A stretch of 64,000 nucleotides of DNA, taken from contig CAWHWX010000012.1 of the NCBI GenBank assembly GCA_963833125.1, positions 1-64,000 on the forward strand, in the 5' to 3' direction. Shown one piece after another: positions 1 to 64,000 of the stretch. Position numbers and translations under genes: made by a program. How positions within the stretch are numbered: position 1 is the stretch's first letter; the number at the start of each line of letters is the position of its first letter. The stretch comes from Candidatus Bathyarchaeota archaeon (lineage in GTDB: Archaea > Thermoproteota > Bathyarchaeia > 40CM-2-53-6). The notes below the pieces were generated by a model that saw only the letters and a list, made by a program, of their open reading frames with translations, searched no databases and was not told the origin of the DNA.

Positions 1-68
1 TTTGTGGGAGCTTTTATATTGCGCAAAGAGTGCAGTGAGCACTCCGAATATTGGAGGAAAATATCTTA

Positions 69-1783
69 ATGTCAACCACATCAAAGAAGAACACAAAGTA
101 TGTTGCAGCAGCCGTGCTGATAGTTATCATATTGGCCGGCATTGGATACTACTTCTACCAGTCATCCACGGTACCCCCCACCATGACGACCTCGACATCA
201 CAATACAAAGACACAATTGTGATGGGAACGACCGACGCCGTCCAGACCACCATCGACCCCGCCGACGCCTATGACTACTTTGGCATTAACATGATTAACA
301 ACCTAGGCGCGCCGCTCGTCGACTTCGGGCCCGGAACTAACAACACAAGCCCGTCCGGCCTTCAGCCGGCGTTAGCCACAAACTGGTCACAAAGCTCGGA
401 CGGCCTGACCTACACCTTCACCCTCCGCTCAGGGCTGAAGTATGATGACGGCACCCCGTTCAACTCCACCGACGTCAAGTTCAGCGTGGAAAGAGGAATA
501 GCCATTAACGACCCCAATGGCGCGTTTAACGGTCTCGGCGTCTCATCGATAATCGACTCGGTAACAACACCCGACGCTAATACGGTGGTCTTCCACCTGA
601 AGGCACCGTTCTCGGGGTTCCTAAACATGATGACCTTCAGCATCATGTATCCAGTGAACCCGAACAAGGTGCCGCAGGGACATGCAACCCCTGCAACGAT
701 ATGACTGGAATAGTCAACTTCACAGCCAACAACGCAGCAGCTAGCAACCCCAACGGCCTCGGCCCCTACACTCTGACCACGTGGACCAGATCGGGCACCA
801 AGGACACGGAGATGGTTCTGACTGCCAATCCCAACTATTGGAACTATCCAGCCTACCCGAAGACCCAGACGATAATAATCAAATTCTACCCTGACGCCAC
901 CTCGCTTGCAGCCGCCATCAGGTCAGGCGACGTTGACCTTGCCTACAGGCAGTTCACAACGTCCGACATCCGGAGCTTGATGACAACGCCCGGGCTTAAG
1001 GTGTACTCAAGCCCCGGTGCCTTCATCCAGTATCTCGTCATCAACGAGAACAAGGCTCCGTTCAATGACATCAACGTTAGGCAGGGTATAGCCGCAGCCA
1101 TCAACAGAACCGACCTTATCGACACCGTCTTCGCTGGCACAGCCACACCTCTCTACTCGCAAATACCTCTTGGCATGGGGTACCACACAGATGCCTTCGA
1201 AACGGCATATGGCGCCGGCCCCAACTACGCTCTCGCTCAGCAGCTTTTGGCGAAGTCGGGCTACAATGCCAACAACAAGCTAACGGTCGACCTGTGGTAC
1301 GAGACCACCGGGCACTATCCCCAGAGTTCAGACCAAGCCCTTGTCCTGAAGAAGGACTTAGAGGCGAGCGGTGTGATTACCGTCACGCTCAACGGGGTTG
1401 ACTGGCCCACAATGCACTCGAACGTAAGAGCGGGCAGCATGGGCACGTTCATTTACGGCTGGTACCCTGACTTCATCGACCCCTTCGACTACACCACACC
1501 ATTCCTATCCTCAACGGGCGCTTCGTGGCTCAATGACGGCTATAACAGTACAGCCATGGATTCCCTGTTGACCCAGTCACTCTCAGCCACGCCTTCCAAC
1601 GCCGCGTCGATCTACGGCCAAATTCAGACACTGCAGGCTCACGATGTCCCGATGATTCCATTGTACCAAGGCGGCTCCAACTGCTGCGGTGCGGTGGCTA
1701 AGACTTCGGTGGGCGGCGTCTACTTGGACGTTACCCTGATCTTCAGGCTTTCGACAATCTACGAGACAACAGAGACAACATAA
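69..1783 (+). CDS. dppA: ABC peptide/nickel transporter substrate-binding protein (family 5), split by a frameshift near 700
   Basis: ORFs 51..704 and 701..1783 join into one SBP_bac_5 protein: N-terminal TM, TIDPA, LATNWSQSSDGLTYTFTLR, GLGPY, RQGIAAAINR, WYPDFIDP. Confidence 0.85.
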
Positions 1784-1840
1784 CATAGCGGGGAAGTCTA
1801 CTGCAGAGCTTCCCCCTCTCCCTATTTTTGGGATGAGCAA

Positions 1841-2869
1841 TTGAGCTTAAAGAGTTACATCGTCACGCGTGCCCTCCTCACAATTCCGACTGTGTTCCTT
1901 CTAGTAACGATAGTTTTTCTCATCGTGCGGGTGCTTCCAGGGGATCCGGTTCTCCTCCACTTCGGAAAGCAGGTCAATCCCACCGCCTTGGCCGCGGTCA
2001 GGCATTCGCTCGGCCTGGACGTCCCCATCTACGTCCAGTACTACAACTACATCATCGGTCTGTTTCATGGGAACTTGGGCATCGCCTTCTCGAACGAAGA
2101 GCCGGTCACCCCGCAGGTCCTCTCGGCTTTCCCGGCCACTCTGGAGCTCTCGATTGGTTCGATGATTGTGGCGGTGCTGGTGGGCGTGGTCCTGGGCGTC
2201 AGGTCTTCGAGGAAATACGGTTCGCTGGAGGACAAGATAATCAGGACCTTCGGCGCTGTCGTCTACTCCATTCCGGTCTTCTTCCTGGGTCTGATCTTCA
2301 TCGGCGTGTTCGCGATTGCTTTTCACATACTTCCCTCGGGCGGAAGGTATTCCCTTTTAATCCCGATCGGCGGGACCGTCTTCGGCGTGCACATCCAGAC
2401 GGGGCTGTACACCATTGATTCTCTTTTGGCAGGAAACTTGGGCGAGTTCGTCGACGCAGTGCGGCACTTGATACTTCCGTGCACTGCCCTCGGGCTTTAC
2501 ATCTCTGCCGTCTTCCTGAGGATAACCCGAAGCAACATGCTGGAAGCGCTCGGCCAGGAGTACGTCACCGCAGCCAGAGCGAGGGGGCTCAAAGAGAGGA
2601 CCGTCCTCTACAGCTACGGCCTCAGAAATGGCTTGCTTCCTGTGCTGACGATCATGGGCCTTGAGTTCGCCGGCCTGCTGGGAGGGGCCATATTGACCGA
2701 GACGACTTTCGCCTGGAATGGAATAGGGACCTATATAGTCACGGCCATCACCGACCGGGACTACATTGCAATTCAGGGCGCCGTGGTCTTCTTCGGAATT
2801 CTGGTTGCGCTTGTGAGCCTAGTGGTCGACATCCTGTACGCCTATCTCGACCCGAGGATAAGATACTAG
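1841..2869 (+). CDS. dppB: ABC peptide transporter permease
   Basis: PGDPV N-terminal motif and EAA loop (YVTAARARGL). Confidence 0.9.
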   Translation: MSLKSYIVTRALLTIPTVFLLVTIVFLIVRVLPGDPVLLHFGKQVNPTALAAVRHSLGLDVPIYVQYYNYIIGLFHGNLGIAFSNEEPVTPQVLSAFPATLELSIGSMIVAVLVGVVLGVRSSRKYGSLEDKIIRTFGAVVYSIPVFFLGLIFIGVFAIAFHILPSGGRYSLLIPIGGTVFGVHIQTGLYTIDSLLAGNLGEFVDAVRHLILPCTALGLYISAVFLRITRSNMLEALGQEYVTAARARGLKERTVLYSYGLRNGLLPVLTIMGLEFAGLLGGAILTETTFAWNGIGTYIVTAITDRDYIAIQGAVVFFGILVALVSLVVDILYAYLDPRIRY

Positions 2870-2877
2870 GTGATTTC

Positions 2878-3756
2878 ATGAAGAAAGAATCGGATTCGCG
2901 GATTAGACCTGCAATCAACTTCTTCTTCACGCTGCCCAAATTCGGGACAGGCGGAATGATGGTGGTCATCGGAGCCGTCATCGTAATCATCTTGATGGCG
3001 ATGACTATACTCTCCCCATTCATCACACCTCACAGCCCGATTCAACTCTCCGTCGGCCCTGCCGACGCAGCTCCGTCGCTGAGTTTTCCCATGGGCACCA
3101 ACCGCCTCGGCCAGGACATTTTCAGCAGGATGATTGCCGGAGGTTCGACCATGATGGAGGTAGCCGGCCTCGCGGTTGCCATCTGCTTCCTCATAGGCGT
3201 TCCCCTCGGCCTGCTCGCAGGCTACTCCAGGAGACTGATTGACGGCCCCCTCTCGCTACTGATGGACTCTCTCTACGCCTTTCCGGGCCTCGTCCTGGCA
3301 ATAGCCATAGCTGCTGTCCTCGGCCGCGGTGTCGTGAATCTCGCGATAGCCATAGCCGTCGTGTACATCCCTACCTACTTCAGGGTCGTCAGGAGTCAGG
3401 TCTTGACCCTGAAGGAGATGCCGTTCGTGGAGGCGGTCAAGGTGGAGGGCGGCGGAACCCTGAACGTCCTATTCAGGCAGATTTTCCCGAACGTGCTCGC
3501 TTCCGTGGCTGTGATCGCGTCAATCAATGTCGCTGACGCCGTCATCACCGAGGCGGGTCTCACGTACATCGGCCTCGGAGTGAACACGGCACTTCCGGAC
3601 TGGGGTTTCGACATCTACTACGGATACCAATCCATGCTGGCCGGCGCTTGGTGGACCGTGCTCTTTCCAGGCTTGCTGGTCGTCCTCCTCGCAGGCGGGT
3701 TCACATTCATCGGGGAAGGATTGAGCGAAGTCCTGAACCCGAGGTTGAGGAGGTGA
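2878..3756 (+). CDS. dppC: ABC peptide transporter permease
   Basis: MGTNRLGQDIFSR, FVEAVKVEG and PDWG motifs. Confidence 0.9.
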   Translation: MKKESDSRIRPAINFFFTLPKFGTGGMMVVIGAVIVIILMAMTILSPFITPHSPIQLSVGPADAAPSLSFPMGTNRLGQDIFSRMIAGGSTMMEVAGLAVAICFLIGVPLGLLAGYSRRLIDGPLSLLMDSLYAFPGLVLAIAIAAVLGRGVVNLAIAIAVVYIPTYFRVVRSQVLTLKEMPFVEAVKVEGGGTLNVLFRQIFPNVLASVAVIASINVADAVITEAGLTYIGLGVNTALPDWGFDIYYGYQSMLAGAWWTVLFPGLLVVLLAGGFTFIGEGLSEVLNPRLRR

Positions 3757-3757
3757 G

Positions 3758-4726
3758 ATGACGCTACTCAAAGTCCAAGGACTGAACGTCAGCTACAAGA
3801 CCATGAAGGGAGAACTGAAGGCCGTCCAGGGGGTGGACTTCGAGCTCGAGGAGCAGGAGACTTTGGGTATCGTCGGAGAGTCTGCATGCGGTAAGTCAAC
3901 CCTCGGCCTTGCGCTCCTGAACCTCGTGCCTCCGCCGGGGAGGGTTACCGACGGCAGGATACTCCTCGAGGGAGAGGACATACTGTCCCTCGACAACGAG
4001 CGGCTGAGGCGGACGAGGGGGAAGGTGGTCTCGATGATCTTCCAAGACCCTATGACTTCTCTGAACCCGGTGAAGAAGATAGGGGAGCACTTCGTCGAGG
4101 CCATCAGGGCGCACAACCCCAGCGCCAGGCGAGGCGAGGCCCTGGAGAAGGCCGGGAAGATCTTGGGCGAACTTGGGATCTCTCCGGACAGGATGGCCGA
4201 CTACCCCCACCAGCTTAGCGGAGGCATGAAGCAGAGGATTATGATCGGTCTCAGCCTTATCCTCGATCCCAAGCTCCTGATTGCCGACGAGCCCACCACC
4301 TCCCTGGATGTGGTGATAGAGGCCCAGATTCTCGACCTGCTCCGCCAGCTAAAGTCCTCCCTCAAGCTGTCCATGATTTTGATCACGCATAATTTGGGGG
4401 TTGTCGCAGAAGTGGCAGATAAGATAGCAATAATGTACGGCGGGGAGATCTACGAGCTCGCAGAGACGAAGGCCATCTTCAAGAAGCCGCTCTTCCCCTA
4501 CACGCAGTTGCTCCTGAAGCTGGTTCCGAACATTGCTTCGGAGTCCACCTCGTTGGAGTGGATTCCAGGTTCGCCCCCGGACCTCTCTTATCCAATATCG
4601 GGGTGCAAGTTCGCGGCGCGATGCCCCTTCGTCTTCGACCGATGCAGGAAAGAACGGCCGAGCCTACGAGATATCGAACCAGGCCACAGGGCGGCCTGCC
4701 ACCTGTACGACGGCGGTCGAAAATGA
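3758..4726 (+). CDS. dppD: ABC peptide transporter ATP-binding protein
   Basis: Walker A GESACGKS, LSGGMKQR, DEPT, C-terminal Cys-rich oligopeptide-transporter domain. Confidence 0.92.
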   Translation: MTLLKVQGLNVSYKTMKGELKAVQGVDFELEEQETLGIVGESACGKSTLGLALLNLVPPPGRVTDGRILLEGEDILSLDNERLRRTRGKVVSMIFQDPMTSLNPVKKIGEHFVEAIRAHNPSARRGEALEKAGKILGELGISPDRMADYPHQLSGGMKQRIMIGLSLILDPKLLIADEPTTSLDVVIEAQILDLLRQLKSSLKLSMILITHNLGVVAEVADKIAIMYGGEIYELAETKAIFKKPLFPYTQLLLKLVPNIASESTSLEWIPGSPPDLSYPISGCKFAARCPFVFDRCRKERPSLRDIEPGHRAACHLYDGGRK

Positions 4727-5709
4727 GCGACCCTCTGCTTCTCTTCCAGGACGTCAAGATGCACTTCCCCGTAAGGAGGAGTTTCCTCGAGGGGCTGGTC
4801 GGGGCGGAGACGAAGTACGTCAGGGCAGTGGACGGCGTCTCCCTCGGCATCGAGGAGGGGGAGGTCTTTGTCCTCGTAGGCGAAAGCGGCAGCGGGAAGA
4901 CGACTCTCGGCAAGCTCAGCCTCCGGGTATACGTTCCTACGGCAGGGAACATTCTCTTCGACGGCCGGGCCATAACTGGGCTGAGCGGTGAAGCGCTCAA
5001 GAAGTTCAGGCGGACATCGCAAATGGTCTATCAGGACCCGATGGCAGCGCTCAATCCTAGGGTCAGAATCGGGGACGCTATAGCGGAGCCGTTGAAGTTT
5101 CACAGCATCGGAACTGAGGTAGAGCAGAGGGAGAGGGCCTTCAAGATGATGAGCCGCGTGGGCTTCGACCCCCCGGAGGAGATCTACTCCAGGTTCCCCC
5201 ATGAGCTGAGTGGAGGCCAGAGACAGAGGGTGGTGATTGCCCGAGCGTTGATCCTTAACCCGAAGTTCGTGGTGGCCGACGAGCCGGTGGCCATGCTCGA
5301 CGTCTCCATTAGGGCCCAGATTCTGAAGCTACTCCTGGATCTCAAGAGGGAGATGAATCTCACCCTGCTCATCATCACTCACGACATCGCAATCGCGAAG
5401 TATTTCGCTGACCGCATAGGAATAATGTACCTGGGCAAGATTGTGGAAAGGGCCGACAGGGAACGCATGTTCAGGAATCCGATGCACCCCTACACCCAAG
5501 CGCTCTTCTCCTCCGTCCCAGTCCCTGATCCCGAAGCGGCGAAAACCAGGATGATAATACAGGGGGAGATTCCCAGCGCCATGAACCCGCCCACCGGTTG
5601 CGTCTTCCACCCAAGATGCCCACGCGTTTTCGGCAAGTGTTCAGCTGAAGTGCCGCCGCTACTGGAGTATGAACCAGGACATTATGTTGCCTGCCACCTG
5701 TACTCCTAA
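4723..5709 (+). CDS. dppF: ABC peptide transporter ATP-binding protein
   Basis: Start MSDPLL overlaps the dppD stop (ATGA). GESGSGKT, LSGGQRQR, HPYT, GCVFHPRC. Confidence 0.92.
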   Translation: MSDPLLLFQDVKMHFPVRRSFLEGLVGAETKYVRAVDGVSLGIEEGEVFVLVGESGSGKTTLGKLSLRVYVPTAGNILFDGRAITGLSGEALKKFRRTSQMVYQDPMAALNPRVRIGDAIAEPLKFHSIGTEVEQRERAFKMMSRVGFDPPEEIYSRFPHELSGGQRQRVVIARALILNPKFVVADEPVAMLDVSIRAQILKLLLDLKREMNLTLLIITHDIAIAKYFADRIGIMYLGKIVERADRERMFRNPMHPYTQALFSSVPVPDPEAAKTRMIIQGEIPSAMNPPTGCVFHPRCPRVFGKCSAEVPPLLEYEPGHYVACHLYS

Positions 5710-5795
5710 CGGAATATGTACAGGAAGACATGAGGTGGGGAGTAAGGGTCTATGTCTCCACACGTGAAGTGTAATGACCGGGCCGGCATGGCACG

Positions 5796-6425
5796 TCAGA
5801 CGTGGAATACCGCGGTCAAGATAGCAGTGGTGCCAATAATGAGAAACACGATGAGTGAGAAGATTCGGATTCTCCTCGGTGACAGTATTTTGCTTAGCCG
5901 ATTTCCGATCATCGTCTCTACCGCTGTGGCGGACACGAGAGCGATGACTGCTCCTGCGAAGACTAGAAGCGTATTCTGAAAGCGGGCTACGAACAGTATC
6001 GTTAACACTTCAGTCGCATCACCCGCCAGATCAAGTAATATGAGTAAGGAGACTGCGTTTAGGAAGACAAGCCACAAACTTTTGGACGCTTTCAGCGATA
6101 GCTTTCTTTCCGCCTTGGCGAGTTCCTCCTCTTCCTTCTTTGCTTCGAAAAAACTCCAAATACCGTACGAAATCATTACCAACCCACCGACCAGGCTGAT
6201 TAGAGAGACTGGAAGGAAGCTAACTAGAAAATACCCTACTGTCACTATGATGGCGCTGGTTATTGTAAATGCTACTGAACCCGCAGCGAATACGACCCAT
6301 GGCTTCACTTTCGTAGCAAGTGAAAGAAGCAGAAGAGCATCCTTATCCGTTAACTCGGCAACGAAGATTGCTGCCATAATTGTGAGAAACGCGTTCAGCA
6401 GTACCAAACTTTCGGATATCGGCAA
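5796..6425 (-). CDS. TMEM165/GDT1 (UPF0016) family membrane protein
   Basis: Two degenerate E-x-G-D-K/R repeats (AELTDKD, LAGDAT) and about 6 TM helices. Confidence 0.75.
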   Translation of the reverse strand: MPISESLVLLNAFLTIMAAIFVAELTDKDALLLLSLATKVKPWVVFAAGSVAFTITSAIIVTVGYFLVSFLPVSLISLVGGLVMISYGIWSFFEAKKEEEELAKAERKLSLKASKSLWLVFLNAVSLLILLDLAGDATEVLTILFVARFQNTLLVFAGAVIALVSATAVETMIGNRLSKILSPRRIRIFSLIVFLIIGTTAILTAVFHV

Positions 6426-6598
6426 TCTTCATCACCTCGTATTAACAGGATTTCGAATTGTGAAGCTCACACCGAACGATCTGATCAGAATTTCAGAACA
6501 AGTTTACGCCCGAGAAATGGATTGCGGTCAGAGCCGAGACCAGTCGACTTGTGATGTACTAAACTTCAAATTCAATAACCCTACCTCTCTCAAGAGGC

Positions 6599-6862
6599 GT
6601 GGGACCTCACGGGGGACAAGTGATTTCAGTGATCGACCAAATGCAACGTAGATCGGGTCCTGGCCTATGCGAGATGTGTGAGAGAGAACCGGCTACTAGA
6701 AAGGCCAAGTTCAAGGCACAATACCTTCAATCCACATCAGCTGCGGTCTTCGATGAGGAAAGCCTCGTCGACGTTGAAATGATGAAGAGGATATGTGAGG
6801 GTTGTCTAAAGAAATTGCAGGAAGCTAAGAACGTTACAGAACTGACGTTCGAACGGTTGTAG
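6599..6862 (+). CDS. small Zn-binding hypothetical protein
   Basis: Two CxxC pairs (CEMC, CEGC). The start may be ATG 6641. Confidence 0.55.
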   Translation: MGPHGGQVISVIDQMQRRSGPGLCEMCEREPATRKAKFKAQYLQSTSAAVFDEESLVDVEMMKRICEGCLKKLQEAKNVTELTFERL

Positions 6863-6884
6863 CAAAAGTACTGCTAGATCATGT

Positions 6885-7265
6885 TTAGCCGAAGAGTTCT
6901 ATCCATATTCCGTTCGGGTCCTCGATGTAAGCCCACCTTCCGCCTTCGACCTGCATCTCTAATTTTGTGCGGTAGCCCAAGGCATCGGCTTCACGGAGCG
7001 CTTTGTCCAAATCGTCCACCTTGAACCCCAGGTGATCGAGGCCTTCTCCAGGAACGTATTCGGTAGCGTATGCACTCTCTGATTGGTAGTAGTTGAGTTC
7101 CAACGTAAACCCGTTCTCTTCGCTTTGCAAGCCAACAGTTTCTCCTTTCGTCTTCTCAATCTTGCCTCTTCCCGTAACCTTCATGCCTAGAACCTTAGTG
7201 TAGAATTCAATCGATTTGTCCAGGTCTCTCACTCTGATCCCCACGTACGTGAACTTGGTCTGCAA
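6885..7265 (-). CDS. VOC/glyoxalase family protein
   Basis: RVRDLDKSIEFYTKVLGM, LELNY, DHLGFKVDDLD, EDPNGIWIEL. Confidence 0.9.
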   Translation of the reverse strand: MQTKFTYVGIRVRDLDKSIEFYTKVLGMKVTGRGKIEKTKGETVGLQSEENGFTLELNYYQSESAYATEYVPGEGLDHLGFKVDDLDKALREADALGYRTKLEMQVEGGRWAYIEDPNGIWIELFG

Positions 7266-7433
7266 TTATGACACGGTTCGATTACGAAGTTGCCGTCTTA
7301 ATAACCGTGAGAGGATGTGACGGGGTTATGCGGTTATTTGAGATCGATCGGCTTTGGAGCTGAGTATTGCTTTAATTGCAGCATATCGAATAATCTTCGA
7401 GACCTCAACTTAGGTTAAGAATCGGGTGAGCTT

Positions 7434-7679
7434 GTGGTAAGACGAACAGTCGCCTTCGGTTTCTTGCTACTCATCATTGCAACAGCAATGCCTCTGATCC
7501 TACCTGTTTCGGCTTACCGTAGGAATCCTCCGCCGTTTCTAACTTGTTTCGCGTCCGTGGGGACGGCTCCAAATGGTGTTACGTACATTGCCTACTTTTA
7601 CCGCAGAGCAGCAGCAATGAGGATGGCTGCCGTTTGGGCTGCTGAGGGCTGGACTGGGATTACGATAGTTGCGTGCTGA
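7434..7679 (+). CDS. small secreted hypothetical protein
   Basis: Signal-peptide-like N-terminus, GGGTGAG RBS upstream. Confidence 0.45.
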   Translation: MVRRTVAFGFLLLIIATAMPLILPVSAYRRNPPPFLTCFASVGTAPNGVTYIAYFYRRAAAMRMAAVWAAEGWTGITIVAC

Positions 7680-7758
7680 GTCGTCTGAGTAAGACGCTCG
7701 TGAAACGGCGCTTGTATATTCAATAAGAGTTTTGATTCCGTACTCTTATGCAACTGAA

Positions 7759-8232
7759 TCAGCGTACTCGTTCTTGGGCTCGTTTGGGTGTGACCTTGAT
7801 GCCTAGGCTCTTAGCGAGCTTTCTTACCTCTTCCTCGCTCATCCAATCCACCTTCAAGTACTCGAACAGTTCTCTCTCCGACATGCCTACCTTTCGAGCC
7901 TCCTCTACAGCGAGTCTATAGGCTTCTAGTTCGGTAGGTCGGTTGTGGTACTCGTAATTGTCGTCAAAAAGCGCCTTCCCGTCCATAAACTGTTTCACAT
8001 GGACGAGTTCGTGGATTACGTCTAGGTACTTGCTTACGGGTTCGCCCTCCCGCAGGTAGTATGCGCTGACGATTAAATGGCCGTCCTCATCGCTCACACC
8101 CATGTAACCAAACTTAGAGCTAAAGAACTCCACCTTCAACTGACTTAGCACGTTCTCGGTTTCGTTGCCGAAAATTGATCTAACAGCAGGCAGTCTCTCG
8201 AAACCTTTGAAGAAGTCTGTGAAGTTGTGCAT
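7759..8232 (-). CDS. hypothetical protein with HExxH zincin-like motif
   Basis: HELVH followed by PTELEAY. Confidence 0.7.
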   Translation of the reverse strand: MHNFTDFFKGFERLPAVRSIFGNETENVLSQLKVEFFSSKFGYMGVSDEDGHLIVSAYYLREGEPVSKYLDVIHELVHVKQFMDGKALFDDNYEYHNRPTELEAYRLAVEEARKVGMSERELFEYLKVDWMSEEEVRKLAKSLGIKVTPKRAQERVR

Positions 8233-8374
8233 CGCAATAGGGACCTTCCGGGGAATTTCAACGTCTGGGAGAGCTGAACTCTTTCGTCAAGTGTCGTACG
8301 GTTCCTGATTTTCCAGATTGGTGTCTGTGGTGTAATTTATTCTAACCGATAGGAAATATCCGTGGTGCTAGGGA

Positions 8375-8751
8375 CTATTCTGATTCAGGATCACGTCGAT
8401 CATGTAAGGAAAAGTGGGTTCGTTTCTCCTGGAGCAGGTTCACTCTTTTGCGTAGAAGGCCATACACAACGATTACGGCTACCATTAGGATTGTCAAACC
8501 CACCATCACGCTAACTAGTGGCAGGTAGATGCAGTTTCCGATTGAACCGTCGGGCGGGAGAATTACACACGCTTTACTCTGAAACCAAAACACCTGAACA
8601 TCAACCGTGTCCAAGTAAGTCACGGGTTGCGCGCGTCTGCTAACGCCGCGGTCTCAGAGGAAATTTCAATCCCAATGAGAAAAACACTAACGAACAGAAT
8701 TCCGAAAATGTAAGGGAGAACCCTAAGTAGCGTTTTAGCGCGCACCATCAT
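8375..8751 (-). CDS. hypothetical membrane protein (frameshift near 8625)
   Basis: N-terminal TM (MMVRAKTLLRVLPYIFGILF) continues in ORF 8375..8623, which has a C-terminal TM. Confidence 0.45.
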
Positions 8752-8842
8752 TGAGCCCTTGCGTAACGTTCGGTGTCGTCCGCACTTAAGTGAAGAGGGA
8801 CCGAAGGGTTAAACGTTCGCTGATGTGGGTGTAGGGCCGTGT

Positions 8843-8961
8843 GGGCCGGTAGTTCAGCCTGGTATACCTAATCTAAGAAAGGGCCGAAGAACGTCCGGTT
8901 TGCAAGCCACCATGGCCTAAGGTCCGGAAGGTCGCGGGTCCAAATCCCGCCCGGTCCACCA
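8843..8961 (+). tRNA. tRNA-Ala(TGC) with two BHB introns (21/22: 8866..8888; 37/38: 8905..8922), CCA encoded
   Basis: Acceptor GGGCCGG/CCGGTCC with G3:U70 Ala identity, D stem GTTC/GAAC, anticodon stem TCCGG/CCGGA with TGC at 8901-8903, T arm GCGGG-TCCAAAT-CCCGC. Both inserts fold as relaxed BHB motifs. Confidence 0.92.
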
Positions 8962-8979
8962 ATTCACGCAACGGTCAAT

Positions 8980-9366
8980 GTGGTAGCTTACACAACTATG
9001 GGCTTTATCCCGTTCCATTATAATACGGTGACAGGTCAGGTTTGTTTTACTGGAAGTACACCGGGAAGTTATTTCTGCCTCCCTCCGCACGTTGGAGTGG
9101 AGACGTTCACTTGCACTCACGCAAACGAGTTAGACTGCCCTGCTTTTACTCAAACAGTTGAATCAATGTCCGTGCTTCAAAATGTTGCTACTATTCCATA
9201 CAGTCAAACAGGGACGAGTTCAACCACTGAGAGTTCAACTAGCCTCGTGCCCGAATCGACCGTTCTCGGATTAACAGACGGTTCGTTTACAATGCTGGCT
9301 GCTGTAGTAATCAGTATCCTAGCTCTTTTGACGGCATATGTTGTTATGAAAACCAAGCATCATTAA
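8980..9366 (+). CDS. membrane-anchored Ser/Thr-rich protein, possibly N-truncated
   Basis: S/T-rich linker, VPES motif, C-terminal TM plus basic tail, no signal peptide. Confidence 0.5.
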   Translation: MVAYTTMGFIPFHYNTVTGQVCFTGSTPGSYFCLPPHVGVETFTCTHANELDCPAFTQTVESMSVLQNVATIPYSQTGTSSTTESSTSLVPESTVLGLTDGSFTMLAAVVISILALLTAYVVMKTKHH

Positions 9367-9369
9367 GTT

Positions 9370-10281
9370 GTGAAAATGTTAACACCCAAACCTGCCAACG
9401 GTATCTGCTCGACAGTTCTCTTACTTCTAATCACAACCCTTGCAATGGCTTCGATTCCATCAGCTACAAGTCAGCAATTTACCACATCTACGAGCTGGGT
9501 CACTGGCACGAATATCGGCTACACGATAGTGCAAACTCAGAGTAGCACCTACGATTACGAATCCTCGTTTACAGTGACGTCAATGTCTAATGGTACGACG
9601 ACCCTGATTGGATTTCTTAGTGAAAGCACAATCACACCTACCCTCCATTTCCCCACTCCCTGCTACACGTTCCTCACGGGTGCTTTCGATTATGTTGGCC
9701 CGAAGCTTCACATTCACTATGAAGCTGCGCAACCTACGTACTGGCATATCTTGGACAGCTCCGACGTAAGCTATGTGTCCCAACACTCTTGTACTGCTGA
9801 ATGAAATCCTCTCTATGGCTCTCCTTCTTCGATAGGCGATTTCAATCTCTATCTGGGTGCAGAGGATAATCCGTATTATCTACTGTTCGTCCCTGCTCCA
9901 TCCTACGAAATTTCTAGCCCCCTTATCAACGTAACAATCGGGCCAATATCAATCGTTTCCACTTCCACAATTATTTCAACTCTATCAAGTGTCGGGTTCT
10001 CTACAATTATTGGCACACTTACTCCAACGACAACCATCGTTTCGACAACAGAGCTGCAGGCTCCTTCCACGCAAGCCTATGGCAATTGGCTACTGGACGC
10101 AGCAATAGTTACGACCTTGGTGATTCTTGTAATTTGGATGAAGTCGAGACGGAAAGTCAAACCAAAAGAAGCGAGGTTAACTCAGTTTGCGAACACCTCA
10201 TCCTCATGCATAAAGTGTGGAGCCGATTTGCCTCCTGCCTCTGATTTCTTCAATAAATGTGGGACGAAACAACCTGGGTAA
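9370..10281 (+). pseudogene. secreted membrane-anchored protein with C-terminal zinc ribbon, in-frame TGA at 9802-9804
   Basis: The same frame continues after the stop (NPLYGSPS...), through a TM to CIKCGADLPPASDFFNKCG. Confidence 0.6.
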
Positions 10282-10287
10282 AAGCAA

Positions 10288-11070
10288 TTGGCTAACGATA
10301 ATTCCAAACGAAACATAATTATCCCGATAATCGTAGCTGTATGGCTAAGCCTCATATTTCCGTCCCTAGCGATGGCTCAGCAAACCTACGTTCAACCCAT
10401 GTACGAAACCCACTGGAAAACCCACACAATCTTAGTTAGCCTTCCTAACACCATTGTACGTTTTTCCGGTAACATCATTGACCCCAACGCGAGCGTCATT
10501 CAAGCGATGGATATTTGGAACCAAGCACAGATATGGTTCGTTCAGAGCTACTTTCCTCACAATTATCCAACCTATGTCTTCAGGTTAGAAGTGGCAAGGC
10601 CAGGACAAGTGCCTCAAGTCACAGTCCAATATATCGGCTACTTACACGATGGATGGTGGGCAGAAACAAGCCAATATGGAACGAAGATTTCCATAGTAAT
10701 CGCCCACTCAGACCAGAATACAGTTCTGGCAGCCCACGAACTCGGCCATGTTCTAGGACTTGGCGATAATTCAATCAACGGCGACCTAGAACGAACCAGC
10801 AATGTATTCTCACCCTATCCATCCACATTAAACCTGTACGCAGTTTACATGCAAGCCAAATGTCTATGCTACACAGCAGCAGACAAAGTGATTCTAACAC
10901 AAATACCCTACATGCAGTGGAACCCAAACCTAGTCGTTGTGACTGAATTTCCGAATCCAGCTCTGATTCTAGTTGTGGCTATCATAACTGGCCTACTATT
11001 GACCGTGAAACTCCGTCGTGCCCGACCTGTAACACCTGAAACCGAACCCTGTAAGACAACCAGAAGCTAG
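10288..11070 (+). CDS. secreted matrixin-like zinc metalloprotease with PEF-CTERM-like anchor
   Basis: Signal peptide, HELGHVLGLGD, TEFP followed by TM and basic tail. Confidence 0.75.
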   Translation: MANDNSKRNIIIPIIVAVWLSLIFPSLAMAQQTYVQPMYETHWKTHTILVSLPNTIVRFSGNIIDPNASVIQAMDIWNQAQIWFVQSYFPHNYPTYVFRLEVARPGQVPQVTVQYIGYLHDGWWAETSQYGTKISIVIAHSDQNTVLAAHELGHVLGLGDNSINGDLERTSNVFSPYPSTLNLYAVYMQAKCLCYTAADKVILTQIPYMQWNPNLVVVTEFPNPALILVVAIITGLLLTVKLRRARPVTPETEPCKTTRS

Positions 11071-11129
11071 TTTAAACTTAGAATCTACCCCCGAAGCAGT
11101 AAGAGCCGTACTAGGAGAATACTTCAAGG

Positions 11130-11929
11130 TCAAGAGCGAATCAACCTGAGTTCCTCAGGTGGTGACGACATTGCAAGAGTCACTCTCTTGCAAAGCAATG
11201 CCTTTCCCGAATTTCGGGCCTTAGCACCTAGCTCGAATACTAAATCTGGCTGTCCTACCCCTAATGGGAAACTAGCGAAGGCGAATACATCTGTGGACGC
11301 AAAATGAAAGAAGGAACCATCTTTGAATGTGAAGCCGAACACTATGAACTGTGAAGTACCACCCGCAATGAAAGGCGTAGGTTGAAGTCCATTCTTTACG
11401 AACAAAGTTGCGAGTTCAGTCTCGTCAGGCTCCTGTGAGCGAGTCTTAAGGTTTAGATACGAAAGGAGAACCCCAGAGTTCCTAAACGTAAGCATGCTGT
11501 GACTAATTTCCTTGCCAGATTTCTGCGTCTTGCAACAATGGACAGCGTGGATTTCCGGCTCGAACGCATCCTCATTTCCGGTATTCCTTACACTGATTTC
11601 AATTAGGTGAACTTCTTTTGTTTTTGGACGGCCGTCTGAAGTTTCAAAGTTCACGTTTATTGTTCGGTAGAGAAAATCTCCCTTATGTTCGAGTTCGGGT
11701 TGGTTCCACCAACGGGTAAAAAAGTTAGTCCTCCCGTTGCTGTCAATACTGCAATGATAAGGAGAATCAAATTCGCCACAGGTTGAGTACCCAGAAGGTT
11801 CCAGCCGCCAGATGCAATCCAAAGCATCGTTGACGGGTTTAGAAACCAAGTGATGATTGGAAGTTCGATTAGGGCCACAATTGCTATCCAAACCGCCACA
11901 GTAATGATTTTCCGAGTTCGGGGCTTCAT
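11130..11929 (-). CDS. hypothetical membrane protein (frameshift near 11720)
   Basis: TM-rich ORF 11657..11929 continues in the C-terminal part of 11130..12056. Confidence 0.5.
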
Positions 11930-12225
11930 AGATAGTTTTGGAAGCTAATTGATATTTAACGTGTGCCCAAGAAATCGGCTGGAAACGCACCGACGAGACA
12001 CGAAATGGCCCACATAAACCGCTACCGTGTCCCGCCTCGCAAAGAGGGCGAGACAACGAATGTTCGAGGGAGAGCCAAGGTCAATTTAGGAGTTGTGAGA
12101 CAAACGCAAGTGTTGTTAGCAACTTGTAGTGTTCAGTCATATTCGGCGAAGTAATCGGCATCTATTCCGTAAACAAAATGGACTATGTTACTCGGCTAAT
12201 GCGTGATTGCGTCAGCTCGTTTGGG

Positions 12226-12768
12226 TTAGCCGTTGATTATAATCGCAGTTTTTGTTATAGTGATTTTTCGCACGTCCTCTCGTTCCACACGTAAACGTAT
12301 CTTAGGAAACTCTCCAATGGTATGACGGGTTAAATCCTCTATCAATATCCATCTCTCGTTAATCCTCTTGAGCAATTTATCATTCTTGTCGTAGAACTCG
12401 ACGAAGCCTCTGGATGTTTGCAAGGAGTAGGCGTAGGCTATGTAAGAGTAGTTCTGTGGCACCTCCTCATCTAGTGCCTCAGTTCTGACAGAGTCTACGA
12501 CCAGGTTCCCCCTCTCGTCGTAGTTGATGCTCTTGACATCGTTTGCGAATATTCTCTGACGAACATGCCAAAAGTCACGTTGCCCCCTGCCGTCCGGCCA
12601 ATGATATTGTGCACCATAACCATTCTTCAGAATGATGTTCCTGGCAAGATATGTCTGCACGGTGCCCTTGTTATTGAGCAAGGTCACAAACCAGAGCTTC
12701 TTCGTTGTATCGAACCCTACGTCGGCCCAGTGCCAAGGGTCCGATTGACGAACTTCGGGAGATGACAT
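12226..12768 (-). CDS. hypothetical protein
   Basis: 180-aa ORF with protein-like composition, divergent from the Cys-rich gene. Confidence 0.6.
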   Translation of the reverse strand: MSSPEVRQSDPWHWADVGFDTTKKLWFVTLLNNKGTVQTYLARNIILKNGYGAQYHWPDGRGQRDFWHVRQRIFANDVKSINYDERGNLVVDSVRTEALDEEVPQNYSYIAYAYSLQTSRGFVEFYDKNDKLLKRINERWILIEDLTRHTIGEFPKIRLRVEREDVRKITITKTAIIING

Positions 12769-12963
12769 ATCGAATCATAATGTGATGAAGCTGAGTATGG
12801 TTATGAATTGTTTGTTCAACGCTGTCAATCGAATTGAATAGGTAATATTGACTGAACGGCATTCTCAAAGTAGCTGATTTGGAATGCCAAAACTACAAGC
12901 TTTAAGAAGATAAAAGGTGAATTATCATATGCTAAAATTGTCACGGCCAAACGGGTTAGCTTC

Positions 12964-13407
12964 ATGAATGTTCCCGACTCAGACCAGAAGAAGACCCGTT
13001 CTCGCCGAGGCTTTCTACGTTTGATGCTGAAATCTGCGATTGCGGTTATCACACTTTCAATCTTCGGAAACTCAGCTAAACCCGTTTCTGCGTTCAAAAA
13101 GCCTTCAGATGAAGATGCCCATTCTACGCAGACCCCCCAGAGCACAGCTGAAGACATCGGGCCATCTTCTAGTTCTCGAAAACCCGGAGAGGACGATAAA
13201 TCCCCGACTTGTTGTAATTGTGGCGGTAATTGTGGTCCGGGAGGCTGTATCCCTAATTGTCCTCGATGTCCTCCTTGCACCCCTTGCACTTCCCCTTGTG
13301 AACCATGCCCTGGTCCCCCTTGTCCACCTTGCTATTGTCCACCTCAATCGTGCACCTGCCCTCCTCCGCCTTGTTACACCTGTCCTCCTTGTGGTCCGGC
13401 AATATAG
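12964..13407 (+). CDS. Tat-signal, Cys/Pro-rich protein
   Basis: SRRGFLR twin-arginine motif, hydrophobic stretch and VSA cleavage site. 19 Cys in the last ~66 aa. Confidence 0.75.
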   Translation: MNVPDSDQKKTRSRRGFLRLMLKSAIAVITLSIFGNSAKPVSAFKKPSDEDAHSTQTPQSTAEDIGPSSSSRKPGEDDKSPTCCNCGGNCGPGGCIPNCPRCPPCTPCTSPCEPCPGPPCPPCYCPPQSCTCPPPPCYTCPPCGPAI

Positions 13408-13446
13408 CCGGATTCCGAAACACCTCAAATGGGGAGTAAATGAAAG

Positions 13447-14085
13447 ATGACCAGCGTCTTCCGAAAAGCGGTACTGTTCTCCGTCTTCCTCTTATGGTCA
13501 GCAGCTACGGGCGTTGTTAACGGTATTAACAATATTCCAGTTCAACCTCAACAAGTCACAACGGTAACGAATTATCTAACAAGAGTGAGCTACTCAGAGA
13601 CGTTTACCCTGCGAACACCAAGTCTGCAGTACGGCTGCATCTATAGGTCGTCAGGTCCTTACACTGCGTCTAGTGGCGATAATGTAACCATCGAATTCGT
13701 CTCGAATGCGCCGATTAACTTCTACATCATGGAGGATACGTCTTTCAAGACGTGGGTAAGCGGAACTGCTAGTTGTACGGTTACTGGCTATTTGCTCGGC
13801 AAGAGAGACGTCTCGTCCTTCCGCCACAATTGGATAGTCCCCCAACACGGTAAGTATATTCTCCTATTCATCAATCATTCACATCAAAATTCTCCTGTGA
13901 TTAAGCTAAAATTGATTGGCAAATCGCAAAACGTTCTCGCCACTGCAACAATAACAAGCAGTCTCGTCGAAATATCCTCACCAGGAATGAGCACAGCTAC
14001 GGTTGGTTCTGAAGAAACTATCGTGCCGTACTTGTTAGTTGGCATAATATTGGCCGTTGTGGTCGGATTGCTTAGCATTCCTTAA
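13447..14085 (+). CDS. secreted membrane-anchored beta-sandwich protein
   Basis: Signal peptide, SNAPINFYIM...GKYILLFIN, C-terminal TM. Confidence 0.65.
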   Translation: MTSVFRKAVLFSVFLLWSAATGVVNGINNIPVQPQQVTTVTNYLTRVSYSETFTLRTPSLQYGCIYRSSGPYTASSGDNVTIEFVSNAPINFYIMEDTSFKTWVSGTASCTVTGYLLGKRDVSSFRHNWIVPQHGKYILLFINHSHQNSPVIKLKLIGKSQNVLATATITSSLVEISSPGMSTATVGSEETIVPYLLVGIILAVVVGLLSIP

Positions 14086-14156
14086 ACTAAAGAGAAGGAA
14101 GCAAGCACATTCGTTGACCTAAATTGTCTCACTTACGAAAGAGCTTCCTTGCCATT

Positions 14157-15165
14157 TTACTTTCGCTTTCTGAAGTACGCTAATCCGTCCTACTGAAGAA
14201 TGAACTCGAACCCTGCCTCAATCAAATCGCTAATCTCTTTCTGGCTTGTGGCAACCTTCGATACGAATGCGTCTGATTCCCAGCTTACAAGGTGAGTGTA
14301 GACTAAAGTGTTCTGAATGTTCTTGTGGCCTAACAGTTGCATCGTGGCTAGAATGTCTCTTGTTTGGTGATAGAACATCGTTGCTCGAAAATGCCTTAGT
14401 GTCTTGAATGAGATTTGTTGGATTCGGGGATTCTGTAGATTCTCTGCAAGTCTCTTCCTTTGTCTGCCGAACACGGCTCTGAATCGGTCTAGGCTCTTGA
14501 TAGGGTCTATGTCCTGATTTCTGAAAACATATTTCCACCTCTTGGGTTGAGCGTTTATCATAGCTACTAACCGATTGGATAATTTGCATTGTCTGGGCCT
14601 ACTGTCTTTTTCTGGTTGAATGTTAACAAAGCATTTGTCTGAGTCGAAGGTCTATCCATCGAATATTCCAGGCTTCTCCAGGTCTGCAACCGCTCTCACG
14701 TAGTAATTGCAGGAAGCAGGAAGTTTTCTTTCCCATCCCTGAAATTAGTTGCTCAACCTCTGATTCTTGCGGAATGAAGGGGATTTTTTCAATGCGTCTG
14801 TATCTTGGGGGTGTCCATTCGAGTTGTTTGAATTGGTAGAACCCTGAGAGATAGATGGTTACCCGTTCTTTTCTTGATTCGGATACTTGTTTTGTGGCTA
14901 AGTATTCTTTGACTGCTGTTGGGTTGAGTAAATCGCTGTGTTTGGCTATTTCCTTGAGCGAACGGACTGCAGATTCGATTGTCGCTTGTCTATACCCTTC
15001 ACGTTTCAAGAATAATCCATAGTTTAGAATGTCGCCCAGGTGTCCGGAAAGGTCCAGGTTTGCGGACAGAGATGGTGGACTGGCCTGCCCGGAGCGCAGC
15101 TTCATTTCAGTCGATGCAGTTGAAGCGTAGCGTAGGGGCGGGTCCAAATCCCGCCCGGTCCACCA
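14157..15165 (-). pseudogene. tyrosine recombinase/integrase (frameshift near 14630, premature TAG at 14190-14192)
   Basis: ESGCRPGE (catalytic R), KTLRHF, LLGHKNIQNTLVY. The C-terminus reads FEFILQ*DGLAYFRKRK. The frame is open through the att repeat. Confidence 0.85.
15138..15165 (+). repeat. att site: duplicated 3' 28 nt of tRNA-Ala
   Basis: Identical to 8934..8961. Confidence 0.95.
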
Positions 15166-15402
15166 TTTACGACGACTACGACTGATCTCCGCCGACTATA
15201 GCTGTTGGTGGAAATACTCCACAAATCGGCATCCCTCGTATGGCCAAACAAATAATTCGAATTCACTCAGACCACAAGTCGTCTGCCCGGATAGCTTGAT
15301 CGAAGAGTGCATTCCTGTCCCAGCGCTTCTCACTCCATCGGACCGATGCCTCTTCCCCAAGAAGGATTAAATTCAGTTGTCCCAAGGTTGGGTTGATCGG
15401 GC

Positions 15403-16032
15403 TTGTCTCTACGAAGCATAGTTGTTCCCGTCGTCGTGGTTGTGGCAGTTATTATCGCCCTTCTGTCGATTACTTATCCGTCAGTCGTGGTCTCGAACAC
15501 GAGTACCCAACCCATACCAAACTTTGCAACCTACACGAACCAATACACTACTGGATACCCACAAGTGTCGGCGTCAACTCTCTTGGCTGGCTACTCGACA
15601 ACGACAGCCTGGTACCCAGGCAACCCAATCTGCGATCCAGGATCAAACGCTTGCACGCCATACCCAACCCCAACAGCTACGTTCGTTTACGCTCAGTCGG
15701 CAACCTACACATATCAGGTAACCATGAACAGCGAGGCAACATCCACATACACGAGCCAATTCACTGGCTTCTCAACACAGACCAACTACCAGACCATCCC
15801 GCCATACGCGGCGGCAGGCCTCAGCGATTTAGAGTTTGGATTAATCGCGCTCCTGGTGGTGGCCGCCGTTGTGGCTGCTATGTTGTTCCTGTTTGTAAAA
15901 GGCAGGGCGGGTCGATCCAATGTTTCCAAGACCGAGTTGCCATCGAAAACCGTCAAGTACTGTCAGCGATGTGGAGCCGAGAATCGGAAAGACAATAAGT
16001 TCTGCGACAAATGCGGAACTAAACTTGAATGA
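15403..16032 (+). CDS. membrane protein with C-terminal zinc ribbon
   Basis: Two TMs, Thr-rich region, YCQRCG...FCDKCG. Confidence 0.7.
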   Translation: MSLRSIVVPVVVVVAVIIALLSITYPSVVVSNTSTQPIPNFATYTNQYTTGYPQVSASTLLAGYSTTTAWYPGNPICDPGSNACTPYPTPTATFVYAQSATYTYQVTMNSEATSTYTSQFTGFSTQTNYQTIPPYAAAGLSDLEFGLIALLVVAAVVAAMLFLFVKGRAGRSNVSKTELPSKTVKYCQRCGAENRKDNKFCDKCGTKLE

Positions 16033-16096
16033 CCCATGCTCTATCGAGCACTGTCAGACGAAAGCTGGCATGAATTGCAGCAGAACGCATTAAGAA

Positions 16097-16765
16097 TTGT
16101 TGGCTATGAAGTTCACGCATCTTACATTTGATTGCTACGGAACGCTGATTGATTGGAGGAATGGGATTGAGGTTCATCTTGGGGAACTACTCCGAAAGAA
16201 CGGGTTAGCGCCTGGAGTCAGCGTCTACCCAATCTACTTGAAATTCGAAGCTGAAGAAGAGGGCAGATACAAGTCCTACAAGGATATTCTGACAGATACG
16301 GCGATAAGATCCGCAGATCATTTCAAAGTCTCGATAACGAAAGATGAGGCTAGAGGGTTCGCGGCTAGTGTTCCCTCTTGGAAACCATTTGTCGATACGC
16401 TGGAATCCCTTAAGGAGATGGGCGAGAGAGGGTACAAGCGTGTCATACTCTCTAACATCGACCGGGACCTGCTAACGGATACAATTAACCGGAACCGCTT
16501 GGAGGTTGACGGATACGTTACCGCAGAGGATGTTGGCTCATACAAGCCTGCGCTTGGGCATTGGAATCATTTCTTCGACAAGTTCAAGGCTACGAAGAAT
16601 GGAACCCTTCACGTGGCACAGAGCATATACCACGACATTAGACCCGCCAGCAGTATCGGTATTGCTACCGCCTGGATAAATCGGTACTCGGACGCTAAAC
16701 CTTCAGACCTCAATCCGACGTATGTCGCTCCTGATTTGAGGAGCCTTCTGAAACTTCTAAATTAG
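16097..16765 (+). CDS. HAD-superfamily hydrolase (haloacid dehalogenase type II-like)
   Basis: FDCYGTLIDW, LSN, YKP, HVAQSIYHD. Confidence 0.9.
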   Translation: MLAMKFTHLTFDCYGTLIDWRNGIEVHLGELLRKNGLAPGVSVYPIYLKFEAEEEGRYKSYKDILTDTAIRSADHFKVSITKDEARGFAASVPSWKPFVDTLESLKEMGERGYKRVILSNIDRDLLTDTINRNRLEVDGYVTAEDVGSYKPALGHWNHFFDKFKATKNGTLHVAQSIYHDIRPASSIGIATAWINRYSDAKPSDLNPTYVAPDLRSLLKLLN

Positions 16766-16835
16766 GTGCTTAGAGAAAAGAGGCGGACCAGACGCTAGTC
16801 TGGCCTCGAACTGACGATTTTCGCGGGATCTGACC

Positions 16836-16982
16836 CTACAGTACGGCGATGGGTGGCTCCGAGTACCAAATCGGTATCGGGAATCTGTACATCGCTGGCT
16901 TGATTGGGTAGTAGAGCGTGGAGGGTTGTACCTGGCATTCAGCCGGCATCATTACCGGAGATAGGAAGTAAACATAGTCCAT
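16836..16982 (-). CDS. putative 48-aa Pro/Tyr-rich peptide
   Basis: MDYVYFLSPVMMPAECQVQPSTLYYPIKPAMYRFPIPIWYSEPPIAVL, followed by a hairpin (CCAGAC/GTCTGG) and T tract. Confidence 0.35.
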   Translation of the reverse strand: MDYVYFLSPVMMPAECQVQPSTLYYPIKPAMYRFPIPIWYSEPPIAVL

Positions 16983-17243
16983 TGTATTCGCCTTTAGTTA
17001 TGGCGAACCGTCGGAGACGTGATAAACGTTGTGTGGCGCGGTCTAACCTTCATGGGAGTTTCATCTTAACCTGACCTGTATAAATCGACATCCTGGTGTC
17101 AACGGGTTTTGACTAACAAATGCTTGCTTAACTCAACCTAAAGGAATCGTAGGCCCACTTCTTAGCGGCTTTCAGCTTACCCGTTTTGCGGCAATCGTTA
17201 TGTGATTCTTAGGCTGACGGTTAATGTCTATTGAGGACTTATC

Positions 17244-18146
17244 ATGGAACCTGCCTTAATCCCCGGTGTTCCCGCGCCTGTAATCGTAGAGAGACCTGGT
17301 GGTAAACCCGTACTGATTAGCCCTGCAGAAGTCAATGGGGCACATGACTACGCAGTAATCGGGTACATACTCGTACTGCTAATGTCTATTCCTTGGTTCA
17401 TCATTGTCCTAACCATAGGGGCTTTTGGAGCACTTGCGTCTCCTTACCTTCCGTTCCCAATCATCCTGCCCCCCGCGTTGCCTGCATGGTTGGCCGCGAT
17501 CCCATTCATAGGCCCAATTCTGACACTGCTCACTTTCCCCGGGGTCGGCTTACCCGCGTCATGGTTCGTGTATCTAGGGTTCGGCGCCGGAGGTTTACTC
17601 ATAGGAATCATCTTTCTGCTTCTAGTCTACTTCCAAACGATTCGAGCAATTAGCAAAGGTCGCTATGCCAGAGCCCGCGGCGGGACATTATTCTGGGCAA
17701 TTCTATTCATAATCCCTGTCTTCGCAATTCTTGTCAGCCCAACCGTATTCTATCCAGCAGTACTCCTCTTACTCCCAGCCTTCTTCTTCCTCATGGCCTA
17801 TGGCAGATTAGGAGAGGTAGTCGCGAAGTATGGCCCAGTCGCTGTTCTTGGAGAGGCTCTTCCGGGTATGGGGATTGCACCTTCACCACCACCTCCGCCT
17901 GTACAGGCCTTTGGTCCACCGATGTTCTCTGGTCCTCCAGGACCTGTCGGAATGGGCGGCCCGATGGGTGGTCCGATGATGCAGCCAATGATGCCACCAA
18001 CCGCTCCAAGCCCGCCACCTATGCCTGAGCCCCAAGCCACGACATCGAGGATGCCACAGTGCCCCACTTGCGGTAGAGACCTCTATTACGCTGCAAATCA
18101 TCGACGCTGGTACTGCCAAACGTGTGATGCCGGCGGACGATCCTAA
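17244..18146 (+). CDS. multi-TM protein with Pro/Met-rich linker and C-terminal Zn finger
   Basis: Hydrophobic helices, PPPPP tract, CPTCG...WYCQTC. Confidence 0.75.
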   Translation: MEPALIPGVPAPVIVERPGGKPVLISPAEVNGAHDYAVIGYILVLLMSIPWFIIVLTIGAFGALASPYLPFPIILPPALPAWLAAIPFIGPILTLLTFPGVGLPASWFVYLGFGAGGLLIGIIFLLLVYFQTIRAISKGRYARARGGTLFWAILFIIPVFAILVSPTVFYPAVLLLLPAFFFLMAYGRLGEVVAKYGPVAVLGEALPGMGIAPSPPPPPVQAFGPPMFSGPPGPVGMGGPMGGPMMQPMMPPTAPSPPPMPEPQATTSRMPQCPTCGRDLYYAANHRRWYCQTCDAGGRS

Positions 18147-18153
18147 GCCCGCC

Positions 18154-19005
18154 TTATCCAAAGGCCTTCAATTGTTTCACGTGCCCCAAGTATGTCCCAT
18201 CGAGTAGGTGGACTTCAGCATCGTCGATGTCCACCGCACCCGACCTAAGAATGGGACCCAATCCCTCTCCTGCATGAGTTTCCTCAATCCTCTTCGAGTT
18301 CACAGGCCGACCGCCCAAAAAATCATTGAATGGCGGGACGAAAATGCACTTGGATGCGGTCGGTTTAACGTGATACTTCTTCGCGAGCACCTCCTCAGCG
18401 TTACCCTTAACGTGATCTCCGGCCGCTTTTAGAACACCATTGAGAAGCTTCATCGGGTCACACTGAGCCGTAACCCAAGCTGGGCGCGTGAGCCTATAAC
18501 CCAAAGCATCGCGCAATGTCACTGCAGGGTGCAGGTGGCCGAGAATCAAGGTCTCGCATCCGATAATCTCAGGGGCGGGCCACGCGTGGCCGTGGAATAA
18601 CCCAAATCGTTTCCACAACGCGATGCCAGTTGATGGGATCAACTCGACCTTCGATGGTGTCAATGGTTCGAGATTGCCATCATGATTCCCCAAAATGATT
18701 TGGATAGTTGGCACACGCTTGAGCAATGCTTCGAAGAATTCTGGAACATCGCGCCATTCCTCGAGTTCGGCACCGGTGACGCTGTGTTTAACGTCGCCCA
18801 GCATGAGAAGGCGTGAAGGTTCAACTTCGTCGATGATTGCGAGTAACCTTCGAAGCATTTTGTCGGTTTGTGATGGGATGTGGATGCCTTGCTGTGCGAG
18901 AGTGACCTCCCACCCAATATGAAGGTCGCCGAGAACCACTACCCTCTCGCTCTTATGCCTCAACAGTAGGGCAGGTTCGGATCCGATTGGCTTGAGGGCG
19001 TTCAT
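18154..19005 (-). CDS. calcineurin-like metallophosphoesterase (ICC-like)
   Basis: GDLHIG, GDVKH, GNHD, HGH, GHLHP. Confidence 0.9.
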   Translation of the reverse strand: MNALKPIGSEPALLLRHKSERVVVLGDLHIGWEVTLAQQGIHIPSQTDKMLRRLLAIIDEVEPSRLLMLGDVKHSVTGAELEEWRDVPEFFEALLKRVPTIQIILGNHDGNLEPLTPSKVELIPSTGIALWKRFGLFHGHAWPAPEIIGCETLILGHLHPAVTLRDALGYRLTRPAWVTAQCDPMKLLNGVLKAAGDHVKGNAEEVLAKKYHVKPTASKCIFVPPFNDFLGGRPVNSKRIEETHAGEGLGPILRSGAVDIDDAEVHLLDGTYLGHVKQLKAFG

Positions 19006-19239
19006 TGGAGGTCTTTCGTTTTGTGGAGTAGTTTTCAGTACCAATGCATGCAGCAGAAGAACAAAAGGTTACATAGTTCGCGCAGATTTTCCAGAATCCG
19101 TAGCCCGGTGGTGTAGTGGACAGTTTACCCACAGAAGCATAGAGGGCTTTGGACCCTCCGACGGGAGTTCGAAAGGCACTGAGTTGCCCGAAATTCTCCC
19201 CCGGGCTACCAAACATCACTTCGACTACTTGCTCTGATC

Positions 19240-19554
19240 TCACTTCACCTTGAGATCGATTCCAACTGTTCTCTTGATTAGTTGGGCGAGAACATCGGCC
19301 TGTGCTTTAGATCCGCCTTTGGCAGGTATAGATACGACAAGGGGGAATTCCTTTTTCGTTCTCTCCATCATGGGCAGTAGCCATTCGAAGACAGGTTCAG
19401 TTACCATGACGAGAGAGATGTTTTCATCTGAATGTACCCTGCGAAGGGCCTTCTCAGCGTCTTCGCGGTCCTTTACTGCGTAAGTGCTACTGATCCCTGT
19501 TACCTTGAAGTAAGTGGACGTGGCTCTGTCAGAGATTAGAGCAATTTTGCCCAT
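19240..19554 (-). CDS. atpF: A/V-type ATP synthase subunit F
   Basis: KIALISDRATSTYFKVTGI...VVSIP...LIKRTVGIDL matches the ATP-synt_F pattern. Confidence 0.8.
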   Translation of the reverse strand: MGKIALISDRATSTYFKVTGISSTYAVKDREDAEKALRRVHSDENISLVMVTEPVFEWLLPMMERTKKEFPLVVSIPAKGGSKAQADVLAQLIKRTVGIDLKVK

Positions 19555-19743
19555 TGGAATTCGCGCTCAGTTCGGGTAAGATGTGTCTAAAACCAATTCA
19601 GGACATCCTCCCTCTCCATGACAAGTCCACAGCCATGTGCACAGTAATGAATTTGCCTGGTTCTACATGCATTGACCAAGTCTTTTGTTACCTAAGGTAA
19701 CGCTTATATTGTCACCAGACGGAATATTCAATCAGGAAAAGAG

Positions 19744-20499
19744 ATGCGATTAGAAGTTCAAGCGGCCTCTAGAAAACGACGAGTTCTTCCTATGCACGTT
19801 GTAAACTACACCGCTTTCCGCGAAGATTTCCATACCCAAGTAGACGAGAGCGAACTTCATCTCCTGGAGAAATTCCATGCAGCCCGTATCCTATCCCAAC
19901 GAGGAGACGTAGAGACCTTTGTCGATCCGGTACTCTTTGATACCGAGAAACATTCGCAGAGACTTACTGCTGATCTTGCTGGCGTTGAAGGTGAAACTCT
20001 AACCGCAGTCTTCTGTGAGACTAAGCCCCCAGACGACTCGCTTCTCAGGGAGCTTGAAATGGTTGATGGGGCGGAGAACTCTAAGACTGTCGTCGTCTAT
20101 CCTTTCAGAGTCAATTCGGAATCTATTGATGAGAGGTTTCCACGAGCTGTAGAAAATGGTAGGTTGACGATTGAGCATCTAAACTGGCGCGACAGAGGTT
20201 TGGAAAAGGCGTTCCGACAAGCGTTAGAGCTTATGGAATTGCTCTGCAACGAAACACGCGTCAAGATGCTACTTCCGCTATTGGAGCATCCGCAGGGGAA
20301 AAAGAACTTCCGGGAGGAGATCAACCCGAAGCTCATCTACGAAAATGTCCCATTACTGAGAACGCATAAACTGATCAGTCAACTTTCAGACGACCTTTAC
20401 GACTTGACTCCGATGGGCAAGACAATCCTGGGCGAATATCTCGCATTTGTTGAGAAGGTACAGGACCTACTCGAGAAATCGGCTAAAGAGGAAGACTGA
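19744..20499 (+). CDS. hypothetical protein with C-terminal winged-helix
   Basis: C-terminal NETRVKML...YDLTPMGK wing. N-terminal ADL...FCETK resembles PD-(D/E)XK. Confidence 0.6.
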   Translation: MRLEVQAASRKRRVLPMHVVNYTAFREDFHTQVDESELHLLEKFHAARILSQRGDVETFVDPVLFDTEKHSQRLTADLAGVEGETLTAVFCETKPPDDSLLRELEMVDGAENSKTVVVYPFRVNSESIDERFPRAVENGRLTIEHLNWRDRGLEKAFRQALELMELLCNETRVKMLLPLLEHPQGKKNFREEINPKLIYENVPLLRTHKLISQLSDDLYDLTPMGKTILGEYLAFVEKVQDLLEKSAKEED

Positions 20500-20513
20500 G
20501 TGAGGAAACTGGA

Positions 20514-21002
20514 ATGAGCACAAACGCGGAACGCTTAGACCAATGCCAAGACTTCGGCGACGTTTTTGAGTTAGTGAAGAAATCTGCTGAACATTCATTG
20601 GGGAGACGTAGGGCTGGGTTGATGCTTTACTTGGCGAAATTGCCTAGTCATATTGGTGCGTTCCACACGATGGGGACTAATGGGATCGTTATGAACAGAA
20701 CGACATTGGACGTGATAACCCACAGCGCCCGGTCGTTGCGTGAAATAAATTCATACGTCTACTCAATTCTCCTTCACGAGTATCTGCATGCTCTTGGATA
20801 CGTGGAGGAACGGGAAGTCAGGAAACTCGTGTATGACGTTTCATTGGACGCATTTGGGCCAGAGCATCCTGCGACAGAGATTGCTTCGAAAGGCCCAAGC
20901 GCAATCTTGCCTAACATTGTGCCAGAAGACACGCCGAACGCGACACCAGACTTTGAAGTGATTCCTGACCTAGAAAGAAGCAGCCAGCGTTACATCAGCT
21001 AA
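20514..21002 (+). CDS. conserved archaeal protein with HEYLH zincin motif
   Basis: YSILLHEYLHALG. Confidence 0.7.
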   Translation: MSTNAERLDQCQDFGDVFELVKKSAEHSLGRRRAGLMLYLAKLPSHIGAFHTMGTNGIVMNRTTLDVITHSARSLREINSYVYSILLHEYLHALGYVEEREVRKLVYDVSLDAFGPEHPATEIASKGPSAILPNIVPEDTPNATPDFEVIPDLERSSQRYIS

Positions 21003-23296
21003 GCCGCCACATCTGAACCACTTACCGAGTAAACGACCCTATCATCTACACTCTTCCTCTTAGCATCAGGCCAGAGGCTGAAGGGAAGAAGACCATAGGA
21101 AGACCTTCCAATGTATGTTAACCTATCAGACCCACAATGCATGCATTTGGGCGTAATTTCAACATCAGTTCGCCCGCAATTATTGCATGAGGAGTAGTTT
21201 GAGGAATACGTGAGGAATTTGCAGCCGGCACCCTGCGCTCTTTCTGTGAGCTTCAAGAGCTCAGTCGGTCTGGACTCCGCCGAGATGCAAATTACGTTTA
21301 GGTGTCCTCCTGGCGTCGCTGCTTGAAACTTGGATTCGATCGTGATTCGATTCTCGAGGGAGACGTTCATTGTGAGAGGTAAAGTTGGTATGTCCGTGTA
21401 ATAGTCGTGGGCTCTTCCGCTACCCGGTACCATTACCGATCTTCCAAATTGTTGAATGTCCAATTCCGCCAGTCTCTCAACCGCCTCATCCGCAGGGCGT
21501 TGCGAAATTGTCAATCGCATTTCCCCTTCCTGAGAAGCCGTTTTCAAATGTTTTGATGTGTCTTGAAGCAACTTTAGTGCGAAATCTCCGGCAGTTTTGT
21601 CTAGCCTCGCTCCCGTGTGAGTCTCAACTGCCTCGCTCAGACCAACGAAAGCCAGATTGTACGAAGCGTTCTTTTCATAGAAATACGGCCCAGCCGCGCT
21701 GTTGCCCGAGAGGATCGGGAGCAATGGTTGCTTTAGCCTTTCGTTTATGAACCTCTTCTTAGCCTTGAACCCTTCAACCGTCAGAGCGACCGTTTCTCTT
21801 AGTAGCGCGAGGAATCTGTCGTCACTCTTCTTCGCTTCGTATGCTATTCGGGGGAGGTTGAGGAATATTGTGTCCATGCTGCCCGTTCTCATGCAGTCAG
21901 CGTCCCAGTGTCCCGTCCATTCGTCCCCCAACCTTAGCCCCGTAGCCGAGTAACTGCTCTTTTCTTCATCTCCAAGAAGTTCGAAGAAGGGGATGCTTCG
22001 TTGAGCTGCCAATTCATGTGCTCTTTCTAAGATCCTTCGCGCTCTATCACTGAGTAAGGCTTTGGGTCTCACTTTTACAAGAAGGTGGGGAGTGACTGGT
22101 GGTCTCGCAGACGAGATCCTTCTAAATGCTTCGATCGTCGCTTCCGCGATGAGGAGGGCTTCTTCGGAAAAGTCTCGGTATTTACCCGATGTCTTCCCGT
22201 TCGGGCCTATCGCCTCCTCTTGTGCAAGGAACTCGGGGATTGTCAGCTCTATTGCGATCGAGATACTCGCTTGAGGATTGCGGGGAGGCATCTCTCGGAG
22301 AATGGAAGTAAAAAAATAGTACAGCACTCGCGTGATATTTTCGTTTTTCATGCCATGTGCGAAGGGTGCAAGGAAGATGTTGAAGGAGTCAAACGTCTGT
22401 TCTCCCGAGGCTTCGGGGCCGCCTACGGCTATCACTTGATTAACCAAGCCAAGTGCCGCTTCAAGTGTGTCTGGAATCGGCGTACCGGACACTGAATGCT
22501 TTAGGAAGTATCTCAGGTCGTGGATGACTTCGTTGGGTGTAAGAATCCAACTTTCGAGGTTAGCGATATGGATTGCTCCTGAAAGGTGTGCGTCCGCTAA
22601 CTTGTGAGGTAGACAGTTTAGCAGAACATATTCTGAAAGAACAGATTTCGATGAGACGTGGTTGACGTAGTCTGCGTCTAGCCCTTTCTCCCCAGCGGTC
22701 TTGATGAGTTGAGCTACATCGTGAACCGGCATCCCGACCCTTGTAAGCTTGTGACGATACTCCTCGAGTTTCTTCTCGATGAGAATTGCGTTGACGAACT
22801 CGCGTATTAGCGGCGCAGTTAGGTATAGCGTCTTGAGCCTGACCAATCTGTCCTCTGCTTCCGCAGCAATTTCATCTGCCATCTCTTGCGGAACACCAGC
22901 CTCGACTACCAGGGATCGTGCAATTTTGTTGCGGTGAAATTCTTCTATTGCAAGTTTGGATGTTCTGACGTACAATTTGCCGCGCTTTACGTTAACATAC
23001 TCATCCAAGTCCCTCGCAAACGAGACGATCATCGAACCTAATTCTGTGATTCCGTACCGCTTCGTCTTCTTCTCAAGCATCACCAGCCCCGTATCGGTTA
23101 GGCTCCTCAGGTGATAGACGAATTTTCCTGCATCTCGAACTGGGTCTAGTTTTAGCTGGAACATTAATTCCGTATATTGAAGTGGGCCCTTCGTGGAGAG
23201 CAGTCGTAAAATTTGTAGTCTAACCGGAGCTGATGCCGCGTCGAAGATTCCAGCACCGACCCTCTCCGATGACCGAAGCAATCCTCTTACCGCCAA
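20999..23296 (-). CDS. ArsR-like wHTH + ATP-cone + NrdD-like (class III RNR fold) fusion with degenerate catalytic residues
   Basis: wHTH (RLQILRLL...YHLRSL), ATP-cone (VRTSKLAIEEFHRNKIARSL...LTAPLIREFV), NrdD motifs (AHLSGAIH, NLPRIAY, GGHL, CNNC/CMHC). Confidence 0.85.
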   Translation of the reverse strand: MAVRGLLRSSERVGAGIFDAASAPVRLQILRLLSTKGPLQYTELMFQLKLDPVRDAGKFVYHLRSLTDTGLVMLEKKTKRYGITELGSMIVSFARDLDEYVNVKRGKLYVRTSKLAIEEFHRNKIARSLVVEAGVPQEMADEIAAEAEDRLVRLKTLYLTAPLIREFVNAILIEKKLEEYRHKLTRVGMPVHDVAQLIKTAGEKGLDADYVNHVSSKSVLSEYVLLNCLPHKLADAHLSGAIHIANLESWILTPNEVIHDLRYFLKHSVSGTPIPDTLEAALGLVNQVIAVGGPEASGEQTFDSFNIFLAPFAHGMKNENITRVLYYFFTSILREMPPRNPQASISIAIELTIPEFLAQEEAIGPNGKTSGKYRDFSEEALLIAEATIEAFRRISSARPPVTPHLLVKVRPKALLSDRARRILERAHELAAQRSIPFFELLGDEEKSSYSATGLRLGDEWTGHWDADCMRTGSMDTIFLNLPRIAYEAKKSDDRFLALLRETVALTVEGFKAKKRFINERLKQPLLPILSGNSAAGPYFYEKNASYNLAFVGLSEAVETHTGARLDKTAGDFALKLLQDTSKHLKTASQEGEMRLTISQRPADEAVERLAELDIQQFGRSVMVPGSGRAHDYYTDIPTLPLTMNVSLENRITIESKFQAATPGGHLNVICISAESRPTELLKLTERAQGAGCKFLTYSSNYSSCNNCGRTDVEITPKCMHCGSDRLTYIGRSSYGLLPFSLWPDAKRKSVDDRVVYSVSGSDVAA

Positions 23297-23429
23297 GAAA
23301 GCAACTAGGATACACTACCATATTCTTATGTTTAAAAAACTGTAGTTGGAAACATTCCGTACCTGTTCTGGTGAGTTGGTAATCTTTATTTTCTATTCAT
23401 ACCATGAAGACGTCGCAATCAACTGAGCT

Positions 23430-23954
23430 GTGATGATCTTGAACCATCTGCGTATGGGAAAAGACGATTACGATGCGTTGGGGAAACTGGAAGAGGCTTT
23501 CGAAAGGAAAGATCTTCAATTCTTCAAGTCGTTTCTCGAACGATCGAAGGATTACCCTCTTCTCCTCCGAGTACATTCAGTCTGCATGCTCGAACACATT
23601 GGAGACGAGAGCATGATCGGTCCTCTGTGTAAGGTCCTGAGGGAAGATGAAAGCCCGCTGACCAGGCATGAGGCTGCTTTCACGATGGGCCAACTGGGTT
23701 ATCGTTCTGCGGTACCCGCTTTGGTAGATGCGATGTTTCATGATAAGAGCCCGATTGTTAGGCATGAGTCAGCTGTGGCCTTGAGTTCGATCGGGGACGA
23801 TGAAGTTGTCCCGGAGTTGAAGAAGGCGATTGAGGATGAGGATGAAGATGTTCGCAACTCTGCTCTGATAGCATTCGAGTATTTGACATACTTGCAGAAA
23901 AAACGTAGCGTTGCCGCCGAGAGCATGGCGGTGAAGCCGAAGATTCGGCTGTGA
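23430..23954 (+). CDS. HEAT-repeat protein (PBS lyase/DOHH-like)
   Basis: RHEAAFTMGQ and RHESAVALSSIG repeats. Confidence 0.8.
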   Translation: MMILNHLRMGKDDYDALGKLEEAFERKDLQFFKSFLERSKDYPLLLRVHSVCMLEHIGDESMIGPLCKVLREDESPLTRHEAAFTMGQLGYRSAVPALVDAMFHDKSPIVRHESAVALSSIGDDEVVPELKKAIEDEDEDVRNSALIAFEYLTYLQKKRSVAAESMAVKPKIRL

Positions 23955-23990
23955 AGCATTTAACTTAGTGCTCGGTTCGTAGTGGGTTCA

Positions 23991-24165
23991 GGGGCGGTGG
24001 TCCAGACCGCGAGTCAACCCCTCGTGGGGACAACTTGGTCTAAGATAGCGACCATAACGATTCGCCTTAAAACCGGTCTCGGGACCACAACTGAACGGCG
24101 GGAACACCGGTGATCGAGGGTTCAAAATGACTGAAAAAGTCATGACATTCCCTCCCGCCCCACCA
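23991..24165 (+). tRNA. tRNA-Pro(CGG) with four BHB introns (15/16: 24006..24033; 25/26: 24047..24071; 37/38: 24084..24104; 59/60: 24127..24148)
   Basis: The spliced product GGGGCGG TG GTCC AGCTTGGTCTA AGAT A CCGGT CTCGGGC ACCGG TGATC GAGGG TTCAAAT CCCTC CCGCCCC A CCA is a normal cloverleaf. TATA-like TTTAAC lies ~30 nt upstream. Confidence 0.9.
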
Positions 24166-24253
24166 TTCGCTTGACGATTTGAAAAATTGAGGGAATGCAG
24201 AGTTTCTAAGACGGTCAAAAATTAGGGGTTTTCGATGGCGTCTCTTTCTGAGC

Positions 24254-25036
24254 TTAACGCGGAGGTGGAGGAGGAACTGGAACCCAGGTTATTGAAGGGG
24301 GTTGCTGGGGTTGCTGTCTTCGGCTGAAAACAACCAGAGCTACAGTTGTGATTATGACGGCTGCGAGGATTGCTGCAATTGCAACGTACCCAAGTAGGTT
24401 CGAGTTATTCTGGTGCAGAGCCTGGTATTGCGATTGGTTTCTGTACAGGTGCTGCTGTGAGGGTTGCTGATATGGAGGAGTCTGGTATGGGTTGGAGTTC
24501 TGGTACGGATACTGTGTTGGGTATTGGCTGGGGTATTGGTTTGGATATTGGTATGGGTATTGAGTTACTGTGGTAGTGGAGACTAGCTGGTTTCCTGACA
24601 CGGCTTGAAATGTTTCGCTGGTTGAGGTTATTAGGCTCCCGTATTGGCTGGCGTAGATCGAAGCGGAGATTGTGACTGTGTGGTCTTGCGTCGTTGGTGG
24701 AAGGTTGAATCCTAATTGCCCGCTGAACGTTGTACCGCCGTTTGAGGATTGTAGAACGGTGTTCACCGATCCTAAGCCGACGTTTGACGTTGCGTCGTAG
24801 GCGTTTCCTGTTACGTATAGTTGGTTGCCGTAAACTGTCGTGCAGGTTGCTGACATGGGCACTACGATTGGAACGTTAGAGTAAGAGTACACTGCGGGCA
24901 TGACGGGGTAGCTCAGTTGGGCCATACAGGCATCAGCCCAGACAGCGTTGGTGTTCGCTCCGACTGCGATGATTGCTATGATTAAGACAATGGCGATCAT
25001 GGCATAGTTACGCGTTTTCGCGGATGTTTGAACCAA
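24254..25036 (-). CDS. secreted membrane-anchored protein with QYP repeats
   Basis: Signal peptide, QYPYQYPNQYPSQYPTQYP tract, C-terminal TM and Pro-rich tail. Confidence 0.75.
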   Translation of the reverse strand: MVQTSAKTRNYAMIAIVLIIAIIAVGANTNAVWADACMAQLSYPVMPAVYSYSNVPIVVPMSATCTTVYGNQLYVTGNAYDATSNVGLGSVNTVLQSSNGGTTFSGQLGFNLPPTTQDHTVTISASIYASQYGSLITSTSETFQAVSGNQLVSTTTVTQYPYQYPNQYPSQYPTQYPYQNSNPYQTPPYQQPSQQHLYRNQSQYQALHQNNSNLLGYVAIAAILAAVIITTVALVVFSRRQQPQQPPSITWVPVPPPPPR

Positions 25037-25187
25037 TTTTTATCATCGACTAACTACAATATGTAGTTGCCTATAATCGGAATGGACGAATCATTCACAC
25101 ACTCGCGTTACAAACTACGTGTACTACAATTCAAATCTACGCGTACTACACGACGAGACGATTCTGTCAGAAATTCATCTAAAATAA

Positions 25188-26171
25188 TCAACCTTCAAGC
25201 TGTGGCCGCAGGAGCGATCGAAGATCGATATCTTCAGCATTCGGGTTTAGCGTCCGATCCAAGACCACTATTCGGTTCCGGTCGTATTTACCATTCGCGA
25301 GCTTCTTGAGAATTATTGACTCGGCTTTGCCTCGGCCAATATAGGTGCCGGCAGAGTAATGCAGACTGAAACCGATCAAGACTAAGAGAGCATAATGGTA
25401 GGAAGTAGGTGCTCCTGCCCAGAGAACCTTGTAAAAAACCCCAAACAGGCTCACCAGTATGCTGAGGCCAACAACCGAACCGAATACGGCTGTGAGAACG
25501 GTTGAGTGGAATGGGCCTGAATTGATGCCGACAATCTTGAAGCGCCTAAAGTATGGTAGGGCGATGGATGGGACGAAGCCTGAGATCAGGGTGATCATGA
25601 TCAACCCTGGTGTCAGCCGGAGTGAAAATAGTACTGCGTTCGCACGCTGGGGGGTGGCGAGGAAGTTCAATGAGCGCACTATCATCCCTAGGGTACCGGG
25701 TCTTACGGTTGTGACTGTGGTGGTTGTGGTTCTTGCTGGAATAATGCTGTAGATGTCCCATCCTATTGCAATCGACGTGAAGAACAATACTAGTGGAAGG
25801 TAGACTAGGTGAGATTTCTCGATGAGGACTTTTCTGAGTTTCAATGATTGTTCCTCTTTAGGATCGATCAATTGCCTCGTCTTAGTGAGCTTCGAAAACA
25901 ATCCGGCTATACTCAATGAGCATATGCCGCCAAGGAGTACGATTGACCCATAACCTAGGCCTATGACCAGAAGCCCTGCTACTGAGGTCAGGATTGCGAT
26001 TTCAACCTGATCTAGATGAACATGAGTGAGTTGAGGGATTGAGAATATTGAAACCGCAGCCACAATATACGCGGCGAACCCTAAGGCCAACGGTGCGGCC
26101 GCATCGACGATGGCTCCACGTTCGGTAAGTTTCCTCTTTCCATCAGGAATCTTGACCATTCTAAATCCCAT
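25188..26171 (-). CDS. hypothetical multi-pass membrane protein
   Basis: 327 aa with several TM helices. Confidence 0.7.
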   Translation of the reverse strand: MGFRMVKIPDGKRKLTERGAIVDAAAPLALGFAAYIVAAVSIFSIPQLTHVHLDQVEIAILTSVAGLLVIGLGYGSIVLLGGICSLSIAGLFSKLTKTRQLIDPKEEQSLKLRKVLIEKSHLVYLPLVLFFTSIAIGWDIYSIIPARTTTTTVTTVRPGTLGMIVRSLNFLATPQRANAVLFSLRLTPGLIMITLISGFVPSIALPYFRRFKIVGINSGPFHSTVLTAVFGSVVGLSILVSLFGVFYKVLWAGAPTSYHYALLVLIGFSLHYSAGTYIGRGKAESIILKKLANGKYDRNRIVVLDRTLNPNAEDIDLRSLLRPQLEG

Positions 26172-26290
26172 ACAGTTGCTGAGAAACTGAGGCTAAATTA
26201 GAAGCAGGACTATTTACGTGCATACTCCGTGAGGAAGATTTTGGGCAAAGGAGACTATTTTTCCGGCTTGTGGCTCAAGCAGAACCCGTA

Positions 26291-26313
26291 AATACTTAGT
26301 AATTCAAACTATT
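26291..26313. promoter_or_regulatory. putative MarR operator
   Basis: Imperfect inverted repeat AATACTTAG-TAATT-CAAACTATT immediately upstream of the MarR gene. Confidence 0.35.
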
Positions 26314-26317
26314 AGAA

Positions 26318-26782
26318 ATGCGAAGTAATATGCAACGATTGGAGACAGCACGTGAGGAATGTGCTAGGGAGGTACTTGATGGTGTCCCTGTGGCTATGCG
26401 CACCATCAGAGCCCAGCTCAGGAGACATAGCGACTCCTCACTATCGGTACCCCAGTTCCGAACGCTTCTATTCATCAACCGTCACAAGGGAACATCGATT
26501 TCCGAAGCCGCCGATCACATAGGATTAACCCTACCCTCCATGTCAACCCTCATTGACGGGCTTGTAACGCGCAACTACGTATTGCGCAGGGCCCATGAGG
26601 ATGATCGAAGGCGCATGACTCTAACACTCACCGAGCGTGGAGATACTGCGTTGCGTTCGGCCCGGGCAGGGGCCCAGGCATACCTGACTGAACGGCTTAA
26701 GCCATTACCTGAGGCACAACGGGTTACGGTTGTGAAAGCCATGCGGATTCTCAAGCAAGTATTCTCAGAGGAGGTTGAGTGA
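26318..26782 (+). CDS. MarR family transcriptional regulator
   Basis: LSVPQFRTL...DDRRRMTLTLTERG. Confidence 0.92.
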   Translation: MRSNMQRLETAREECAREVLDGVPVAMRTIRAQLRRHSDSSLSVPQFRTLLFINRHKGTSISEAADHIGLTLPSMSTLIDGLVTRNYVLRRAHEDDRRRMTLTLTERGDTALRSARAGAQAYLTERLKPLPEAQRVTVVKAMRILKQVFSEEVE

Positions 26783-27624
26783 TGTCGAGAGTTCAAACAG
26801 ATCTCGTCAATGAGCCTAAGGTGGAAGCAAAGTCAATCCTTGAAACCAAGTCATTGACAAAGCGGTTCGGATCGCTCGTTGCGGTCGATCAAGTGAGTAT
26901 CTCAATCTCACCCGGCGAGATGTTCGGTCTTGTGGGACCCAACGGGGCCGGTAAGACAACTGTGATCAAAATGCTGACCACCCTCCTGACCCCCACGCTC
27001 GGAAACGCGTGGGTTGCGGGCTATGATGTGGTTCATCATTCAGCTCAGGTTAGGCGAGTTATAGGATATGTCCCGCAATTGCTTTCCGCGGACGGCTCCC
27101 TTACAGCCTATGAGAATCTGCTGATCTTCGCAAAGCTATACCATATCCCTCGCGGAGAACGCGAGAAACGAATTCATGACGCATTGTCATTCATGGGACT
27201 CGCCGAAGTATCCGACAAAATGGTTCGGGAGTATTCTGGAGGAATGATCCGCCGCTTAGAAATCGCTGAATCCATGCTACACAGACCAAGAGTGCTCTTC
27301 CTTGACGAGCCAACCGTCGGGCTTGACCCCGTTGCGAGGAAAGCTGTCTGGGACCATATTCAACGCCTTCGTACGGACTTCGGAACTACAATTCTGCTCA
27401 CAACTCATTACATGGATGAGGCGGACGAACTGTGTGACAGGGTGGCGATTATGCATCTGGGAAGAATCGCAGCGATCGGGACACCAACTGAGCTCAAGGC
27501 GACAGTTGGTGAGGGGGCGACGCTGGATGATGTTTTCGTACATTACTCAGGGTACGAAGTGGATACCGTAGGGAACTTCCGCGAAGTCTCGAGAACAAGG
27601 AGAGTGGCAAGTAGACTTGCATAG
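26779..27624 (+). CDS. ABC multidrug efflux ATP-binding protein (DrrA-like)
   Basis: GPNGAGKT, YSGGMIRR, LDEPTVGLD. Confidence 0.92.
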   Translation: MMSRVQTDLVNEPKVEAKSILETKSLTKRFGSLVAVDQVSISISPGEMFGLVGPNGAGKTTVIKMLTTLLTPTLGNAWVAGYDVVHHSAQVRRVIGYVPQLLSADGSLTAYENLLIFAKLYHIPRGEREKRIHDALSFMGLAEVSDKMVREYSGGMIRRLEIAESMLHRPRVLFLDEPTVGLDPVARKAVWDHIQRLRTDFGTTILLTTHYMDEADELCDRVAIMHLGRIAAIGTPTELKATVGEGATLDDVFVHYSGYEVDTVGNFREVSRTRRVASRLA

Positions 27625-28429
27625 GCTCCCCACACTAGGAATCGGAAATGCGATCACAGCGGCGTTCAACTTCACGACTGACACGTTCACAATAGCCGAG
27701 CTTGAAGCGCGCAAACTTCATCACGACTTCACAGAACTCATCACGCGTGCAGTCCAACCAGCACTCTGGCTCCTGATCTTCGGGGAAGTGCTCGCTCAAC
27801 TCAGAGCTATTCCCACTGGGCAAATCTCGTACCTGGACTTCATAACCCCCGGCATCTTAGCCCAAAGCGTTCTCTTCATCGCCATCTTCTATGGCATAGC
27901 CATCATCTGGGAACGTGATCTAGGAATTCTACAAAAGATGTTGGCGAGTCCGGCACCGCGCACTGCGTTAGTGTTCGGAAAGGCTCTTTCGGCTAGTGAG
28001 CGAGGACTATCGCAGGCTCTAATTATCTACGTGTTGGCGGTGCTGATAGGCGTCCACATCAACTGGTCTGTAGTCTCTGTGCTGGGCGTGTTGTTAGTGG
28101 TGATTCTAGGTTCCGCCCTGTTCTCTACGTTCTCTTTGATCATCGCGTGCCTAGTCCGTACTCGGGAGCGTTTCATGGGGGTAGGCCAACTTCTCACTAT
28201 GCCGCTCTTCTTTGCCAGTAACGCAATTTACCCGATCTCGATTATGCCAGGTTGGTTGCAGGCTGTTTCGCGGGGCAATCCCTTAACGTATGAAGTTGAC
28301 GGACTGCGTTCCCTCATGGTGATTGGGGGCGTTAGCGTCTACGGAACTCTAGTAGATATAACAGCGCTAATTGTGTCGACGGTGATTTTGGTCATTATCG
28401 CTGCAAGACTTTACCCGAGGGTTATCTAA
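27617..28429 (+). CDS. ABC-2 type permease (DrrB-like)
   Basis: YLDFITPG, FASNAIYP, NPLTY. Confidence 0.9.
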   Translation: MHRLPTLGIGNAITAAFNFTTDTFTIAELEARKLHHDFTELITRAVQPALWLLIFGEVLAQLRAIPTGQISYLDFITPGILAQSVLFIAIFYGIAIIWERDLGILQKMLASPAPRTALVFGKALSASERGLSQALIIYVLAVLIGVHINWSVVSVLGVLLVVILGSALFSTFSLIIACLVRTRERFMGVGQLLTMPLFFASNAIYPISIMPGWLQAVSRGNPLTYEVDGLRSLMVIGGVSVYGTLVDITALIVSTVILVIIAARLYPRVI

Positions 28430-28580
28430 CTCAACGGCGCCCAAATGAGTTAAGAAATCGTAGCAGATCAATTGAGGTAATGATACGTAAGTCCAGCCAC
28501 GCGCTTGCTGTTCTGAAGGTTCGACTTATTAGTGACAAATTTGCAGACGGAGTCCATCAATCAAAATTGAGGGCTGTTCA

Positions 28581-29009
28581 TTGAGATTAACTGCGCTCAT
28601 AGCCATACTAGTCGGGGTTGTTGGTGCAGCGTGGAGTTGGAAACTGCTCCAATGGTACATTTCCGCGAACACTGTGCTTTACTGCGTTCTGGGTACCCAA
28701 TGCGCGTCGGTCTTTGCCTCTGCCTCTTCATACTTCTATGGTACCCCCATTCACCTGCTCGCGGTCGGATGGTTCAGTCTATTGGCCATAATTGCCGGGG
28801 TTAGGGCATATGGAGTACGAGGCGCCTCACGAATTGGGTTAGTAATTGCAGCTCTATGTATCCCAACGATTCTTTATTTGGACTACATAATGATTGCAGT
28901 AATACATGCCATTTGCTCCGACTGCGAACTAGCCCACATCCTCGGCCTAATCCTATTCGCACTATTCATAATCATGTACCGATCCGACACGAAAGGTGAC
29001 GCAGTTTGA
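28581..29009 (+). CDS. vitamin K epoxide reductase (VKOR) family protein
   Basis: Loop Cys pair (YC...CASVFAS), GTP, ICSDC redox motif. Confidence 0.8.
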   Translation: MRLTALIAILVGVVGAAWSWKLLQWYISANTVLYCVLGTQCASVFASASSYFYGTPIHLLAVGWFSLLAIIAGVRAYGVRGASRIGLVIAALCIPTILYLDYIMIAVIHAICSDCELAHILGLILFALFIIMYRSDTKGDAV

Positions 29010-29063
29010 GCGAAAGCTTAAGCGTTAGCCACCAATGCATCGTAATCGTAAGGTGAAGCCCAG

Positions 29064-29720
29064 ATGGCGTCCAAAAACAACAAGACCAAAGACGGAAAAG
29101 AAATCGTGGCCAAGAAAGGACACGGGCTGAGCAAGGCAGAGAAGATTGCGATTCCCATCATACTGATAATTGCGGTTTGGGCGGTATACTCAGCTCTAAC
29201 CCCTGGTCCTGCCGGAAATTCGAGTAGTCTTTCGAATTCGGTGACAACCTCAGTTTCGCAGTCCGGTCTGGCGCCCGATTTCACCTTGCCCGTAGTTGGC
29301 TCCAGCGGTCTTACGGGTCAAACGGTGGCGCTGTCATCATTTCGCGGAAAGGTTGTGTTGTTGGAGTTCATGGAACCATGGTGTATACACTGCCAGCACA
29401 TGGCCCCAATCTTAGGTAGTCTGTACGCGCAGTATGGTAAAGGAAACGTGGTATTCCTGTCTGTAGCTGGGCCTTGGAATGGGGCAACTGCTAACGACGC
29501 GGCTGCCTTCATTGCACCGGGGGGAGTTGGGTATGGGTATGGTGGGACTAGTTGGATCTATGTTTACGATTCTTCAGGGACGATATTCAGCGAGTACGGC
29601 GTTAATTCGACCCCTACCTTCTATATCATCAATACCGATGGAACCGTCTCAACCCAGCTCACAGGTGAACAAACAGCCGACGCGTTGTCAGGCGCTTTGT
29701 CAGCAGCAGGCGGAACTTAA
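29064..29720 (+). CDS. TlpA-like thioredoxin/disulfide oxidoreductase
   Basis: N-terminal TM, APDFTL, WCIHC, YGVNSTPT. Confidence 0.9.
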   Translation: MASKNNKTKDGKEIVAKKGHGLSKAEKIAIPIILIIAVWAVYSALTPGPAGNSSSLSNSVTTSVSQSGLAPDFTLPVVGSSGLTGQTVALSSFRGKVVLLEFMEPWCIHCQHMAPILGSLYAQYGKGNVVFLSVAGPWNGATANDAAAFIAPGGVGYGYGGTSWIYVYDSSGTIFSEYGVNSTPTFYIINTDGTVSTQLTGEQTADALSGALSAAGGT

Positions 29721-29819
29721 ACCACTCTAGACCGTACGATGCTGCGTCTCTCAAAATTAGAAAGAGAGGGGCCCATGCAGTTAGAACAATTGTAAGAAAA
29801 ACTATCCAAAATCGTTCAG

Positions 29820-30567
29820 TCAGCTCTCATATCCTGCATGCATGAACGTATGTGGTGCACCGAATGAGGGAATGAAGACATCCTCCAACGTTACCTTGGA
29901 GAGAATCTTCTTGCACGACCTATACGCGATATCTGTCAGTCGCCGGTTTTTGGCGAGTGCGACTGATGACCCAAGATATTGGCTACAGCGTCCTTTGCAC
30001 TTATCCTTGATATCGAGATAGACCTGATTTAACGTAGTCGAGTCTTTACTCATCCCAAATGGTGTTTCTGTAAGATCGATAATTGCGGCATCGAACTCTT
30101 CTTTTGTTGAATGGAGGTAGCTAAATGCGTCGGCGATCACGACTCTGACTCGTGGGTCTTTGAAGGCCCGATTCGCTCCCTTGATGTGCTTTCGGCAGGC
30201 TTCAACGAGTAATTCGTCGATTTCAACGAGCGTGACGTGTGCAATTGTAGGAGACTTGAGCAGTTGTAATAGCGTCTGTCCGCTGCCTCCTCCGAGGACG
30301 ATGATTCGAACAGCTCCATTCCTCTTCGCAGTACTGCAGAGGGCCTGGTTGAATGATTCGCGCGTCATATTCTGTATGTTGTAGGTTGTGATCGAGAAAC
30401 AGCATTCTGCCATAAGCGTCGTTATCGATGATGTCTATCTTCTGAAATTTCGACCGGCCCGAGAAACAGAACTTTTTGGCGTGATATGCCAGATGTAATC
30501 CGCGGTAAGGCTCATAGACGATGTATTTGGATTTCTCAAAACACACCCTACGACCGGTGTTCGACAT
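29820..30567 (-). CDS. speE: spermidine synthase/polyamine aminopropyltransferase (frameshift near 30360)
   Basis: SKFQKIDI...YGRMLFLD joins LGGGSG...LVEIDE...DAAIIDLT. Confidence 0.8.
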
Positions 30568-30629
30568 AGCCTATCAGCGATAGGCCAGCGGAATAATCTA
30601 TATTAGATGTCCGTCGCAGCTCCGAGCCA

Positions 30630-31413
30630 ATGCAACGTCCGCTCTACAATCAACTAGTTCCCTACTATGAGTCCGTAGAGGGTCGGAACTGGAATCAGGA
30701 GATCAGACTCCTCACCTCCGTCTTGAAAAAACACAAATCAAAATCCGTAGTGGACTTAGGCTGCGGCACCGGATACCACGCAAGAGCGTTAACGAAGCTC
30801 GGGTTCGATGTAACTGGGATTGATATTTCAAGGCAGAATATCCGATTCGCACGGATGCGAGCTAAAGCAGAGAATGTGCGGCCCCATTTTGTTGTCGGTA
30901 GCTATTATCATTACCAACCTGATGAGGAGGTCGATGCGGCTCTATGCCTGAACTGGTCTATTCCTGTAAGAGACGGTGAGGTGAAACGTTTTCTTGACAA
31001 CGCTCAATCTATGCTTCGAGTAGGCGGGTTACTGCTATTTGACTTCGAGAGAATCTCGCAAATTGTTTGGAAGGATGTTGGTAAACCAATTGTTGAGTCG
31101 TGGGATGGAAGGGGTGAACTAATAGTTAGAGTCTCAGTGGGACAAATTAAGTCGAACGTCCTGGCTTCCCGGGATCTCTACGCCATCTACCCCAAGAATT
31201 CCAGACCAAATGTCCCGAATGAAACTTGAGATACAAAAGTACTGAAGGAAGGATCAGGTTCGCGTCTACTTGGACCGTTCCTTCGTGCGATTCTTCTCGT
31301 TACCTGAAATCAGGCGTTTTGCAAGTCGTTCGGGGTTCAGGGTTGCCGCGAGCTATATGCTACCAAGGAATGCATACAACCGCAGTTACGTTGTTCTAGA
31401 GAAAGTCGCGTGA
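30630..31413 (+). CDS. class I SAM-dependent methyltransferase (frameshift near 31225)
   Basis: VVDLGCGTG, VTGIDIS. Confidence 0.8.
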
Positions 31414-31529
31414 CGGGCAGATTCTAGGGTTATCTGCGTGTCATGCGAGTAAACTTGGTAGTGTTTTGATTTTTCAATTATCAGCACCCGATGAGTCCTG
31501 ACGTTCCCATTTGGGAATATGCGAAGTTG

Positions 31530-31675
31530 TGGTAGCGGGGGGTGGATGTTCGGGCACTTCTGCGCCTTTCGAACCACCGCTTGAGGAGCCCTTAGGCTCA
31601 ATCTCAGGGTTTCTCGCCAGGATATGAGCCGTCCGCAATCGTTCTGCGGGTTAAACCTGGCTACCCCACCCCGCT
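31530..31675 (-). tRNA. initiator tRNA-Met(CAT) with four BHB introns (29/30: 31631..31643; 37/38: 31611..31622; 47/48: 31580..31600; 59/60: 31547..31567)
   Basis: Spliced product AGCGGGG TG GGGT AGCCAGGTTTA ACCC G CAGGG CTCATAA CCCTG AGATC GGTGG TTCGAAT CCACC CCCCGCT A CCA. A1:U72 and three G-C anticodon-stem pairs mark it as the initiator. Confidence 0.92.
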
Positions 31676-31759
31676 AGAGTTTCGTCGCTCAAGTTCGCTA
31701 CCAAGTCCATCAATAGATAAGGTTGTTTCCCGCCCTTCGAGCAAACCATTTTCGGTTAG

Positions 31760-32003
31760 AGTATTGCTTCCTCGACTGGCTTCTGTTCCTCTGAAAGCAA
31801 GTGGTCATTTTGTAAGTTCTTTTCGATTTTATCGAGGGCTGGAGGCTTGTAGGTGGCGCGCTTTACTATGTCGGTGGATGGCGTTCCCGATACTGTCGAT
31901 GGTATTGTTCGCAGGCATATGCGATGAGAACGTCATCGTATCCAAGGCCGCAGGTGCTGCAGACGTAAACTTTCTTACGCTCGTGCAGCGTTTCGGTTAC
32001 CAC
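31760..32003 (-). CDS. small Zn-binding protein (probably frameshifted; 3' end approximate)
   Basis: VVTETLHERKKVYVCSTCGLGYDDVLIAYACEQYH read on the minus strand. Confidence 0.4.
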
Positions 32004-32343
32004 AATTATCAGGAGAGAAATATGCCCTACCATTACTATGTAAGCCTAGTGTGCCCGATTGATTTTTACAAGAATGATAATCGACCGATTGAGCAGCTTC
32101 CTTGTAATCGTGTCTTCCCACGCTTGAGGCGTATTCAAGGTGACTAACTGCCGGGAGGGAGTTTCTGTGGTTAGGATTTCGGATCTAGGGGGCGCTATTT
32201 GAGCAGACTGGACCGTATTTTCATCCAGAAATTGGGTATCGTGTCTATTTTTACACTCCCCTGCAAACTTTCGACACGTCATTCGCACATATTGCTCCAT
32301 TCTATTACATGGCGTTCCAGCGGTGGAGAAGAGTTTATTCCTG

Positions 32344-32599
32344 ATGTTTCAATTGAACCCGTCGATAACCCATGTCATATATTGCGGTTCCGAGGCCTCC
32401 GATAGCGGCCACCTGTTATGTACCCGCACCATGCGCTATACCACAACCACCCGAAGTCTACTATCAACCGCCGCCTCAAGCAGCGGCATACCAGCCACCC
32501 CCACAAACCTACCTTTACCAGCCACCCCCGGTTGCATACAGTGTAGCGTCGCCTCCGCAGGTCTACTACTATCAACCGCCAATGGTCAAGGTCCAGTAA
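32344..32599 (+). CDS. small Pro/Tyr/Gln-rich repeat protein (start uncertain)
   Basis: Repeated YQPPP units in ORF 32372..32599. Confidence 0.45.
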
Positions 32600-32638
32600 G
32601 AACTGGACGAAACCGCGGCACGGTTTAGTTACCTGAAG

Positions 32639-33968
32639 TCAGGGTCTGTGCCAGGTCCCTATTGGCGTCTCCTTTCTCCACCTCCTCTTTTCAAACCCGT
32701 AACGAGTCAGGGGTTTTGTTAAATGCCTCTGCGCCTTCTTATCAGGAAGATATAGCCCAGGCCGAATGACTCTGGGTCTTCTAAGAAATTGTTTCGATTC
32801 ATGTGAATAGCTCAACTTGCATCTTACACACCTGAAGCCCTGAGTTTGGCCTACAGATTTCATGTGTTTCCCGCAAAGGGGACATCGGGGATTCTCAACC
32901 GCAATATCATTACCGAGCCGGCGGATGATGAGTTTCTCAAGGTTCACTGTGAGTGGATGTCTGACATCGTTCTTTTTGACTCCACCATAGACTGTGACCT
33001 GATCCCCGGGAACCAACCCCGCGACTACTTCCTTGAACTTCCCGGTTGGTTCGAAGGCTGCGCAGTGCACAATACTATTCTTGTGTTTGAGTTGGAAGAA
33101 GACGTGCCCTCCGGAGATTCGCGTGGGCCGTTCGAGTACCTCTACCACTTAGTATGACTGGTCGGTTCGGTTCTATGTGTTTGTTGAGTGCGCTGTTTGG
33201 AAAATGTGCGTCGGTGCCGTGATTCGTGCGGAATATCACCCATCGCTCGACGGGTTCTCGAATACGGATGAGCCTAAACGCTCTAACAACCGCCTCGGGG
33301 GTTTCCCCTCGTAAGCCTAGTAGTACAGGATCTGGTCCATGAGGTGTAACAAGAATCCTTCTATTACTGGAATCATAGTTGTTGAACGTTTCTGGCGTAG
33401 TCATCCGATCCATCCTCACTACCGAATCCCCATCAACAAGTCTTGGCTTGCCGCGGTTGTGAGGTTCTCTGTAAGCAATCAACTCGAAAGTATGGTCGCC
33501 GTTCAAGGTTTGTCCTAACGCTGATAGGGCGCCCACCAAACCGAGCGTATTACCATAACATACCGCTGAAGCCTTGGATTTCTTGATCGCCCGTACCGCC
33601 TTGTGCGACGAAACGATATCAGTCAAGGCTTCACGTGACAATTCTTTGATCGCAGGTGTAGGGTTGCCTCGGAGCAGTACAACCGCTGGGTCGGTACCTT
33701 CGTCCCCCAGCTGGCAATTTTCTTCCACTGTCCGAATTACCGTCTCCCGAACAAATTCGTAGGTGTCGTTTGGAACCTCGACTCTTAGAGCTACTGCTGC
33801 ATTTCCTCGGGTCTTGAATGGGATGTTAGGGTTTAGGCGTACGATGTTAGGATAGTCAGTGAACTGGATCCTTTGTTGAGAAAATCTGTCAACTAAGAGG
33901 GCTGCGATGTAGGTTGTGCAACCGCCTTTTGTGGAATCTGTGTCGTCGATTCCAATATGCAATTTCAC
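32639..33968 (-). CDS. tiaS: tRNA(Ile2) 2-agmatinylcytidine synthetase (frameshift near 33150)
   Basis: HIGIDDTDS, KTRGNAAV, PHGPDPVLLGLRG, TNHGTD, then GGHVFF, AFEPT, CPLCG, HLTKP. Confidence 0.92.
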
Positions 33969-34027
33969 GAAGTATGACCCGGTGTATGTTCTAACGGGAA
34001 TGACCCGTTAGTTTAGGGGTTAAGAGT

Positions 34028-34267
34028 TTAGGCTCCTTCTACGACTATCATGGTCAGGGTCGATCGGACCTTGTCGAGCCTGCGGATTTTCCAGGTTACG
34101 ATTTCTTTGAGTTTGTCCATTGATTCGGCTTCGACCTTAGCCACAACATCATAGACGCCGTAGACGACGTACGATTCCTTTACGTTACTTAGTTTCCTTA
34201 GCTCTTTGAGAACCTCGTCTTCCGAACCGATTTCGGCGTTAATCAGCACAAAGGCGAGTGGCATCAC
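34028..34267 (-). CDS. Lrp/AsnC ligand-binding (RAM) domain protein
   Basis: AFVLIN...VYGVYDVVAKVEA...VRSTLTMIV. Confidence 0.9.
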   Translation of the reverse strand: MMPLAFVLINAEIGSEDEVLKELRKLSNVKESYVVYGVYDVVAKVEAESMDKLKEIVTWKIRRLDKVRSTLTMIVVEGA

Positions 34268-34333
34268 GAAACCTCGTAGTGGATTCCTTGTGTACTGCTA
34301 AAAAGGGTTTCCTAAACTTCGAAAGCGGATGAG

Positions 34334-34552
34334 TCAACCGACGGTTAGGTCATCTTCTCCGCGGGTCCGCAATATCTTGGCGTTAGGTGAGTTCTCTTCC
34401 AGAATAGCAATATTTTCGATTGACCATGTTTTCGTGAGTCCACTCGACTGCAGGTGTTGGCGGATCTCATCTATGAGTTCGCTTGTCTCCGACGGATCGC
34501 CTTTCGTGGATTGAACCAGAGTAACTAATGCAATTTTGGCCGAGGTTGGCAC
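34334..34552 (-). CDS. hypothetical protein
   Basis: 72-aa ORF co-oriented upstream of the RAM-domain gene. Confidence 0.5.
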   Translation of the reverse strand: MPTSAKIALVTLVQSTKGDPSETSELIDEIRQHLQSSGLTKTWSIENIAILEENSPNAKILRTRGEDDLTVG

Positions 34553-34786
34553 TAGCTCCTAACGATTTTATTTCTTAGAATATACGTCTTTGCGAGTAAT
34601 CTAATCCGTGAATATGTCTTATGGCATGACAGAGCAGGGTCTCAAGCCAAAGTGAGCTGTAATCGAAGTCAATTCGAAGTGCTCATCGCAGGGCTTCTAA
34701 GAAATTGCAGCATTTAGTTACAATTCACGGCCATAGTGTCCCGCAACATTTACCAGAGTGGTTGATCCGAGGATCGAGAGTTCAAC

Positions 34787-36324
34787 TTGATACGTGATTC
34801 ACCAATGAGTTCAGTCGAAGCAAGTATCTTGGACAGAAACTCGGAATACCTCGGAGTTTCAACTCTTCAATTGATGGAGAATGCGGGACGTTCAGTAGCG
34901 GACGTGATCTCTGCTCGATTTGGGACCGCTAGTTCAGTCATCATTTACTGTGGGGTGGGAAGAAATGGTGGCGACGGAATGGTGGCCGCTAGACATTTGG
35001 CAGCAAGGAAATTCAAGTCACTTTGAGACTAGTAGGAGACGCCAGGACCATCACTGATCCTATCGTCCTTCAGAACTGGTTCGCTTTGAGGTCCATGTCT
35101 TCCTCGGTCAAGATTGAGGAGTGCCGAGATTCTTCATCGCTGTCAGAATCCGATTCTGATGTTTTGGTTGACGCCGTGCTCGGGACAGGCGTTAAGGGTA
35201 GACTTCGCCAACCAATCTTGAGGGCTGTCCAAGTAATCAACGCAAGCCGAGGTTTCAAGTTGGCAGTGGACGTTCCGACCGGAATAGATTCCGACACGGG
35301 GGAAGTATTGGCGAGGCTGTCCATGCCAACGTGACAGTGACGTTTCACTGCGATGAAAAGTGGCCTCAGGAAAGCGGCAAGTTTCTGCGGCGAGATTAAC
35401 GTAGCCGATATAGGTATTCCGCCTGAAGCCGGAATCTTCGCTGGTCCTGGAGATGTTGAAGCAGTTAGGGTCCGAAGACTCCCTGAAGCGCATAAAGGGC
35501 AGTTCGGCAGGCTTCTAGTCATTGGTGGTAGTGAAACATTTAGCGGGGCTCCATCTCTCGTTGCTCTCGGCATACCGCACTGGAACAGACCTCGTTTTCG
35601 TAGCAGCCCCCGAGAAGACAGCCCAAGTAGTCTCGCGCACTCTCACCAAACTTGATTTCCATTAAACTACCGGGCGAGTGCTTAGCCGTCGCCCACATAC
35701 CGTATCGCTTCGCGAGCACATCGATAAGGCTACTGCGATTGTAATGGGCCCTGGATTAGGAAAGAGTACCAAGACGATCTCCGCTGTTCGATCGATTGCT
35801 ACCAATAATACAGGAGTCAAGGAAACCGCTTCTGCTAGACGCCGACGCCTTGAGATGCCTACGGAGTTGTAAAGAGGAAATCATTCGACAGCTCAACCGT
35901 ACTCACTCCTCATGGAGGAGAGTTTCAAGCCATGTCAGGAAAAATGCCATCAAAAGATCTGAAGATCAAGGTCGAGTGAGGTGAAAGAGTTTGCTGCAAA
36001 GAGCGGAGCTGTAACTCTCATGAAGGGACTACGGACGTGATATCAGATGGGGAGCATGTAAGGTTGAATGATACTGGCAACCCGGGAATGACCGTCGGCG
36101 GCACCGGAGACGTTCTTTCGGGCATCGTAGCCGGACTCATGTCGCAAGGGGTTAACACATTTAGCGCCGCAGTCGCAGGAGCATTCATTAACGGTGCAGC
36201 AGGCGACTTGGCAGAAGAACGGTTCGGTTACCACCTAATAGCAACTGATCTTGTAGAATACATACCAAAAGTCATGAACGATCCAATGTGTCATAAGGAG
36301 ATCCACGAAAAACGACTGCGATAA
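34787..36324 (+). CDS. nnr: bifunctional NAD(P)H-hydrate epimerase/dehydratase (multiple frameshifts)
   Basis: Successive fragments: LMENAG/NGGDG, DAVLGTG/AVDVPTG, HKGQFGRLLVIGGS, GPGLG, LDADAL, GGTGDVLSG. Confidence 0.88.
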
Positions 36325-36351
36325 ACCAATGCAGTTCGATCTGCGAAAAAA

Positions 36352-36870
36352 ATGTTACTCGTCCCCACGATTATATGTGCTTCAACTACGCCAAGATGAC
36401 CCTAAGAAATGCACCGCCGCAAAACTAGTGAAGTTCAGACTTGCGAGGCCTCTCTACAGAGTTAGACAAGTACGACCTGAAACAGTCTAACGCTGAACCC
36501 GTTCGCCCAAATGTCCATGTTGAACAAGGATAGGGTTCAAGGCCTGAAACTACGGATTGGTCGCAATCGACTGCTCATGGGAGAGAATGCGAGACGACGT
36601 TCTCGGACCGGCTGCCGGGGCGAAACATCAGGCTTCCAACTTTGCTTGCCTCGAATCCTGTCAACTACGCAAAACCGAATAAGTTGTCATCACATAGAGG
36701 CCCTGGCAGCAAGCTTGTACATAATGGGTTTCCGAGAACAAGCCAGCAAATTACTCTCGCTCTTCAAATGGGGACCACATTTCCTCACACTAAACGCCCA
36801 ACCTCTCGAAGCATACTCCTCCGTAACAGATGAAGAACAACTGGTCAGAGTAGAGTCGGAATATTTCTGA
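36352..36870 (+). CDS. tsr3: 16S rRNA aminocarboxypropyltransferase (DUF367), frameshifted
   Basis: QDDPKKCTAAKL, IDCSW, LASNPVNYAKPNKLS, EALAASLYI, FKWGPHFLTLN. Confidence 0.88.
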
Positions 36871-36899
36871 ATTAGAGCCGAGCGGGTCTGGCTTAGTAT

Positions 36900-37154
36900 T
36901 TGAAGGTAATGAGTAAATACTCCACTATCCCTCGCTGGCTAGATTTCGTTATGGACAGAGCAATGGTCTTATCGGGATTATTCCTAGTTCTCGCGGGACT
37001 TACGGGGATAGTTTACGGTGCTGGAGTAAACCTTCAAGGAATGCTAGCTAGAGGTGCCACCGACTATTCCTTCATCACTGCCTACATAACCGAATGGACA
37101 CTCATCCTGTTTGCGGGACTTACCCTGACTATCGCGGGTATCAAAAGAAAATGA
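36900..37154 (+). CDS. small membrane protein
   Basis: Two TM helices. Confidence 0.55.
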   Translation: MKVMSKYSTIPRWLDFVMDRAMVLSGLFLVLAGLTGIVYGAGVNLQGMLARGATDYSFITAYITEWTLILFAGLTLTIAGIKRK

Positions 37155-37554
37155 ACGCCCATTGCCTCTAATCTGGAAGATTCCGCAAGAAATACGCAGT
37201 TTTCTTAGATAACAATGGTATTGGAATGCATTGTGTAATTCATTTCTATACTTGCAGGTTTTCTGCTACTAACCTCACGGATACACCAGAAAAACCGCAC
37301 ACGCGCGGGTGTGATAACTGACGAAAAACCGGGGTTGATCCTCGTTATCAACCCAAATTCGACGTTAGAATTATGAAGTTCGTGGTCGATGAAGTCACAA
37401 ATCCCGGACTTCTAACGAAGACCACCTACTGCTTGTTGTCAAAATCCGTGTTCGTATGTTAGAATGCAATAGCACAACGATAGCAATAGCCTCCTCGGGC
37501 GGTGTAACCGATTATATTCGGCTTTGCGAGGTCAACCTTCGAGTTTGATGTTTC

Positions 37555-37947
37555 ATGTTGACTTATGATTGGCGGAAGTTTCTTGTGGGGATTGCACTCG
37601 TTACTTTTACAATCACGATGGCAACTAACTTGGCTTATGGGCAAAATCCTCCTCCCACCATAAGCTACTCCCCTGCGACTCCCTTAGCAAATCAGCCCAT
37701 ACAATTCGATTACTCTGGCGGAGGTCCAACTAGTCTCGCTATCTATGCTGGACGTAACTGCCCAGGGATGGAAGGCAGCAGTTCTAGTTCTCCCATTGTA
37801 ACTCTAACTGTCCCAAAGGGAGGAACCGTAACTCTACTGGGAGGGTTGCCTGCGGGGTCGTATAGTGCGGGAACCATTTCGACAGTCTTCAACTACCGAG
37901 GATATGTTGTCTGCAACAATTTCTCAGTGATTAATTCCGGTGGCTGA
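37555..37947 (+). CDS. secreted hypothetical protein
   Basis: Signal peptide (…NLAYG) and a PKD/Ig-like stretch. Confidence 0.55.
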   Translation: MLTYDWRKFLVGIALVTFTITMATNLAYGQNPPPTISYSPATPLANQPIQFDYSGGGPTSLAIYAGRNCPGMEGSSSSSPIVTLTVPKGGTVTLLGGLPAGSYSAGTISTVFNYRGYVVCNNFSVINSGG

Positions 37948-37968
37948 GCTAGTCTTCAAGAACTGAAA

Positions 37969-38022
37969 CGGGTTGGCGTGTTGGCCGTAACCCACCTTCT
38001 GTTTTAGGCGACATTCATCTAA
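37969..38022 (-). repeat. att site: duplicated 3' 54 nt of the RNase P RNA gene
   Basis: CGGGTTGGCGTGTTGGCCGTAACCCACCTTCTGTTTTAGGCGACATTCATCTAA, identical to 47427..47480. Confidence 0.95.
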
Positions 38023-38906
38023 ACAGCCCGAATAATCCTCTCGTAAGCACTACAGCTTATGGAAATCCTCTCAATCCACTTGAGCTTCTTGACGAATTCA
38101 GTAAATTCTGTAGAGTGGACTTGCAACTTGCAAAAGAGACTATTGAGCGTTACAAAGGAATAATGAGATGCTTCTCGAAATCGTTTCCAAATGATCTAAG
38201 GCAAGCGACAGACTGATGATCTTCGAAACTATATGCTTGAAAAGTACTCTCGATTCTCCACCCAACAGCAGAGCTAACATAATTTGTGGTTTTCGTTGCT
38301 TCTACAGAAGCTTTCTTGGTTCAACAATAACCGACAGTTTTCGTTATCCACGAGCACCCTTCACTCCTAAAGAAGCTCCAAGCACTGAAAACATGAGACT
38401 CTTCTATAGTGCTATCACAAAACCAGTACACAAACTCCTATTCCTTTTGCTTGCAACTAGCGGATTACGTGAGATGGAAATTCTATCTTTACGCTACGAA
38501 GACTTGGACATATCCAGAAGAGCAATCATTCCCAAGAATCATGAAGGTTCAACCAAGAAAGTCGTGGCGCTCTTTCTACTCTCCCGAATGCGATCAACTG
38601 CTAAAAGATCATGTAGCATCGAAAGAAACTTGGCAAGGAAATGAGCAACTCTTCAATCTGCTACCTCAAGGCCTTCGTCACGTCTTCGAGAAGGCGAGCA
38701 AACAGTGTGGATTCAAAATTAAGCCTAAAGATTTGCGAGATTGGTTCGCAGACAGGATGGGCAGTCTAGGCCTTCAAGACAGGTATGTGGACGCGTTTTA
38801 AGGTAGAGCCCCTAAGTCGATCCTAGCTAGACATTACTCTGACTTCAGAGTTGACAAGATGAAAATCGTCTACGAATCAGCCAACCTACGCCTATTTGAA
38901 AGATGA
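37969..38906 (+). pseudogene. tyrosine integrase C-terminal part, int(C) (frameshifts, in-frame TAA at 38799-38801)
   Basis: The frame is open from the att site (…DIHLNSP…LLDEFSKFCRVDLQLAKETIERY), then LATSGLREMEIL, KDLRDWF, DAF*GRAPKSILARHY. Confidence 0.85.
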
Positions 38907-38982
38907 ACGCAATTGACCAATCTACGCTGGCTCAAATGGGCCACCGTCGAAGCATTTCCGAGACAAAGGATTACAGGTTCAG

Positions 38983-39279
38983 ATGCGGTCGATAAAGCTG
39001 GGCAATGTTGCGATAGATGGTGAAGTACAAGGAAAAGGCTGGAAGATGGCCTTGGAGCTGAAGACTCTGCGGGACGATATTACACGCGGGATAGGACAAC
39101 TTGCTGAAGCATTAGCCTACGGGTACAATTGTGCGGCGATGGTTACGACCCAACGTAATGCAAAGGACATTGATTCTAAGGTCTTCGACAAGCTGGGCTT
39201 AATTCTACTAGGTGTGAATGCGAAAGGAGAAGTCAAACTATTTTATCCGACTTATGCGGTTGCGAGTTCGATGGAATAG
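38983..39279 (+). CDS. small PD-(D/E)XK nuclease-like protein (N-terminus probably frameshifted from ~38904)
   Basis: IDGEV…ALELKT…GIGQL. Confidence 0.6.
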   Translation: MRSIKLGNVAIDGEVQGKGWKMALELKTLRDDITRGIGQLAEALAYGYNCAAMVTTQRNAKDIDSKVFDKLGLILLGVNAKGEVKLFYPTYAVASSME

Positions 39280-39533
39280 CTGTCATTTACCCTTCGTAAC
39301 TGGTCGTAATAAACAAAATTCGATGAGGTAACGTCAACTTGTCGGTTGCTGGATTTTACATTTTGGGTGTAAAGATTCGGTTGCTGGACTCCTACAACCG
39401 CTTGTCTCTGTAGACTCCTTCATACCTCTAGTTCTCATATACTTCGGTTATCACGGTTGGTGCTCGAAAGAAATCCGGTTTCCTTCAATGATGAAGGGGT
39501 TAGATTTGCTTTGAACTGTTAGCCCAACTGATC

Positions 39534-39932
39534 TTGCCAGCAATCAGTTCGTTGTTGGCAGTATTCATTGGGTTCTGGCTTGAGCACCGATCTGTAAAGC
39601 AAATGAATCAAGAACGTTCAAACACATACCTCAAAGGACTCACCAACGAAATTTCAGAAGCAATTGATCTATTGAAACCCAAGCCTCATCCGTTACAACT
39701 CTTGCCGGTTGATCTCTGGCAATCAGCCGTCAATTCTGGCGATGTTGCGCTTTTCCGTTATGAAGCAAGAGAGGACTTACGAAAAGCCTACTTCGCTATA
39801 ATGAAGTGCAACTATCAATTCACTAGAATAAAGGAATTGGAGAAAAATTCTGGATTGAAGCGGATACATCTGAAAAAGGGCAGCGGATTTCAGCGGCTTG
39901 GCGTGCAGAAACAGACCAAGCTGATTACATGA
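39534..39932 (+). CDS. hypothetical membrane-anchored protein
   Basis: N-terminal TM followed by a helical domain. Confidence 0.5.
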   Translation: MPAISSLLAVFIGFWLEHRSVKQMNQERSNTYLKGLTNEISEAIDLLKPKPHPLQLLPVDLWQSAVNSGDVALFRYEAREDLRKAYFAIMKCNYQFTRIKELEKNSGLKRIHLKKGSGFQRLGVQKQTKLIT

Positions 39933-40045
39933 CCGAAAGCACTCTCTCCTACCTACTGGGTCTTTCTAAGAAATCATGGTTCATTGAGGCAATCAGGTAC
40001 AAGCCCGACTAAGTTCGATTTATCAATATTTGCTATTTTTTCGTC

Positions 40046-40435
40046 CTATGGAGGTCCGAATTTGCTTCCTGCTTCGGAAATCAGCTGATTAAGAACGAAT
40101 ATCGTATTTTCGATAACGATTTCTACTGGCTTCTGCGGGTAACCTTGGAAATGAGCAACCACTAGAGCGCTTGGAACCGGAACTGGATTAACATGTGGGG
40201 GAACTGGTGGGAAAGTCGAGCTAGTGATGACGATTGTTCCTGACATATTAACTGCGTCGTGTAGACTCACCAGATAATGATAATCCACTGATGCTCGATG
40301 TGCTTCGATGTGTCGAACCTTCAAGAGTACTGATGCGTCCTTATTTCGCCCAATTGTTCGGCGCTTCTTTTGAGACCACGCCAAGAAATCTATGGCCTTT
40401 TCATTCTTCGTGGCTTTTGCTTTTGACTCAAACAT
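40046..40435 (-). CDS. hypothetical protein
   Basis: 129-aa ORF, may extend upstream. Confidence 0.4.
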   Translation of the reverse strand: MFESKAKATKNEKAIDFLAWSQKKRRTIGRNKDASVLLKVRHIEAHRASVDYHYLVSLHDAVNMSGTIVITSSTFPPVPPHVNPVPVPSALVVAHFQGYPQKPVEIVIENTIFVLNQLISEAGSKFGPP

Positions 40436-40663
40436 TTCGCTATTTTCAGATAATCATTCGTACTTATGCCGTGGCGAATATTTTTTCGCATAATCGTACA
40501 GAAGATGCTCATTGGAACCGTATAGGGCTGAAACGCAAGCAGATGTGTAGTATCGGAACTCAGCTGATGTGGGAGAAACCGACTGTAGCTTGTTGAAGAA
40601 AGTTTTGGCTTCCTCCAATCTTCTTTCGCGCGCTCATGAAGTAATGCTTTGAGATTGGCTCAT

Positions 40664-41203
40664 TTAGGTATTTGCATCGGCTTTACCTGTAAAAGAATTT
40701 TGAATAGTGGCCTTGACCAGTGCTGGTGGAGTTACAACTTGTGTATGGTCTAGTCTGAGCCTCTGTTCTATCTCTTTTTTCTCGTTTATGAAGTGCCGTT
40801 TATCTAGGCTAACGAAAAATGCAATCTGATTCGCCGTGAGGTATTCGGCTATGTCTCTGTCCGATTCCTTCTGGGGAAAGTTCGGGAAGTTCGGTTTCTG
40901 GTCGAGCCGTGCTTCATCTAATCTTGCTTTTCCCAAGTCAGCAGGGGTTCGAGGCAACTTAGGAAGACGCAGTTCTTCAATGAGGCATAACGCATTTTGA
41001 GCTTTAGTCAGTCTGGACGGATCACTAAGGAGTTTGCGAAGTTCATCCTCGACTTGGAGAGAAGTTACAATTTCGATATTCCCAGTTCGATGAGACTCAA
41101 CTAGCGTCTTAACTGCTAACTCGATTTCTTTCTGGTCAGTTCTTTCAACCGAAGAGTCGTATAGCCCCATCCAAACCGAGGTATCAAAATATGCAGTAAT
41201 CAA
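40664..41203 (-). CDS. PIN domain protein
   Basis: YFDTSVW, QVEDEL, SDRDI, FVSLDKRHF acidic tetrad. Confidence 0.8.
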   Translation of the reverse strand: MITAYFDTSVWMGLYDSSVERTDQKEIELAVKTLVESHRTGNIEIVTSLQVEDELRKLLSDPSRLTKAQNALCLIEELRLPKLPRTPADLGKARLDEARLDQKPNFPNFPQKESDRDIAEYLTANQIAFFVSLDKRHFINEKKEIEQRLRLDHTQVVTPPALVKATIQNSFTGKADANT

Positions 41204-41411
41204 TTGATCGATCCTTCTTGGTGGCGTTTTGGATTAGGGTTAACCACTTATTTTCTCCTTCGACTTTGATTCCTGCCGCCTCCGCGGATGTTTTGCCGTC
41301 TAAGGCCATGTGTGATTTTTACGAAATTGTGGTAAATTCTCATTCCAGCCAAAATTGGCGTGTCAGCTTCTCGACCGTTTGAATACATGCTGGTGCTTGT
41401 ACAAACCTTAG

Positions 41412-41936
41412 TTATCCTGAGCGTTTAACTCGGATATTTCTGGCAAGGTTTTCTCTACAGAATTTCACAGCTCTGTTGTCAAGCAACCGTCCAAAATCAG
41501 CGTAAAACACTTGGTCTATTCTTGAGCCATAACATTCCACCACTCTCACTGTTGGCATAACATGCCGTTTTTTGATTTCGCTCTCTATTGCGTTAGCTCG
41601 ATTACACCCGTCAACAATCAAACGTAAGTTCGCACTTATGTGAAAAGCAGAAAGCAATAACATGTTTCTATCGGATTTAAGTTTAGTCGGTTCTTCCTTC
41701 GCGTGTTTGCGTAACGAATAGTTCACGCTCCCGGCATCATCATAATTTAAGCCGCCCTTATACCAAGGTAAGAAACAATTCTTGCGGAAACGCGCCCAAT
41801 CTCTCTTATTCCGCATGAATCCTTCTCTAACTCTAATGTCATCGCTCCACAGATCGGGTCGCCATAAGACATCTATTTCGTTGCTGTGCTCTAGAAACTG
41901 TGCTGATTCTACCTCAGGCCAACCTGCCCATGACAT
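41412..41936 (-). CDS. hypothetical protein, ParB/Srx-like motif
   Basis: LIVDGCNRA resembles IxDGxHR. Confidence 0.5.
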   Translation of the reverse strand: MSWAGWPEVESAQFLEHSNEIDVLWRPDLWSDDIRVREGFMRNKRDWARFRKNCFLPWYKGGLNYDDAGSVNYSLRKHAKEEPTKLKSDRNMLLLSAFHISANLRLIVDGCNRANAIESEIKKRHVMPTVRVVECYGSRIDQVFYADFGRLLDNRAVKFCRENLARNIRVKRSG

Positions 41937-42232
41937 GTGTTCAGCCAGCTGTTCTCAGGCTGTCCACTGCGCTTCACCTTGTAGCGGCGCACCTCCGCTC
42001 GCGTTAAGGAGTGGATTCATGGAAGATTGAACGGTCATCGCGGATAAAGCCCTACATATATTATGTAGGAAAAGGCTCAATAAAGGACCTTCATAAAGGC
42101 GATAAAGGAACGAAATCAAGAAACGAATTAATTACTATTCCCATAACGGAAGGAATCTAGCCAAGTCCATGCGTGCTACGGGTGCTCGCAGGGTTCATCG
42201 TGACATTTACCGCTGTACGGGTCCCATCTTGC

Positions 42233-42436
42233 TCAAAGTTTCTTATCTGCAATAATCCACTGGTTTTGTCTGCCCACTCTTTTCATTTTCACGAGGTTTT
42301 CCGCCATAAGCTTGTAGAGTTGTAGCTGCGCGGTGTTCCAAGATACTCCCAATTCTTTCGCTACCATCTCAGTGGTTACAGGCCAATCCTGCTTTCGCAG
42401 ATATTCTAGGGTTTTCTTGCTCAGTTCCTTAGCCAT
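42233..42436 (-). CDS. small winged-helix DNA-binding protein
   Basis: VTTEMVAKELGVSWNTAQLQLYKL...RVGRQNQW. Confidence 0.8.
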   Translation of the reverse strand: MAKELSKKTLEYLRKQDWPVTTEMVAKELGVSWNTAQLQLYKLMAENLVKMKRVGRQNQWIIADKKL

Positions 42437-42544
42437 CGAAACTCGAACTATGACACATCATATGATATAGTTTAATTCAGTGCCCCAAAGTAAAAGTATG
42501 ACGAATCATAAGTTTGACCATAGTTACTGCAGAAGACCAGCCTC

Positions 42545-42794
42545 ATGCCAAGTCATCGCGTGCACAGAGCGATTACAACTCGCAGTCTTAGGAAAGCCGC
42601 ATGACAAGGTGCATAAAGCGATTGATTATCCGTATAAGTTTCTAGGCCCAAAACACAGAATTTTGTTTCACGACCCCATCACAGCAGTCATCGTGGCAAG
42701 AACAGCGTCAAAAGAGAAAGGGGCAGGCCTAGCAGCGGTCTTGCATATTGCTACGGACTGGCTCTTTCTCTTTGCAGGAGTGCAAAACTCTTAG
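42545..42794 (+). CDS. small His-rich putative metal-binding protein (frameshift near 42575)
   Basis: MPSHRVHRAI joins LGKPHDKVHKAID…KHRILFHD…LHIATD. Confidence 0.55.
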
Positions 42795-42841
42795 ACAGCT
42801 TGATCGTGCTGCGAAAACGGTTCCATTTCTGATGATTCTAA

Positions 42842-43363
42842 ATGGCTGATGACTTCGTGAATTTCTATGAGCTTCTAGGAGTTACTCCTCAAGCAACAAT
42901 TGACGAAATTAAGACTCAGCGTTACAGGATGCTAATTGCCTATCATCCTGATCATAACAAGAGTTCGTTCGCAAACGAGATAACGAAACGCATCAACGCA
43001 GGCTGGGAAATCCTGTCAGATCCTATTAGACGACAGGAATATGATGAAACGCTGAAATGCGAACGCCTATCAGACAAAAGCATAGCCCCTCAACATTCCA
43101 CCGCGAAGCCTCGACATCGAGCATTACAGAGAAGGGTCAGGAAAGAAACACAACAGAGCAGTGAACGATCCACACGCTGTTCTCCTGTTAATAACAAAAG
43201 AAAGAGCGAGCGGGAGGCGATCGATTGGATGGAACGTTTGAAGAAAGGCATGACAGAAGGAGCGAAAATGGCCTTTGTAGGTTTGAAAATAGCCTTTATC
43301 GTTCTGATTGTTTTCATAGCATTGCTGAATTTCTTGGGCGGCGGAAGAAGGAGATCGTACTAG
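42842..43363 (+). CDS. DnaJ (J-domain) protein with C-terminal TM
   Basis: NFYELLGV, YHPD, INAGWEILSDPIRRQEYD. Confidence 0.88.
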   Translation: MADDFVNFYELLGVTPQATIDEIKTQRYRMLIAYHPDHNKSSFANEITKRINAGWEILSDPIRRQEYDETLKCERLSDKSIAPQHSTAKPRHRALQRRVRKETQQSSERSTRCSPVNNKRKSEREAIDWMERLKKGMTEGAKMAFVGLKIAFIVLIVFIALLNFLGGGRRRSY

Positions 43364-43455
43364 AAGACGTACAATCAAATGCCATTTCCGATCATCAGCC
43401 CAATGCCAAATACTTTAGAAAATATGATCCAAATGAACATCGGGAGGTAACTAAT

Positions 43456-44733
43456 TTGAGAGCGCGCCTTCTCTTCTTGATGTTAATTCTTTCGTTGGGT
43501 GCTCTTTACTTCGTCGTTCCTGTTTATGCTCAGATTGTAACCGTTTCTAATTTGCACTATTCCTCTACTTCCGTCCTCGGAAAGCAAGCAACAGTCAGCT
43601 TCACGGTTAACTATGGGGGTGCAAGTGCAGGTGACTATCTTATCATATCAGTCTGGGATGTTAATGCCAATAACTATGCTTCAGGTTCCACAATTAACTC
43701 CTACCCTGATTCCTGCCCTCAGATAACCGGCACTTACAGCTGGGCTGCAGGTTGCGCTTATGCACTATCAAATCTGCAAGCGGCGCCAGATTACACGACA
43801 GAGACTGTAAGCTTCGCTTTAGCGATGAATTCCGTTGGCACTTATCAATTCAGCCCATTAGCGGCTATAGAAGATACGAGTTTTAATGTTCTGGCTTCTT
43901 CCCCTACCACTCAAAACGAGTTCTCAATTTCCGTATTAGACAAGTTCACTTTGACTGTGAGTCTTCCTAGCCAAGTTCCCTTGACTCTCGACGGTGTTCA
44001 GCAGGGTGCTGGATCAACTAACTTGCAATTGTCACCTGGCGCGCATGAGATGTCGGTTCCGGATATAGTTCAACTCGATTCTACCTCAAGGCTGAAGTTC
44101 AATGGCTGGTCTGATGGCTCAAATCAGACTATGAGAACCTTTGATTTGGAAAGCGATACGGAAATAGTAGCAACGTATGTCACTCAATACTTCGTGACCT
44201 CAACTACTGATTCGACACTGCAATCAGGGTGGTACGACCAAGGAACCGTTCTGCAATTCACGGTAGACAACAGGCCGTTAGTTAACAAATATCGCCTGTT
44301 CGTAGGCGGATTCGACGGATGGTACAACATGGGTCAGTTGAGAGCAAACTCGCCTACTACTTCGCTCACAATTGACGGCCCTATAAATCTAAGTGACAGA
44401 TGGAATTATTTACCGTATTTTCCTCCCGTGTTAATTGTTGTAATTGTCGCTGCAATTCTTCTCCTTGCAAGGCGAGGAACTATTCCTGTCCCCCGCTTAC
44501 CTGAGCTGAAAATGCTAGGTCGTAAGCGTTCGAGGAAACACGTTAGAAGCAGTAAACCAAAGATTGAAACAATCACTCCTGAGCCGGAAAGACAAGTCGC
44601 TTCGACTGCTAAAATCAGGAAAGCAGAATCCTCTCAACAAACTAAGATTGGAATGTACTGTAAGGAGTGTGGGGCCAAGATTCATAGAGATAGTATTTTC
44701 TGCGAGGAATGTGGAAGCACTGTCAAAGAATAA
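43456..44733 (+). CDS. cell-surface protein with TM and C-terminal zinc ribbon
   Basis: Signal peptide after GGAGGT RBS, FNGWSDG repeats, YCKECG...FCEECG. Confidence 0.75.
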   Translation: MRARLLFLMLILSLGALYFVVPVYAQIVTVSNLHYSSTSVLGKQATVSFTVNYGGASAGDYLIISVWDVNANNYASGSTINSYPDSCPQITGTYSWAAGCAYALSNLQAAPDYTTETVSFALAMNSVGTYQFSPLAAIEDTSFNVLASSPTTQNEFSISVLDKFTLTVSLPSQVPLTLDGVQQGAGSTNLQLSPGAHEMSVPDIVQLDSTSRLKFNGWSDGSNQTMRTFDLESDTEIVATYVTQYFVTSTTDSTLQSGWYDQGTVLQFTVDNRPLVNKYRLFVGGFDGWYNMGQLRANSPTTSLTIDGPINLSDRWNYLPYFPPVLIVVIVAAILLLARRGTIPVPRLPELKMLGRKRSRKHVRSSKPKIETITPEPERQVASTAKIRKAESSQQTKIGMYCKECGAKIHRDSIFCEECGSTVKE

Positions 44734-45589
44734 GCGGACCAAATTCTGCCGACGTTGCCGAACAGAAATACCAAGAACGAGCAAGTTCTGCAAGATTTGC
44801 GGAGCACAACAGGTTCAAGTAGAGCATTCCACCGCGGAAGAAAAAAAGGAGCCGCAAGTACATCCATCCCGGCTTAGCGCATCTACGCCGAGATTTGGCA
44901 GAAGAACGCAATTGGGCTTGGTAATGATCCTTGTCGCGATCATGCTTGTTTGGTTTTCCATGTCAGGAGTGTGGTATACCGAAAAATTCAGTGGTACATA
45001 CTCGCAGATCAGCGGCATAAACGGGACAGATGACTATCTTAACCAGTATTGCGACCAAATCCCCACGGGGTCGTTTGCATACCCCGGCCAAAATTGTAAT
45101 CCATATGGTCAAGAGTGCCTTCCTTGGCCACCTTATTCTTGTGTAGGCATAGCAGTTCCGTTCAGTAACGCAAACACTCTCATGTTTAACGGACTCATTC
45201 TTGCAATTCTCACTTTCATCTTCCTTGTATTAGGTACACTCTGGCCGACAATCCTGACAATCAAAATCAATATGCTTGCTATGGCAGTTTGCGGAATTCT
45301 AGGAAGCGCACTTGTCTTAATTGCACCGCTCTACTTGTCCGCAGCTCTTCGTTCCAGTGGATTTCAGTGGAGTGGATTAGAGAATACGGGGTGGTTAACA
45401 GCCTTGATTGCCTGTATCTGCTTTGTTACCGCGACAATTACATCTTTCCAGGGACTGAAGAAGGTCGTTCCGCTTGGGAATATCTCATTCGATCCCAAAG
45501 GGATCTTATGTATTGTTCTGTATATCGTGATTGTTCTTCCATTACTACTGCTGCTATTGTTCCAGTTATTCTTACTTATTTTCTATTAG
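44711..45589 (+). CDS. zinc-ribbon multi-pass membrane protein
   Basis: FCRRC...FCKICG followed by several TMs. Confidence 0.7.
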   Translation: MEALSKNKRTKFCRRCRTEIPRTSKFCKICGAQQVQVEHSTAEEKKEPQVHPSRLSASTPRFGRRTQLGLVMILVAIMLVWFSMSGVWYTEKFSGTYSQISGINGTDDYLNQYCDQIPTGSFAYPGQNCNPYGQECLPWPPYSCVGIAVPFSNANTLMFNGLILAILTFIFLVLGTLWPTILTIKINMLAMAVCGILGSALVLIAPLYLSAALRSSGFQWSGLENTGWLTALIACICFVTATITSFQGLKKVVPLGNISFDPKGILCIVLYIVIVLPLLLLLLFQLFLLIFY

Positions 45590-46119
45590 CCTTCTGCCCA
45601 ACTCAACCTTAACGCAGTTAGCCGAATCAACTTATGAGGCGCAATGTCGCCATTATGACATCTTTGACGTTTACGAAATTGCCCGAGGATACAACTCTAA
45701 ACGGGCGCATACATGAAAATCCCCTTGGTAACTAGGAAGCACAAGGTGATTATGAAAGAGATAAAACTCGTCCTCAATACTAATCCTCTTTCTTGGTGCC
45801 ATTCAGCCTCAAGAATAGGCTCTAGGCGATCTCGGAGCACAAGATGACATTTTACGATTGATTTACCGAACCTACGACAGATTGCGAGGATTGCAGAGTT
45901 CGGAGTTCAGCGCGAAATTGCCCATTGCCCTCATTTCCTAATTACGAGTGAACATTGAGTTCTAGTGTACGGCCACCAGATAATTACTAAGATGGAGGCC
46001 TATCGGAATAGAGATAGAAGAAAAAAGGGAAAGGAAGGTAATACCATTGTCTATAATGGATATATCATGTCTGTATAGGTATAGAACCAATCTCTGTAGG
46101 CGTTTACGGCTTCACTGAA

Positions 46120-46641
46120 TTAGGGAAGCTCCGCCCACAAGGCCTGCTGTACTCTGTGTTCTGAATCTCTGTCTCTTGTCAGTACCTGCGGTGGAATCAT
46201 AACCGCGTTGATATGTTCTTGAATCAACAACGGTTGTACATGAGTCGGAATAGGTGCTGTAATCAACAGCAATTTGCATGGTGCAGTCTGATATGATTCG
46301 TATCTTGTTAGAATGTACAGCTTAGTCCTGGTTGTATTTGGCGGCTGCCCCCAGTTCTTTGCCTCTATTACAACGACTATTTGAGAATCAATACTAACTA
46401 TGAAATCAGGTGTATGTGACTCAGGATCATGCGTGTTTGCTCTTAGCCAGAGTAAGTCAACGATTGGCCCTTCTCTTGTAAAGTACCGAGTTGCATCTCT
46501 AACCGCTGTTGCCTTTTCAGGTTTCGCATAATCTGTCACAGAATATTTGGTTGCAAAGTAATATTGCAATAATGGCCAAAGCATTTTTTCTAATATTTCA
46601 CCTTTCTCTTGAACATCTAACTGCTTCATACTCTTTCTCAC
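46120..46641 (-). CDS. PD-(D/E)XK restriction-endonuclease-like protein
   Basis: TPDFIV…VVIEAKNW. Confidence 0.7.
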   Translation of the reverse strand: MRKSMKQLDVQEKGEILEKMLWPLLQYYFATKYSVTDYAKPEKATAVRDATRYFTREGPIVDLLWLRANTHDPESHTPDFIVSIDSQIVVVIEAKNWGQPPNTTRTKLYILTRYESYQTAPCKLLLITAPIPTHVQPLLIQEHINAVMIPPQVLTRDRDSEHRVQQALWAELP

Positions 46642-46841
46642 CCCCTTGTTATTGTAGCCGCGACAAGGAGTTACGATAATTCTTGCGGTCAGAGCTCAAA
46701 CAAATGTGCGCTGCCGCTTGCACAACAATGTAATCGGGACGGCTGCTACCCTAGTATAGGGTGGAAGTTGCATATAAATCTATCGCTATTATCTAGTTTA
46801 AGTATCTAACCTTAAAATCTAGTCTGCACTACACGGTTGTT

Positions 46842-47113
46842 ATGTCGAAACCGAACATTGAGCACCTCATACTCTACGAGCCATTACATAGGTTGCCGAA
46901 AGATGGCATTAGACGCAGAACAACAAAATATGACAAAGTATTGGCAGACCGAAAAAAGTGCCCAGAAAACTCGTCTTCAACGATGAAGAAAAAGCAACTA
47001 ATGTCTACGTAGCTCTAAGAGTGCGAATCAGAAGGGACGGTGAAACTCTCCAAGTTAGGAAAAGAGGCTTAGAAGTCTACGTATTTGCGCCACTGCGGTA
47101 TGAAGGCGGCTAG
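46842..47113 (+). CDS. small basic hypothetical protein (frameshifted)
   Basis: MSKPNIEHL…TKYDKVL joins …VRKRGLEVYV. Confidence 0.4.
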
Positions 47114-47209
47114 ATTATCAGCAGCTAGGATAAGTCACGGAATGAAACCGGCCAAGATAGGTCACAGTTTCAGGGCAAAGGGCATCTCTACAAGGCGGAG
47201 ATATGAGTA

Positions 47210-47480
47210 ATGCGAAAGAAGCTAACCCTTCGTGTTGACAGCGATCTTGTTCAGCAAGCGAAAGCTCTAGGAATTAACCTAAGTCGGTTAACTGAGAAGG
47301 CAATTGTGGCTTCCATCGGAAACCGTACGTACATGCACGTACAGAACGACATTAGCAGGATGGTTCACATAGAAATGCAACCAACTCAAAATGAGTCGAA
47401 GTCAGTTAATGAGTTAGATAATGAGTCGGGTTGGCGTGTTGGCCGTAACCCACCTTCTGTTTTAGGCGACATTCATCTAA
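47210..47480 (+). CDS. integrase N-terminal part, int(N), with RHH (CcdA-like) DNA-binding domain
   Basis: MRKKLTLRVDSDLVQQAKALGINLSRLTEKAI reads into the att repeat in the same frame as int(C). Confidence 0.75.
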
Positions 47481-47735
47481 TCGGGATACCCGCACCTCCG
47501 GCGGGAGGTCATTGGCGCCTATTATCCCTTTCACGACGTGGGCGGGCATTTCACCCTTACCTCCAGCCTCATCAACGCAAGCGCATCATCTTCCGCGGCT
47601 AGCGGAGGTTTCTTTCTGCGCCCTGACCCGACCTCTCAGTCGGCATCTCACGATGCCACGCTTCCGCCACGTGGATGGAGTTTCCTCAAGCCCATCATAC
47701 ACCGGGCCCGGAGTCGCTCACCAACTCGCCAACCC
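47428..47735 (-). ncRNA. rnpB: RNase P RNA
   Basis: On the minus strand: P1 GGGTTGGCG/CGCCAACCC, CR-I GAGGAAACTCC, CR-V AACAGAAGGTGGGTTA. ~308 nt, with TTTAT ~25 nt upstream. Confidence 0.92.
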
Positions 47736-47845
47736 ACCCAACTATCGACCCAACGCCATAAACAAGGATTACGGAATTCTGCATGAAATCGAACGTCGTG
47801 GAAAGAGGAAAAAGAAAGAAAAAAAGAAACAGGGAGAGTGGGGCT

Positions 47846-48397
47846 TTACTTCTTCGATCGCATCGCGAGAATGTAACCGATGCCACCGAGTGTAAATCCG
47901 ATTAAGGCTAGAAGGATAAGGTAGGCTATTGGTTGCGAGTAGTATTGGAGTACGTGTACGTGCACTTGGCCTGTTGTCCATCCTTGTCCGCCAGCGCTGA
48001 CTGGTTGCATGCCTGCGCCCCCAAGGTAGCCTCCTATCATAGTCAGGATAGCAGCGCCAGCTACACCGATGTTCCCGAGGACTAGGTGTGCCCACGCGAG
48101 CCCCTTCACCGCTCCAGTGTATGTCTTGCCGAGTACTGTTTCAATGTAGAAATAGAATAGTGAGGTGACAGCCATGGCGACAACGCCGACAATAAGGTAT
48201 GTCAGATACCCCATGATGAACCATTCTCCAGCCTCACCGCCAGCGATCACGTGTCCCACGCCTACTGGATATAGGCCCATCTGGTCGCCGAAAGCACCAA
48301 GGAATGTAACGAAGGCTGCTATAGCACCTTGGAACATTGCTGCGTAAAGGAAGTACCCCGCCATTTTGCTTGTTTTGCCTTTGAGTTCCATTTTCAT
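47846..48397 (-). CDS. four-TM membrane protein
   Basis: Hydrophobic helices including LAWAHLVLGNIG. Confidence 0.7.
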   Translation of the reverse strand: MKMELKGKTSKMAGYFLYAAMFQGAIAAFVTFLGAFGDQMGLYPVGVGHVIAGGEAGEWFIMGYLTYLIVGVVAMAVTSLFYFYIETVLGKTYTGAVKGLAWAHLVLGNIGVAGAAILTMIGGYLGGAGMQPVSAGGQGWTTGQVHVHVLQYYSQPIAYLILLALIGFTLGGIGYILAMRSKK

Positions 48398-48697
48398 TCG
48401 CTAAAATTAGGCAAATACAATGAATTCGATTTATGTTTCTTGTATATGTTTTCCATAGATTATAGTGTATGAAGAAATCCTTCTGACCCACATGAACAGT
48501 CTTGCGAAGCAGGTCGAACTCCACGTCTACTGCACGCGTACTGACCCAAACGTGAACCTTCAATCTGAAGGAGAGCAATGACCAAGAGGCAACAGAATCT
48601 AGGGGTGGGTGGTGCAGGAAGTCCGGCGAGGATTCGCTTCGTTGCGCTTTCCTTAAGTTCTCACTTAATAGTGCGCTTGCCCAAAAAGGGTTTAGCC

Positions 48698-49318
48698 ATG
48701 GGTTTCATGCCGATACGTTACAAGGGGCAGCGAAGCGGTTTTTCTTCGCCGACAACATGGCTGATCATCATCAATGTGATAGTTTTCCTAGTAATGCTGG
48801 TCAGCGGCGATTTTGGCGATTGCAACTCGTTGACCTGTCAGATACTTGCCCAAGAGAACGATCTCGTGATGTCCGGGGCATATTGGCAGTTGTTCACTTC
48901 AATGTTTGTACACTTCGGCCCCGTGCACCTGCTATTCAACATGTTTGGATTATACTTCTTTGGTCGGATTAATGAGTCGACGTTCTCACCTCCGAAATAT
49001 CTGGCAATTTATCTTGGATCAGGTTTACTCGGCAGCATCATGACTCTTGTCTTGTTACCGGCTTCAACGCTCTCGGGAGGGGCTTCGGGCGCGATTTTTG
49101 GTCTAGTGGGCTCATACGTGGCGATCGAACGTAGTACCCAGCGCATGGGCTTCGCTCTGGTTTACGCTGTAGTCATATTCGTCGAAAGCAGTTTCTTGCC
49201 CGGTGTGAACATATTCGCGCATTTGTTCGGGTTGGTCGGAGGGTTTGCTCTTGGCTTACTCTTCATGTCTATGCGAAGGCCGATCGGCTATTCCGAAGGC
49301 TCGACGTATACCCTTTGA
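48698..49318 (+). CDS. rhomboid intramembrane serine protease
   Basis: WQLFTSMFVH, HLLFNM, GASG, AHLFG. Confidence 0.92.
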   Translation: MGFMPIRYKGQRSGFSSPTTWLIIINVIVFLVMLVSGDFGDCNSLTCQILAQENDLVMSGAYWQLFTSMFVHFGPVHLLFNMFGLYFFGRINESTFSPPKYLAIYLGSGLLGSIMTLVLLPASTLSGGASGAIFGLVGSYVAIERSTQRMGFALVYAVVIFVESSFLPGVNIFAHLFGLVGGFALGLLFMSMRRPIGYSEGSTYTL

Positions 49319-49333
49319 TTTTGATGCTTGATC

Positions 49334-50990
49334 TCAGCGTAGCATCGGCATTTTGATTCCTTTCTCTCTTGCAACCTTAATCGCAGAATCGTATCCAGCG
49401 TCTGCATGTCTTACGACTCCTAAGCCTGGGTCCGTAGTGAGAACGTGTTCCGCACGTTTTTCGATTTCTTTGCTTCCGTCTAGGACTAGGCACATGCCTG
49501 CGTGGATGCTATACCCTATGCCTACTCCTCCGCCGTGGTGGACTGATACCCATGTCGCACCGGCAACCGCATTCAACAGTGCGTTTAGGATCGGCCAGTC
49601 TGCGATGGCGTCCGAACCATCTTTCATGTTCTCAGTCTCCCGTCTCGGTGAAGCCACGCTTCCAGTGTCCAGATGATCTCTTCCAACCCATATTGGGCCA
49701 GAGAGTTCGCCCGAGGCCACCATGTCGTTCACTATCTTACCGAACCTAGCCCTCTCCCCATAACCCAACCAGCAAACCCTAGCGGGTAGACCCTGAAACT
49801 TCACCTGGTCGTGCGCCTTTCCGATCCATCGTACAAGTTCCTTGTTGTAACCAAACTCCTTGACGATCATCTGATCAATCTTGAATATGTCGTCGGGTTC
49901 GCCTACGAGTGATGTCCAACGGAACGGTCCTTTGCCTTCGCAGAACATGGGTCGGATGTATTCTGGAACGAAACCTGAGAACGCGAAAGCTTCCTTCAGG
50001 CCCGTATCGAATGCTTGTTGGCGAATGTTATTTCCATATTCGAAGGTGATGGCGCCTGCGCTCCATCATTTGCACCATCGCCTTCACGTGAAGGACGATG
50101 CTTTGCTTCGCCTTACGAATGTATTCGTCAGGGTTGGATTCGCGAAGCTTGTCCGCTTCTTCCTTGCTTAGCCCCGAAGGGTAATATCGCAATGGCTCAT
50201 GGGCCGACGTCTGATCCGTAACAATATCGGGTACGACGCCAAGCTCAACTAGTTTGGGATAGACGTCCGCAGCGTTACCGAACAAACCAACGCTGAGACT
50301 TCGCTTCGACTTCCGTGCTTCTTCAACCATGCGCACGGCTTCATCGAGGTCAGCGGTCCACTGCATGAGGTAGCCGTGCTTTAGCCGACGTTCAATGGCG
50401 GCCTTGCTCACCTCCACCACCAATGCGACGCCGTCATTCATAGTTACAGCGAGAGGTTGAGCTCCCCCCATCTCACCCAACCCAGCAGTCAGAACCAGTC
50501 GACCTTTGAGTGATCCATCGAAATGCTTCTTGGATACGGAGGCCAAGGTCTCGTACGTACCTTGAAGGATTCCCTGCGTTCCGATAAACGCCCAGGAACC
50601 CGCCGTCATCTGACCATACATTATCAGACCTTTCTGCTCTAATTCGTAAAAGTAATCCCATGTAGCCCATTTCGGGACCAGCATTGCATTAGAAATTAGT
50701 ACGCGCGGTGCCCACTCGTAGGTTTCGAAAACAGCAACAGGCTTCCCGCTTTGTATGAGAAGAGTTTCGTTCGGATTTAGATCCAGCAGAGTCTTGGTGA
50801 TTTGTTCGAAGCATTCCCAGTTGCGAGCGGCTTTTCCGGTGCCACCATAGATGATTAGGTTATCAGGGTCCTTGGCTACTTCGGGATCCAAGACGCTGTG
50901 AAGCATCCTGTAAGGTCCTTCAATCTGCCAGTTCTTGCAGTGTAGCTTCTTACCCGCAACAGCCGCAGCTGAAGGTTTGAATTTTTGCAA
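49334..50990 (-). CDS. hutU: urocanate hydratase (frameshift near 50060)
   Basis: [23 protein letters not shown], then [15 protein letters not shown]. Confidence 0.95.
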
Positions 50991-51042
50991 AATTAGTCAC
51001 TGATTCTCTGTCGATTTGTAATTTTAAGTTTCAGCACAAAAG

Positions 51043-52347
51043 TCAGGCTAGGTGCCCATCATCTACAACAACTCTGCCATTCTTGACGACCGTCTCAACC
51101 ATGTTCCCTCCCAGCCGATAACCCAAAAATCGATAGTCCTTAACGTTGAAGATCGTGATGTCGGCTTTCTTACCGGCCTCGAGGCTTCCGATCTCGCTTG
51201 CACTCTTGATTGAATGCGCGGCGTTGATCGTTGCGGCCATTAATGTCTCAGCAGGAGTCATCTTCAACTTGTAGCATGCTAGTGCTATGACTAACTGCTC
51301 ATTCTCAATCCAACAACTGGGGCTCAAGTCACTCCCGAGAGCGACGGGTACACTATGAGTTATGAATTTCCGCGCATCCGCATATCTATCTAACATCAGA
51401 GTTAACGGTGCGGCAGGTAACAGCGTCGCAATAACCCCTGCCTGCTTCATCCGTTCAACCCCCAAATCGGAAGCATAAAGGAGATGATCCGCTGAAACCG
51501 CTCCTACTTCAGCCGCCAGTTCAGCACCTCCCAACGGATACAGTTCGTCTGCGTGAATTCTTGGCATCAAGCCCTCTCGTTTGCCCGCGAGAAGAAGTCG
51601 ACGTGAGTCGTCAATCTCAAACACACCTTTTTCGCAAAAGACGTCACAGAATCGTGCGAGATGCCTTTGTGAGATCTGCGGCAACCAATCTGCAATGATC
51701 AGATCGATGTATTCTCGAGGCCTCCCATCAAATTCGGGAGGGATCGCATGCGCCCCTAGAAATGTTGGGATCAGAGTCAGAGGGCCTTCATCGTTCAATG
51801 CATTAATGACTTCAAGCGATTTGATCTCGTCTTGCAGTGATAAGCCGTAGCCGCTTTTGGCTTCAATCGTCGTTGTCCCATGAGCGAGCAAACTCTTGGC
51901 TCTCATCCTGCATGTCTCGAGCAACTCTTCCTTACTAGCTGCGCGAGTATCGCGAACCGTCCGGAGAATTCCACCACCCTTCTTCAAGATTTCAAGATAT
52001 CCTGCGCCTTTGATTTTCAGTTCTAGTTCTGATTCACGGGAACCGGCGAAAACGAAATGGGTGTGGGCATCTATGAGGCCAGGGGTTGCGATCTTTCCTG
52101 TAGCGTCTAATCTTTCATTTGCAGTGTACTTGCTCAGTATTTCTTCAGAGTTTGATACGGCAATAATTTTTCCTTTGGCTATAGCAACGGCGCCGTCTTG
52201 TATAATGCCCAGATCTTCCATCTCCGGGCCTTTCGCTGGTTTTTGACTATACCCTTTAGCTGTGATGAGTTGTTGGGCGTGTTCGATGATGAGGTCGACT
52301 TCAGTTCTTGACAAAGTGTACCGGTTTTGTTTTTGCGGTTTTCGCAT
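51043..52347 (-). CDS. hutI: imidazolonepropionase
   Basis: PGLIDAHTH, EAKSGYGL, FCDVFCE, HADEL, SADHL. Confidence 0.95.
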   Translation of the reverse strand: MRKPQKQNRYTLSRTEVDLIIEHAQQLITAKGYSQKPAKGPEMEDLGIIQDGAVAIAKGKIIAVSNSEEILSKYTANERLDATGKIATPGLIDAHTHFVFAGSRESELELKIKGAGYLEILKKGGGILRTVRDTRAASKEELLETCRMRAKSLLAHGTTTIEAKSGYGLSLQDEIKSLEVINALNDEGPLTLIPTFLGAHAIPPEFDGRPREYIDLIIADWLPQISQRHLARFCDVFCEKGVFEIDDSRRLLLAGKREGLMPRIHADELYPLGGAELAAEVGAVSADHLLYASDLGVERMKQAGVIATLLPAAPLTLMLDRYADARKFITHSVPVALGSDLSPSCWIENEQLVIALACYKLKMTPAETLMAATINAAHSIKSASEIGSLEAGKKADITIFNVKDYRFLGYRLGGNMVETVVKNGRVVVDDGHLA

Positions 52348-52719
52348 CTATAGTATGCGGTTTGGTTGAATCAATTAGAACATATTCTCGATTCTTTAAC
52401 GTCGGTATGCTTATATTAACGCCGAAGTCTAAGCAATAATTTGTCAACTCGTCCGTTCGACGAGGAGGCTTCCCGCGATTACCCGGCGGCGGCGTCAACT
52501 TGACTTGTGGGGCTTAAGCCCTTGGATGAAGTGTTGACCTCCAATTGCGGGAACAATGATGAAGGCCCAAACAAACTTGGGGCTGTCCTCACGGCACCCA
52601 TGAAAATTTGGGTCCAAGATAGGCTTACAGTCACTCTGCAAAATTCCAGTCCGTTCAATTTCCTTAAACGGTCGTAAATCTGAAACGAATCGTCCTAGCT
52701 ACAAGGTTTAGCTTGCTCA

Positions 52720-54269
<1,550 letters not shown>

Positions 54270-54445
54270 TAGTAAACTTCGAACGGACTGGAATGCAAAT
54301 GAGTTATGACTGTAAGCCTAACCGTCCGATAATGCGGCCGCTGAGGAAGCTCAGTGGCTAAGGGTGTAGTGGTCATCCGCTAGAATGATCATGATGAACA
54401 CCGTGCATAGGCCTCTAACGTTAGACGAGTGTGGGTTCCATAGTA

Positions 54446-57497
<3,052 letters not shown>

Positions 57498-57679
57498 GAA
57501 AATGGAATCCACCGTCTGATAACGCAATCCGGAGGCCTATGCACGGTGCGAATCAAACACCAAACTATATTCAATTTGATTCGCTCTCTTCAGGTAGCGG
57601 AGCCTCTGAAGAGCTGAACGAGTAGCTCACGCAATTCTATGCGTGACGTTGTGAAGCAGGTCGTTGGGAGCGCGTTTGT

Positions 57680-57937
57680 TCAGCTAGAGCCGTCTTCTCT
57701 TTCGCTGCCTACTCGCTTGACCATGCCTTTGGCCGTCAAACTATAGGTGTGTGGCGCGATGAAATCTCTGTCGAGGAGGTAGCGGATCGCATCTTGAATC
57801 AGATCGTGGGAACCTTCGCCCTCAAACGCCTTGTACAGAGACGTAGCAGAAATCTCCGCCGCTCCTTTGCTCTTGGCGGTTTCCCGAAATAGATCCAAGA
57901 TTCTTGCAGCTAACTCCGTCACCGTTGCCAAATCCAC
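57680..57937 (-). CDS. small winged-helix-like protein
   Basis: IQDAIRYLLDRDFI…YSLTAKG. Confidence 0.6.
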   Translation of the reverse strand: MDLATVTELAARILDLFRETAKSKGAAEISATSLYKAFEGEGSHDLIQDAIRYLLDRDFIAPHTYSLTAKGMVKRVGSEREDGSS

Positions 57938-58106
57938 ACCTTACCGATAACGCCCTAGGCTATTGTTTAGGCAAGAGAAGCGTCTCAATAGTAAAGACTA
58001 TCGATAAAGCCTGGCTGTTCGCAGTAGCACAATCCAGCCGAAGGTCGGTGTTTAAGCCTCCTTCAGGAAGTACTTGACGTGGCCAAGACTAGAAGTTTCT
58101 AGGAGC

Positions 58107-58877
58107 CTAGTGTAAGCGACGGGATGCCCGCCGCGCTCTCAAGACAAATATGGAAATTAGGGCGGTCTCAACGAGGACGACGATTGCTGTTGCATAGACT
58201 CCTTGCGGATATACATAGGTGACAATTAGCCGTGGGTAGTAAGTATTGTTTGGAGTCTGGTGGATTGTGAAGAATTGGGTGGAGTAGAGTAGCGAAGCGT
58301 TCTCCTGAGTGTCCCTAACGACTACCCCATTATTTTGTACACCAGACTGCCAATCCTTGACCATCTCACTTAGATCCCAATTCATGTAAATCAATGGACC
58401 ATTCCATCCGCCTTGGCCAGGTGGGACAGCGGATTCGGCGTGATGGTAATCCGTCCAATTCGGCTGGTTTACCCAGTTAATTCCCTCATCCGTCCAAGGT
58501 GACGATAAGGCGTAGATTCCGTAAATTCTGCCCGTGGGATCACCCAACTGGGATTGATTACCCAGCTGGTCACTCAGCTGGGTTTGGGTTGTTGTCTTTT
58601 GCCAAAGTCGCAAGCTAAGGATGGCTGACGTGATCCACACTTGCTGTGGAATCGATGATAGATTGAATTCGAGCCACCCTCTCATATTGTGACCATTCCG
58701 CCACGATGTGATTTCGAAGTTATCCGACCCGCCATTATTGGCAGTGGGAACAACTTGCCATGAGTAGCTTTGTGAAATTGGGTATAGGGTTAGGGTATGG
58801 ATGGAAGTGATCCAGAAAATTCCGAACGTTCCGCCGTAAATCAAAACAATTAGAAAAATCGCAATTACTCTTCTCAT
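58107..58877 (-). CDS. DNRLRE/CBM96-like domain surface protein
   Basis: RGWLEFNLSSIP, SAILSL, WTDEGINWVNQP, NNGVVV, YPRLIVTY, with N- and C-terminal TM. Confidence 0.75.
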   Translation of the reverse strand: MRRVIAIFLIVLIYGGTFGIFWITSIHTLTLYPISQSYSWQVVPTANNGGSDNFEITSWRNGHNMRGWLEFNLSSIPQQVWITSAILSLRLWQKTTTQTQLSDQLGNQSQLGDPTGRIYGIYALSSPWTDEGINWVNQPNWTDYHHAESAVPPGQGGWNGPLIYMNWDLSEMVKDWQSGVQNNGVVVRDTQENASLLYSTQFFTIHQTPNNTYYPRLIVTYVYPQGVYATAIVVLVETALISIFVLRARRASRRLH

Positions 58878-59108
58878 TTCAATCACTTCCAGTGAGCCAG
58901 ACCGTAAACTCACCCGTAGTAATAGATAACCTTGGGCAAATATTTCAGACCCTATGAGGTTCGGATGATCTCTGAAGTCGCGCTTCTCAGCGCTTTGAAC
59001 ATCAAGATCTATGGATTGGGAAAATCGGCGCATTTATGCCCTTTTTCACAGAATCTCCAAAAAGTTCCAGAAGACGTGCCATAAGCTAAATGCTCTCCTT
59101 CTCCTAAT

Positions 59109-60254
59109 TTGTCGACAGAGGTAGTTCATTTGTCGGACGATGTAATCTCGCTTCTTGCCGACCTGGTGAGGATTCCGAGTGTATGTGGGGAGGAAGGCAG
59201 AGTCGCGGCGTTCATCGCTAATTGGCTTAAGGAAAATGGTCTACCGGCCGAGATGCTTGAAGTCAAACCCGGGAGATCCAACGTACTAAGTAGAGTAAGA
59301 GGTCCGAAGGACGGGCCCCGCTTGATGCTCAACGGTCACATGGATACCGTTGCGCCTGGCACAGGATGGAAACACAATCCATTCGGAGCGGAAATAGAAA
59401 ATGGCAGAATGTATGGCCGCGGAACAGTTGACATGAAGTCGGGCTTAGCCGCCATGCTCTCGGCATTAGTAGAATGCAAACAGGAAGCGTTGCCGATGAG
59501 AGGGGAAGTAATCTTAGCGGCCGTCGTGGATGAAGAAGCGTTCGATTTGGGCTCATACGCACTCGTTCAGAGGGGCATAATGAAGGGAGTGGATTTGGCG
59601 ATGATCTCCGAGGCCAGCGACCTCAATGTCGTAACCGCGCACCGCGGTAGAACCGTGCTGGAGGTAATCGTTCATGGTACGCCTGCTCACTCCATGTGGC
59701 CTCAACACGGCATAAGTGCCATAACGGGCGCCGCAAATCTCGTCAACTCCCTACCAGAACTCAGCAGCCCCACCCATCCAAGGATGGGACGCTCGACTGT
59801 CAATGTCTTGAAGATTGAGGGAGGGCAAGAGGAGGTTATGCTCGTCCCAGATCGCTGCAGAATTGTCATCGACAGATGCTTAGTTCCAGGTCACAACTCG
59901 AAAGATGCGCTTCAGGATCTCAATAATACGATCAAGAAATTAGGGATAAATGCCGAGGCGAGTTTTATTCACCGCGAAACTCCATTCTGCGAACCCTTTG
60001 AGATATCCGACGAAAACAAGTATGTGAAATTGGTTGTTGGGGCTGCGACCAAAGCTCTTGGAAACGTTCCTAGGATAGATTTCCATGAAGGCCCGTGTGA
60101 TTCGTGTATTCTGGTAAACCCAGGAAACGTTCCGACTTTGGAATTTGGACCGTCAGGTGGGAGGCTGCATGAATCCGACGAGTTCGTGGACCTCGAATCC
60201 GTAAGAAAGACCGCAAGGGTCTACAAGGAAATCATCAGAACGCTACTCGCATGA
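59109..60254 (+). CDS. M20 family metallopeptidase (ArgE/DapE-like)
   Basis: NGHMDTV, GRGTVDMKSG, VDEE, H-ESDE. Confidence 0.92.
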   Translation: MSTEVVHLSDDVISLLADLVRIPSVCGEEGRVAAFIANWLKENGLPAEMLEVKPGRSNVLSRVRGPKDGPRLMLNGHMDTVAPGTGWKHNPFGAEIENGRMYGRGTVDMKSGLAAMLSALVECKQEALPMRGEVILAAVVDEEAFDLGSYALVQRGIMKGVDLAMISEASDLNVVTAHRGRTVLEVIVHGTPAHSMWPQHGISAITGAANLVNSLPELSSPTHPRMGRSTVNVLKIEGGQEEVMLVPDRCRIVIDRCLVPGHNSKDALQDLNNTIKKLGINAEASFIHRETPFCEPFEISDENKYVKLVVGAATKALGNVPRIDFHEGPCDSCILVNPGNVPTLEFGPSGGRLHESDEFVDLESVRKTARVYKEIIRTLLA

Positions 60255-60291
60255 GTAGTCCCTTTGTAAATTCAGTTAAACGTGAGTGTAG

Positions 60292-61283
60292 CTAGTTTTC
60301 CAAGTCGAATCGTGTCCCGACTCCTAGACTTCGGGCTTTCTTAAACACGACCAACGCGACTGCAGCGTCTTGAATTCCTAGGCCAACTGACTTGAAAAGC
60401 GTTTTTTCCTCCTGTGATGTTCGTCCTGGTCTTCTTACCTGTTACTATCTCCCCGAGTTCTGCCCAAATGTTTTCGCGCCGAATTACCCCCTCTTTCATT
60501 GGAATGATAATGTCTCCTGCCTCCGCGAGGGCTGCGTCCAAGGAATCTACCACGATTTTGGAAGTTGAGATTGTCTCGTTGTCTACCTCTCGTGTTGAAG
60601 GAGTGAAAGCTCCAATTGCGTTGATATGCGTCCCGGGTTTTATGTCGCGGCCGTTGAAGACGGGGTTTGCAGAGGTCGTGGCTGTAACAATTATATCGGA
60701 TTCGCGAACCACTTCCTCAGGAGTGTTTGCAACCGAAACCTTAACGTCACCTTGGGCCGTCGTCTCCGTGATGAAGTCGTGTATTACTTCTTTTCTTGTA
60801 TCATATACTGACGCAGAGCTGATAGCTCTGACTTCCCTGACGGCTTGAAATTGTCTCCGGGCTTGAACTCCCGCGCCAAAAATGCCCAGACTATTTGCAT
60901 CGGTGCGGGCAAGATGCTTTGTTGCAACCCCCGAGACTGCGCCAGTTCTCATTGCCGTGATTTGGGACCCCTCCATTATTGCCTCAATGCGGCCGGTTTC
61001 TACATCGTTTAGCATTACTGCGGCCAGTACGTTTGGGATCCCGTGCCTGGTGGCGTTGTTTTGATAGACTGTAACAATTTTCGTTGCCAACGAGCCGGCT
61101 TGCGCGAGATATGCCGGCATTACTCCTAGCCAACCTTGCTTCTCAGGTATCGACAGACTCAGTCTTGTAGGCATCGTGGCGGTTCCAAGTGCGAACTCTC
61201 GGAACGCTTCCTCAACCGCCTCTAATGCTCTCGGCCATCGAAAGGAGCGCGCTTACTTGGCTCTTGGAGAGGAGGATAACCAT
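60292..61283 (-). CDS. ornithine cyclodeaminase/mu-crystallin family (alanine dehydrogenase-like), frameshifted at both ends
   Basis: MPAY, TAMRTGAVSG, GAGVQA, HINAIGA, FKSVGLGIQD. Confidence 0.88.
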
Positions 61284-61335
61284 CCTTGCATCACTCAGGT
61301 TGGTAGGCAGATTCGATTGGAGTGTTGCTGTTAAA

Positions 61336-62188
61336 TTACTCCATGAACCGTGAGGGACGTGGGTTCTTCCTCCTGCGTGAAAGGAGAAATACAGTCACTA
61401 GGATGACGACTGCTGCAGTCAAAGTGAAGATGAATGACTGTTGATCCCAGAACGGTTTTTGCGAGGGACAACTGTAGTTCGGTACTACGTTTTGAGGTAC
61501 GTTCACGGTTGGCTGTTGAATGCCGGGGTACCATTCCAAGTATGGAATCGGGGCCGGCAATGTTACGGCGTCGTTGGCTGAGAATGTGCAACCTTTTCCT
61601 AGAAGGTAAACGCCGTAGAGGTTGAGTGTTGATGGGTGCGAGCGTTCTCCGCCCGTATAAGCCTCCTGTGACGGGGACATGAGGTCTGTAAGGATTTGTG
61701 TGTGATCTAGACCTAATACATGTCCGAGCTCATGTTCCATCACTTGAATCAGATCATCGGGAGTTTGAAGCCTACTTAGGACTAACAATATTGTCTCATT
61801 CGAGATCATTCCAGACGTAGGTGTTTCAGTACTCCCCGACCAAATTTGTCCCGAGTCGGCGACGTAAACGATTGTAACTTGGGATATGGTATTGTTCTCG
61901 TTTCCTACAAGTGAGAATTCCGCATTGGTTTGATTTGGGAAGTAGGTGTGAATAAACCAAAGTTGTGCATTGTTCCAGTCATGTATTGCAGAGTTGATCG
62001 CTGCTGGCGCCCAGGCGGGTGAAGGTCGGAATGCTTACGAGTATTTCATGTGTGCCCCAACTCACGTCAAGCATCGGTTGCGAGTATGTTTGCGCCTGCA
62101 CGAGCGGTAACGTAGCAAAAATGAATAGGAGCAGTAGAGCCTGAACCTTCAACCGCTTCACTTCAGAAGCACAAAATGCTGTAATCAA
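61336..62188 (-). CDS. secreted matrixin-like metalloprotease (frameshift near 62000)
   Basis: Signal peptide ORF 61979..62188 joins HELGHVLGLDH…DLMSP and a C-terminal TM. Confidence 0.8.
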
Positions 62189-62324
62189 CGTGATTTATTT
62201 TTCTTGTACTCTTGAGTTCGGTCCGTTAGAAAATCGTATTCCAATGAAGGTCGTAGGCGACCACAAAGGTTTCGTGTCCAATCCCTTGACCCAAGGTGTA
62301 GTGGGGGATAATGCTCCTGGACGG

Positions 62325-63044
62325 TCATTCTGACCTTAAGCCAAGGTAGAGACGCGCTATTTCTTTGTGAGCCAGTAAATCCTTTGCAGGTCCTTCGAAG
62401 TTTTTGTTACCACTGACTAGCAAGTAGGCTTGGTCTCCTATTTCCAGAGCGCGTTTTGCATTTTGTTCGACAAGCAATACGGTCATGTTCATTGTGTCGG
62501 CTAGCGAAGATATTGTTGTTAGAACCTGTGTCGCAATTTTTGGCGCGAGGTTAGCGGTCGGTTCGTCAAACATCATGACCGTTGGTTTCCGGAGGAGCGC
62601 CATCGCCATCGCAAGCATCTGCCGTTCCCCTCCGCTTAGGTTTGTGGCTTTCGTGGACAGATACCTCTTCAGCTGGGGGAAGATCTCTAGAACCTCAACT
62701 TCGCGCCCTTCGGCTTGCTCGCGGTGGAGCGTGTAGGCCGCTAGTGTGATGTTCTCTTGGGTCGTTAGATTTGTGAAGACGTTTTCAGTTTGAGGGAGGT
62801 ACGCGACACCCATGCGTGCAATAACATGGGGATGAAGATTAGTCAACTCCTTCTCGCCGTCCATTTTGATGAGGCCTCCAAAGATTGTGGTTAGGCCAGA
62901 GATACTTTTGAGAAGTGTACTTTTTCCGGAACCGTTGGGGCCGACAATTACCGTCACTTCATTTGGCTTCGCTTGCATCGAAACGCCATTTAGCACTTGG
63001 AGTTTCCCATAGCCGGCGGATAGGTCCTTGACTTCGAGCATCAT
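62325..63044 (-). CDS. livF: branched-chain amino acid ABC ATP-binding protein
   Basis: GPNGSGKS, LSGGERQMLA, LLVEQNA. Confidence 0.92.
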   Translation of the reverse strand: MMLEVKDLSAGYGKLQVLNGVSMQAKPNEVTVIVGPNGSGKSTLLKSISGLTTIFGGLIKMDGEKELTNLHPHVIARMGVAYLPQTENVFTNLTTQENITLAAYTLHREQAEGREVEVLEIFPQLKRYLSTKATNLSGGERQMLAMAMALLRKPTVMMFDEPTANLAPKIATQVLTTISSLADTMNMTVLLVEQNAKRALEIGDQAYLLVSGNKNFEGPAKDLLAHKEIARLYLGLRSE

Positions 63045-63802
63045 TAATCTCCGAGATATGCCTCTACGACCTTCGCGTCACTGACAACTTCGTTAGGTGG
63101 GCCAGATGCTATTACTTTCCCAAGAGCCATTGCAGTCATGTGGTCGACATATTGCATCGCTATGTCCAGTCTATGTTCAACTATGAAGAAGGAGATGCCT
63201 GATTCGTCCCGGAGTTTGAGTATCTTGGAGAAGATCTCATGGGCTAATGTTGGGTTGACTCCCGAGACCGGCTCGTCGAGAAGCAAGAGCTTGGAGTCGC
63301 TCATGAGAGCCCGGCCCATCTCGAGCAGTTTCATCTGCCCTCCACTGAGGAGATAAGACGGTGTGTTGGCTTGTCCCATCAAGCCTAGGGTTTGTAGGAT
63401 TCTGCCCGCCTTTTCAACTGCTTCCTCCTCGTTTCGCACCCAAAACCCCCTGAATAGGGCTTTGTTGAAAGAATCGCCCGGATTTCCTTTCTCGGCTACA
63501 AGCAGGTTCTCAAGTGCCGTTAGTTTGGAGAACAGTGCTGGTATCTGAAAGGTTCTTGCGATTCCCATTCTGTATAGGGAGTGGGGAGTCATGCCAGTGA
63601 TGTCAGTGGAATTAAATTTCACGCTGCCTGTATCCGGTTTGTAGAATCCGGTTATGACATTGATGAGAGTCGTTTTTCCCGAACCGTTCGGCCCTATTAG
63701 AATGCTTACGGTTTTCTCGCCCACGCCTAATGTTACGCCATCTAGAGCTGCGAGTCGGCCGAATGATTTCCTTAGGTCAGTTACTTGAAGTATAGTCGAC
63801 AG
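63044..63802 (-). CDS. livG: branched-chain amino acid ABC ATP-binding protein
   Basis: KSFGRLAALDGV, GPNGSGKT, IARTFQ, VVEAYLG. The start is approximate. Confidence 0.9.
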   Translation of the reverse strand: MSTILQVTDLRKSFGRLAALDGVTLGVGEKTVSILIGPNGSGKTTLINVITGFYKPDTGSVKFNSTDITGMTPHSLYRMGIARTFQIPALFSKLTALENLLVAEKGNPGDSFNKALFRGFWVRNEEEAVEKAGRILQTLGLMGQANTPSYLLSGGQMKLLEMGRALMSDSKLLLLDEPVSGVNPTLAHEIFSKILKLRDESGISFFIVEHRLDIAMQYVDHMTAMALGKVIASGPPNEVVSDAKVVEAYLGD

Positions 63803-63849
63803 GATAGATCACAAAAAAGGAGGGTTAGCTGGATCTTGGTCCAGCTCGT

Positions 63850-64000
63850 TTATGGCGTCATTGTGTAGGATACTGCGTCGGCGGACAGCGCTCCAAGTGC
63901 CAACGTTTACCCATTGGTAGGACGTTGCATTGACACTTTGGATTTCCCAAACATCGTAGTCTGCTATCGCTCTATCGCCGTTTGCGTTAAGGTCCGGCCA
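63850..64000 (-). CDS. C-terminus of branched-chain amino acid ABC substrate-binding protein (partial)
   Basis: LNANGDRAIADYDVWEI…VGTW, upstream of livG. Confidence 0.7.

Follow-up and report, generated by a model that had tools for sequence, protein, structure and literature searches.

The question raised by this locus is whether the open reading frame (ORF) listed first in Table 1 encodes a working class III ribonucleotide reductase (RNR), or a protein that has left catalysis for another task. The ORF lies in a window of 64,000 nucleotides, the whole stretch of DNA that was analysed, from a Candidatus Bathyarchaeota archaeon. Its family is named 'anaerobic ribonucleoside-triphosphate reductase' in databases, and metabolic reconstructions may therefore err in crediting Bathyarchaeia and other archaea with a class III RNR and an anaerobic dNTP route. 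A preliminary description made from the sequence had seen an intact frame of 765 aa with an ArsR-like winged helix-turn-helix (wHTH), an ATP-cone and the complete body of a class III RNR with its Zn site, and all these parts were recovered by Pfam and hhalign, in a protein that is likely 760 aa long. With a rough probability of 0.6, it is read here as a dead NrdD paralogue working as a DNA-binding regulator, putatively a nucleotide-sensing one.

The frame was intact, with zero internal stops. Its probable start was the TTG at 23281 (residue 6), since the orthologue alignment, an SD-like GGCGGTAA and database entries of 760 aa all pointed to this codon. When the regions upstream of the gene were footprinted in 14 orthologous loci, two blocks emerged, one of them invariant and BRE/TATA-like, the other SD-like. 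In the former, ACTACAGTTTTTTAAAC, 16 of 17 positions were invariant in 13 of the 14 aligned regions, position 7 being G, A or C, and in L050 the first base differed too. The block reads as a promoter, and an operator within it would be a candidate at most; no second occurrence with up to two mismatches was found elsewhere in the genome.

Table 1. Features of the gene and of its upstream region (residues are counted from the first TTG).
Feature	Position	Strand	Basis or remark
wHTH-ATP-cone-NrdD-like ORF	20999..23296	(-)	765 aa from first TTG; stop codon 20999-21001
Promoter block ACTACAGTTTTTTAAAC, BRE/TATA-like	23330..23346	(-)	~50 nt upstream of TTG at 23281
ArsR-type winged helix-turn-helix (DUF7347), residues 17-92	23021..23248	(-)	Pfam E 5.3e-9
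ATP-cone homologue, 'VRTS' variant, residues 109-191	22724..22972	(-)	Pfam sub-threshold and hhalign
NrdD-type barrel, catalytic residues lost, residues 215-700	21197..22654	(-)	Pfam, NCBIfam, AF2, Foldseek
H243-I-A-N246, replacing HxHD	22559..22570	(-)	Alignment to P. copri NrdD
E256, beta-A cysteine position (E. coli C175)	22529..22531	(-)	Profile and MAFFT alignments
T452-G453-L454-R455, replacing finger-loop MGCR/MCCR	21932..21943	(-)	Profile and MAFFT alignments
Zn ribbon and glycyl-radical domain remnant, residues 701-765	21002..21196	(-)	C704, C707, C718, C721
Y734-G735; Y734 at glycyl-radical position	21092..21097	(-)	Profile alignments; motif RSSYG

Purifying selection on the gene is strong, and the wHTH and the cone are the most constrained parts. 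Compared with the copy on contig C17 and the orthologue L017, dN/dS was 0.07-0.11 overall, at dS 0.5-1.0; by domain it was 0.02-0.055 for the wHTH, 0.015-0.04 for the cone with its linker and 0.07-0.13 for the barrel. Invariant or near-invariant columns were concentrated in residues 26-190. Among the orthologues, L022 and L039 had interrupted frames as extracted.

For the N-terminal domain, the score of the DUF7347 model was 36.6 bits, above the cut-off of 27.6, and 62 of 62 selected family members matched this model. HTH_5 (21.0 bits, cut-off 22) and HTH_20 (21.1 bits) both fell slightly below their cut-offs. The family profile of the domain matched ArsR/HlyU structures with E values of 8.6e-5 to 5.4e-4. 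The recognition-helix motif G57-x-F59-x-Y61-H62-L63 was nearly invariant across the family, and the recognition helix fits an 'xHLxxLxxxGLV'-type pattern, which we take to be that of ArsR-type proteins.

When two copies of residues 6-214 were co-folded, ipSAE was 0.56 (median of three runs) against 0.00 for the best of three controls, with contact agreement of at least 89% and partner pLDDT of at least 69 in the dimer runs. The mark of 0.56 was reached by 20 of 30 solved one-chain pairs and by 1 of 23 solved single chains, counts that are rough because own alignments were used. The predicted interface was made of residues 7-31 and 85-104, that is helices 1 and 5, and was of the ArsR/SmtB type; likeness to solved ArsR dimers may lie behind this score.

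The cone was matched by its Pfam model (PF03477) over residues 109-180 with E 3.6e-4 and 21.5 bits, below the cut-off of 25.8, and 59 of the 62 selected members matched the same model at E<=1e-3. By hhalign, the family aligned with canonical ATP-cones with a probability of 98.5% and E 2.7e-15 over 81 columns. V110, F120, I125, R181 and R186 were invariant in the family, R111 and S113 invariant or nearly so, and the last cone helix retained E178-x-Y180-R181-H182 and R186. The roof of the cone reads R111-T112-S113-K114 where canonical cones have R-K-R-D-G, the canonical Lys/Arg being changed to Thr/Ser. In the cone of P. copri NrdD, nucleotide phosphates are contacted by Lys7, Arg8, Arg87 and Arg91, according to passages of PMC11226230. 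With Thr/Ser where the 'KRDG' roof of canonical cones has Lys/Arg, binding of ATP or dATP by this cone cannot be assumed.

The rest of the protein is homologous over its full length to the barrel and Zn ribbon of class III NrdD (PF13597, TIGR02487; 1h78, 4coi/4u3e, 8p23, 9d3x), and like many NrdDs it carries an N-terminal ATP-cone. The NRDD Pfam model (PF13597) covered residues 215-756 with E 5.5e-64, and the score of the NCBIfam equivalog TIGR02487 was 240.1 bits, below its cut-off of 326.35. The protein was modelled by AF2 with pLDDT 90.0 and pTM 0.80; in a Foldseek search with this model, ranks 1-36 were all NrdD structures, the best matches had E values of 7e-27 to 1e-18, and TM normalised to the target was 0.61-0.77 against NrdD structures. 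The CxxC...CxxC of the Zn ribbon was invariant in the family (62/62), and the NLPR strand motif was conserved in the protein. The N-terminal winged helix, in contrast, was absent from 8 of 8 canonical NrdD representatives aligned; three of them have two ATP-cones by Pfam, and the other five have at most 18 residues there.

Catalytic positions were located by aligning a profile of the 62 family members to solved NrdDs, with E. coli NrdD as the numbering reference beside the PDB alignments (the T4 gene is intron-split in its record). Residues 248-367 of P. copri NrdD, which hold Glu290, Asn298 and loop 2 of the specificity site, lie outside the profile alignment. Three motifs had been named earlier as places where catalytic residues were lost, TPNEVIHD, SATGLRL and RSSYG; all of them were present and correspond to E256, TGLR 452-455 and Y734-G735.

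E256 is where profile alignment put the beta-A Cys of the T4, S. thermophilus and P. copri enzymes, and Cys at this position was found in 0/62 family members; bioRxiv 10.1101/2022.04.23.489257 gives the conservation of this cysteine within class III as 92.6%. The finger-loop Cys was placed at G453, L454 or D458, according to the template. Residues 447-462 of the protein held no Cys, and Cys at 452-454 occurred in 4/62 members; in section 10 of the same preprint, the thiyl-radical Cys is carried by the finger-loop motif MGCR/MCCR. The radical Gly of the T. maritima and P. copri enzymes aligned with Y734, and the expected C-terminal RxxG[YFW] reads RSSYG here. Gly was found at column 734 in 12/62 members, and G735 in 15/62. 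MAFFT alignment with E. coli NrdD placed C175 at E256, C384 at L454 and G681 at G735, the last being one residue off the profile alignments, whose version was adopted.

The substrate site was changed as well. HxHD, which binds the substrate triphosphate in NrdD as described in passages of PMC11226230, had H in 52/62 and D in 11/62 members, while the second His was absent among the four commonest residues of its column, and N311 of T4 NrdD corresponds to S473. All three radical residues together were found in 0/62 family members.

A class II RNR was found on contig C1 of the genome, which answers the earlier question of a second RNR, and its orthologues were found in 13 of 13 other genus genomes searched; class II was the sole RNR type found in the genus. 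In this genome, which is 87.8% complete, there was no match to NrdR (TIGR00244), no Gly_radical domain, and nothing reaching the TIGR02491 or TIGR02495 cut-off for NrdG. That no nrdG lies near the gene was borne out: the sole NrdG-like gene, encoding a 201-aa radical SAM protein (78.5 bits, cut-off 126.1), is on contig C16, unlinked to the gene, and adjoins an AAA ATPase in GC-rich DNA. The gene was present in 18 of 21 genus genomes, and their NRDD matches were all at or below 230 bits, against 508-571 for canonical NrdDs; the genus thus keeps the gene without an active NrdD partner.

The loss of the radical residues and of HxHD, the lack of any member with all three residues, the class II RNR in the genome and the purifying selection together make it well supported, as judged from the alignments, that the protein is a catalytically dead pseudoenzyme derived from NrdD. 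This part of the preliminary description has held.

The family comprised 352 clusters at 50% identity (E<=1e-30), and the N-terminal module occurred in 89 of the 121 class genomes (55 of the 75 high-quality ones). A tree built from the barrel columns united 84 dead representatives in one clade with SH-like support of 99, whose neighbours were archaeal canonical NrdDs, tandem partners included. Outside the family, the nearest relatives in sequence were NrdDs of archaea whose finger loops read QCCR/QCCA and whose cones are likewise of the 'VRTS' type. In Bathyarchaeia, nrdD lay directly downstream on the same strand at 15 of 80 loci, and 12 of these 15 tandem NrdDs showed a CC finger motif and RxxGY, so they look active. 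A convergent pyrB was in the flank at 53 of the 80 loci and pyrI at 37; these linkage counts are non-independent, since the genomes are relatives within one class. As pyrB is convergent, it has no promoter in common with the gene. A class II RNR was adjacent at 0/80 loci; tblastn matches of cone length at 3/80 loci, considered as such adjacency, proved to be cones of tandem NrdDs. In the window neither an RNR nor pyrBI adjoins the gene.

An operator in common with putative targets was searched for. The upstream regions of class II RNR genes (22, from two genera) had a conserved block of their own of about 40 nt, at L003:561-600, and nothing was common to these promoters and the upstream block of the gene. 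Nothing was common to this block and 29 pyrB-pyrI intergenic regions either, the intergenic block being a different one. Comparison of the gene's upstream region with the spacers of tandem nrdD genes (14 loci, 11-mers with at most one mismatch) found no motif in common. A 'CTACAG/CTGTAG' resemblance noticed by eye failed to hold up.

From the architecture, the constraint on wHTH and cone, the predicted dimer and, in relatives, the linked nrdD and pyrBI genes, we infer roles in DNA binding and dNTP sensing. The dNTP-sensing regulator proposed in the preliminary description stands in part: these four lines speak for it, and against it are the replaced Lys/Arg of the cone and the operator shared with RNR or pyrBI promoters, which was not found. 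The protein would dimerise via helices 1 and 5 of the winged helix, and probably also via the NrdD body in the manner of functional NrdDs, which are dimers, and the dimer would then bind DNA with both recognition helices. Ligand sensing would fall to the cone together with the dead barrel, adenine or deoxy nucleotides being the most likely ligands, and the protein would control the transcription of genes for nucleotide metabolism. The ancestral targets may have been the nrdD directly downstream and the neighbouring pyrBI, and in this genus the class II RNR and the regulator's own gene would be the likely candidates. A wider version can be offered tentatively and with some doubt: the entire allosteric apparatus of an RNR (activity-site cone, specificity site at the dimer interface and dead substrate pocket) might have been redirected from the control of catalysis to that of DNA binding, so that a fossil reductase would read the size and balance of the (d)NTP pool and set nrd/pyr transcription; archaea would then have arrived on their own at a counterpart of bacterial NrdR.

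Two known systems resemble parts of this protein. NrdR, described in PMC9110341 and PMC12176259 as the RNR-specific repressor of bacteria, shares with it the joining of an ATP-cone to a DNA-binding module, and the family gene adjoins RNR genes in relatives. NrdR is about 150 aa long and binds DNA via an N-terminal Zn ribbon, whereas the protein described here joins an ArsR-type wHTH to an entire dead RNR body and has its Zn ribbon at the C-terminus; TIGR00244 gave no match in it at E<=1. It stands outside the NrdR family, and the relation would be at most one of functional analogy, in which the regulator would replace the NrdR that is absent from the genome. ArsR/SmtB proteins (PF01022, PF12840; 1y0u, 3jth, 6j05) are alike in the wHTH profile and the predicted dimer through helices 1 and 5; in them the metal site lies within the dimer of winged helices, while the putative sensing part here is a cone-plus-NrdD module of 660 aa.

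Other readings of these data have to be weighed. The protein may bind DNA while the dead NrdD body serves merely as a scaffold or oligomerisation platform, with no nucleotide sensing and with unrelated targets, as for a general or chromatin-like regulator. This is unlikely. The lack of an operator in common with RNR or pyrBI promoters, the cone without canonical Lys/Arg, the degraded HxHD site and the lack of nucleotide-metabolism neighbours in this genus would all agree with it; however, the cone with its linker is the most constrained part, the near-invariant R111, S113, F120, I125, R181 and R186 are more in keeping with a ligand site than with a spacer, and the linkage of relatives to nrdD and pyrB points to nucleotide metabolism. 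It is less probable still that the protein is a non-catalytic partner subunit which allosterically modulates an active RNR (the tandem NrdD or the class II enzyme), the winged helix being a protein-contact module or secondary. An origin beside nrdD, the position still directly upstream of it at 15/80 loci, the dimeric state of real NrdDs and the conserved barrel (dN/dS about 0.1) are what such a subunit would lead one to expect, but the gene is kept in 18/21 genus genomes where no canonical-scoring NrdD was found, and the wHTH, with its ArsR-type recognition helix, is best conserved together with the cone. Class II RNRs also have a dimer geometry unlike that of class III.

Retained activity as a reductase or another radical enzyme with non-canonical residues, for instance with G735 as the radical site, is very improbable. 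The family does not conserve G735, the finger loop and beta-A have no Cys, HxHD is degraded, the equivalog score is too low (240 against 326 bits), and the activase-like gene is below cut-off and distant in a genome that has a class II RNR; set against these points, G735 lies one residue past the canonical position and is shared by 15/62 relatives, and a radical SAM protein resembling glycyl-radical-enzyme activases is encoded on contig C16 although the genome has no Gly_radical domain. A decaying pseudogene or annotation artefact, which the lost catalytic residues and the interrupted frames of L022 and L039 might suggest, can be given almost no probability: the pseudogene reading was ruled out by the selection analysis, and the intact frame, the size and spread of the family (352 clusters, 89/121 class genomes) and the confident fold prediction also contradict it.

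To our knowledge, the transcriptional regulation of RNR has been well characterised in bacteria (NrdR) and hardly at all in archaea. If the reading as a DNA-binding regulator is true, a widespread and conserved dead RNR that binds DNA would be a candidate for the missing archaeal RNR regulator, and also a clear case of the allosteric machinery of an enzyme reused as a sensor. No prior description of the family was found in the literature outside subscription journals, and an RNR phylogeny preprint made no mention of helix-turn-helix, HTH or DNA-binding.

As for the surroundings of the gene, an Rfam scan of positions 1-30000 of the window gave no match, and the first 6 kb of the window are a GC-rich operon of an Opp/Dpp-type ABC transporter, not rRNA.

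The winged-helix NrdD-like gene of the window encodes a protein that belongs to the NrdD superfamily by fold, yet on the features tested it does not qualify as an active class III RNR. In the best-supported mechanism, to which a probability of about 0.6 is given, this dead NrdD protein would be a dimeric ArsR-type DNA-binding regulator, with the cone and the dead barrel as its sensor part; it would have been born beside nrdD and pyrBI and retained in lineages that switched to class II RNR. The main uncertainty of this reading lies in the DNA and ligand partners, not in the enzymatic deadness. No description of a winged-helix NrdD-like family was found in the searchable literature, whose coverage excludes subscription journals.

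Features of the dead NrdD gene, its neighbourhood and other loci of the same assembly (window positions unless a contig or residues are named)
Feature	Position	Strand	Remark
GC-rich region	51-6651		54-58% GC vs 45-50% elsewhere; Opp/Dpp-type ABC transporter operon and GDT1 antiporter
251-aa gene	19744-20499	+	conserved; no Pfam or NCBIfam match
162-aa gene	20514-21002	+	HEYLH motif; conserved; no Pfam or NCBIfam match; convergent to dead NrdD gene
Dead NrdD ORF	20999-23296	-	765 codons from first TTG, uninterrupted
DUF7347 winged helix	residues 17-92		Pfam E 5.3e-9, over cut-off
ATP-cone	residues 109-180		Pfam E 3.6e-4, under cut-off
NRDD	residues 215-756		Pfam E 5.5e-64
ACTACA[G/A]TTTTTTAAAC block	23330-23346		upstream of dead NrdD gene; almost invariant in 14 orthologous regions
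Block upstream of class II RNR	C1:228073-228112 (L003:561-600)		nearly invariant in 18 of 22 RNR upstream regions, two genera
Class II RNR	C1:228164-230760 (L003/L097)		two frames: residues 1-741, then last 123 in next frame
Activase-like radical SAM gene	C16:28002-28607 (L012:1225-1830)	-	201 aa; glycyl-radical-enzyme-activase-like; Fer4_12

The true product probably has 760 aa, because conservation in 14 aligned orthologous upstream regions begins at the TTG at 23281 (residue 6), the SD-like GGCGGTAA precedes this codon, and the database entries of the protein and its close relatives are of this length; the 765-aa count is kept for residue numbers throughout. ArsR-type HTH_5 and HTH_20 scored slightly under their Pfam cut-offs, and the NCBIfam NrdD equivalog gave 240 bits against a cut-off of 326. 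The AlphaFold2 model, for which the 62-sequence family alignment was the input, was confident (mean pLDDT 90.0, pTM 0.80), and its top matches among solved structures were all class III RNRs, from P. copri, S. thermophilus, T. maritima and T4 (Foldseek E 7e-27 to 1e-18), with class I RNRs and PFL-type enzymes ranking far below.

The family alignment (A1) comprised the query, 21 of 120 listed relatives and 40 of 150 listed representatives, all full-length and matching from the N-terminus; its profile was searched against PDB sequences, and residue correspondences were read from the resulting alignments. The beta-A Cys of the T4, S. thermophilus and P. copri enzymes fell on E256. The finger-loop Cys of T4 fell on L454, with MGCR on TGLR and the G and R matching, while that of S. 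thermophilus fell on G453 and that of P. copri on D458; whichever alignment holds, no Cys exists in residues 447-462. The radical Gly of T. maritima and P. copri corresponded to Y734, a placement with which a single-sequence alignment concurred. T4 Asn311 was matched by S473, and the HxHD position, which according to passages of PMC11226230 binds the substrate triphosphate in P. copri NrdD, reads H243-I-A-N246. Section 10 of bioRxiv 10.1101/2022.04.23.489257 gives the finger-loop motifs as MGCR/MCCR with the catalytic Cys in third position, and the conservation of the beta-A Cys as 92.6%. A second, independent alignment (MAFFT) included E. coli NrdD, as annotated in the K-12 record, and those 106 of the 150 listed representatives that are 560-830 aa long; the remaining 44 were omitted as fragments or intein-bearing. 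It placed E. coli C175 on E256 and C384 on L454, and G681 on G735, one residue off the profile alignments, whose placement was adopted. The four Zn-ribbon cysteines are retained. The preliminary description, which had read the gene as a catalytically dead fusion of winged helix, ATP-cone and NrdD and as a candidate dNTP-sensing transcription factor, is borne out in every detail of its sequence observation (ORF, domains, PNE, SATGLRL, RSSYG and Zn site).

Among the 62 A1 members, Cys occurred at column 256 in none, Cys at columns 452-454 in four and Gly at radical column 734 in 12, and in no member were all three together. The 12 members with Gly at column 734 are of the R-x-x-G-x-Y type, the beta-A Cys being absent in all and the finger-loop Cys in nearly all of them; this residual Gly suggests that the radical domain decayed step by step. 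A Gly at column 735, the state of the query, was found in 15/62, mostly among its closer relatives, and many winged-helix members terminate directly past the Zn ribbon without any glycyl-radical tail. NRDD and DUF7347 were matched in all 62 and the ATP-cone in 59 (E<=1e-3), counts that are no measure of architecture frequency since members were chosen for full length. In the 108-row alignment the canonical triad (beta-A Cys, M[GC]CR and RxxGY) was limited to E. coli NrdD and eight representatives. None of these eight carries the winged helix: the three that were checked with Pfam have two ATP-cones instead, and in the other five this part is no longer than 18 residues.

A FastTree phylogeny was built from barrel columns only, with 117 rows (the query, E. 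coli NrdD as outgroup, 103 representatives of 600-830 aa and 12 tandem NrdDs). In this tree 84 dead representatives including the query formed one clade with SH-like support of 99, whose neighbour was a group of archaeal canonical NrdDs, including tandem partners, together with some further dead lineages. Because FastTree readily joins long branches and several were flagged, the tree is compatible with one main origin and is not proof of it. Further NrdD-like lineages, with 11 proteins in all (P0229, P0200, P0243, P0184 and P0208, and P0220, P0244, P0251, P0261, P0233 and P0269), have neither radical residues nor winged helix and sit apart from the main winged-helix clade in the tree. The two that were Pfam-checked, P0229 and P0244, have ATP-cones and an NRDD match ending near profile position 504 of 562. 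All four Zn-ribbon cysteines are missing in nine of the 11 and kept in P0184 and P0220, and the Gly-loop columns are empty in all except P0220.

Nei-Gojobori dN/dS was calculated against the copy on contig C17 of the same assembly and against L017, the closest public orthologue. It was 0.07-0.11 for the whole gene (dS 0.47-1.04), 0.02-0.055 for the winged helix, 0.015-0.04 for cone plus linker, 0.07-0.13 for the barrel and 0.08-0.18 for the Zn ribbon and C-terminal part, and the invariant and near-invariant columns of A1 cluster in residues 26-190. By these low ratios and conserved columns the protein is maintained, with the tightest constraint on the DNA-binding head and cone and not on the former active site. 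Two orthologues end early as extracted (L022 at 601 codons, L039 at 235), which are probable frameshifts of those assemblies.

Family residues 104-192 matched canonical cones (class II RNR orthologues, tandem NrdDs and E. coli NrdD) over 81 columns with 98.5% probability and E 2.7e-15 in hhalign, so the domain is assigned as a cone homologue. Its roof reads V110-R111-T112-S113-K/R114, against V-R-K-R-D-G in canonical cones; Lys7 and Arg8 of P. copri NrdD are named in passages of PMC11226230 among the residues compensating the nucleotide charge. The last cone helix retains E178, Y180, R181, H182 and R186, and an EYRH stretch is also present in the cone of E. coli NrdD. Because the active tandem NrdDs L071, L077 and L094 carry the same VRTS-type cone, this variant is taken to predate the loss of catalysis.

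The winged-helix profile matched solved ArsR and HlyU proteins (E 8.6e-5 to 5.4e-4). When two copies of residues 6-214 were submitted to complex prediction in three runs with three controls, the median ipSAE was 0.56 and the best control gave 0.00; among solved proteins, this ipSAE mark is reached by 20 of 30 same-chain pairs and 1 of 23 single chains, benchmark counts that are only rough here because an own alignment was used. The runs agreed in at least 89% of contacts, with partner pLDDT of at least 69. The predicted interface is symmetric and made by the domain's first and last helices (residues 7-31 and 85-104), so that the modelled dimer would use the ArsR/SmtB dimerisation mode. Such ArsR dimers are already solved, and this result is therefore likeness and not independent proof.

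The assembly carrying the window has 39 contigs (3.07 Mb, 87.8% complete, 7% contamination). NRDD is matched twice in it, each time by a gene of the dead type: the window gene and a second copy on C17, which encodes 760 aa and has the same genes around it. C1 carries a class II-type RNR that includes an ATP-cone of its own, and orthologues of this RNR (80-94% identity) were found in 13/13 other genomes of the genus searched, so the gene is not the only RNR, a case that the preliminary description had held against its own reading. Both parts of the C1 RNR match L098, an intact 861-aa orthologue from the same genus, at about 93.5% identity; the one-base frameshift near codon 740 is either genuine or due to misassembly. 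Within this 87.8% complete genome neither NrdR, to which the dead NrdD protein itself does not belong, nor a Gly_radical domain was found. No NrdG match reached the cut-off, the best being the activase-like protein on C16 (78.5 bits vs 126.1), whose gene adjoins that of a 385-aa AAA-type ATPase; the DNA there is GC-rich, and the assembly yielded neither a Gly_radical domain nor a canonical NrdD. NRDD was matched in 18 of 21 genomes of the genus (67-100% complete, this assembly included) with best scores of 196-230 bits; since these are far under the 508-571 bits of canonical NrdDs, no active NrdD was found among the 21.

Two full-length dead copies were observed in this assembly alone among the 21 genomes. 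C17 (45,000 bases) is collinear with window 580-32600 at 72-95% nucleotide identity, 26,091 of its bases are covered by other contigs, and its dead NrdD copy is nearer to L017, from a public MAG (dS 0.47), than to the window copy (dS 1.04). With 7% contamination the bin probably mixes two related populations, to which an old segmental duplication is the alternative origin of the C17 copy. The GC-rich region at the window's start shares 95% identity with C17:1-6336 and about 98% with the end of C5, far above the surrounding synteny; a recent transfer would fit this, as would an assembly region that is shared or chimeric.

One genome per species was scanned for gene context, giving at least 592 confirmed loci, and the best 80, all from Bathyarchaeia, were retained with flanks. 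Counts from them represent mutually related genomes and not independent events. In 15 of the best 80, another NrdD gene lies 140-720 bp downstream in the same orientation; 65 of the 80 have at least 2.5 kb of downstream sequence. Twelve of the 15 combine RxxGY with a CC finger motif (MCCR, QCCR or QCCA), two are truncated by a contig end, and the remaining one is a shorter ORF that has the Gly motif only. pyrB lies within the flank in 53 of the best 80, always downstream on the opposite strand and thus convergent, and pyrI in 37; class II RNR adjacency was seen in 0 of the best 80. Across an evenly drawn sample of the class, 89/121 genomes and 55/75 high-quality ones had the N-terminal module (residues 6-214). 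In 15 of the 89 the tandem NrdD showed up again, as another match to the cone alone, about 2.1-2.7 kb beyond the first on the same strand of that contig.

In the window, the 162-aa gene runs with its stop 4 bases into the 3' end of the dead NrdD gene, and the other flank is a divergent 174-aa HEAT-repeat gene. This arrangement is common to 10-14 of the best 80 loci, and in 12-14 the 251-aa and 162-aa genes keep their synteny with the dead NrdD gene. The C17 copy and orthologous loci such as L017 have pyrB and pyrI (C17:23220-24666 on C17) between the 251-aa gene and a V-ATPase subunit F gene; both are absent from window 19555-19743, where only about 190 bp separate 19554 from 19744. Other pyrB-like matches of the assembly are on C18, C14 and C1.

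No operator for the dead NrdD protein could be derived from the upstream regions of its own gene, class II RNR, pyrB-pyrI and tandem nrdD. The conserved ACTACA[G/A]TTTTTTAAAC block looks like a BRE plus TATA and has no other occurrence in the genome with up to 2 mismatches; in L050 it has a C at the degenerate position and a different first base, and in L020 masked bases stand further upstream of it. A divergent-promoter block and an SD-like block are also conserved in the 14 regions, and the pyrB-pyrI spacer carries yet another conserved block. No 11-mer (<=1 mismatch) was consistently shared between the dead NrdD upstream regions and the spacer before tandem nrdD. The class II RNR genes of two genera have a different conserved block of about 40 nt directly upstream of a TATA-like element, which has no counterpart upstream of the dead NrdD gene. 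In this block two TACA(A/C) repeats, spaced by one helical turn, precede a BRE/TATA-like element, and the block is a candidate regulatory site.

Follow-up and report, generated by a model that had tools for sequence, protein, structure and literature searches.

A genus-wide tRNA-Pro(CGG) gene with four predicted BHB introns in Bathyarchaeia

Can a tRNA gene of which more than half must be removed before a cloverleaf appears still be a working gene? This question is raised by positions 23991-24165 (+) of the window analysed here, a 64,000-nt stretch (contig C12:1-64000) of a 3.07-Mb Bathyarchaeia assembly in 39 contigs (G000) that is 87.8% complete and 7% contaminated. A preliminary description of the locus had proposed a tRNA-Pro gene with anticodon CGG, divided into five exons of 15, 13, 12, 22 and 17 nt by four inserts of 28, 25, 21 and 22 nt, and on re-examination its coordinates, segment lengths, four intron sites and helices were all exact. 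When we joined the exons by coordinate, ARAGORN called the resulting 79-nt product as tRNA-Pro(cgg) with an encoded CCA, and this call, together with the comparative data presented below, bears out the proposed identity. The spliced tRNA has an acceptor stem of 7 bp, A73, the encoded CCA, and a D stem with the mismatch C13:A22. As had been anticipated, removal of the four inserts restores a standard cloverleaf, judged both by ARAGORN and by the match of the junctions to intron-less orthologues, and the introns account for 96 of the 175 nt (55%). From comparisons at the sequence level, we conclude that 23991-24165 holds a genuine gene for tRNA-Pro(CGG), which carries four predicted BHB introns and occurs genus-wide.

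All pieces of the gene are collinear on one strand, with the inserts at 15/16, 25/26, 37/38 and 59/60 in tRNA numbering. Exon 1 (23991-24005, +) comprises positions 1-15, that is, the 5' strand of the acceptor stem, U8, the 5' strand of the D stem, A14 and G15, and is invariant in 20 of 20 copies. Intron 1 (24006-24033, +; 28 nt, 15/16) is of the HBh' type, with all four pairs of the central helix H formed (GTCC/GGAC), 7 bp in h' and 1 bp in h. Exon 2 (24034-24046, +) carries positions 16-25, namely the remainder of an 11-nt D loop and the 3' strand of the D stem, with 1 of its 13 columns variable. The HBh' intron 2 (24047-24071, +; 25 nt, 25/26) has the full central helix TAAG/CTTA and 4 bp in h', and is without an outer helix (h 0 bp). 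Positions 26-37 follow in the invariant exon 3 (24072-24083, +), which contains the 5' strand of the anticodon stem and the loop with the anticodon CGG at 34-36 and G37. Intron 3 (24084-24104, +; 21 nt), at the canonical site 37/38, is an hBH motif with four of four central pairs (CTCG/CGGG, one of them G-U), 2 bp in h' and 6 bp in h, the latter consisting of the anticodon stem and one further pair. Exon 4 (24105-24126, +) spans positions 38-59, with the 3' strand of the anticodon stem, a 5-nt variable loop, the 5' strand of the T stem and the T loop to A59, and 1 of its 22 columns varies. Intron 4 (24127-24148, +; 22 nt, 59/60) is an hBHBh' motif with three of four central pairs (TTCA/TGAC), 5 bp in h' and 5 bp in h, which is the T stem. 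The invariant exon 5 (24149-24165, +) supplies positions 60-76, with the end of the T loop, the 3' strands of the T stem and the acceptor stem, A73 and the encoded CCA. Upstream of the gene lies the element GAAGCNTTTWA (23953-23964, +), whose TTTAA starts at -32, and a GAAG plus TTTWA box is present in all 20 copies at -30 to -34, the remaining flank being variable. By its sequence, this element is a putative promoter composed of a BRE and a TATA box.

The four inserts had been described as having BHB geometry with 3-nt bulges cut after the second base. We placed the cuts in the same manner and used the standard register, in which the four intron bases directly before the intron's final two are the pairing partners of four exon bases. 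With the features of an EndA substrate in mind, we found a complete central helix in introns 1-3 and three of four pairs in intron 4, two 3-nt bulges on opposite strands throughout, and at each intron at least one flanking helix of at least 2 bp. The described geometry was thus upheld for all four inserts, and it also gained strong comparative support. Across the 20 copies, intron 1 (24-28 nt) has four of four central pairs in every copy, and intron 3 (14-26 nt) likewise has four of four central pairs together with an h of 6 bp in 20 of 20. In intron 2 (18-25 nt), the central helix has four pairs in 11 copies and three in 9, with 3-6 bp in h', and in intron 4 (21-28 nt) it has four pairs in 6 copies, three in 12 and two in 2, with 4-6 bp in h', so that one or two central-helix mismatches are found in 14 of the 20 copies. 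Intron 2 lacks an outer helix, its A/U central helix is weak, and its modelled fold marks it as the weakest of the four. It is extremely improbable that self-splicing, trans-splicing of separate pieces, RNA editing or a similar route takes the place of EndA and RtcB in removing the inserts: the EndA motif stands in the right register at all four inserts, no Rfam intron family matches at the locus, the pieces are collinear on one strand, and the inserts measure only 14-28 nt across the 20 copies, which is too short for a ribozyme.

To read such genes directly, we used a BHB-aware parser similar to SPLITS, which follows a cloverleaf leftwards from the encoded CCA and may skip BHB-like stretches of 10-90 nt. 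Without guidance, the parser ranked the same four-intron parse best at the locus, with weaker alternatives in the D arm only. It returned 53 loci on the two strands of the real genome, 32 of them with an ARAGORN-positive product, and 17 loci on the reversed, uncomplemented genome, none of which was ARAGORN-positive. Under relaxed rules, spurious five-intron parses arose at most loci, and for this reason the evidence for the present gene lies in the comparative data and not in the parse alone. Thermodynamic folding was also considered. The minimum free energy (MFE) of the 175-nt precursor is -76.4 kcal/mol (z -4.7) and belongs to a long-range fold that lacks the BHBs of introns 1-3 and contains 16 of the 50 model pairs. 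In each of the 20 copies, the fold with all four BHBs lies 11-22 kcal/mol above the computed MFE, so thermodynamic folding alone gives the model no support. In local folds, each BHB motif comes within 0-3.5 kcal/mol of the local optimum; the BHB fold of intron 1 is itself the local MFE (-13.8 kcal/mol), and the model fold of intron 2 reaches -2.5 kcal/mol with a local MFE of -2.9 kcal/mol.

Conservation within the genus was assessed by BLAST of the locus against 40 relatives, which gave near full-length matches with all four inserts at 78-97% identity in 18 of the 22 other genus genomes. Where a locus is near-identical, its record is titled as a Bathyarchaeia MAG from soil or peat. A second four-intron copy, with 95% identity, is located on contig C17 of the same assembly. 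This 45-kb contig is collinear with C12:580-32600 at 72-95% identity and has the same Ala-Gln-Pro order of tRNAs, and it stems either from a relative binned together with this genome or from an old duplication. Parts of larger contigs recur on several small ones as well (C2, C3, C6, C21, C23, C29 and others), and the bin probably mixes close relatives. In an alignment of 20 copies, only 2 of 79 exon columns are variable as against 69 of 107 intron columns, a difference that is descriptive because the relatives are not independent. When the acceptor stem and the four motifs (51 pairs) were imposed on the alignment, 95.1% of the 1019 cells paired across the 20 copies, whereas 44-52% did so in a control in which the partners were slid by 1-3 columns. 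Changes on both sides were seen at six pairs, a number that was reached by 0 of 500 shuffles. Among these inserts, intron 2 shows compensatory changes at two h' pairs, and one h' pair of intron 4 occurs as CG in 10 copies, UA in 8 and UG in 2. RNAalifold, run without any imposed structure, recovered the acceptor stem, the full motif in the case of introns 1 and 3, and the h' helix in that of introns 2 and 4; for intron 1, H, the bulge and h' were all predicted. This pattern indicates that the BHB helices are kept by compensatory changes in the genus.

The strongest support for the four-intron layout comes from junctions that are naturally intron-less in orthologues. Six tRNA-Pro(CGG) loci in other families of the order (L021, L024, L025 and L027-L029) have introns only at 37/38 and 59/60, and L024 is uninterrupted through its first 40 mature bases, which are identical to the joined exons 1, 2 and 3. 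Conversely, other genera of the same family have tRNA-Pro(CGG) introns confined to the D arm, located at 15/16 and 23/24 (L023, L035, L037, L041 and L053), at 15/16 and 24/25 (L038 and L046) or at 15/16 alone (L033 and L057). In L037 and other loci of this D-arm-only kind, exons 3, 4 and 5 are uninterrupted and differ by one compensatory T-stem pair. These orthologues also bear on the possibility that the gene is real and its D arm is laid out differently, for instance with two smaller inserts replacing intron 1 or with boundaries a few bases off. The parser does offer such alternatives with equal cloverleaf scores, other genera have the second D-arm intron at 23/24 or 24/25, and the relaxed parser, as described above, is prone to spurious multi-intron readings. 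However, the alternatives are weaker (three to four central pairs, h' 2-3 bp) than intron 1 with its four central pairs and 7-bp h', the orthologues without D-arm introns equal the joined exons 1, 2 and 3 exactly, and there is no AU before A26 that would permit a 23/24 cut here. A different D-arm layout is therefore hardly to be expected. For the four-intron layout itself, genus-wide conservation, compensatory changes and the junctions of intron-less orthologues, taken as comparative sequence evidence, argue that the observation is not due to chance.

Would such a gene still be in use? It might instead be a decaying tRNA relic with junk inserts, unused because CCG codons are read by a tRNA-Pro(UGG) or by another tRNA-Pro(CGG), and two such tRNAs are indeed present in the assembly. 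In four genus genomes (78, 76, 92 and 96% complete), neither BLAST nor exon patterns revealed a tRNA-Pro(CGG) copy (0 of 4) and weak matches nearby gave no Pro parse; these 4 of the 22 genomes imply that the gene may be dispensable. The only RNA-library contig at the locus, discussed below, is moreover unspliced. The preliminary description had held that the lack of a spliced product together with an intron-poor tRNA-Pro(CGG) elsewhere would speak against the gene, and the second half of this condition does occur: an intron-free one was found by ARAGORN at C28:34937-35013 (-). However, this tRNA starts with C1:G72, matches E. coli tRNA-Pro at 87% identity along its entire 77 nt and is, by its sequence, evidently of the bacterial type. 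The 10-kb segment around it (C28:30-40 kb) moreover has no match in 15 of 15 genus genomes searched, save for one 94-nt hit. Since it is bacterial-type and its segment is unmatched in all 15, the C28 tRNA does not explain away a genus-wide gene under purifying selection. In addition, the exons are frozen while the inserts drift, the drift of the inserts is compensatory within the splice helices, and the promoter-like box is kept in every copy. We regard the relic as a very unlikely explanation, and Rfam, ARAGORN and the parser detected no other archaeal-type tRNA-Pro(CGG) in the assembly.

It should be noted that C28 is a mixed contig according to NCBIfam. Its 80-100 kb part is matched in 15 of 15 genus genomes and carries single-copy archaeal ThrRS, ProRS, ArgRS and CdvC, so that the region with the bacterial-type tRNAs is either a horizontally acquired accessory island or an assembly chimera. 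An intron-free bacterial-type tRNA-Val(GAC) is also present at C28:57281-57357 (+), and the bacterial-type tRNAs of this contig sit among LacI-family, GalK/GalT and SDR genes. A sigma-70 search to type C28 as bacterial gave no match on C28 and a single, uninformative match on C16. The latter is a Sigma70_r2 domain at C16:67548-67751 (+; 55.6 bits) in a 273-aa frame of the largest contig, which otherwise looks archaeal, and such a domain is odd for an archaeon.

We then asked which enzymes could process the transcript. The assembly encodes two EndA homologues, an ORF of 185 aa on C34 and one of 190 aa on C14, as well as an RtcB gene. The C34 ORF most resembles the catalytic chain of the enzyme in A. 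pernix, S. tokodaii and P. aerophilum (E 8e-40 to 4e-28), its best match being A. pernix 3P1Z_B (E 8e-40). It retains the Tyr, His and Lys, the His aligning with the His-to-Ala site of 3AJV_B, and it aligns without gaps through the A. pernix stretch after the N-terminal strand, which may be the Crenarchaea-specific loop linked to the cutting of relaxed motifs. The C14 ORF has diverged, and in the alignment a gap falls where M. jannaschii carries the His. On these alignments, the EndA of this assembly would be of the two-subunit crenarchaeal type, presumably an (alpha-beta)2 heterotetramer. Passages of PMC4090602 tie (alpha-beta)2 EndA both to lineages with many non-canonical and multiple introns and to sites of the hBH and HBh' kind.

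With a probability of roughly 90%, we interpret the locus as a functional archaeal-type tRNA-Pro(CGG) gene whose precursor, with its four BHB introns, is processed by EndA and RtcB. Transcription would probably start from the BRE/TATA-like promoter about 30 nt upstream and yield the 175-nt precursor. Each intron, together with the neighbouring exon bases, would fold as a BHB or a relaxed form thereof (HBh' at 15/16 and 25/26, hBH at 37/38, hBHBh' at 59/60). From what is established for these enzymes, the two-subunit EndA would cleave each 3-nt bulge behind its second base and RtcB would ligate the five exons into the 79-nt tRNA with its encoded CCA. No fixed order of splicing should be needed, because the four motifs occupy separate stretches. 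In one run of a peat metatranscriptome, 24% of the sampled words were present, and a single RNA-library contig of 357 nt covers 23926-24165 in unspliced form with all four inserts. Its identity is about 96%, all 9 differences fall in the inserts, and it continues into unlike flanks. This contig may be DNA carry-over and, being unspliced, demonstrates neither transcription nor splicing.

The suggestion that standard tRNA finders would miss the unspliced gene proved accurate for the two that we ran. ARAGORN reported 0 tRNAs in the unspliced 64-kb window, Rfam gave no tRNA-Pro(CGG) match there at the gathering score, and RF00005 did not match the unspliced stretch 23900-24260 even at E<=10. In the whole 3.07-Mb assembly, Rfam returned only 18 tRNA matches above cut-off. 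ARAGORN and Rfam thus miss most tRNAs of these Bathyarchaeia genomes, and where such tools underlie inferences on the completeness or codon reading of Bathyarchaeia MAGs, these may consequently be off.

The gene does not stand alone in its intron content. In a partial census, we found 20 distinct archaeal-type tRNAs, all of them interrupted, with 40 introns or 2.0 per gene. These figures are biased towards tRNAs with an encoded CCA and a perfect acceptor stem, which the parser requires, and roughly one in two of the anticodons to be expected is missing from them; left out were ARAGORN-positive duplicates on C17, C2, C3, C29 and C6, together with one doubtful parse from C21 and each of the four C28 entries. 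A fuller census with the relaxed parser, which started from 11 Rfam hits, yielded 8 parses with a single ARAGORN-positive one among them, and was dropped as an approach. Two isoacceptors in the partial census carry four introns. The second is tRNA-Pro(GGG) at C16:326836-327018 (L072/L073), with strong motifs at 15/16, 20b/21, 30/31 and 45/46; 17 of 22 genus genomes contain it in full length, and a four-intron parse results at 17 of 18 loci. A tRNA-Pro(GGG) in another family of the order (L032, genome G036) also parses with four introns (20b/21, 30/31, 37/38 and 59/60), which implies that four-intron genes are not confined to one genus.

How unusual are four introns? The three-intron maximum given in the preliminary description agrees with the tRNAscan-SE 2.0 paper, where a passage gives 'up to three' introns per archaeal tRNA gene (PMC8450103), but it has been overtaken by a bioRxiv preprint of October 2026 whose text reports as many as five within one gene for Asgard archaea (10.64898/2026.10.13.758758). 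The present gene is thus at the upper end of recorded intron counts, at record level but not unprecedented, and its novelty is limited by the five introns stated in that preprint and by the four-intron tRNA-Pro(GGG) of the same genus. It nonetheless exceeds the 'up to three' given in PMC8450103, in a lineage for which full-text literature searches, with subscription papers outside their coverage, found no report of tRNA introns under either Bathyarchaeota or Bathyarchaeia. Searches of the same coverage for archaeal tRNA genes with four or five introns gave nothing beyond the work cited here. The four-intron gene accordingly extends known biology, and its mechanism is not new.

The closest parallels are found in three groups. 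In the Thermoproteales (Pyrobaculum, Thermofilum, Caldivirga), whose multi-intron tRNA genes were detected by SPLITS and tRNAscan-SE, passages of PMC4090602 and PMC8450103 describe genes with several short introns of the BHB, hBH and HBh' types, in canonical as well as non-canonical places, with 71 introns in 46 tRNA genes of P. calidifontis (PMC8450103), and a two-subunit (alpha-beta)2 EndA of broad specificity (PMC4090602). However, the catalogues as given in PMC8450103 end at three introns per gene, in contrast to four introns and more than half of the gene here, and the present host is a Bathyarchaeia lineage from soil and peat. Soil Asgard archaea, with genomes from wetland soil, share the near-complete interruption of their tRNA genes, many non-canonical introns, several genes missed by a standard annotator and up to five intervening sequences in one gene, according to parts of PMC11291895 and 10.64898/2026.10.13.758758; in three soil Asgard genomes, 92-95% of the tRNA genes are stated to be interrupted (PMC11291895, 2024). 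They belong to another phylum, and Bathyarchaeia are named in neither text as far as it was available (0 occurrences in that of the preprint; PMC11291895, 10.64898/2026.10.13.758758). In the present case, every junction is backed by intron-less orthologues and genus-wide covariation. Finally, the red alga Cyanidioschyzon merolae, as portrayed in passages of PMC3728597, can have as many as three BHB-type introns within one gene, placed in the D arm, at 37/38 and in the T loop, and the order of their splicing was followed by RT-PCR. That genome is eukaryotic and nuclear, with at most three introns per gene and some genes permuted (PMC3728597), in contrast to the collinear gene described here.

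The distribution of the introns suggests how the gene acquired its present form. The pattern exon 1-intron-exon 2 was restricted to one family (f1; 36 of 58 genomes: 18 of 22 in g1, 16 of 22 in g2, 1 of 1 in g14, 1 of 3 in g3 and 0 of 10 in g15) and was found in 0 of 46 genomes of nine other families. The pattern of a 37/38 intron in a CGG anticodon loop occurred in 18 of 22 genomes of g1, in 24 of 46 genomes of other families and in 2 of 36 genomes of other f1 genera, in neither case at the tRNA-Pro locus; a reversed-pattern control also gave a few matches, so that some of these distribution counts include noise. A recognisably similar intron is found at 59/60 in L021, which belongs to another family. 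The second D-arm intron (24047-24071 in the window) is positioned at 23/24, 24/25 or 25/26 depending on the genus, and the three neighbouring sites would reflect either sliding or separate insertions. In the simplest reading of these sequences, we infer that the 37/38 and 59/60 introns are old and order-wide, that the D-arm pair was added within the family, and that the old pair was lost in sister genera. There is about an even chance that this Bathyarchaeia family forms a third hot spot, besides the Thermoproteales and some Asgard lineages, in which tRNA introns have accumulated independently, with the layering readable in one gene as two order-wide introns, two D-arm gains and the loss of the old pair in sister genera. 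Genera with one, two or four introns in tRNA-Pro(CGG) provide a natural series for the gain, shift and loss of BHB introns.

Two further interrupted tRNA genes lie in the window, tRNA-Ala(TGC) at 8843-8961 (+) and tRNA-Gln(TTG) at 19102-19211 (+). Each has two BHB introns and is ARAGORN-positive after splicing; unspliced, both were missed by ARAGORN and were below the Rfam cut-off or undetected. The window is archaeal in character: Rfam also located an archaeal RNase P RNA (47434-47729, -) and, with no tRNA detected in its spacer, a 16S-23S rRNA operon (52720-54269 and 54445-57498, +).

Follow-up and report, generated by a model that had tools for sequence, protein, structure and literature searches.

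An initiator tRNA-Met gene divided by four short introns in a Bathyarchaeia archaeon from soil or peat

INTRODUCTION

Is a 146-nt locus that four intervening sequences cut into five exons the gene from which a Bathyarchaeia archaeon makes its initiator tRNA-Met, and how would those sequences be removed? The locus lies at 31675..31530 on the minus strand of the stretch of DNA analyzed here (hereafter the window), which comprises positions 1 to 64,000 of contig CAWHWX010000012.1 (GenBank assembly GCA_963833125.1) and also includes archaeal rRNA (16S and 23S) and RNase P RNA. Its extent was established by direct reading and by script. We describe the structure of the gene, its conservation, the splicing enzyme genes of the genome, and the absence of an intronless alternative from the material searched. 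Very probably, the locus serves a soil or peat archaeon as its functional initiator tRNA-Met gene and is expressed as a precursor of ~146 nt from which four short introns would be spliced by proteins.

RESULTS

Structure of the gene and its spliced product

An earlier note on this DNA had proposed introns of 13, 12, 21, and 21 nt at tRNA positions 29/30, 37/38, 47/48, and 59/60, and the same four were returned by direct reading, by script, and by a parser blind to the proposal. On the minus strand, exon 1 (32 nt; 31644..31675) spans tRNA positions 1-29, with three additional nucleotides in the D loop. It is followed by intron 1 (13 nt, 29/30; 31631..31643), exon 2 (8 nt, positions 30-37, with the anticodon CAT inside; 31623..31630), intron 2 (12 nt, at the canonical 37/38 site; 31611..31622), exon 3 (10 nt, positions 38-47; 31601..31610), intron 3 (21 nt, 47/48; 31580..31600), exon 4 (12 nt, positions 48-59; 31568..31579), intron 4 (21 nt, in the T loop at 59/60; 31547..31567), and exon 5 (17 nt; 31530..31546), which carries positions 60-73 and an encoded CCA (31532..31530). 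The internal exons of 8, 10, and 12 nt are those that had been claimed.

Computational excision of the four segments gave a product of 76 nt plus the encoded CCA, which ARAGORN read as tRNA-Met(CAT) with a complete cloverleaf; removal of the introns thus restored the cloverleaf. Archaeal initiator tRNAs are marked by a CAU anticodon, an A1:U72 pair, and three consecutive G:C pairs at 29-31/39-41. All three hallmarks are present in the spliced product that ARAGORN read (A1:T72 in the DNA, i.e., A1:U72, and G29-G31/C39-C41), bearing out the earlier reading of A1:U72 and GGG/CCC, and the product also has a standard T loop and A73. By these sequence hallmarks it is an archaeal initiator tRNA-Met, and its use by aIF2 is predicted.

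Two other kinds of disrupted gene were considered and rejected. A split or permuted tRNA gene does not fit five exons that are collinear at one locus within 146 nt, and self-splicing group I or II introns do not fit inserts of only 12-21 nt without an Rfam match, as a ribozyme core takes up hundreds of nucleotides. A TATA-box-like element, TTATCTAT, is located 38-45 nt upstream of position 1 (31713..31720, minus strand). Boxes resembling it lie upstream of the initiator gene in several relatives, and it is a putative promoter of the gene.

Chance parsing and detection by standard tools

Since a cloverleaf can be carved from much random sequence by four freely placed deletions, a chance control was made. 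A de novo parser, to which the proposed structure was not supplied, was seeded with acceptor-stem pairs followed by N-CCA. It allowed up to five candidate introns of 11-80 nt, each with at least three of four central-helix pairs, and required D, anticodon, and T arms. Its top solution at the initiator locus was the same four introns, with a score of 41. The real genome gave 3197 candidate spans and 60 ARAGORN-validated parses; the reversed genome, used as the control, gave 2728 candidate spans and 13 validated parses, all with four or five "introns" and with scores of at most 32. Because the control maximum was 32, parses were trusted at scores of at least 34, and those below 34 (11 with five introns, two with four, one with three, and one with two) were dropped as chance carve-outs.

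ARAGORN found no tRNA in the raw window, and the Rfam tRNA model at its gathering score did not report the initiator locus there. A genome-wide RF00005 search at E ≤ 1 returned 29 matches, none of them at this locus. Standard annotation will overlook such genes, and tRNA counts and genome quality scores for bins of this kind will be wrong.

Bulge-helix-bulge motifs

Spliced alignment assigned the central helices of introns 1 to 4 (CCGC/GCGG, CTCA/CGAG with one A·C mismatch, TGAG/CTCA, and TTCG/CGAA) to classes H4, H3, H4, and H4, in agreement with the helices and the single mismatch given in the earlier note. Under the strict definition of the bulge-helix-bulge motif (hBHBh', hBH, or HBh'), two 3-nt bulges surround a 4-bp helix with a flanking helix of at least 2 bp, and introns 3 and 4 have this form. 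In intron 3, U42-G45 pair with CUCA of the intron (4/4 pairs), the inner helix has 5 bp, and the outer helix has 2 bp (C41-G49 and C40-G50); the motif takes over the 3' strand of the anticodon stem together with the first bases of the T stem. In intron 4, U54-G57 pair with CGAA of the intron (4/4 pairs), and the 3-nt bulges are flanked by a 5-bp inner helix and by the 5-bp T stem, which serves as the outer helix.

The motifs of the other two introns are weaker. Intron 1 has an H4 helix, formed by C24-C27 with GCGG (4/4 pairs), but its flanks are 1 bp each, compared with at least 2 bp in the strict definition. As previously stated, this intron splits the run of three G:C pairs, and its central helix uses the D-stem bases C24 and C25 plus G26 and C27; G30 falls in the bulge. 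Intron 2 belongs to a relaxed, bulge-helix-loop-like class, in which C32-C34 pair with GAG, the A·C mismatch leaves three of four central pairs, and the anticodon stem acts as the outer helix (2 bp in the precursor and 5 bp after removal of intron 1). Relaxed motifs are common by chance, according to the sections consulted of a preprint on Asgard archaea (10.64898/2026.10.13.758758). Taken by itself, the motif of intron 2 is weak evidence for an intron, and its probable intron status rests on orthologues that do not have it. The hexamer CCUGGC within intron 2 (31611-31622) is complementary to GCCAGG in the D loop (31656-31661), both on the minus strand. Folds of the single sequence and of the consensus both contain this pairing, which does not vary in 13 of 13 genes of the genus and shows no covariation.

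The earlier note had also called splicing at this locus cloverleaf-independent. That description suits introns 1 and 3, where motif formation competes with the D and anticodon stems; introns 2 and 4 have the anticodon stem and the T stem as their outer helices.

Orthologues and conservation

Orthologues were sampled by a DNA search, which matched 31 of 41 related genomes, and by an exon-1 scan of species-representative genomes, which gave 40 further stretches; identity of exon 1 across these 40 loci is by construction, as exon 1 was the search pattern. A search for the initiator gene at the level of the order found matches in 63 of 105 genomes. With a purpose-written spliced alignment, used for genes that have different intron sets, 61 loci were resolved into 43 distinct initiator genes, and exon mismatches were 0-1 throughout the aligned loci.

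All four introns were found in 14 of the 43 distinct genes, whereas 10 had introns at 47/48 and 59/60 and two at 36/37 and 47/48. The remaining sets were 37/38 + 59/60 + 71/72 (seven genes), 29/30 + 47/48 + 59/60 (four genes), 37/38 + 47/48 + 59/60 (three genes), and 29/30 + 37/38 + 59/60 (two genes), and one gene was partial, cut by a contig end. Because the intron sets vary in this way, each intervening sequence is absent from some orthologue with otherwise the same exons. Genes of other genera have the same exons and occupy no more than two or three of the six insertion sites. At loci L030, L037, L040, L044, L046, L048, and L057, a 30-nt intron interrupts the acceptor stem at 71/72, and the gene of a sister genus (L097, genome G049) has an extra 23-nt intron in the D loop at 15/16. 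Since 15/16 adds to the other sites, the initiator gene of the order has six of them.

Within the genus of the window, 14 of 22 genomes matched, 12 with the four-intron form and two with a three-intron form that lacks the 47/48 intron. Alignment of 13 genes of the genus showed that 79 of 79 exon columns were invariant, compared with 35 of 67 intron positions. The intron strands of the central helices were conserved: GCGG of intron 1 was invariant in 16 of 16 distinct intron sequences, CGAG of intron 2 was conserved, and CTCA and CGAA were conserved with rare G-U variants, while the loops drifted. Inner helices differed in sequence between families and kept their pairing. When introns were shuffled, none of 2000 shuffles reached the observed mean inner helix at 29/30, 47/48, 59/60, and 71/72, and one of 2000 did so at 37/38, counts that are not probabilities since the related sequences are non-independent. 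The mean inner helix was 5.6 bp at 47/48 and 3.0 bp at 59/60, compared with 0.6-0.7 bp in shuffled introns. Covariation within the genus was thin, with two pairs changed on both sides.

The initiator gene had no match at E ≤ 1e-6 in eight of the 22 genomes of the genus, one of them 96% complete. A covariance model of the four-intron gene, run on five of these unmatched genomes, detected other multi-intron tRNAs and not the initiator, and exon 1 with up to three mismatches was found in none of the five. In G016 (same genus, 96% complete, three contigs), neither the DNA search nor the exon-1 pattern (up to three mismatches) nor the covariance model detected the initiator gene. Synteny was followed through the flanking methyltransferase gene, which had a clear orthologue only in genome G003, without adjoining tRNA pieces.

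Copies of the initiator gene in the assembly

A blast search with the spliced sequence and a motif scan of the assembly detected two copies only, the one described here on contig C12 and another at C17:35138-35283, which has the same four-intron architecture and is 93% identical to the first. C17 is a 45-kb contig that is syntenic with C12:580-32600 at 72-95% identity and has a G+C content of 53%, compared with 50%; its initiator gene is inverted relative to the shared flanks. C17 is probably a co-binned relative, because the bin shows 7% contamination.

The remaining CAT tRNAs of the parsed set have G1:C72 and lack GGG/CCC. Among the 21 tRNA-model hits in G014, a relative with a 100% complete genome in three contigs, only two were 75 nt or shorter, and these were tRNAs for Arg and Asp. 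No intronless initiator was found in the present assembly or among the tRNA-model hits of G014. The check proposed in the earlier note, whether this is the only tRNAiMet gene, thus turned up no intronless gene in the material searched, but the assembly has two four-intron copies, of which that on C17 likely comes from the co-binned relative. The assembly is 87.8% complete with 7% contamination, and at that completeness an initiator gene elsewhere in the genome, in a part that was not assembled, is conceivable.

Splicing enzymes and predicted processing

The genome has two genes for proteins of the EndA fold. One, in the region of G000:C34:61341-61595, encodes a candidate alpha subunit of 185 aa whose nearest match is the A. 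pernix alpha chain (3p1z_B, E = 8e-40); its closest relatives are catalytic alpha chains, those of A. pernix, S. tokodaii, and P. aerophilum. The Tyr/His/Lys residues are kept, and the alignment places lysines at both positions equivalent to K44 and R46 in the crenarchaeal specificity loop, which in A. pernix is described as conferring cleavage of non-canonical and bulge-helix-loop sites (PMC3241643). The second protein, of 190 aa and encoded in the region of C14:18748-18987, is divergent, lacks the His, and gave weak matches to beta-subunit models, below cut-offs. A crenarchaeal-type alpha/beta EndA thus appears to be encoded, judged from an alpha-like and a beta-like protein and the aligned loop lysines, and assembly as alpha2beta2 is predicted. 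RtcB is present (E = 1.5e-172).

With these enzymes, each intron would be cut at its bulge-helix-bulge or relaxed motif by an alpha2beta2 EndA of the crenarchaeal type with the specificity loop, and the exons would be joined by RtcB. RNase P would trim the leader, and the CCA is already encoded. Introns 1, 3, and 4 would present their motifs together in the primary transcript, and intron 2, at 37/38, would wait for the anticodon stem, which would be freed once introns 1 and 3 are gone.

Folding of the precursor and order of splicing

In the minimum-energy fold that RNAfold predicted for the precursor, introns 1, 3, and 4 formed their central helices alongside the acceptor and T stems. The central helix of intron 2 was never placed in any of 15 splice states, and that of intron 3 was lost once introns 1 and 2 had both been removed. 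When the 14 distinct four-intron genes were folded as precursors, the helices of introns 1 to 4 had median probabilities of 0.21, 0.00, 0.81, and 0.84, the prediction for intron 1 being very uneven (0.01-0.97), and the median for intron 3 fell from 0.81 to 0.04 after removal of introns 1 and 2. Intron 2 needs G30, G31, and C39-C41, which are the bases engaged by the motifs of introns 1 and 3, and its motif cost +4.6 kcal/mol in the last intermediate. The only RNA run that contained part of the stretch had its coverage confined to 32392-32700.

In the folding model, introns 1, 3, and 4 would leave in any order and intron 2 last, because the anticodon stem is free only after introns 1 and 3 leave; this order has about an even chance of being correct. 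The ordered splicing proposed in the earlier note therefore finds some backing in predictions that suggest an order, but these are folding predictions, and the concept is an existing one: the tRNAscan-SE 2.0 paper already describes that sequential removal may be needed for neighboring introns in archaeal tRNAs (PMC8450103). A bolder proposal, which we think rather improbable, is that the four motifs are mutually exclusive and impose a fixed maturation program, in which the near-invariant intron 2 pairs with the D loop as a built-in chaperone or checkpoint and the supply of initiator tRNA is gated by EndA throughput. If this were true, intron 2 would hold the sole initiator tRNA back from folding as a cloverleaf until cutting at the other sites was complete.

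Other interrupted tRNA genes

A genome census at scores of at least 34 parsed 45 tRNA genes with 39 distinct mature sequences, the duplicates coming from the co-binned twin; the census is partial, as a gene could be parsed only if it had an encoded CCA, an acceptor stem free of introns, T8, A14, and GG in the D loop. In this parsed set, 44 of 45 genes were interrupted. One gene had no intron, eight had one, 18 had two, 10 had three, six had four, and two had five, for 108 introns and a mean of 2.4 per gene. The initiator gene is therefore not exceptional in its own genome, where tRNA-Pro genes have four introns and tRNA-Trp five. Introns of different tRNA genes were compared in a search for intron transposition and showed no similarity at E ≤ 1e-3.

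Further four-intron genes were those for tRNA-Pro(CGG), tRNA-Pro(GGG), and tRNA-Leu(CAG). The tRNA-Pro(CGG) gene lies in the window at 23991-24165 on the plus strand, with introns of 28, 25, 21, and 22 nt, and the same four sites were used in 19 of 19 loci of the genus, with 0-2 exon mismatches and variable intron lengths. In relatives, this gene is often found within a few kb of the initiator gene. The window also contains two-intron genes for tRNA-Ala(TGC) (8843-8961) and tRNA-Gln(TTG) (19102-19211), both on the plus strand.

The tRNA-Trp(CCA) gene has five introns and is located at G000:C19:73417-73649 on the minus strand, with a twin at C21:4858-5090; a five-intron "tRNA-Ala" on C21 was rejected as a mis-parse of this twin. 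Of 24 tRNA-Trp loci, 20 could be aligned, including the genome's own. Five introns were found in all 15 loci of the genus and in four of five loci from other families, the fifth having four. The tRNA-Trp gene of G016 is 94% identical to that of this genome. An intron of ~60 nt near the anticodon of tRNA-Trp is conserved like the exons across the order. The haloarchaeal tRNA-Trp intron holds a box C/D guide. The ~60-nt intron recalls that guide intron by analogy, and when the tRNA-Trp locus and the C17 initiator copy were scanned permissively against Rfam, a single spurious hit was returned.

Elsewhere in the window, TiaS (agmatidine synthetase) is encoded at 32639-33968 on the minus strand in two overlapping frames; 33968..33075 codes for the kinase and FLD domains, and 33148..32639 for the OB fold and zinc ribbon. 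The two frames could reflect a natural split, a frameshift, or an assembly error.

DISCUSSION

Alternative explanations

If the locus were a decaying pseudogene, the cell would have to take its working initiator from an ordinary gene in an unassembled part of the genome, and the limited completeness of the assembly (87.8%) and the failure of standard tRNA finders to see the locus leave some room for this. Decay is hard to reconcile with exons that stay invariant while introns drift and with the same architecture in 12 genomes of the genus from separate assemblies. Moreover, the 100% complete relative has no intronless initiator among its tRNA-model hits, and uninterrupted genes make up only one of 45 in the confidently parsed tRNA set. 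We consider a pseudogene highly improbable. That the interrupted gene is mimicked by an assembly or binning artifact is scarcely credible: the sequence does come from a metagenome bin that is 7% contaminated and includes a co-binned twin contig, but near-identical architecture recurs in dozens of independent assemblies, and the unspliced gene is covered by DNA contigs of three public runs.

The gene could also be real while one weak-motif insert, intron 1 or intron 2, is removed by an activity other than EndA or is kept in part of the tRNA pool. In keeping with this, intron 1 has flanks of 1 bp, intron 2 has only three of four central pairs and a helix that folding never predicted, and relaxed motifs are described as common by chance in the Asgard preprint, as far as its consulted sections go (10.64898/2026.10.13.758758). 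However, orthologues that lack intron 1 or intron 2 have a contiguous anticodon arm, so the mature product must lack both. The intron strands GCGG and CGAG are conserved, and the candidate alpha subunit has the loop that is described as allowing bulge-helix-loop cleavage in A. pernix (PMC3241643). Such a partial exception is quite unlikely, and the reading we prefer is a functional initiator gene from which EndA would excise all four introns.

Significance and comparison with known systems

The mechanism is already established; novelty lies in the lineage, in how many introns interrupt an initiator gene, and in the intron load across the order. The initiator gene exceeds the limit of three introns found in peer-reviewed summaries, such as the statement in the tRNAscan-SE 2.0 paper of up to three introns per archaeal tRNA gene (PMC8450103), and other tRNA genes of the genome have four and five. 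Four introns are no record, as tRNA-Pro also has four and tRNA-Trp five here and up to five are reported in Asgard archaea. Taken as a whole, this soil order has one of the heaviest tRNA intron loads observed so far, and a widespread non-thermophilic soil lineage thereby becomes a second, unrelated case of near-total tRNA gene interruption beside Asgard. Orthologues with two, three, or four of six sites are a natural experiment on intron gain and loss, and a 146-nt precursor with exons of 8-12 nt is a compact substrate for studying how EndA orders competing sites.

The literature search, as far as it reached, returned no report of tRNA introns in Bathyarchaeia; supplementary files, which lay outside it, may list four-intron genes. 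In the accessible sections of PMC7714728, Bathyarchaeota are named only in a footnote that defines the TACK superphylum, and the tRNA-intron passages of the earlier Asgard preprint (10.1101/2023.11.21.568159) concern Asgard genomes. Those passages give 92-95% of tRNA genes as interrupted in three Asgard genomes, and the 2026 preprint counts 2.0-2.4 intervening sequences for each gene in two families, with as many as five in a single gene (10.64898/2026.10.13.758758). In Atabeyarchaeia and Freyarchaeia, as here, most tRNA genes are interrupted and annotators overlook many of the introns (10.64898/2026.10.13.758758; 10.1101/2023.11.21.568159). The Asgard archaea, however, belong to a different phylum, and the initiator tRNA goes unmentioned in the consulted text of the 2026 preprint, supplementary tables aside.

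Thermoproteales such as Pyrobaculum calidifontis also have multi-intron tRNA genes, which are cut by an alpha2beta2 EndA with the crenarchaeal loop and may need sequential intron removal (PMC8450103; PMC3241643). In the parts of this literature consulted, their maximum is three introns per gene and their average at most 1.54, whereas here the initiator gene has four, tRNA-Trp five, and the parsed genes a mean of 2.4. The present lineage is, moreover, no hyperthermophile but belongs to Bathyarchaeia found in samples of soil or peat type. In the red alga Cyanidioschyzon merolae, several short non-canonical introns can likewise occupy one tRNA gene, but in a eukaryotic nucleus and with a different endonuclease, according to the sections consulted (PMC3728597). 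Thermofilum pendens, as described in the portion of PMC4090602 consulted, likewise makes its essential initiator tRNA-Met from a disrupted, EndA-dependent gene. That gene is circularly permuted, whereas the five exons described here are collinear at one locus.

Follow-up and report, generated by a model that had tools for sequence, protein, structure and literature searches.

Suicidal integrases are, to our knowledge, an oddity found only in archaea. In the fuselloviruses SSV1 and SSV2, whose integrases are of type I (PF16795), attP lies inside the int ORF, so that the provirus carries int(N) at one end and int(C) at the other, and the translation of att is part of a protein with the signature R...KxxR...Y; the locus described here is alike in these respects. 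In the SSV integrases, the N-terminal portion can be separated from the rest and is what makes the enzyme multimerise (PMC8371274, consulted sections). In the Thermococcales elements pTN3, pT26-2 and TPV1, too, the integrase is suicidal, the att translation varies and integrated copies have become trapped. However, elements of the pTN3 type use the 5' half of a tRNA gene as attB (same sections of PMC8371274), whereas the att site of the present locus is the 3' end of an RNA gene read antisense. The thaumarchaeal, mesophilic NitEve-E3 is likewise cryptic, lacks viral hallmarks and has an SSV1-like integrase whose gene is cut when the element integrates; the part of its text consulted does not mention RHH at the N-terminus or rnpB as a target (PMC6563490). 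The role of the N-terminal piece and the persistence of trapped elements are listed as open questions in the consulted sections of the field review (PMC8371274).

The window, a stretch of 64,000 nucleotides from a Candidatus Bathyarchaeota archaeon, contains a 9.5-kb mobile element inserted in the 3'-terminal part of rnpB, the gene for the RNase P RNA (please see Table 1 for coordinates). We put at about 0.87 the probability that this is a cryptic element that integrated at the rnpB 3' end by means of a type I SSV-type integrase headed by an RHH domain, the integrase gene being cut in two. The enzyme itself appears to be an SSV-type "suicidal" tyrosine integrase with RHH as its Int(N). While SSV1 and SSV2 target tRNA genes, the target here is the RNase P RNA gene, and the host lineage is Bathyarchaeia, which is absent from the text of the review (PMC8371274). 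Neither rnpB as an integration target nor an RHH-integrase fusion was found in the main texts and listings of the literature searched.

Table 1. Features of the integrated element and its target in the window. Column Basis denotes the evidence used for each feature.
Feature	Coordinates	Strand	Basis
Host gene marking the empty site	36511..36870	+	homologues in relatives without the element
attL, left 59-nt repeat copy; duplicated rnpB 3'-end fragment	37964..38022	.	repeat search
int(C), C-terminal part of SSV-type tyrosine integrase; pseudogene as assembled	37965..38906	+	translation, alignment
Element body, 9.4 kb	38023..47421	.	ORFs, Pfam, PHROGs, NCBIfam
Small PD-(D/E)xK-fold gene directly 3' of int, frameshifted in the window	38913..39279	+	AF2, fold search
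int(N) ORF, 130 aa	47210..47602	+	translation, Pfam
RHH domain of int(N), residues 2-38	47213-47323	+	Pfam
Variable linker of int(N)	ends 47421	+	translation, dN/dS
att-encoded peptide of int(N)	47422-47480	+	translation
int(N) tail, accidental, antisense to rnpB	stop at 47600-47602	+	translation
attR, right repeat copy; 3' end of intact rnpB	47422..47480	.	repeat search, Rfam
rnpB, complete; integration target; att corresponds to approximately model positions 242-288	47434..47729	-	Rfam

A repeat search over 36000-49500 returned a direct repeat of 59 nt with 97% identity; the sole other repeat family in this range is a 23-nt pair at 83%. The two mismatches lie at 37967-8 and 47425-6, and the identical core of 54 nt (37969-38022 = 47427-47480) begins exactly where the initial annotation had placed the repeat. 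The RNase P RNA gene is archaeal and full-length (178 bits, model positions 1-288 of 288, Rfam), and the right repeat copy consists of the last 47 nt of this RNA and 12 nt past its 3' end. An rnpB gene was found at the corresponding place in 13/13 related loci, and two int(C) junctions in relatives (L002 and L003), equivalent to attL, are without an RNase P gene. The element is absent from two congeners, which thus represent empty sites; in these, the distance between the rnpB 3' end and the end of the homologue of the host gene listed in Table 1 is approximately 40 nt (G003) and approximately 270 nt (G007). Within this one genus, rnpB has been used as a target repeatedly.

The initial annotation had proposed that the integrase gene is split in SSV1 style by an internal att, with the RHH ORF at 47210 as the N-terminal part. 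This ORF, which begins with an ATG overlapping the stop codon of the preceding ORF (TAATG), reads MRKKLTLRVDSDLVQQAKALGINLSRL...SGWRVGRNPPSVLGDIHL, exactly as translated there, and then runs on as IGIPAP... antisense to rnpB. The RHH domain matches CcdA PF07362 (E 1.1e-7, 32.5 bits vs the cut-off of 22.4, Pfam), with the match spanning profile positions 1-37 of 71 only, which is the RHH part, and the G-x-N-x-S turn is kept; the NCBIfam CcdA model gives 19.5 bits vs a cut-off of 100. A complex prediction for two copies of the RHH domain scored 0.34 vs a mark of 0.42, a value that weighs neither way on dimerisation. With dN/dS values of 0.07-0.6, the RHH part is under purifying selection, unlike the linker, where dN/dS is 0.6-1.2. 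In-frame ATGs are located at residues 42, 51 and 56, from which an RHH-less isoform could be made. A full-length match of an RHH ORF running into rnpB was obtained in 5 of 61 related genomes, with the frame open through att in four of the five and one TAG in G002. Among database proteins (n=11), RHH reads into rnpB in all seven of those examined.

At the left copy, the frame is open from 37953 (...GWRVGRNPPSVLGDIHLNSPNNP...LLDEFSKFCRVDLQLAKETIERYKG...) and continues, as had been stated, without a stop through att into the integrase core until a TGA at 38214-38216. From the end of att up to the conserved core-binding domain, this frame has no ATG, GTG or TTG; the earliest in-frame start after att is the GTG at 38115, within that domain. 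This continuity of the frame and the missing start bear out the proposed split. The int(C) part is laid out as att peptide, SAM-like core-binding domain and catalytic domain. That the integrase is broken was also correctly recognised: compared to the intact copy in a related genome (G004, 94% nt identity), it has three +1 frameshifts, caused by 1-nt insertions close to positions 38213, 38250 and 38558; in addition, the CAA codon at 38799-38801 has become a TAA stop. Read through, it shows 63% identity over residues 2-312 with 7 stops, and the motifs ATSGLR, GSTKK, KDLR, GR and ARHY are still readable. The R...KxxR...Y signature is thereby present, though interrupted by frameshifts and the stop; R169, R258 and Y291 (the ATSGLR, KDLR and ARHY columns of the window) are invariant in an alignment of 17 sequences, and QxxR replaces KxxR in many relatives. 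The intact G004 orthologue matches PF16795 (Phage_integr_3, 37.8 bits with a cut-off of 27), PF00589 and PF13495, and PF16795 is precomputed in 25/28 homologues; the best match for the broken fragments of the window is PF00589 with 19.8 bits, below the cut-off. As assembled, Int(C) is dead. Since it is a pseudogene in this form, excision would not rebuild a working enzyme in the window.

The relatives decide how the split is to be read. The same att peptide is found at both ends in all six split pairs examined, namely the window and five others, which are located at rnpB (G004, with the same split layout and Int(C) intact), tRNA-Thr (G059), tRNA-Val (G061) and two other att sites (L062 and L094). 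Rather than starting on their own after att and never being fused to RHH, integrases of this family have RHH, att peptide and integrase as a single ORF in 8/80 metagenome loci and 4/80 genome loci; among the best 150 representatives of protein clusters, 11 have it. These fused ORFs support the RHH ORF as the N-terminal part. We checked 10 of the 11 representatives, 7 of which have Pfam CcdA (PF07362) and integrase domains. PF07362 is also found in the G059 Int(N), and all four unsplit ORFs that were scanned combine it with Phage_int_SAM and Phage_integrase or Phage_integr_3. The search for intact RHH-integrase homologues, which had been recommended, was therefore successful for tRNA-targeting relatives but not for the rnpB type itself. 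No unsplit rnpB-type gene was found among proteins >159 aa sharing words with Int(N), where the 11 matches are integrated halves or a chance N-terminal fusion, nor among 28 Int(C) homologues of 187-332 aa. Since the hits of the rnpB subfamily are all integrated halves, we infer its fusion from relatives at 35-45% identity.

A complete tRNA is absent in 15/15 unsplit or related loci, and terminal overlap indicating a circular contig was not found in any of 24 whole-contig loci. Some of the unsplit ORFs on large chromosomal contigs are serial-integration junctions and not free attP, and these consequently show an open frame rather than expression. One such case is G061, where an element has integrated directly beside the Int(N) stub of an earlier one, in the order [older Int(N)]-att-[Int(C) ... 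Int(N)]-att-tRNA-Val. Its left junction has an unbroken RHH-att-Int frame of 380 codons with GTG at the expected ATG position. As this genome has the whole ORF while the element is integrated, the claim that the integrase is re-formed only on excision was too strong. The arrangement suggests that serial integration beside an old stub rebuilds a whole gene and so offers an escape route from the trap. According to record titles, the integrase family is present in Bathyarchaeia, Nitrososphaeria, Methanomethylicia, Hadesarchaea, Methanoperedens, Halobacteriales MAGs and others, and the unsplit RHH fusions are from Bathyarchaeota MAGs, one Halobacteriales MAG and one unclassified archaeon. No relatives of Int(C) were found in IMG/VR viral contigs, by single protein or by profile. 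The RHH-integrase architecture turns out, as far as these records indicate, to be widespread in uncultured archaea.

The AF2 model of an unsplit relative is a confident two-domain recombinase over residues 77-349, with a low-confidence linker over att; in this monomer, the N-terminal helices 13-21 and 29-42 have low confidence, the strand is not modelled, and the pLDDT of RHH is 35-59. Its best fold match is XerA (E 1e-11), and the modelled core superposes on lambda Int and Tn1549 Int. The lambda and Tn916-type integrases are similar to the unsplit RHH enzyme in having a small extra DNA-binding domain before the core-binding and catalytic domains. Their arm-binding domain is a three-stranded sheet fold, and their genes, unlike that of the window, are not split by integration. 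For integrases of Sulfolobus viruses and plasmids, the alignment with the unsplit relative begins no earlier than its residue 77, so no similarity to RHH is seen. The "SSV1-type integrase" of TPV1 aligns over residues 4-344 (25% identity, E 1e-4) and has an RHH-like KTRIHITIDEEVVGAMNEMGINKS in frame just upstream of its annotated ATG, although this N-terminal likeness is weak (6.4 bits to our own RHH profile, no Pfam RHH match, no canonical upstream start). Free-standing RHH regulators, such as SSV1 F55 and the N-domains of CopG and CcdA, belong to the same Pfam fold family, have the G-x-N-x-S turn and are of the size of the Int(N) piece after integration; in contrast to them, the RHH of the window is the first domain of a recombinase, has no CcdB partner and leaves the C-terminal half of CcdA unmatched.

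Taken together, in the free element the integrase gene would span attP and encode, in this order, RHH, a linker whose att translation is antisense to the RNA gene, and then a SAM-like core-binding domain and a catalytic domain with R...KxxR...Y; the linker is poorly conserved and probably disordered. Recombination within the 54-nt core would have restored rnpB and cut the integrase gene in two, with Int(C) going to the left end and the Int(N) RHH ORF to the right end, antisense into rnpB. By analogy to RHH proteins and to the N-termini of IntSSV1 and IntSSV2, the RHH domain may dimerise the enzyme and/or add a second DNA contact.

A possibility that we regard as doubtful, yet the best surviving of the alternatives, is that the Int(N) RHH left after integration is more than debris, acting as a repressor or immunity factor or as a stub that restores the integrase of the next element. 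The lower dN/dS of the RHH part is consistent with such a role, but this selection may stem wholly from the episomal phase, in which RHH is part of the enzyme. Retention of the ORF can be seen in G013 (100% complete by marker genes), which has an intact RHH ORF at rnpB, with a single att copy and no Int(C) match in that assembly; however, at the lesion density of the neighbouring genes (approximately 5 per 1.3 kb) an RHH ORF of 210 nt escapes damage by chance in approximately 45% of cases, and the G002 copy has a stop. Reuse of stubs is suggested by the rebuilt G061 junction and by a remnant of the Int(N) linker in the attL flank of G004. In S. solfataricus, int(N) of pXQ1 and XQ2 is transcribed (PMC8371274, consulted sections), and SSV1 F55 is an RHH regulator of lysogeny (AGV1 preprint, consulted part). 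The same stub could also serve as an RHH repressor. We would tentatively entertain, without favouring it, the fuller version in which detached RHH stubs are functional, outlast the decay of their element, and give the next integrant a front half, promoter and start, resulting in a whole gene and re-excision. If true, the "suicide" would be reversible at the level of the locus, which bears on how suicidal integrases persist.

It is improbable that the Int(C) frameshifts are sequencing or assembly errors in a still competent element. An A-run (AAA vs AA) holds one of the three insertions, and the only sequencing run that we found covers none of the four lesions; on the other hand, the TAA is a substitution rather than an indel, the adjoining small gene is also frameshifted, and the flanking host ORFs align full-length and without frame breaks to their homologues in G013 and G002. 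Since Int(C) and the adjoining gene carry lesions and the surrounding host genes do not, the 9.5-kb copy appears to be trapped and decaying.

Still less probable, and in our judgement hardly credible, is an independent RHH gene (a CopG/CcdA-type regulator, an antitoxin or an excisionase-like gene) that merely abuts att, with the integrase starting in or after att. The Pfam and NCBIfam names are those of the CcdA antitoxin, the region before att, of approximately 70 residues and with ATGs between RHH and att, has the size of a free RHH protein, and free-standing RHH genes are common in archaeal mobile elements (consulted parts of PMC6563490 and the AGV1 preprint). However, the ORF of the window has no stop before att, four of the five full-length-match genomes are likewise open (G002 having its one TAG), the stretch from att to the conserved core-binding domain is free of start codons, and RHH and integrase share one frame in the 8 + 4 loci and 11 representatives given above. 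The antitoxin version (type II toxin-antitoxin) was rejected because the RHH half alone is matched and no CcdB-like ORF was seen among the neighbours scanned. A chance open frame is unlikely since the frame is kept in 6/6 split pairs.

With the reading of an RHH-headed, split integrase, a large and taxonomically broad clade acquires a recognisable and easily assayed Int(N) domain. Since Int(N) is recognisable as RHH, it is now directly testable whether the left-over piece dimerises, binds DNA and regulates. With the RNase P RNA gene as a target in place of a tRNA gene, the rule that elements land at the 3' ends of stable structured RNAs is extended.

The cargo mostly lacks an annotated function and includes PIN-like, wHTH, DnaJ-domain and Zn-ribbon membrane proteins; PHROGs and NCBIfam gave nothing informative on it except the wHTH and DnaJ matches, and no virion or replication hallmark genes were found in the element body. 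Apart from int and its adjacent gene, the element of the window and that of G004 have no genes in common. That adjacent gene, of the PD-(D/E)xK fold, is kept at the same position in 6 elements, and its AF2 model (pLDDT 91) has as best PDB folds XisH / fdxN-element excision-controlling factor (2okf and 2inb, E approximately 1e-4, TM approximately 0.6). A soil DNA run containing 9% of the sampled words gave 11 short contigs over 36500-49000, with no joints or circular junctions, a result that bears on neither expression nor excision; one of these contigs, from a relative, diverges from the window exactly at 47427.

The 59-nt direct repeat at 37964-38022 and 47422-47480 (attL and attR), with two mismatches, was the sole long one returned by a repeat search of 36000-49500, and the only other repeat family was a 23-nt pair at 83%. 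The identical core spans 54 nt (37969-38022 = 47427-47480). The right copy comprises the final 47 nt of the RNase P RNA gene (rnpB), which is complete in the window, and 12 nt past its 3' end; the left copy is a stray duplicate of the rnpB 3' end. Gene order on the left flank is kept in the related genome G002 as far as the host gene at 36511-36870, and in two relatives with an empty site the homologue of this gene stops approximately 40 nt (G003) or 270 nt (G007) from the rnpB 3' end. We scanned 15 related loci; rnpB was at the matching place in 13 of 13, the remaining two being int(C) junctions without rnpB. The repeat, its position at the end of rnpB and the empty sites in relatives together establish that the 9.5 kb between the repeats is an insertion in the rnpB 3' end, with the RNA gene restored. 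A soil-run contig matches rnpB with a few differences and leaves the window exactly at 47427, the first base of the identical core, which is what a relative with another left flank would show. About 5 kb downstream of rnpB there is an archaeal rRNA operon at 52720-57498 (16S at 52720-54269, 23S at 54445-57498).

The two ends of the insertion carry two parts of one reading frame. The ORF starting at 47210 matches the Pfam CcdA profile (E 1.1e-7, 32.5 bits, cut-off 22.4) over positions 1-37 of 71, the RHH portion alone, has no stop ahead of att, translates att as GWRVGRNPPSVLGDIHL and then runs antisense to rnpB until 47602. At the left repeat this frame is again open (from 37953) and yields the identical att peptide followed by NSPNNP...LLDEFSKFCRVDLQLAKETIERYKG, a stretch that corresponds to a tyrosine-recombinase core-binding domain of the SAM-like type. 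Past att, no ATG, GTG or TTG occurs in this frame before the GTG at 38115, already inside this conserved domain, so that the integrase, as far as its sequence indicates, is without a start of its own downstream of att. Repeat search, Rfam, Pfam and translation thereby confirm the repeat, the RHH ORF and the continuity of the att frame as the initial annotation had described them. The coordinates of these and other features are collected in the table.

Features of the integration module in the window and in related loci
Feature	Sequence	Position	Strand	Remark
Int(N) RHH ORF	window	47210-47602	+	starts MRKKLTLRVDSDLVQQAKALGINLSRL
Archaeal RNase P RNA (rnpB), complete	window	47434-47729	-	Rfam, 178 bits, model 1-288 of 288
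Small gene downstream of int, frameshifted	window	38913-39279	+	MTNLRWLKWA frame from 38913, rest in another frame
D...ExK gene	L002	815-1165	-	
D...ExK gene	L033	695-1039		
D...ExK gene	L157	2319-2648		
D...ExK gene	L065	991-1311		
D...ExK gene	L077	3383-3685		
G061 left junction, RHH-att-Int frame	L203	7253-8392		unbroken, 380 codons, GTG at expected start
G061 right-end Int(N)	L203	15851-16189		runs into tRNA-Val
tRNA-Val	L203	16091-16168	complement	
Orphan RHH Int(N) ORF beside rnpB	L119 (G013:C19)	6006-6335		intact
Orphan RHH Int(N) ORF beside rnpB	L120 (G002:C50)	11927-12214		one stop, in ~2.7-kb remnant

The same layout recurs in other elements. The 15.5-kb element of the related genome G004 carries Int(C) at one end; at its opposite end an RHH ORF reads into rnpB. 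In G059 the RHH ORF runs antisense into tRNA-Thr and has VEPRGGFEPPTYSLR in common with the frame of an Int(C) located on a different contig, and G061 has the split pair at tRNA-Val. Two metagenome loci, L062 and L094, have Int(C) on the left and the RHH ORF on the right, both halves containing ARGVGFEPTRPLLTTGLAGL and GAGVAKPGKAPDSR, respectively. With the window included, att is read in one frame at both ends in all six split pairs, as expected of an integrase split in the SSV1 manner by an att site inside its gene. The elements in L062 (3439 nt) and L094 (4295 nt) are minimal, at approximately 2.5-2.8 kb: besides the two integrase halves, Int(C) and the RHH Int(N), each encodes a small membrane protein and a functionally unassigned protein of 240-264 aa.

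Unsplit genes were also found. Eight of the best 80 metagenome loci (of 553 relatives) have RHH and integrase in a single open frame with M at the RHH (L042, L053, L054, L082, L084, L105, L108 and L112); a further locus, L092, has a frameshift within the RHH, and in L051 and L088 the contig start cuts the RHH or the linker. The 80 genome loci taken from 164 relatives include four complete fusions (L132, L134, L183 and L187) and two partial ones (L151 and L199). A complete tRNA gene was present in none of 15 unsplit or related loci, and the att sites there are therefore attP-like and partial. In the fusion from a Halobacteriales MAG (L183, 5-1156) the linker is without a tRNA-like peptide; the att site of this fusion may be located elsewhere or belong to a different type. 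We then compared a profile of the eight fusions to 1.84 billion cluster representatives, which gave 15,566 matches at E <= 0.001. Among the best 150 of these, 11 have an alignment that starts at profile position 8 or earlier and extends through the integrase, and 7 of the 10 scanned contain Pfam CcdA and integrase domains. All four unsplit ORFs scanned contain CcdA, SAM-like and Phage_integrase or Phage_integr_3 domains.

From the recurrent layout, the unsplit genes and the constraint pattern in relatives, we conclude that the RHH ORF is the true N-terminus of the integrase. The initial annotation had made this claim, and the eight metagenome and four genome fusions, as well as the lack of a start after att in the window, uphold it; what would have spoken against it is homologues that have their own start after att and are never fused to RHH, and unsplit RHH-integrase ORFs exist. 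The search for intact homologues that it had proposed succeeded in relatives and returned no unsplit gene of the rnpB type, all seven Int(N)-like database proteins inspected being integrated halves that run into antisense rnpB (one of them with a chance N-terminal extension). RHH is absent from all Int(C) homologues found (187-332 aa). For the rnpB subfamily we infer the fusion because relatives with 35-45% identity have it and because a start codon is missing. In Thermococcus prieurii virus 1 (L122, JQ010983.1), the frame ahead of the ATG annotated for the 'SSV1-type integrase' reads KTRIHITIDEEVVGAMNEMGINKS (801-846), an RHH-like stretch followed by a tRNA-type att peptide, without a canonical start codon upstream. 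The alignment of this integrase with an unsplit relative begins at residue 4, and the similarity of the RHH-like stretch is weak (6.4 bits to the RHH profile, no Pfam match).

The intact G004 integrase matches PF16795, the archaeal phage integrase family (37.8 bits vs 27), as well as PF00589 and PF13495, and PF16795 is precomputed in 25 of the 28 Int(C) homologues from a large protein collection. Many Int(C) homologues and open frames of related genomes start with RGGFEPPT, RGVGFEPT or WWAGPDLNRRPSA, which are translated tRNA 3' halves; such a start is the mark of integrases with att inside their own gene. In a review of archaeal tyrosine recombinases (PMC8371274), the SSV-type class is defined by the signature R...KxxR...Y, which the window integrase has in common with it (KDLR for KxxR), and the translation of att is a variable part of the protein.

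The constraint on the coding sequence is uneven. Among the four rnpB-type copies compared, dN/dS is 0.07-0.6 in RHH residues 1-40 and 0.6-1.2 in the linker, a pattern that fits a domain followed by a linker. The AlphaFold2 model of the unsplit L112 protein, built on a 31-row alignment, has a mean pLDDT of 81.5. Residues 77-349 form a confidently modelled recombinase of two domains, the core of which superposes best on archaeal XerA (E 1e-11). The pLDDT is below 50 at residues 43-76, att peptide included, and the N-terminus consists of two short low-confidence helices with no strand, as might be expected of an RHH modelled as a monomer.

Compared with the intact G004 copy (94% nucleotide identity), the window int(C) carries one extra nucleotide near each of 38213, 38250 and 38558 and has TAA in place of CAA at 38799-38801, with the motifs ATSGLR, GSTKK, KDLR, GR and ARHY still legible; it is dead as assembled. 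The host ORFs flanking the element match G013 and G002 homologues from end to end with no frame breaks, so the damage seems confined to the element. It is most simply explained by a trapped copy in decay, the fate expected of suicidal integrases without a helper according to PMC8371274. The only genes common to the window and G004 elements are int, its neighbour and the RHH ORF, and none of the cargo is shared. No virion or replication hallmark gene was found in the cargo of the window element, which is therefore a cryptic integrated element. In six elements the gene immediately following the integrase encodes a D...ExK-motif protein of about 110 aa. Its AF2 model (pLDDT 91) has as best PDB folds XisH and the fdxN-element excision-controlling factor (2okf, 2inb; E ~1e-4, TM ~0.6). 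The protein may serve the integration module as an accessory or directionality factor. Two long ORFs of the window element with Zn-ribbon and membrane segments (43225-44733 and 44564-45589) overlap by 170 nt in different frames and may be one more frameshifted gene.

Recombination took place within the 54-nt core, that is, the rnpB 3' end read antisense by the int gene. The tRNA-targeting relatives have the same geometry, their att being antisense of the tRNA 3' half. The RHH fold is an intertwined dimer that binds DNA. In IntSSV1 and IntSSV2, Int(N) drives the assembly of dimers or tetramers, and Int(C) by itself is a poor recombinase (PMC8371274). By analogy, we infer that RHH takes the multimerising role of Int(N) in the clade of the window; it would pair integrase protomers and perhaps add a second DNA contact, and the att-encoded stretch would be a tolerant linker. 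The promoter-proximal RHH ORF is left in place by integration and points into rnpB, where it may be expressed and might act as a repressor, as the initial annotation proposed. PMC8371274 documents suicidal SSV-type integrases as well as tandem integration and trapped copies, all of them well known. Neither an RHH N-terminus nor an RNase P target is mentioned in this review, in Badel et al. 2020 or in the Bathyarchaeia virus paper, and the thaumarchaeal survey (PMC6563490) has RHH as a separate gene only and no mention of RNase P, although supplements of all four could hold entries. Full-text literature searches likewise found no RHH Int(N) or RNase P RNA target. The RHH as Int(N), the rnpB target and the broad spread in uncultured archaea would be new features.

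The initial annotation also held that the integrase is re-formed only on excision. The split stands, and the restriction to excision does not, since a junction in G061 rebuilds the whole frame while integrated. There (L203, G061:C3:1486000-1505000), an 8.6-kb element lies between two att copies, and its left end adjoins a second, older Int(N), about 80% identical to the right-end Int(N) by eye, which accounts for the unbroken RHH-att-Int frame at the left junction. On the G004 attL flank (L002, ~2110-2220, minus strand), the frame upstream of attL reads ...QPEIQSLQNNSNSANSPRNETGW, with a linker-like remnant QPEIQS...; the similarity of this stretch to the Int(N) linker of G022 (VQPEIQSTQNG...) suggests that an earlier integration at this rnpB site left a remnant behind. 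The G013 and G002 assemblies, with their orphan Int(N) ORFs, contain a single att copy and no Int(C). Judged from these sequences, serial integration evidently occurs at such att sites, and the G061 junction together with the stubs and remnants in G004, G013 and G002 indicates that a whole RHH-att-Int gene can re-form without excision. Later arrivals could be served by the old Int(N) stubs. The G061 locus also contains part of the C-terminus of a third integrase, at 10871-11077 of L203.

Follow-up and report, generated by a model that had tools for sequence, protein, structure and literature searches.

The 64,000-nt stretch of a Bathyarchaeota-labelled genome analysed here (the window) very probably carries, at positions 37969-47480, a decayed cryptic element that was integrated by site-specific recombination of an attP borne on its integrase gene (int) with roughly the final 54 nt of rnpB, the RNase P RNA gene, which is present in a single copy. 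Its integrase belongs to the SSV-type split ("suicidal") enzymes: attP falls inside the int open reading frame, and the two parts, Int(N) and Int(C), lie at opposite ends of the element. The preliminary description, which had read the locus as an element inserted into the 3' end of rnpB that left the gene intact, is thereby supported. The features are as follows.

37216..37968, no strand: additional DNA separating the ancestral flank from the distal att copy, with an ORF at 37555-37947 (+)
37969..38022, no strand: distal att copy, in which the final 54 nt of rnpB recur out of place; the Int(C) frame passes through it
38023..38906, +: Int(C), C-terminal part (SAM-like and catalytic domains) of an SSV-type tyrosine integrase; a pseudogene, delimited by tblastn against the congener G004
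38983..39279, +: small ORF of 98 aa beside Int(C), conserved in the rnpB-targeting lineage
39345..47173, no strand: variable cargo that shows no relationship to what the G004 element carries
40664-41203, 41412-41936 and 46120-46641, -: further cargo ORFs, with no family given
42842-43363, +: DnaJ-domain protein (Pfam DnaJ, 1.9e-16)
43225-44733 and 44564-45589, +: two zinc-ribbon membrane proteins (weak Pfam zinc-ribbon matches)
47210..47426, +: Int(N), N-terminal ribbon-helix-helix (RHH) part (Pfam CcdA-type RHH, 1.1e-7, residues 2-38)
47427..47480, no strand: rnpB-proximal att copy, presumably serving as the 3' end of rnpB in use
47427..47735, -: rnpB, delimited by RF00373 and by P1 pairing and covariation; intact, the sole full copy in the assembly

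The direct repeat that borders the element is identical at 54 of 54 nt (37969-38022 and 47427-47480), far beyond what chance would give within 64 kb, and when widened to 59 nt (37964-38022 and 47422-47480) it retains 97% identity. The copies lie 9,458 nt apart from start to start and bracket 9,404 nt of DNA, with a GC content of 0.42-0.46 between them versus 0.47-0.51 in the flanks. The exact duplication of the rnpB end and the ~9.4 kb it was said to enclose are thus both confirmed. In the 3.07-Mb assembly, a metagenome-assembled genome (MAG) estimated to be 87.8% complete with 7% contamination, the repeat is present twice only, once within the full rnpB and once as a 54-nt fragment. A genomic island in a tRNA or tmRNA gene was considered and rejected, as the repeat sits in rnpB and ARAGORN found no tRNA or tmRNA gene in the window.

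The identity of rnpB, for which a check against the RNaseP_arch model had been proposed, rests on a full-length match of RF00373 to 47434-47729 on the minus strand (178.1 bits against a gathering score of 84, model positions 1-288 of 288, no truncation). In this alignment the repeat includes the 3' strand of each terminal helix as well as the conserved ACAGAAGG..GGUUAC stretch, presumably CR-V. Helix P1 reaches past the Rfam model, the 5' GGGUUGGCG pairing with the 3' CGCCAACCC in an alignment of six genomes; 92.9% of the cells of this extension are paired, versus 21-48% when the partners are slid, and two pairs are altered on both sides. On this reading the whole repeat falls inside the gene (~47427-47735), which agrees with the span of 47428..47735 given initially, and the statements that the repeat contains the 3' strand of P1 and that rnpB was left intact have likewise been borne out.

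The tyrosine integrase that the preliminary description placed beside the distal repeat does adjoin it, but it is a pseudogene and only part of a split gene, the N-terminal part being found next to rnpB at the opposite border. When the intact integrase of G004 (314 aa) is searched against the window by tblastn, it aligns in four pieces and three frames (37968-38210, 38215-38250, 38237-38575 and 38529-38900; 86-92% identity), and the window's Int(C) carries three frameshifts and one in-frame stop (DAF*GR). Its own match to PF00589 is weak (7e-4, 19.8 bits, below the cut-off), and it was placed in the PF16795 group (Archaeal phage integrase) through its identity to the G004 ortholog, which matches PF16795 at 37.9 bits and also PF00589 and PF13495; the metagenomic locus L149 and the database protein P0004 score 39.7 and 36.1 bits against PF16795 (cut-off 27 bits). 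In a set of 50,697 virus records, all nine matches are integrases of Sulfolobus spindle-shaped viruses (25-27% identity, best E-value 5e-6). R167, K196, R256, R279 and Y289 (G004 numbering) are invariant in an alignment of 14 sequences and, as judged by eye, may correspond to the canonical catalytic positions, the nucleophilic Tyr included; the window retains codons for these invariant residues in a broken frame.

The frame of int is open across both att copies. At the distal copy it is open over 81 codons, and at the rnpB-proximal copy the Int(N) ORF, which is in register with Int(C) with respect to the repeat, comprises 74 open codons with a start codon upstream of att, and continues in frame across att and then antisense into rnpB up to position 47602. 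G004 shares this frame across both of its att copies, and attP thus lies within the int ORF as in SSV-type integrases; an integrase of the pNOB8 or lambda type (type II) was ruled out, as att is inside the frame and the RHH part at the element's other end. Among 20 loci with mapped repeats (the window, G004 and 18 relatives), the int frame at the near att copy also has a 60- to 115-codon ORF with an upstream start at the far copy in 17, and such an in-frame Int(N) is missing in the other three; only one of 40 control frames has an ORF of this kind. The window and G004 Int(N) both match the CcdA family, as do seven of ten Int(N) ORFs from relatives, while one of the ten matches RHH_1. A CcdA/CcdB toxin-antitoxin pair was also considered and rejected: the RHH domain matches PF07362, but a scan of the element's ORFs of 80 aa or longer yielded neither CcdB nor any other toxin family.

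In relatives, the RHH domain is also seen fused in frame to the integrase. P0043 (359 aa) is an unsplit protein comprising RHH domain and integrase; BLASTP gives no alignment between it and the window's Int(N), and the two are linked through the Int(N) of a relative (41% identity over 39 aa, E-value 2e-7) and a common Pfam family. At the left end of L149, a second Int(N) end, 85% identical, is fused in frame via att to an intact Int(C). None of the 11 database proteins is an unsplit RHH-att-integrase protein of the rnpB lineage, and viral contigs yielded no relatives.

It is nevertheless conceivable, if unlikely, that the integrase is of the classical unsplit kind, Int(C) being the whole enzyme and the RHH ORF a separate directionality factor, repressor or antitoxin that happens to run into att. 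In the database, the majority of homologs are annotated with 280-300 aa, close to the length of a stand-alone XerA-like recombinase, so that Int(C) might work alone; its SAM-like and catalytic pair resembles archaeal XerA (NCBIfam XerA_Arch at 7e-22, below the cut-off, and XerA-like PDB hits), the annotated start of P0001 is a GTG shortly before the SAM-like domain, and the RHH domain matches an antitoxin family. The stop-free common frame at most mapped loci argues against such an arrangement, as do the linkers of the Int(N) orthologs, whose lengths differ by whole codons, and the continuous ORFs across att in P0043 and at the left end of L149. Moreover, in Int(C) of G004 the first start codon after the upstream stop is a GTG that already lies inside the SAM-like domain, and no CcdB-like partner turned up among the ORFs of the element. 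We consider it highly improbable that the repeat is an artefact of assembly or binning, such as a piece of a foreign contig joined through a common rnpB end. The estimated contamination of the MAG would allow for this, and the best public run, in which 9% of the sampled words were present, failed to confirm the junctions; yet the same two-junction layout exists in another species, G004, where the contig measures 210 kb, and in L149, eleven independent database proteins cross the junction between Int(N) and rnpB, P0004 and the genome G022 cross that between att and Int(C), and both flanks are syntenic with relatives.

Integration of an element with an SSV-type split integrase thus remains our preferred reading, and under it the present copy is probably immobile. 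Int(C) is broken and the assembly contains no further integrase of its family, so the copy would be fixed unless a related element supplied an integrase in trans. That it is still being moved in this way seems quite unlikely to us: its att copies are identical at every position, its Int(N) is intact, and trans-rescue has been proposed for Thermococcales elements (PMC8371274), against which stand the lack of a second integrase, in an assembly whose completeness and contamination mean that an intact copy could be missing from it, and the absence of joint or circle reads. Neither a free circular form nor an empty-site read of the source genome was found in the single run, a data set that is nearly uninformative.

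The preliminary description had proposed searching for duplicated rnpB 3' ends near integrases and for unoccupied sites in relatives, and both exist. The two att copies are present in G000, G004, G022 and L149, the last three being occupied independently and with different cargo. In G004 the att copies measure 61 nt and lie 15,682 nt apart, enclosing a 15.7-kb element with a type I restriction-modification system, and L149 is a 6.6-kb metagenomic element with an intact module. Among 23 genomes of the genus searched, rnpB was found in 19, and a full-length Int(N) adjoins it in five of these; orthologs of the window's Int(N) adjoin rnpB in G004, G022, G013 and G002, and in six of seven matched metagenome loci. 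Eleven of the database proteins that match Int(N) are longer than it, and each of them runs through RHH, att and rnpB. The site is empty in G019, where a homolog of window positions 36608-37215 is followed by a 78-nt spacer and then rnpB. The segment 37216-37968, which lies between the flank and the distal att copy, is not predicted by a single clean insertion; a second, diverged Int(N) end precedes the distal att copy in L149 and G004, and about 6 nt of similarity to the Int(N) end are left at this place in the window. The segment may be what is left of an earlier tandem insertion of another element.

By blastn, the window and G004 share only 37953-39344 (87%), 47174-47736 (80%) and one 124-nt patch at 71%. 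The 98-aa ORF and the one that follows int in G004 (L049) share 82% identity over 93 aa, and a 115-aa counterpart comes after int in L149; the 98-aa ORF has a counterpart in one of 80 related loci, and searches of Pfam, NCBIfam and PADLOC assigned it to no family. Defence-type cargo is present in two of the three characterised elements (type I restriction-modification; RelA/SpoT and SIR2). In the window element, PADLOC found nothing above noise and no defence gene was recognised in the cargo, nor was any replication or capsid gene.

Integrases that target rnpB group together in a single clade (SH-aLRT 99, stem length 0.89, six rows) nested among relatives, of whose mapped att sites 16 of 18 are in tRNA genes. 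The integrase lineage with a new target postulated in the preliminary description is thus upheld as a distinct clade, and a switch from tRNA genes to rnpB inside the integrase family is likely. The novelty of the target itself stands for archaea, as no archaeal attB in rnpB was found in the literature searched, but not beyond them, given a bacterial precedent in Clostridium novyi.

We propose that the free element encoded a single ORF comprising the RHH domain, a linker, the att-encoded peptide (GWRVGRNPPSVLGDIHL), the SAM-like domain and the catalytic domain. Recombination, presumably catalysed by the element's own integrase with a crossover somewhere within att, would have cut this ORF at att, leaving Int(N) beside rnpB and Int(C) 9.4 kb away next to the displaced rnpB fragment. 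The element-borne half of att would take the place of P1's 3' strand and of the conserved ACAGAAGG region; the ribozyme gene would thereby remain whole, with a supplied 3' end that should be functional. Int(C) would later have gained its three frameshifts and the stop. On balance we favour a wider reading, in which the integrases of one clade, RHH-headed and self-splitting, gave up tRNA genes for rnpB as their target, and small islands have repeatedly used the 3' end of this gene as a landing pad in one Bathyarchaeota-labelled genus. In occupied genomes the elements would supply the end of the ribozyme, and att would belong at once to the ribozyme core and to the integrase coding sequence; some "intergenic" att sites may likewise be RNA genes.

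With this element, the attB repertoire of archaeal integrases gains a ribozyme gene. Since att is translated in split integrases, a target switch also alters the linker peptide, which offers a natural test of how these enzymes shift specificity. SSV-type "suicidal" integrases, mostly discussed for hyperthermophiles, are now found in genomes labelled Bathyarchaeota, Hadarchaeota, Methanomethylicia and Nitrososphaerota, and an N-terminal RHH domain has been identified in their Int(N). Surveys limited to tRNA genes, or labelling unannotated RNA genes as intergenic, would miss or mislabel such elements, and some "intergenic" att sites of past archaeal surveys may be unannotated RNA genes. The genus-conserved 54-nt site and the compact integration module could also serve as a genetic tool in this largely uncultured group.

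Genomic islands in tRNA and tmRNA genes have reportedly been described by Williams in 2002 and collected in Islander. As in these, the 3' part of an essential structured RNA gene is hit, the element supplies a new end and a displaced fragment marks the far border, whereas here the target is a ~310-nt ribozyme and the duplicated part includes catalytic-core sequence. Non-tRNA housekeeping RNA genes also serve as sites for a putative PICI that splits rnpB itself in Clostridium novyi sensu lato (PMC8473940) and for phage phiEf11, whose attB is in ffs (PMC12540744); according to the portions of these sources considered, both are bacterial and unrelated (a phage satellite and a siphovirus), with classical integrases and no hint of splitting. 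Among the 68 archaeal targets of Krupovic et al. (2019), 39 are tRNA genes, 15 intergenic and 14 protein-coding, and RNase P is never mentioned (PMC6563490). The same article describes NitEve-E3 of Nitrososphaera evergladensis, which resembles the window element in being cryptic, in its non-thermophilic archaeal host and in an SSV1-like integrase split on integration, and differs from it in carrying an MCM helicase, whereas no replication gene was recognised here. Also among the close counterparts are SSV1 and SSV2 of Sulfolobus and pTN3 and pT26-2 of Thermococcales, even though identity to SSV integrases is just 25-27%. The terms "RHH" and "ribbon-helix-helix" are absent from the review PMC8371274, and the CcdA-like RHH domain of the window lineage may be no real difference from these elements; the host, in contrast to their hyperthermophilic ones, is a soil-associated, mesophile-type, Bathyarchaeota-labelled archaeon, and the target is rnpB rather than a tRNA gene. 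Shared with them are a catalytic domain in PF16795 with SSV integrases as its sole viral matches, an attP inside the int ORF, which on integration is divided into an Int(N) at one border and an Int(C) at the other, att copies (54-61 nt) within the 40-60 bp range quoted in PMC8371274, and as target a structured RNA gene that is entered at its end and restored.

The feature set out in the preliminary description is real and was for the most part read correctly. The 54 nt at 37969-38022 and 47427-47480 are identical (97% when stretched to 59 nt), and no third copy of this rnpB end exists in the whole assembly (3.07 Mb, 39 contigs). The parts of the element (37969-47480), and the gene that it targets, are the following:

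37969-38022, distal att copy
38023-38906, plus strand, Int(C), the SAM-like and catalytic part of the integrase
47210-47426, plus strand, Int(N), the N-terminal integrase part headed by a ribbon-helix-helix (RHH) domain
47427-47480, att copy at the 3' end of rnpB
47434-47729, minus strand, RNase P RNA by the Rfam archaeal model

The identity of rnpB held up against that model, which matches over its full span with 178.1 bits (gathering score 84), and by the bounds of the match the repeat takes in the final 47 nucleotides of the modelled gene and 7 beyond. When six congeneric rnpB genes are aligned, the terminal helix P1 runs on past the model: 5' GGGUUGGCG pairs with 3' CGCCAACCC in 92.9% of cells, versus 21-48% with slid partners. 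Both-sided changes occur at two pairs, but because 39 of 500 shuffles reached the same number, covariation support for this extension is modest. With P1 extended, the entire repeat would fall within rnpB, in agreement with what the earlier coordinates implied. The GC content is 0.42-0.46 across the 9,404 nt between the att copies and 0.47-0.51 outside. By eye, the att contains an imperfect inverted repeat, GGGTTACGG / CGCCAACCC flanking CCAACA, a candidate core site. The 64-kb window holds no tRNA gene; a 16S-23S rRNA operon lies at 52720-57498, 5 kb from rnpB, and its 175-nt spacer also lacks one.

A tyrosine recombinase directly follows the distal att copy, as had been described, but it is broken, and its N-terminal part lies at the opposite end, beside rnpB. 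Its sequence is spread over three reading frames, and its alignment with the intact ortholog in G004, a congener with an intact 15.7-kb element, falls into four pieces (86-92% identity) that between them use three frames and contain a single in-frame stop; the damage amounts to three frameshifts and one nonsense codon. This broken copy is the only family member in the assembly, which is 87.8% complete. At the rnpB side, the ORF 47210-47602 opens with a CcdA-type RHH domain (1.1e-7) and crosses the att in the same repeat-relative frame as the integrase crosses the distal copy.

These two pieces could be halves of one gene, or the RHH ORF could be a separate gene accompanying a classical, unsplit integrase. 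We considered all related loci with mappable repeats, namely those of the window and G004 and 18 more in public genomes: in 17 of these 20 the far att copy is preceded, in the integrase frame, by an ORF of 60-115 codons with a start codon, versus 1 of 40 control frames. Seven of ten Int(N)-type ORFs of relatives belong to the CcdA RHH family and one to RHH_1, and in G004 no start codon precedes the SAM-like domain of Int(C). A database homolog of 359 aa (P0043) unites RHH and integrase in one unsplit protein, the N-terminus of which aligns with the Int(N) of one relative (E 2e-7); the window Int(N) gave no BLASTP alignment with it. Within the rnpB lineage no unsplit integrase was found among the longer public proteins matching Int(N), all 11 of which read RHH-att-rnpB, that is, readthrough ORFs of the integrated state. 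Finally, at the left end of L149, a metagenomic contig with a 6.6-kb sister element, a second Int(N) end (85% identical) runs in frame through the att into an intact Int(C), a fusion matching the expectation for a junction of two tandemly inserted elements. The window feature is a fossil member of a family of small integrative elements that have an SSV-type split integrase and use rnpB as attB.

Possible traces of tandem insertion occur at more than one locus. The second, diverged Int(N) end of L149 (1-125; 60/71 nt identical) precedes its distal att, and one with weaker resemblance does so at about 17174-17260 in the G004 locus, which suggests tandem arrays in which a full-length integrase gene is re-formed where two elements meet. 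In the window, about 750 nt (37216-37968) separate the distal att from the flank shared with G019; they hold an ORF (37555-37947) of 130 aa with, by eye, a hydrophobic N-terminal stretch and a homolog on another G019 contig (76% nucleotide identity). This interval may be what is left of an older element that had inserted in tandem.

The arrangement recurs within the genus, where rnpB was found in 19 of 23 genomes. Its end is duplicated in three: the window's own genome, G004 (61-nt repeats spaced 15,682 nt on a single 210-kb contig) and G022 (identical 54-mers on two contigs, one of them next to the flank gene also seen in the window). A full-length Int(N) directly borders rnpB in these three as well as in G013 and G002 (the latter with one TAG), and shorter Int(N) or Int(C) remnants lie at rnpB in G006, G010, G003, G017 and G012. 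Among seven matching metagenome loci, six have Int(N) beside rnpB, including L149, which is complete with an intact Int(C). An empty site in a related genome, proposed earlier as a check, was found in G019, the closest relative (84-93% nucleotide identity), where only 78 nt separate the flank gene from rnpB. Reads from one soil run (9% of sampled words) gave 11 short contigs over 36400-48600, with no joints and neither junction bridged. One of them, with four differences, has a loose end exactly at 47427, and these differences make it probably a relative's rnpB with a different flank.

Two further loci were inspected. G018 was rejected as an occupied site: its flank gene and rnpB lie about 33.7 kb apart (G018:C2 52936-87225; L047, L048), with no Int(N) or Int(C) match and no att duplicate, and the interval could reflect an island of another type or a rearrangement of this hotspot. 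In G044, of a sister genus, a 31-nt stretch (C29 6635-6665; L046) matches the rnpB terminal strand at 94%, 1.8 kb from rnpB, and neither Int(N) nor Int(C) was detected in between.

From the usual crossover geometry, we infer that the terminal part of the working rnpB derives from the element. In G004, one P1 pair has gone from C-G to U-A by changes on both strands, so that pairing is retained. At alignment column 306 the att copies of G022 (L017) have G instead of the C of the other five genomes. The result is a G.G mismatch against the invariant host 5' strand of P1, perhaps left by a 3' end that came from the element.

In Pfam, the intact G004 integrase scores above threshold for PF16795 ('Archaeal phage integrase'), for PF00589 and for a SAM-like domain at the N-terminus. 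All nine of its matches among 50,697 virus records are Sulfolobus spindle-shaped virus integrases. A scan of IMG/VR viral contigs with the same protein gave five pattern matches and no relatives, without turning up a free viral or plasmid form. The family spans genomes labelled Bathyarchaeota, Hadarchaeota, Methanomethylicia, Nitrososphaerota and others. Of 61 related loci, taken from contigs of one genome per species, 18 have a usable repeat (at least 28 nt, one copy at the integrase start). The att lies in a tRNA gene in 16 of them (12 called by ARAGORN at the far copy, two at the near copy, two by Rfam); none of the 18 has it in rnpB, two have no assignment, and the partner copy of G004 lies beyond the fetched flank. 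That the rnpB att mimics a tRNA was rejected, as it shares no evident sequence with the att peptides or DNA (GFEP-type) of the tRNA-targeting relatives.

Whether the rnpB integrases form a clade, a question raised at the outset, can be answered positively: in a tree of 97 integrases, six proteins (G004, P0004, P0001, P0002, P0005, P0006) group with an SH-aLRT of 99 on a long stem amid tRNA-targeting relatives. They share at least 61% identity with each other and at most 45% with any outside protein, and the N-terminus of P0004 bears the rnpB att peptide. The tree was built by a quick method, with a 60% fill rule that removed most att-encoded N-terminal columns. Its topology makes descent of the rnpB group from tRNA-targeting ancestors likely but, as the root is a midpoint only, not proven.

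Only the two ends are common to the elements of the window and G004 (87% and 80% nucleotide identity), and their cargo is unrelated. The cargo of the sister elements looks like defence genes:

G004 (L044) 8891-14376, plus strand, complete type I restriction-modification system (HsdR, HsdM and HsdS), and a DUF2130 protein
L149 1396-2499, minus strand, RelA/SpoT-domain protein (1.5e-18)
L149 4102-5142, plus strand, SIR2_2 protein (7.9e-9)

The window element encodes membrane proteins with zinc ribbons, one protein with a DnaJ domain, and ORFs without family; NCBIfam and Pfam gave no match for those of 98, 179, 174 and 173 aa. Pfam and PADLOC recognised no replication, capsid or defence genes in it; the two PADLOC matches among 10 cargo ORFs, near 1e-3, were taken as noise, and PIN-like and PD-(D/E)xK-like motifs, an impression by eye only, were dropped. 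The ORFs 43225-44733 and 44564-45589 overlap in different frames and each has a zinc-ribbon motif (C-terminal in the former, near the N-terminus in the latter) together with hydrophobic stretches that by eye resemble membrane-spanning segments.

No archaeal element in rnpB is described in the literature searched, including the available parts of PMC6563490, PMC8371274, PMC7253208, PMC11705971 and PMC13626063. RNase P and rnpB go unmentioned in what is accessible of the Badel 2021 review (PMC8371274) and the 2024 archaeal provirus survey (PMC11705971), as does 'RNase P' in that of Badel 2020 (PMC7253208). The same holds for Krupovic 2019 (PMC6563490), which reports a single SSV1-like split integrase, from a thaumarchaeon, and classes 15 sites as 'intergenic'; these are detailed in the supplement, where Supplementary Table S2 might name rnpB under another label. 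The 2026 provirus border study (PMC13626063) gives ncRNA targets as a class only, with no occurrence of 'RNase' in its available text, and its supplementary ncRNA target tables might likewise list rnpB under another label. The proposal of an integrase lineage with a new target stands for archaea within the reach of this search, as a clade, but not beyond them, since a bacterial integrative element that splits rnpB is described in Clostridium novyi sensu lato (PMC8473940). A phage attB is also described in bacterial ffs (PMC12540744), and it is a well known principle that elements insert at the 3' end of conserved structured RNA genes and regenerate them; as far as we searched, the rnpB target and the host range are new for archaea. 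The RHH head of Int(N) is not mentioned in the accessible part of the SSV-type review (PMC8371274), and known SSV-type Int(N) sequences may carry one too. The module of the window, G004 and L149 has the split layout by which SSV-type 'suicidal' integrases, with attP inside the int ORF, are defined in the portions available of PMC8371274 and PMC7253208.
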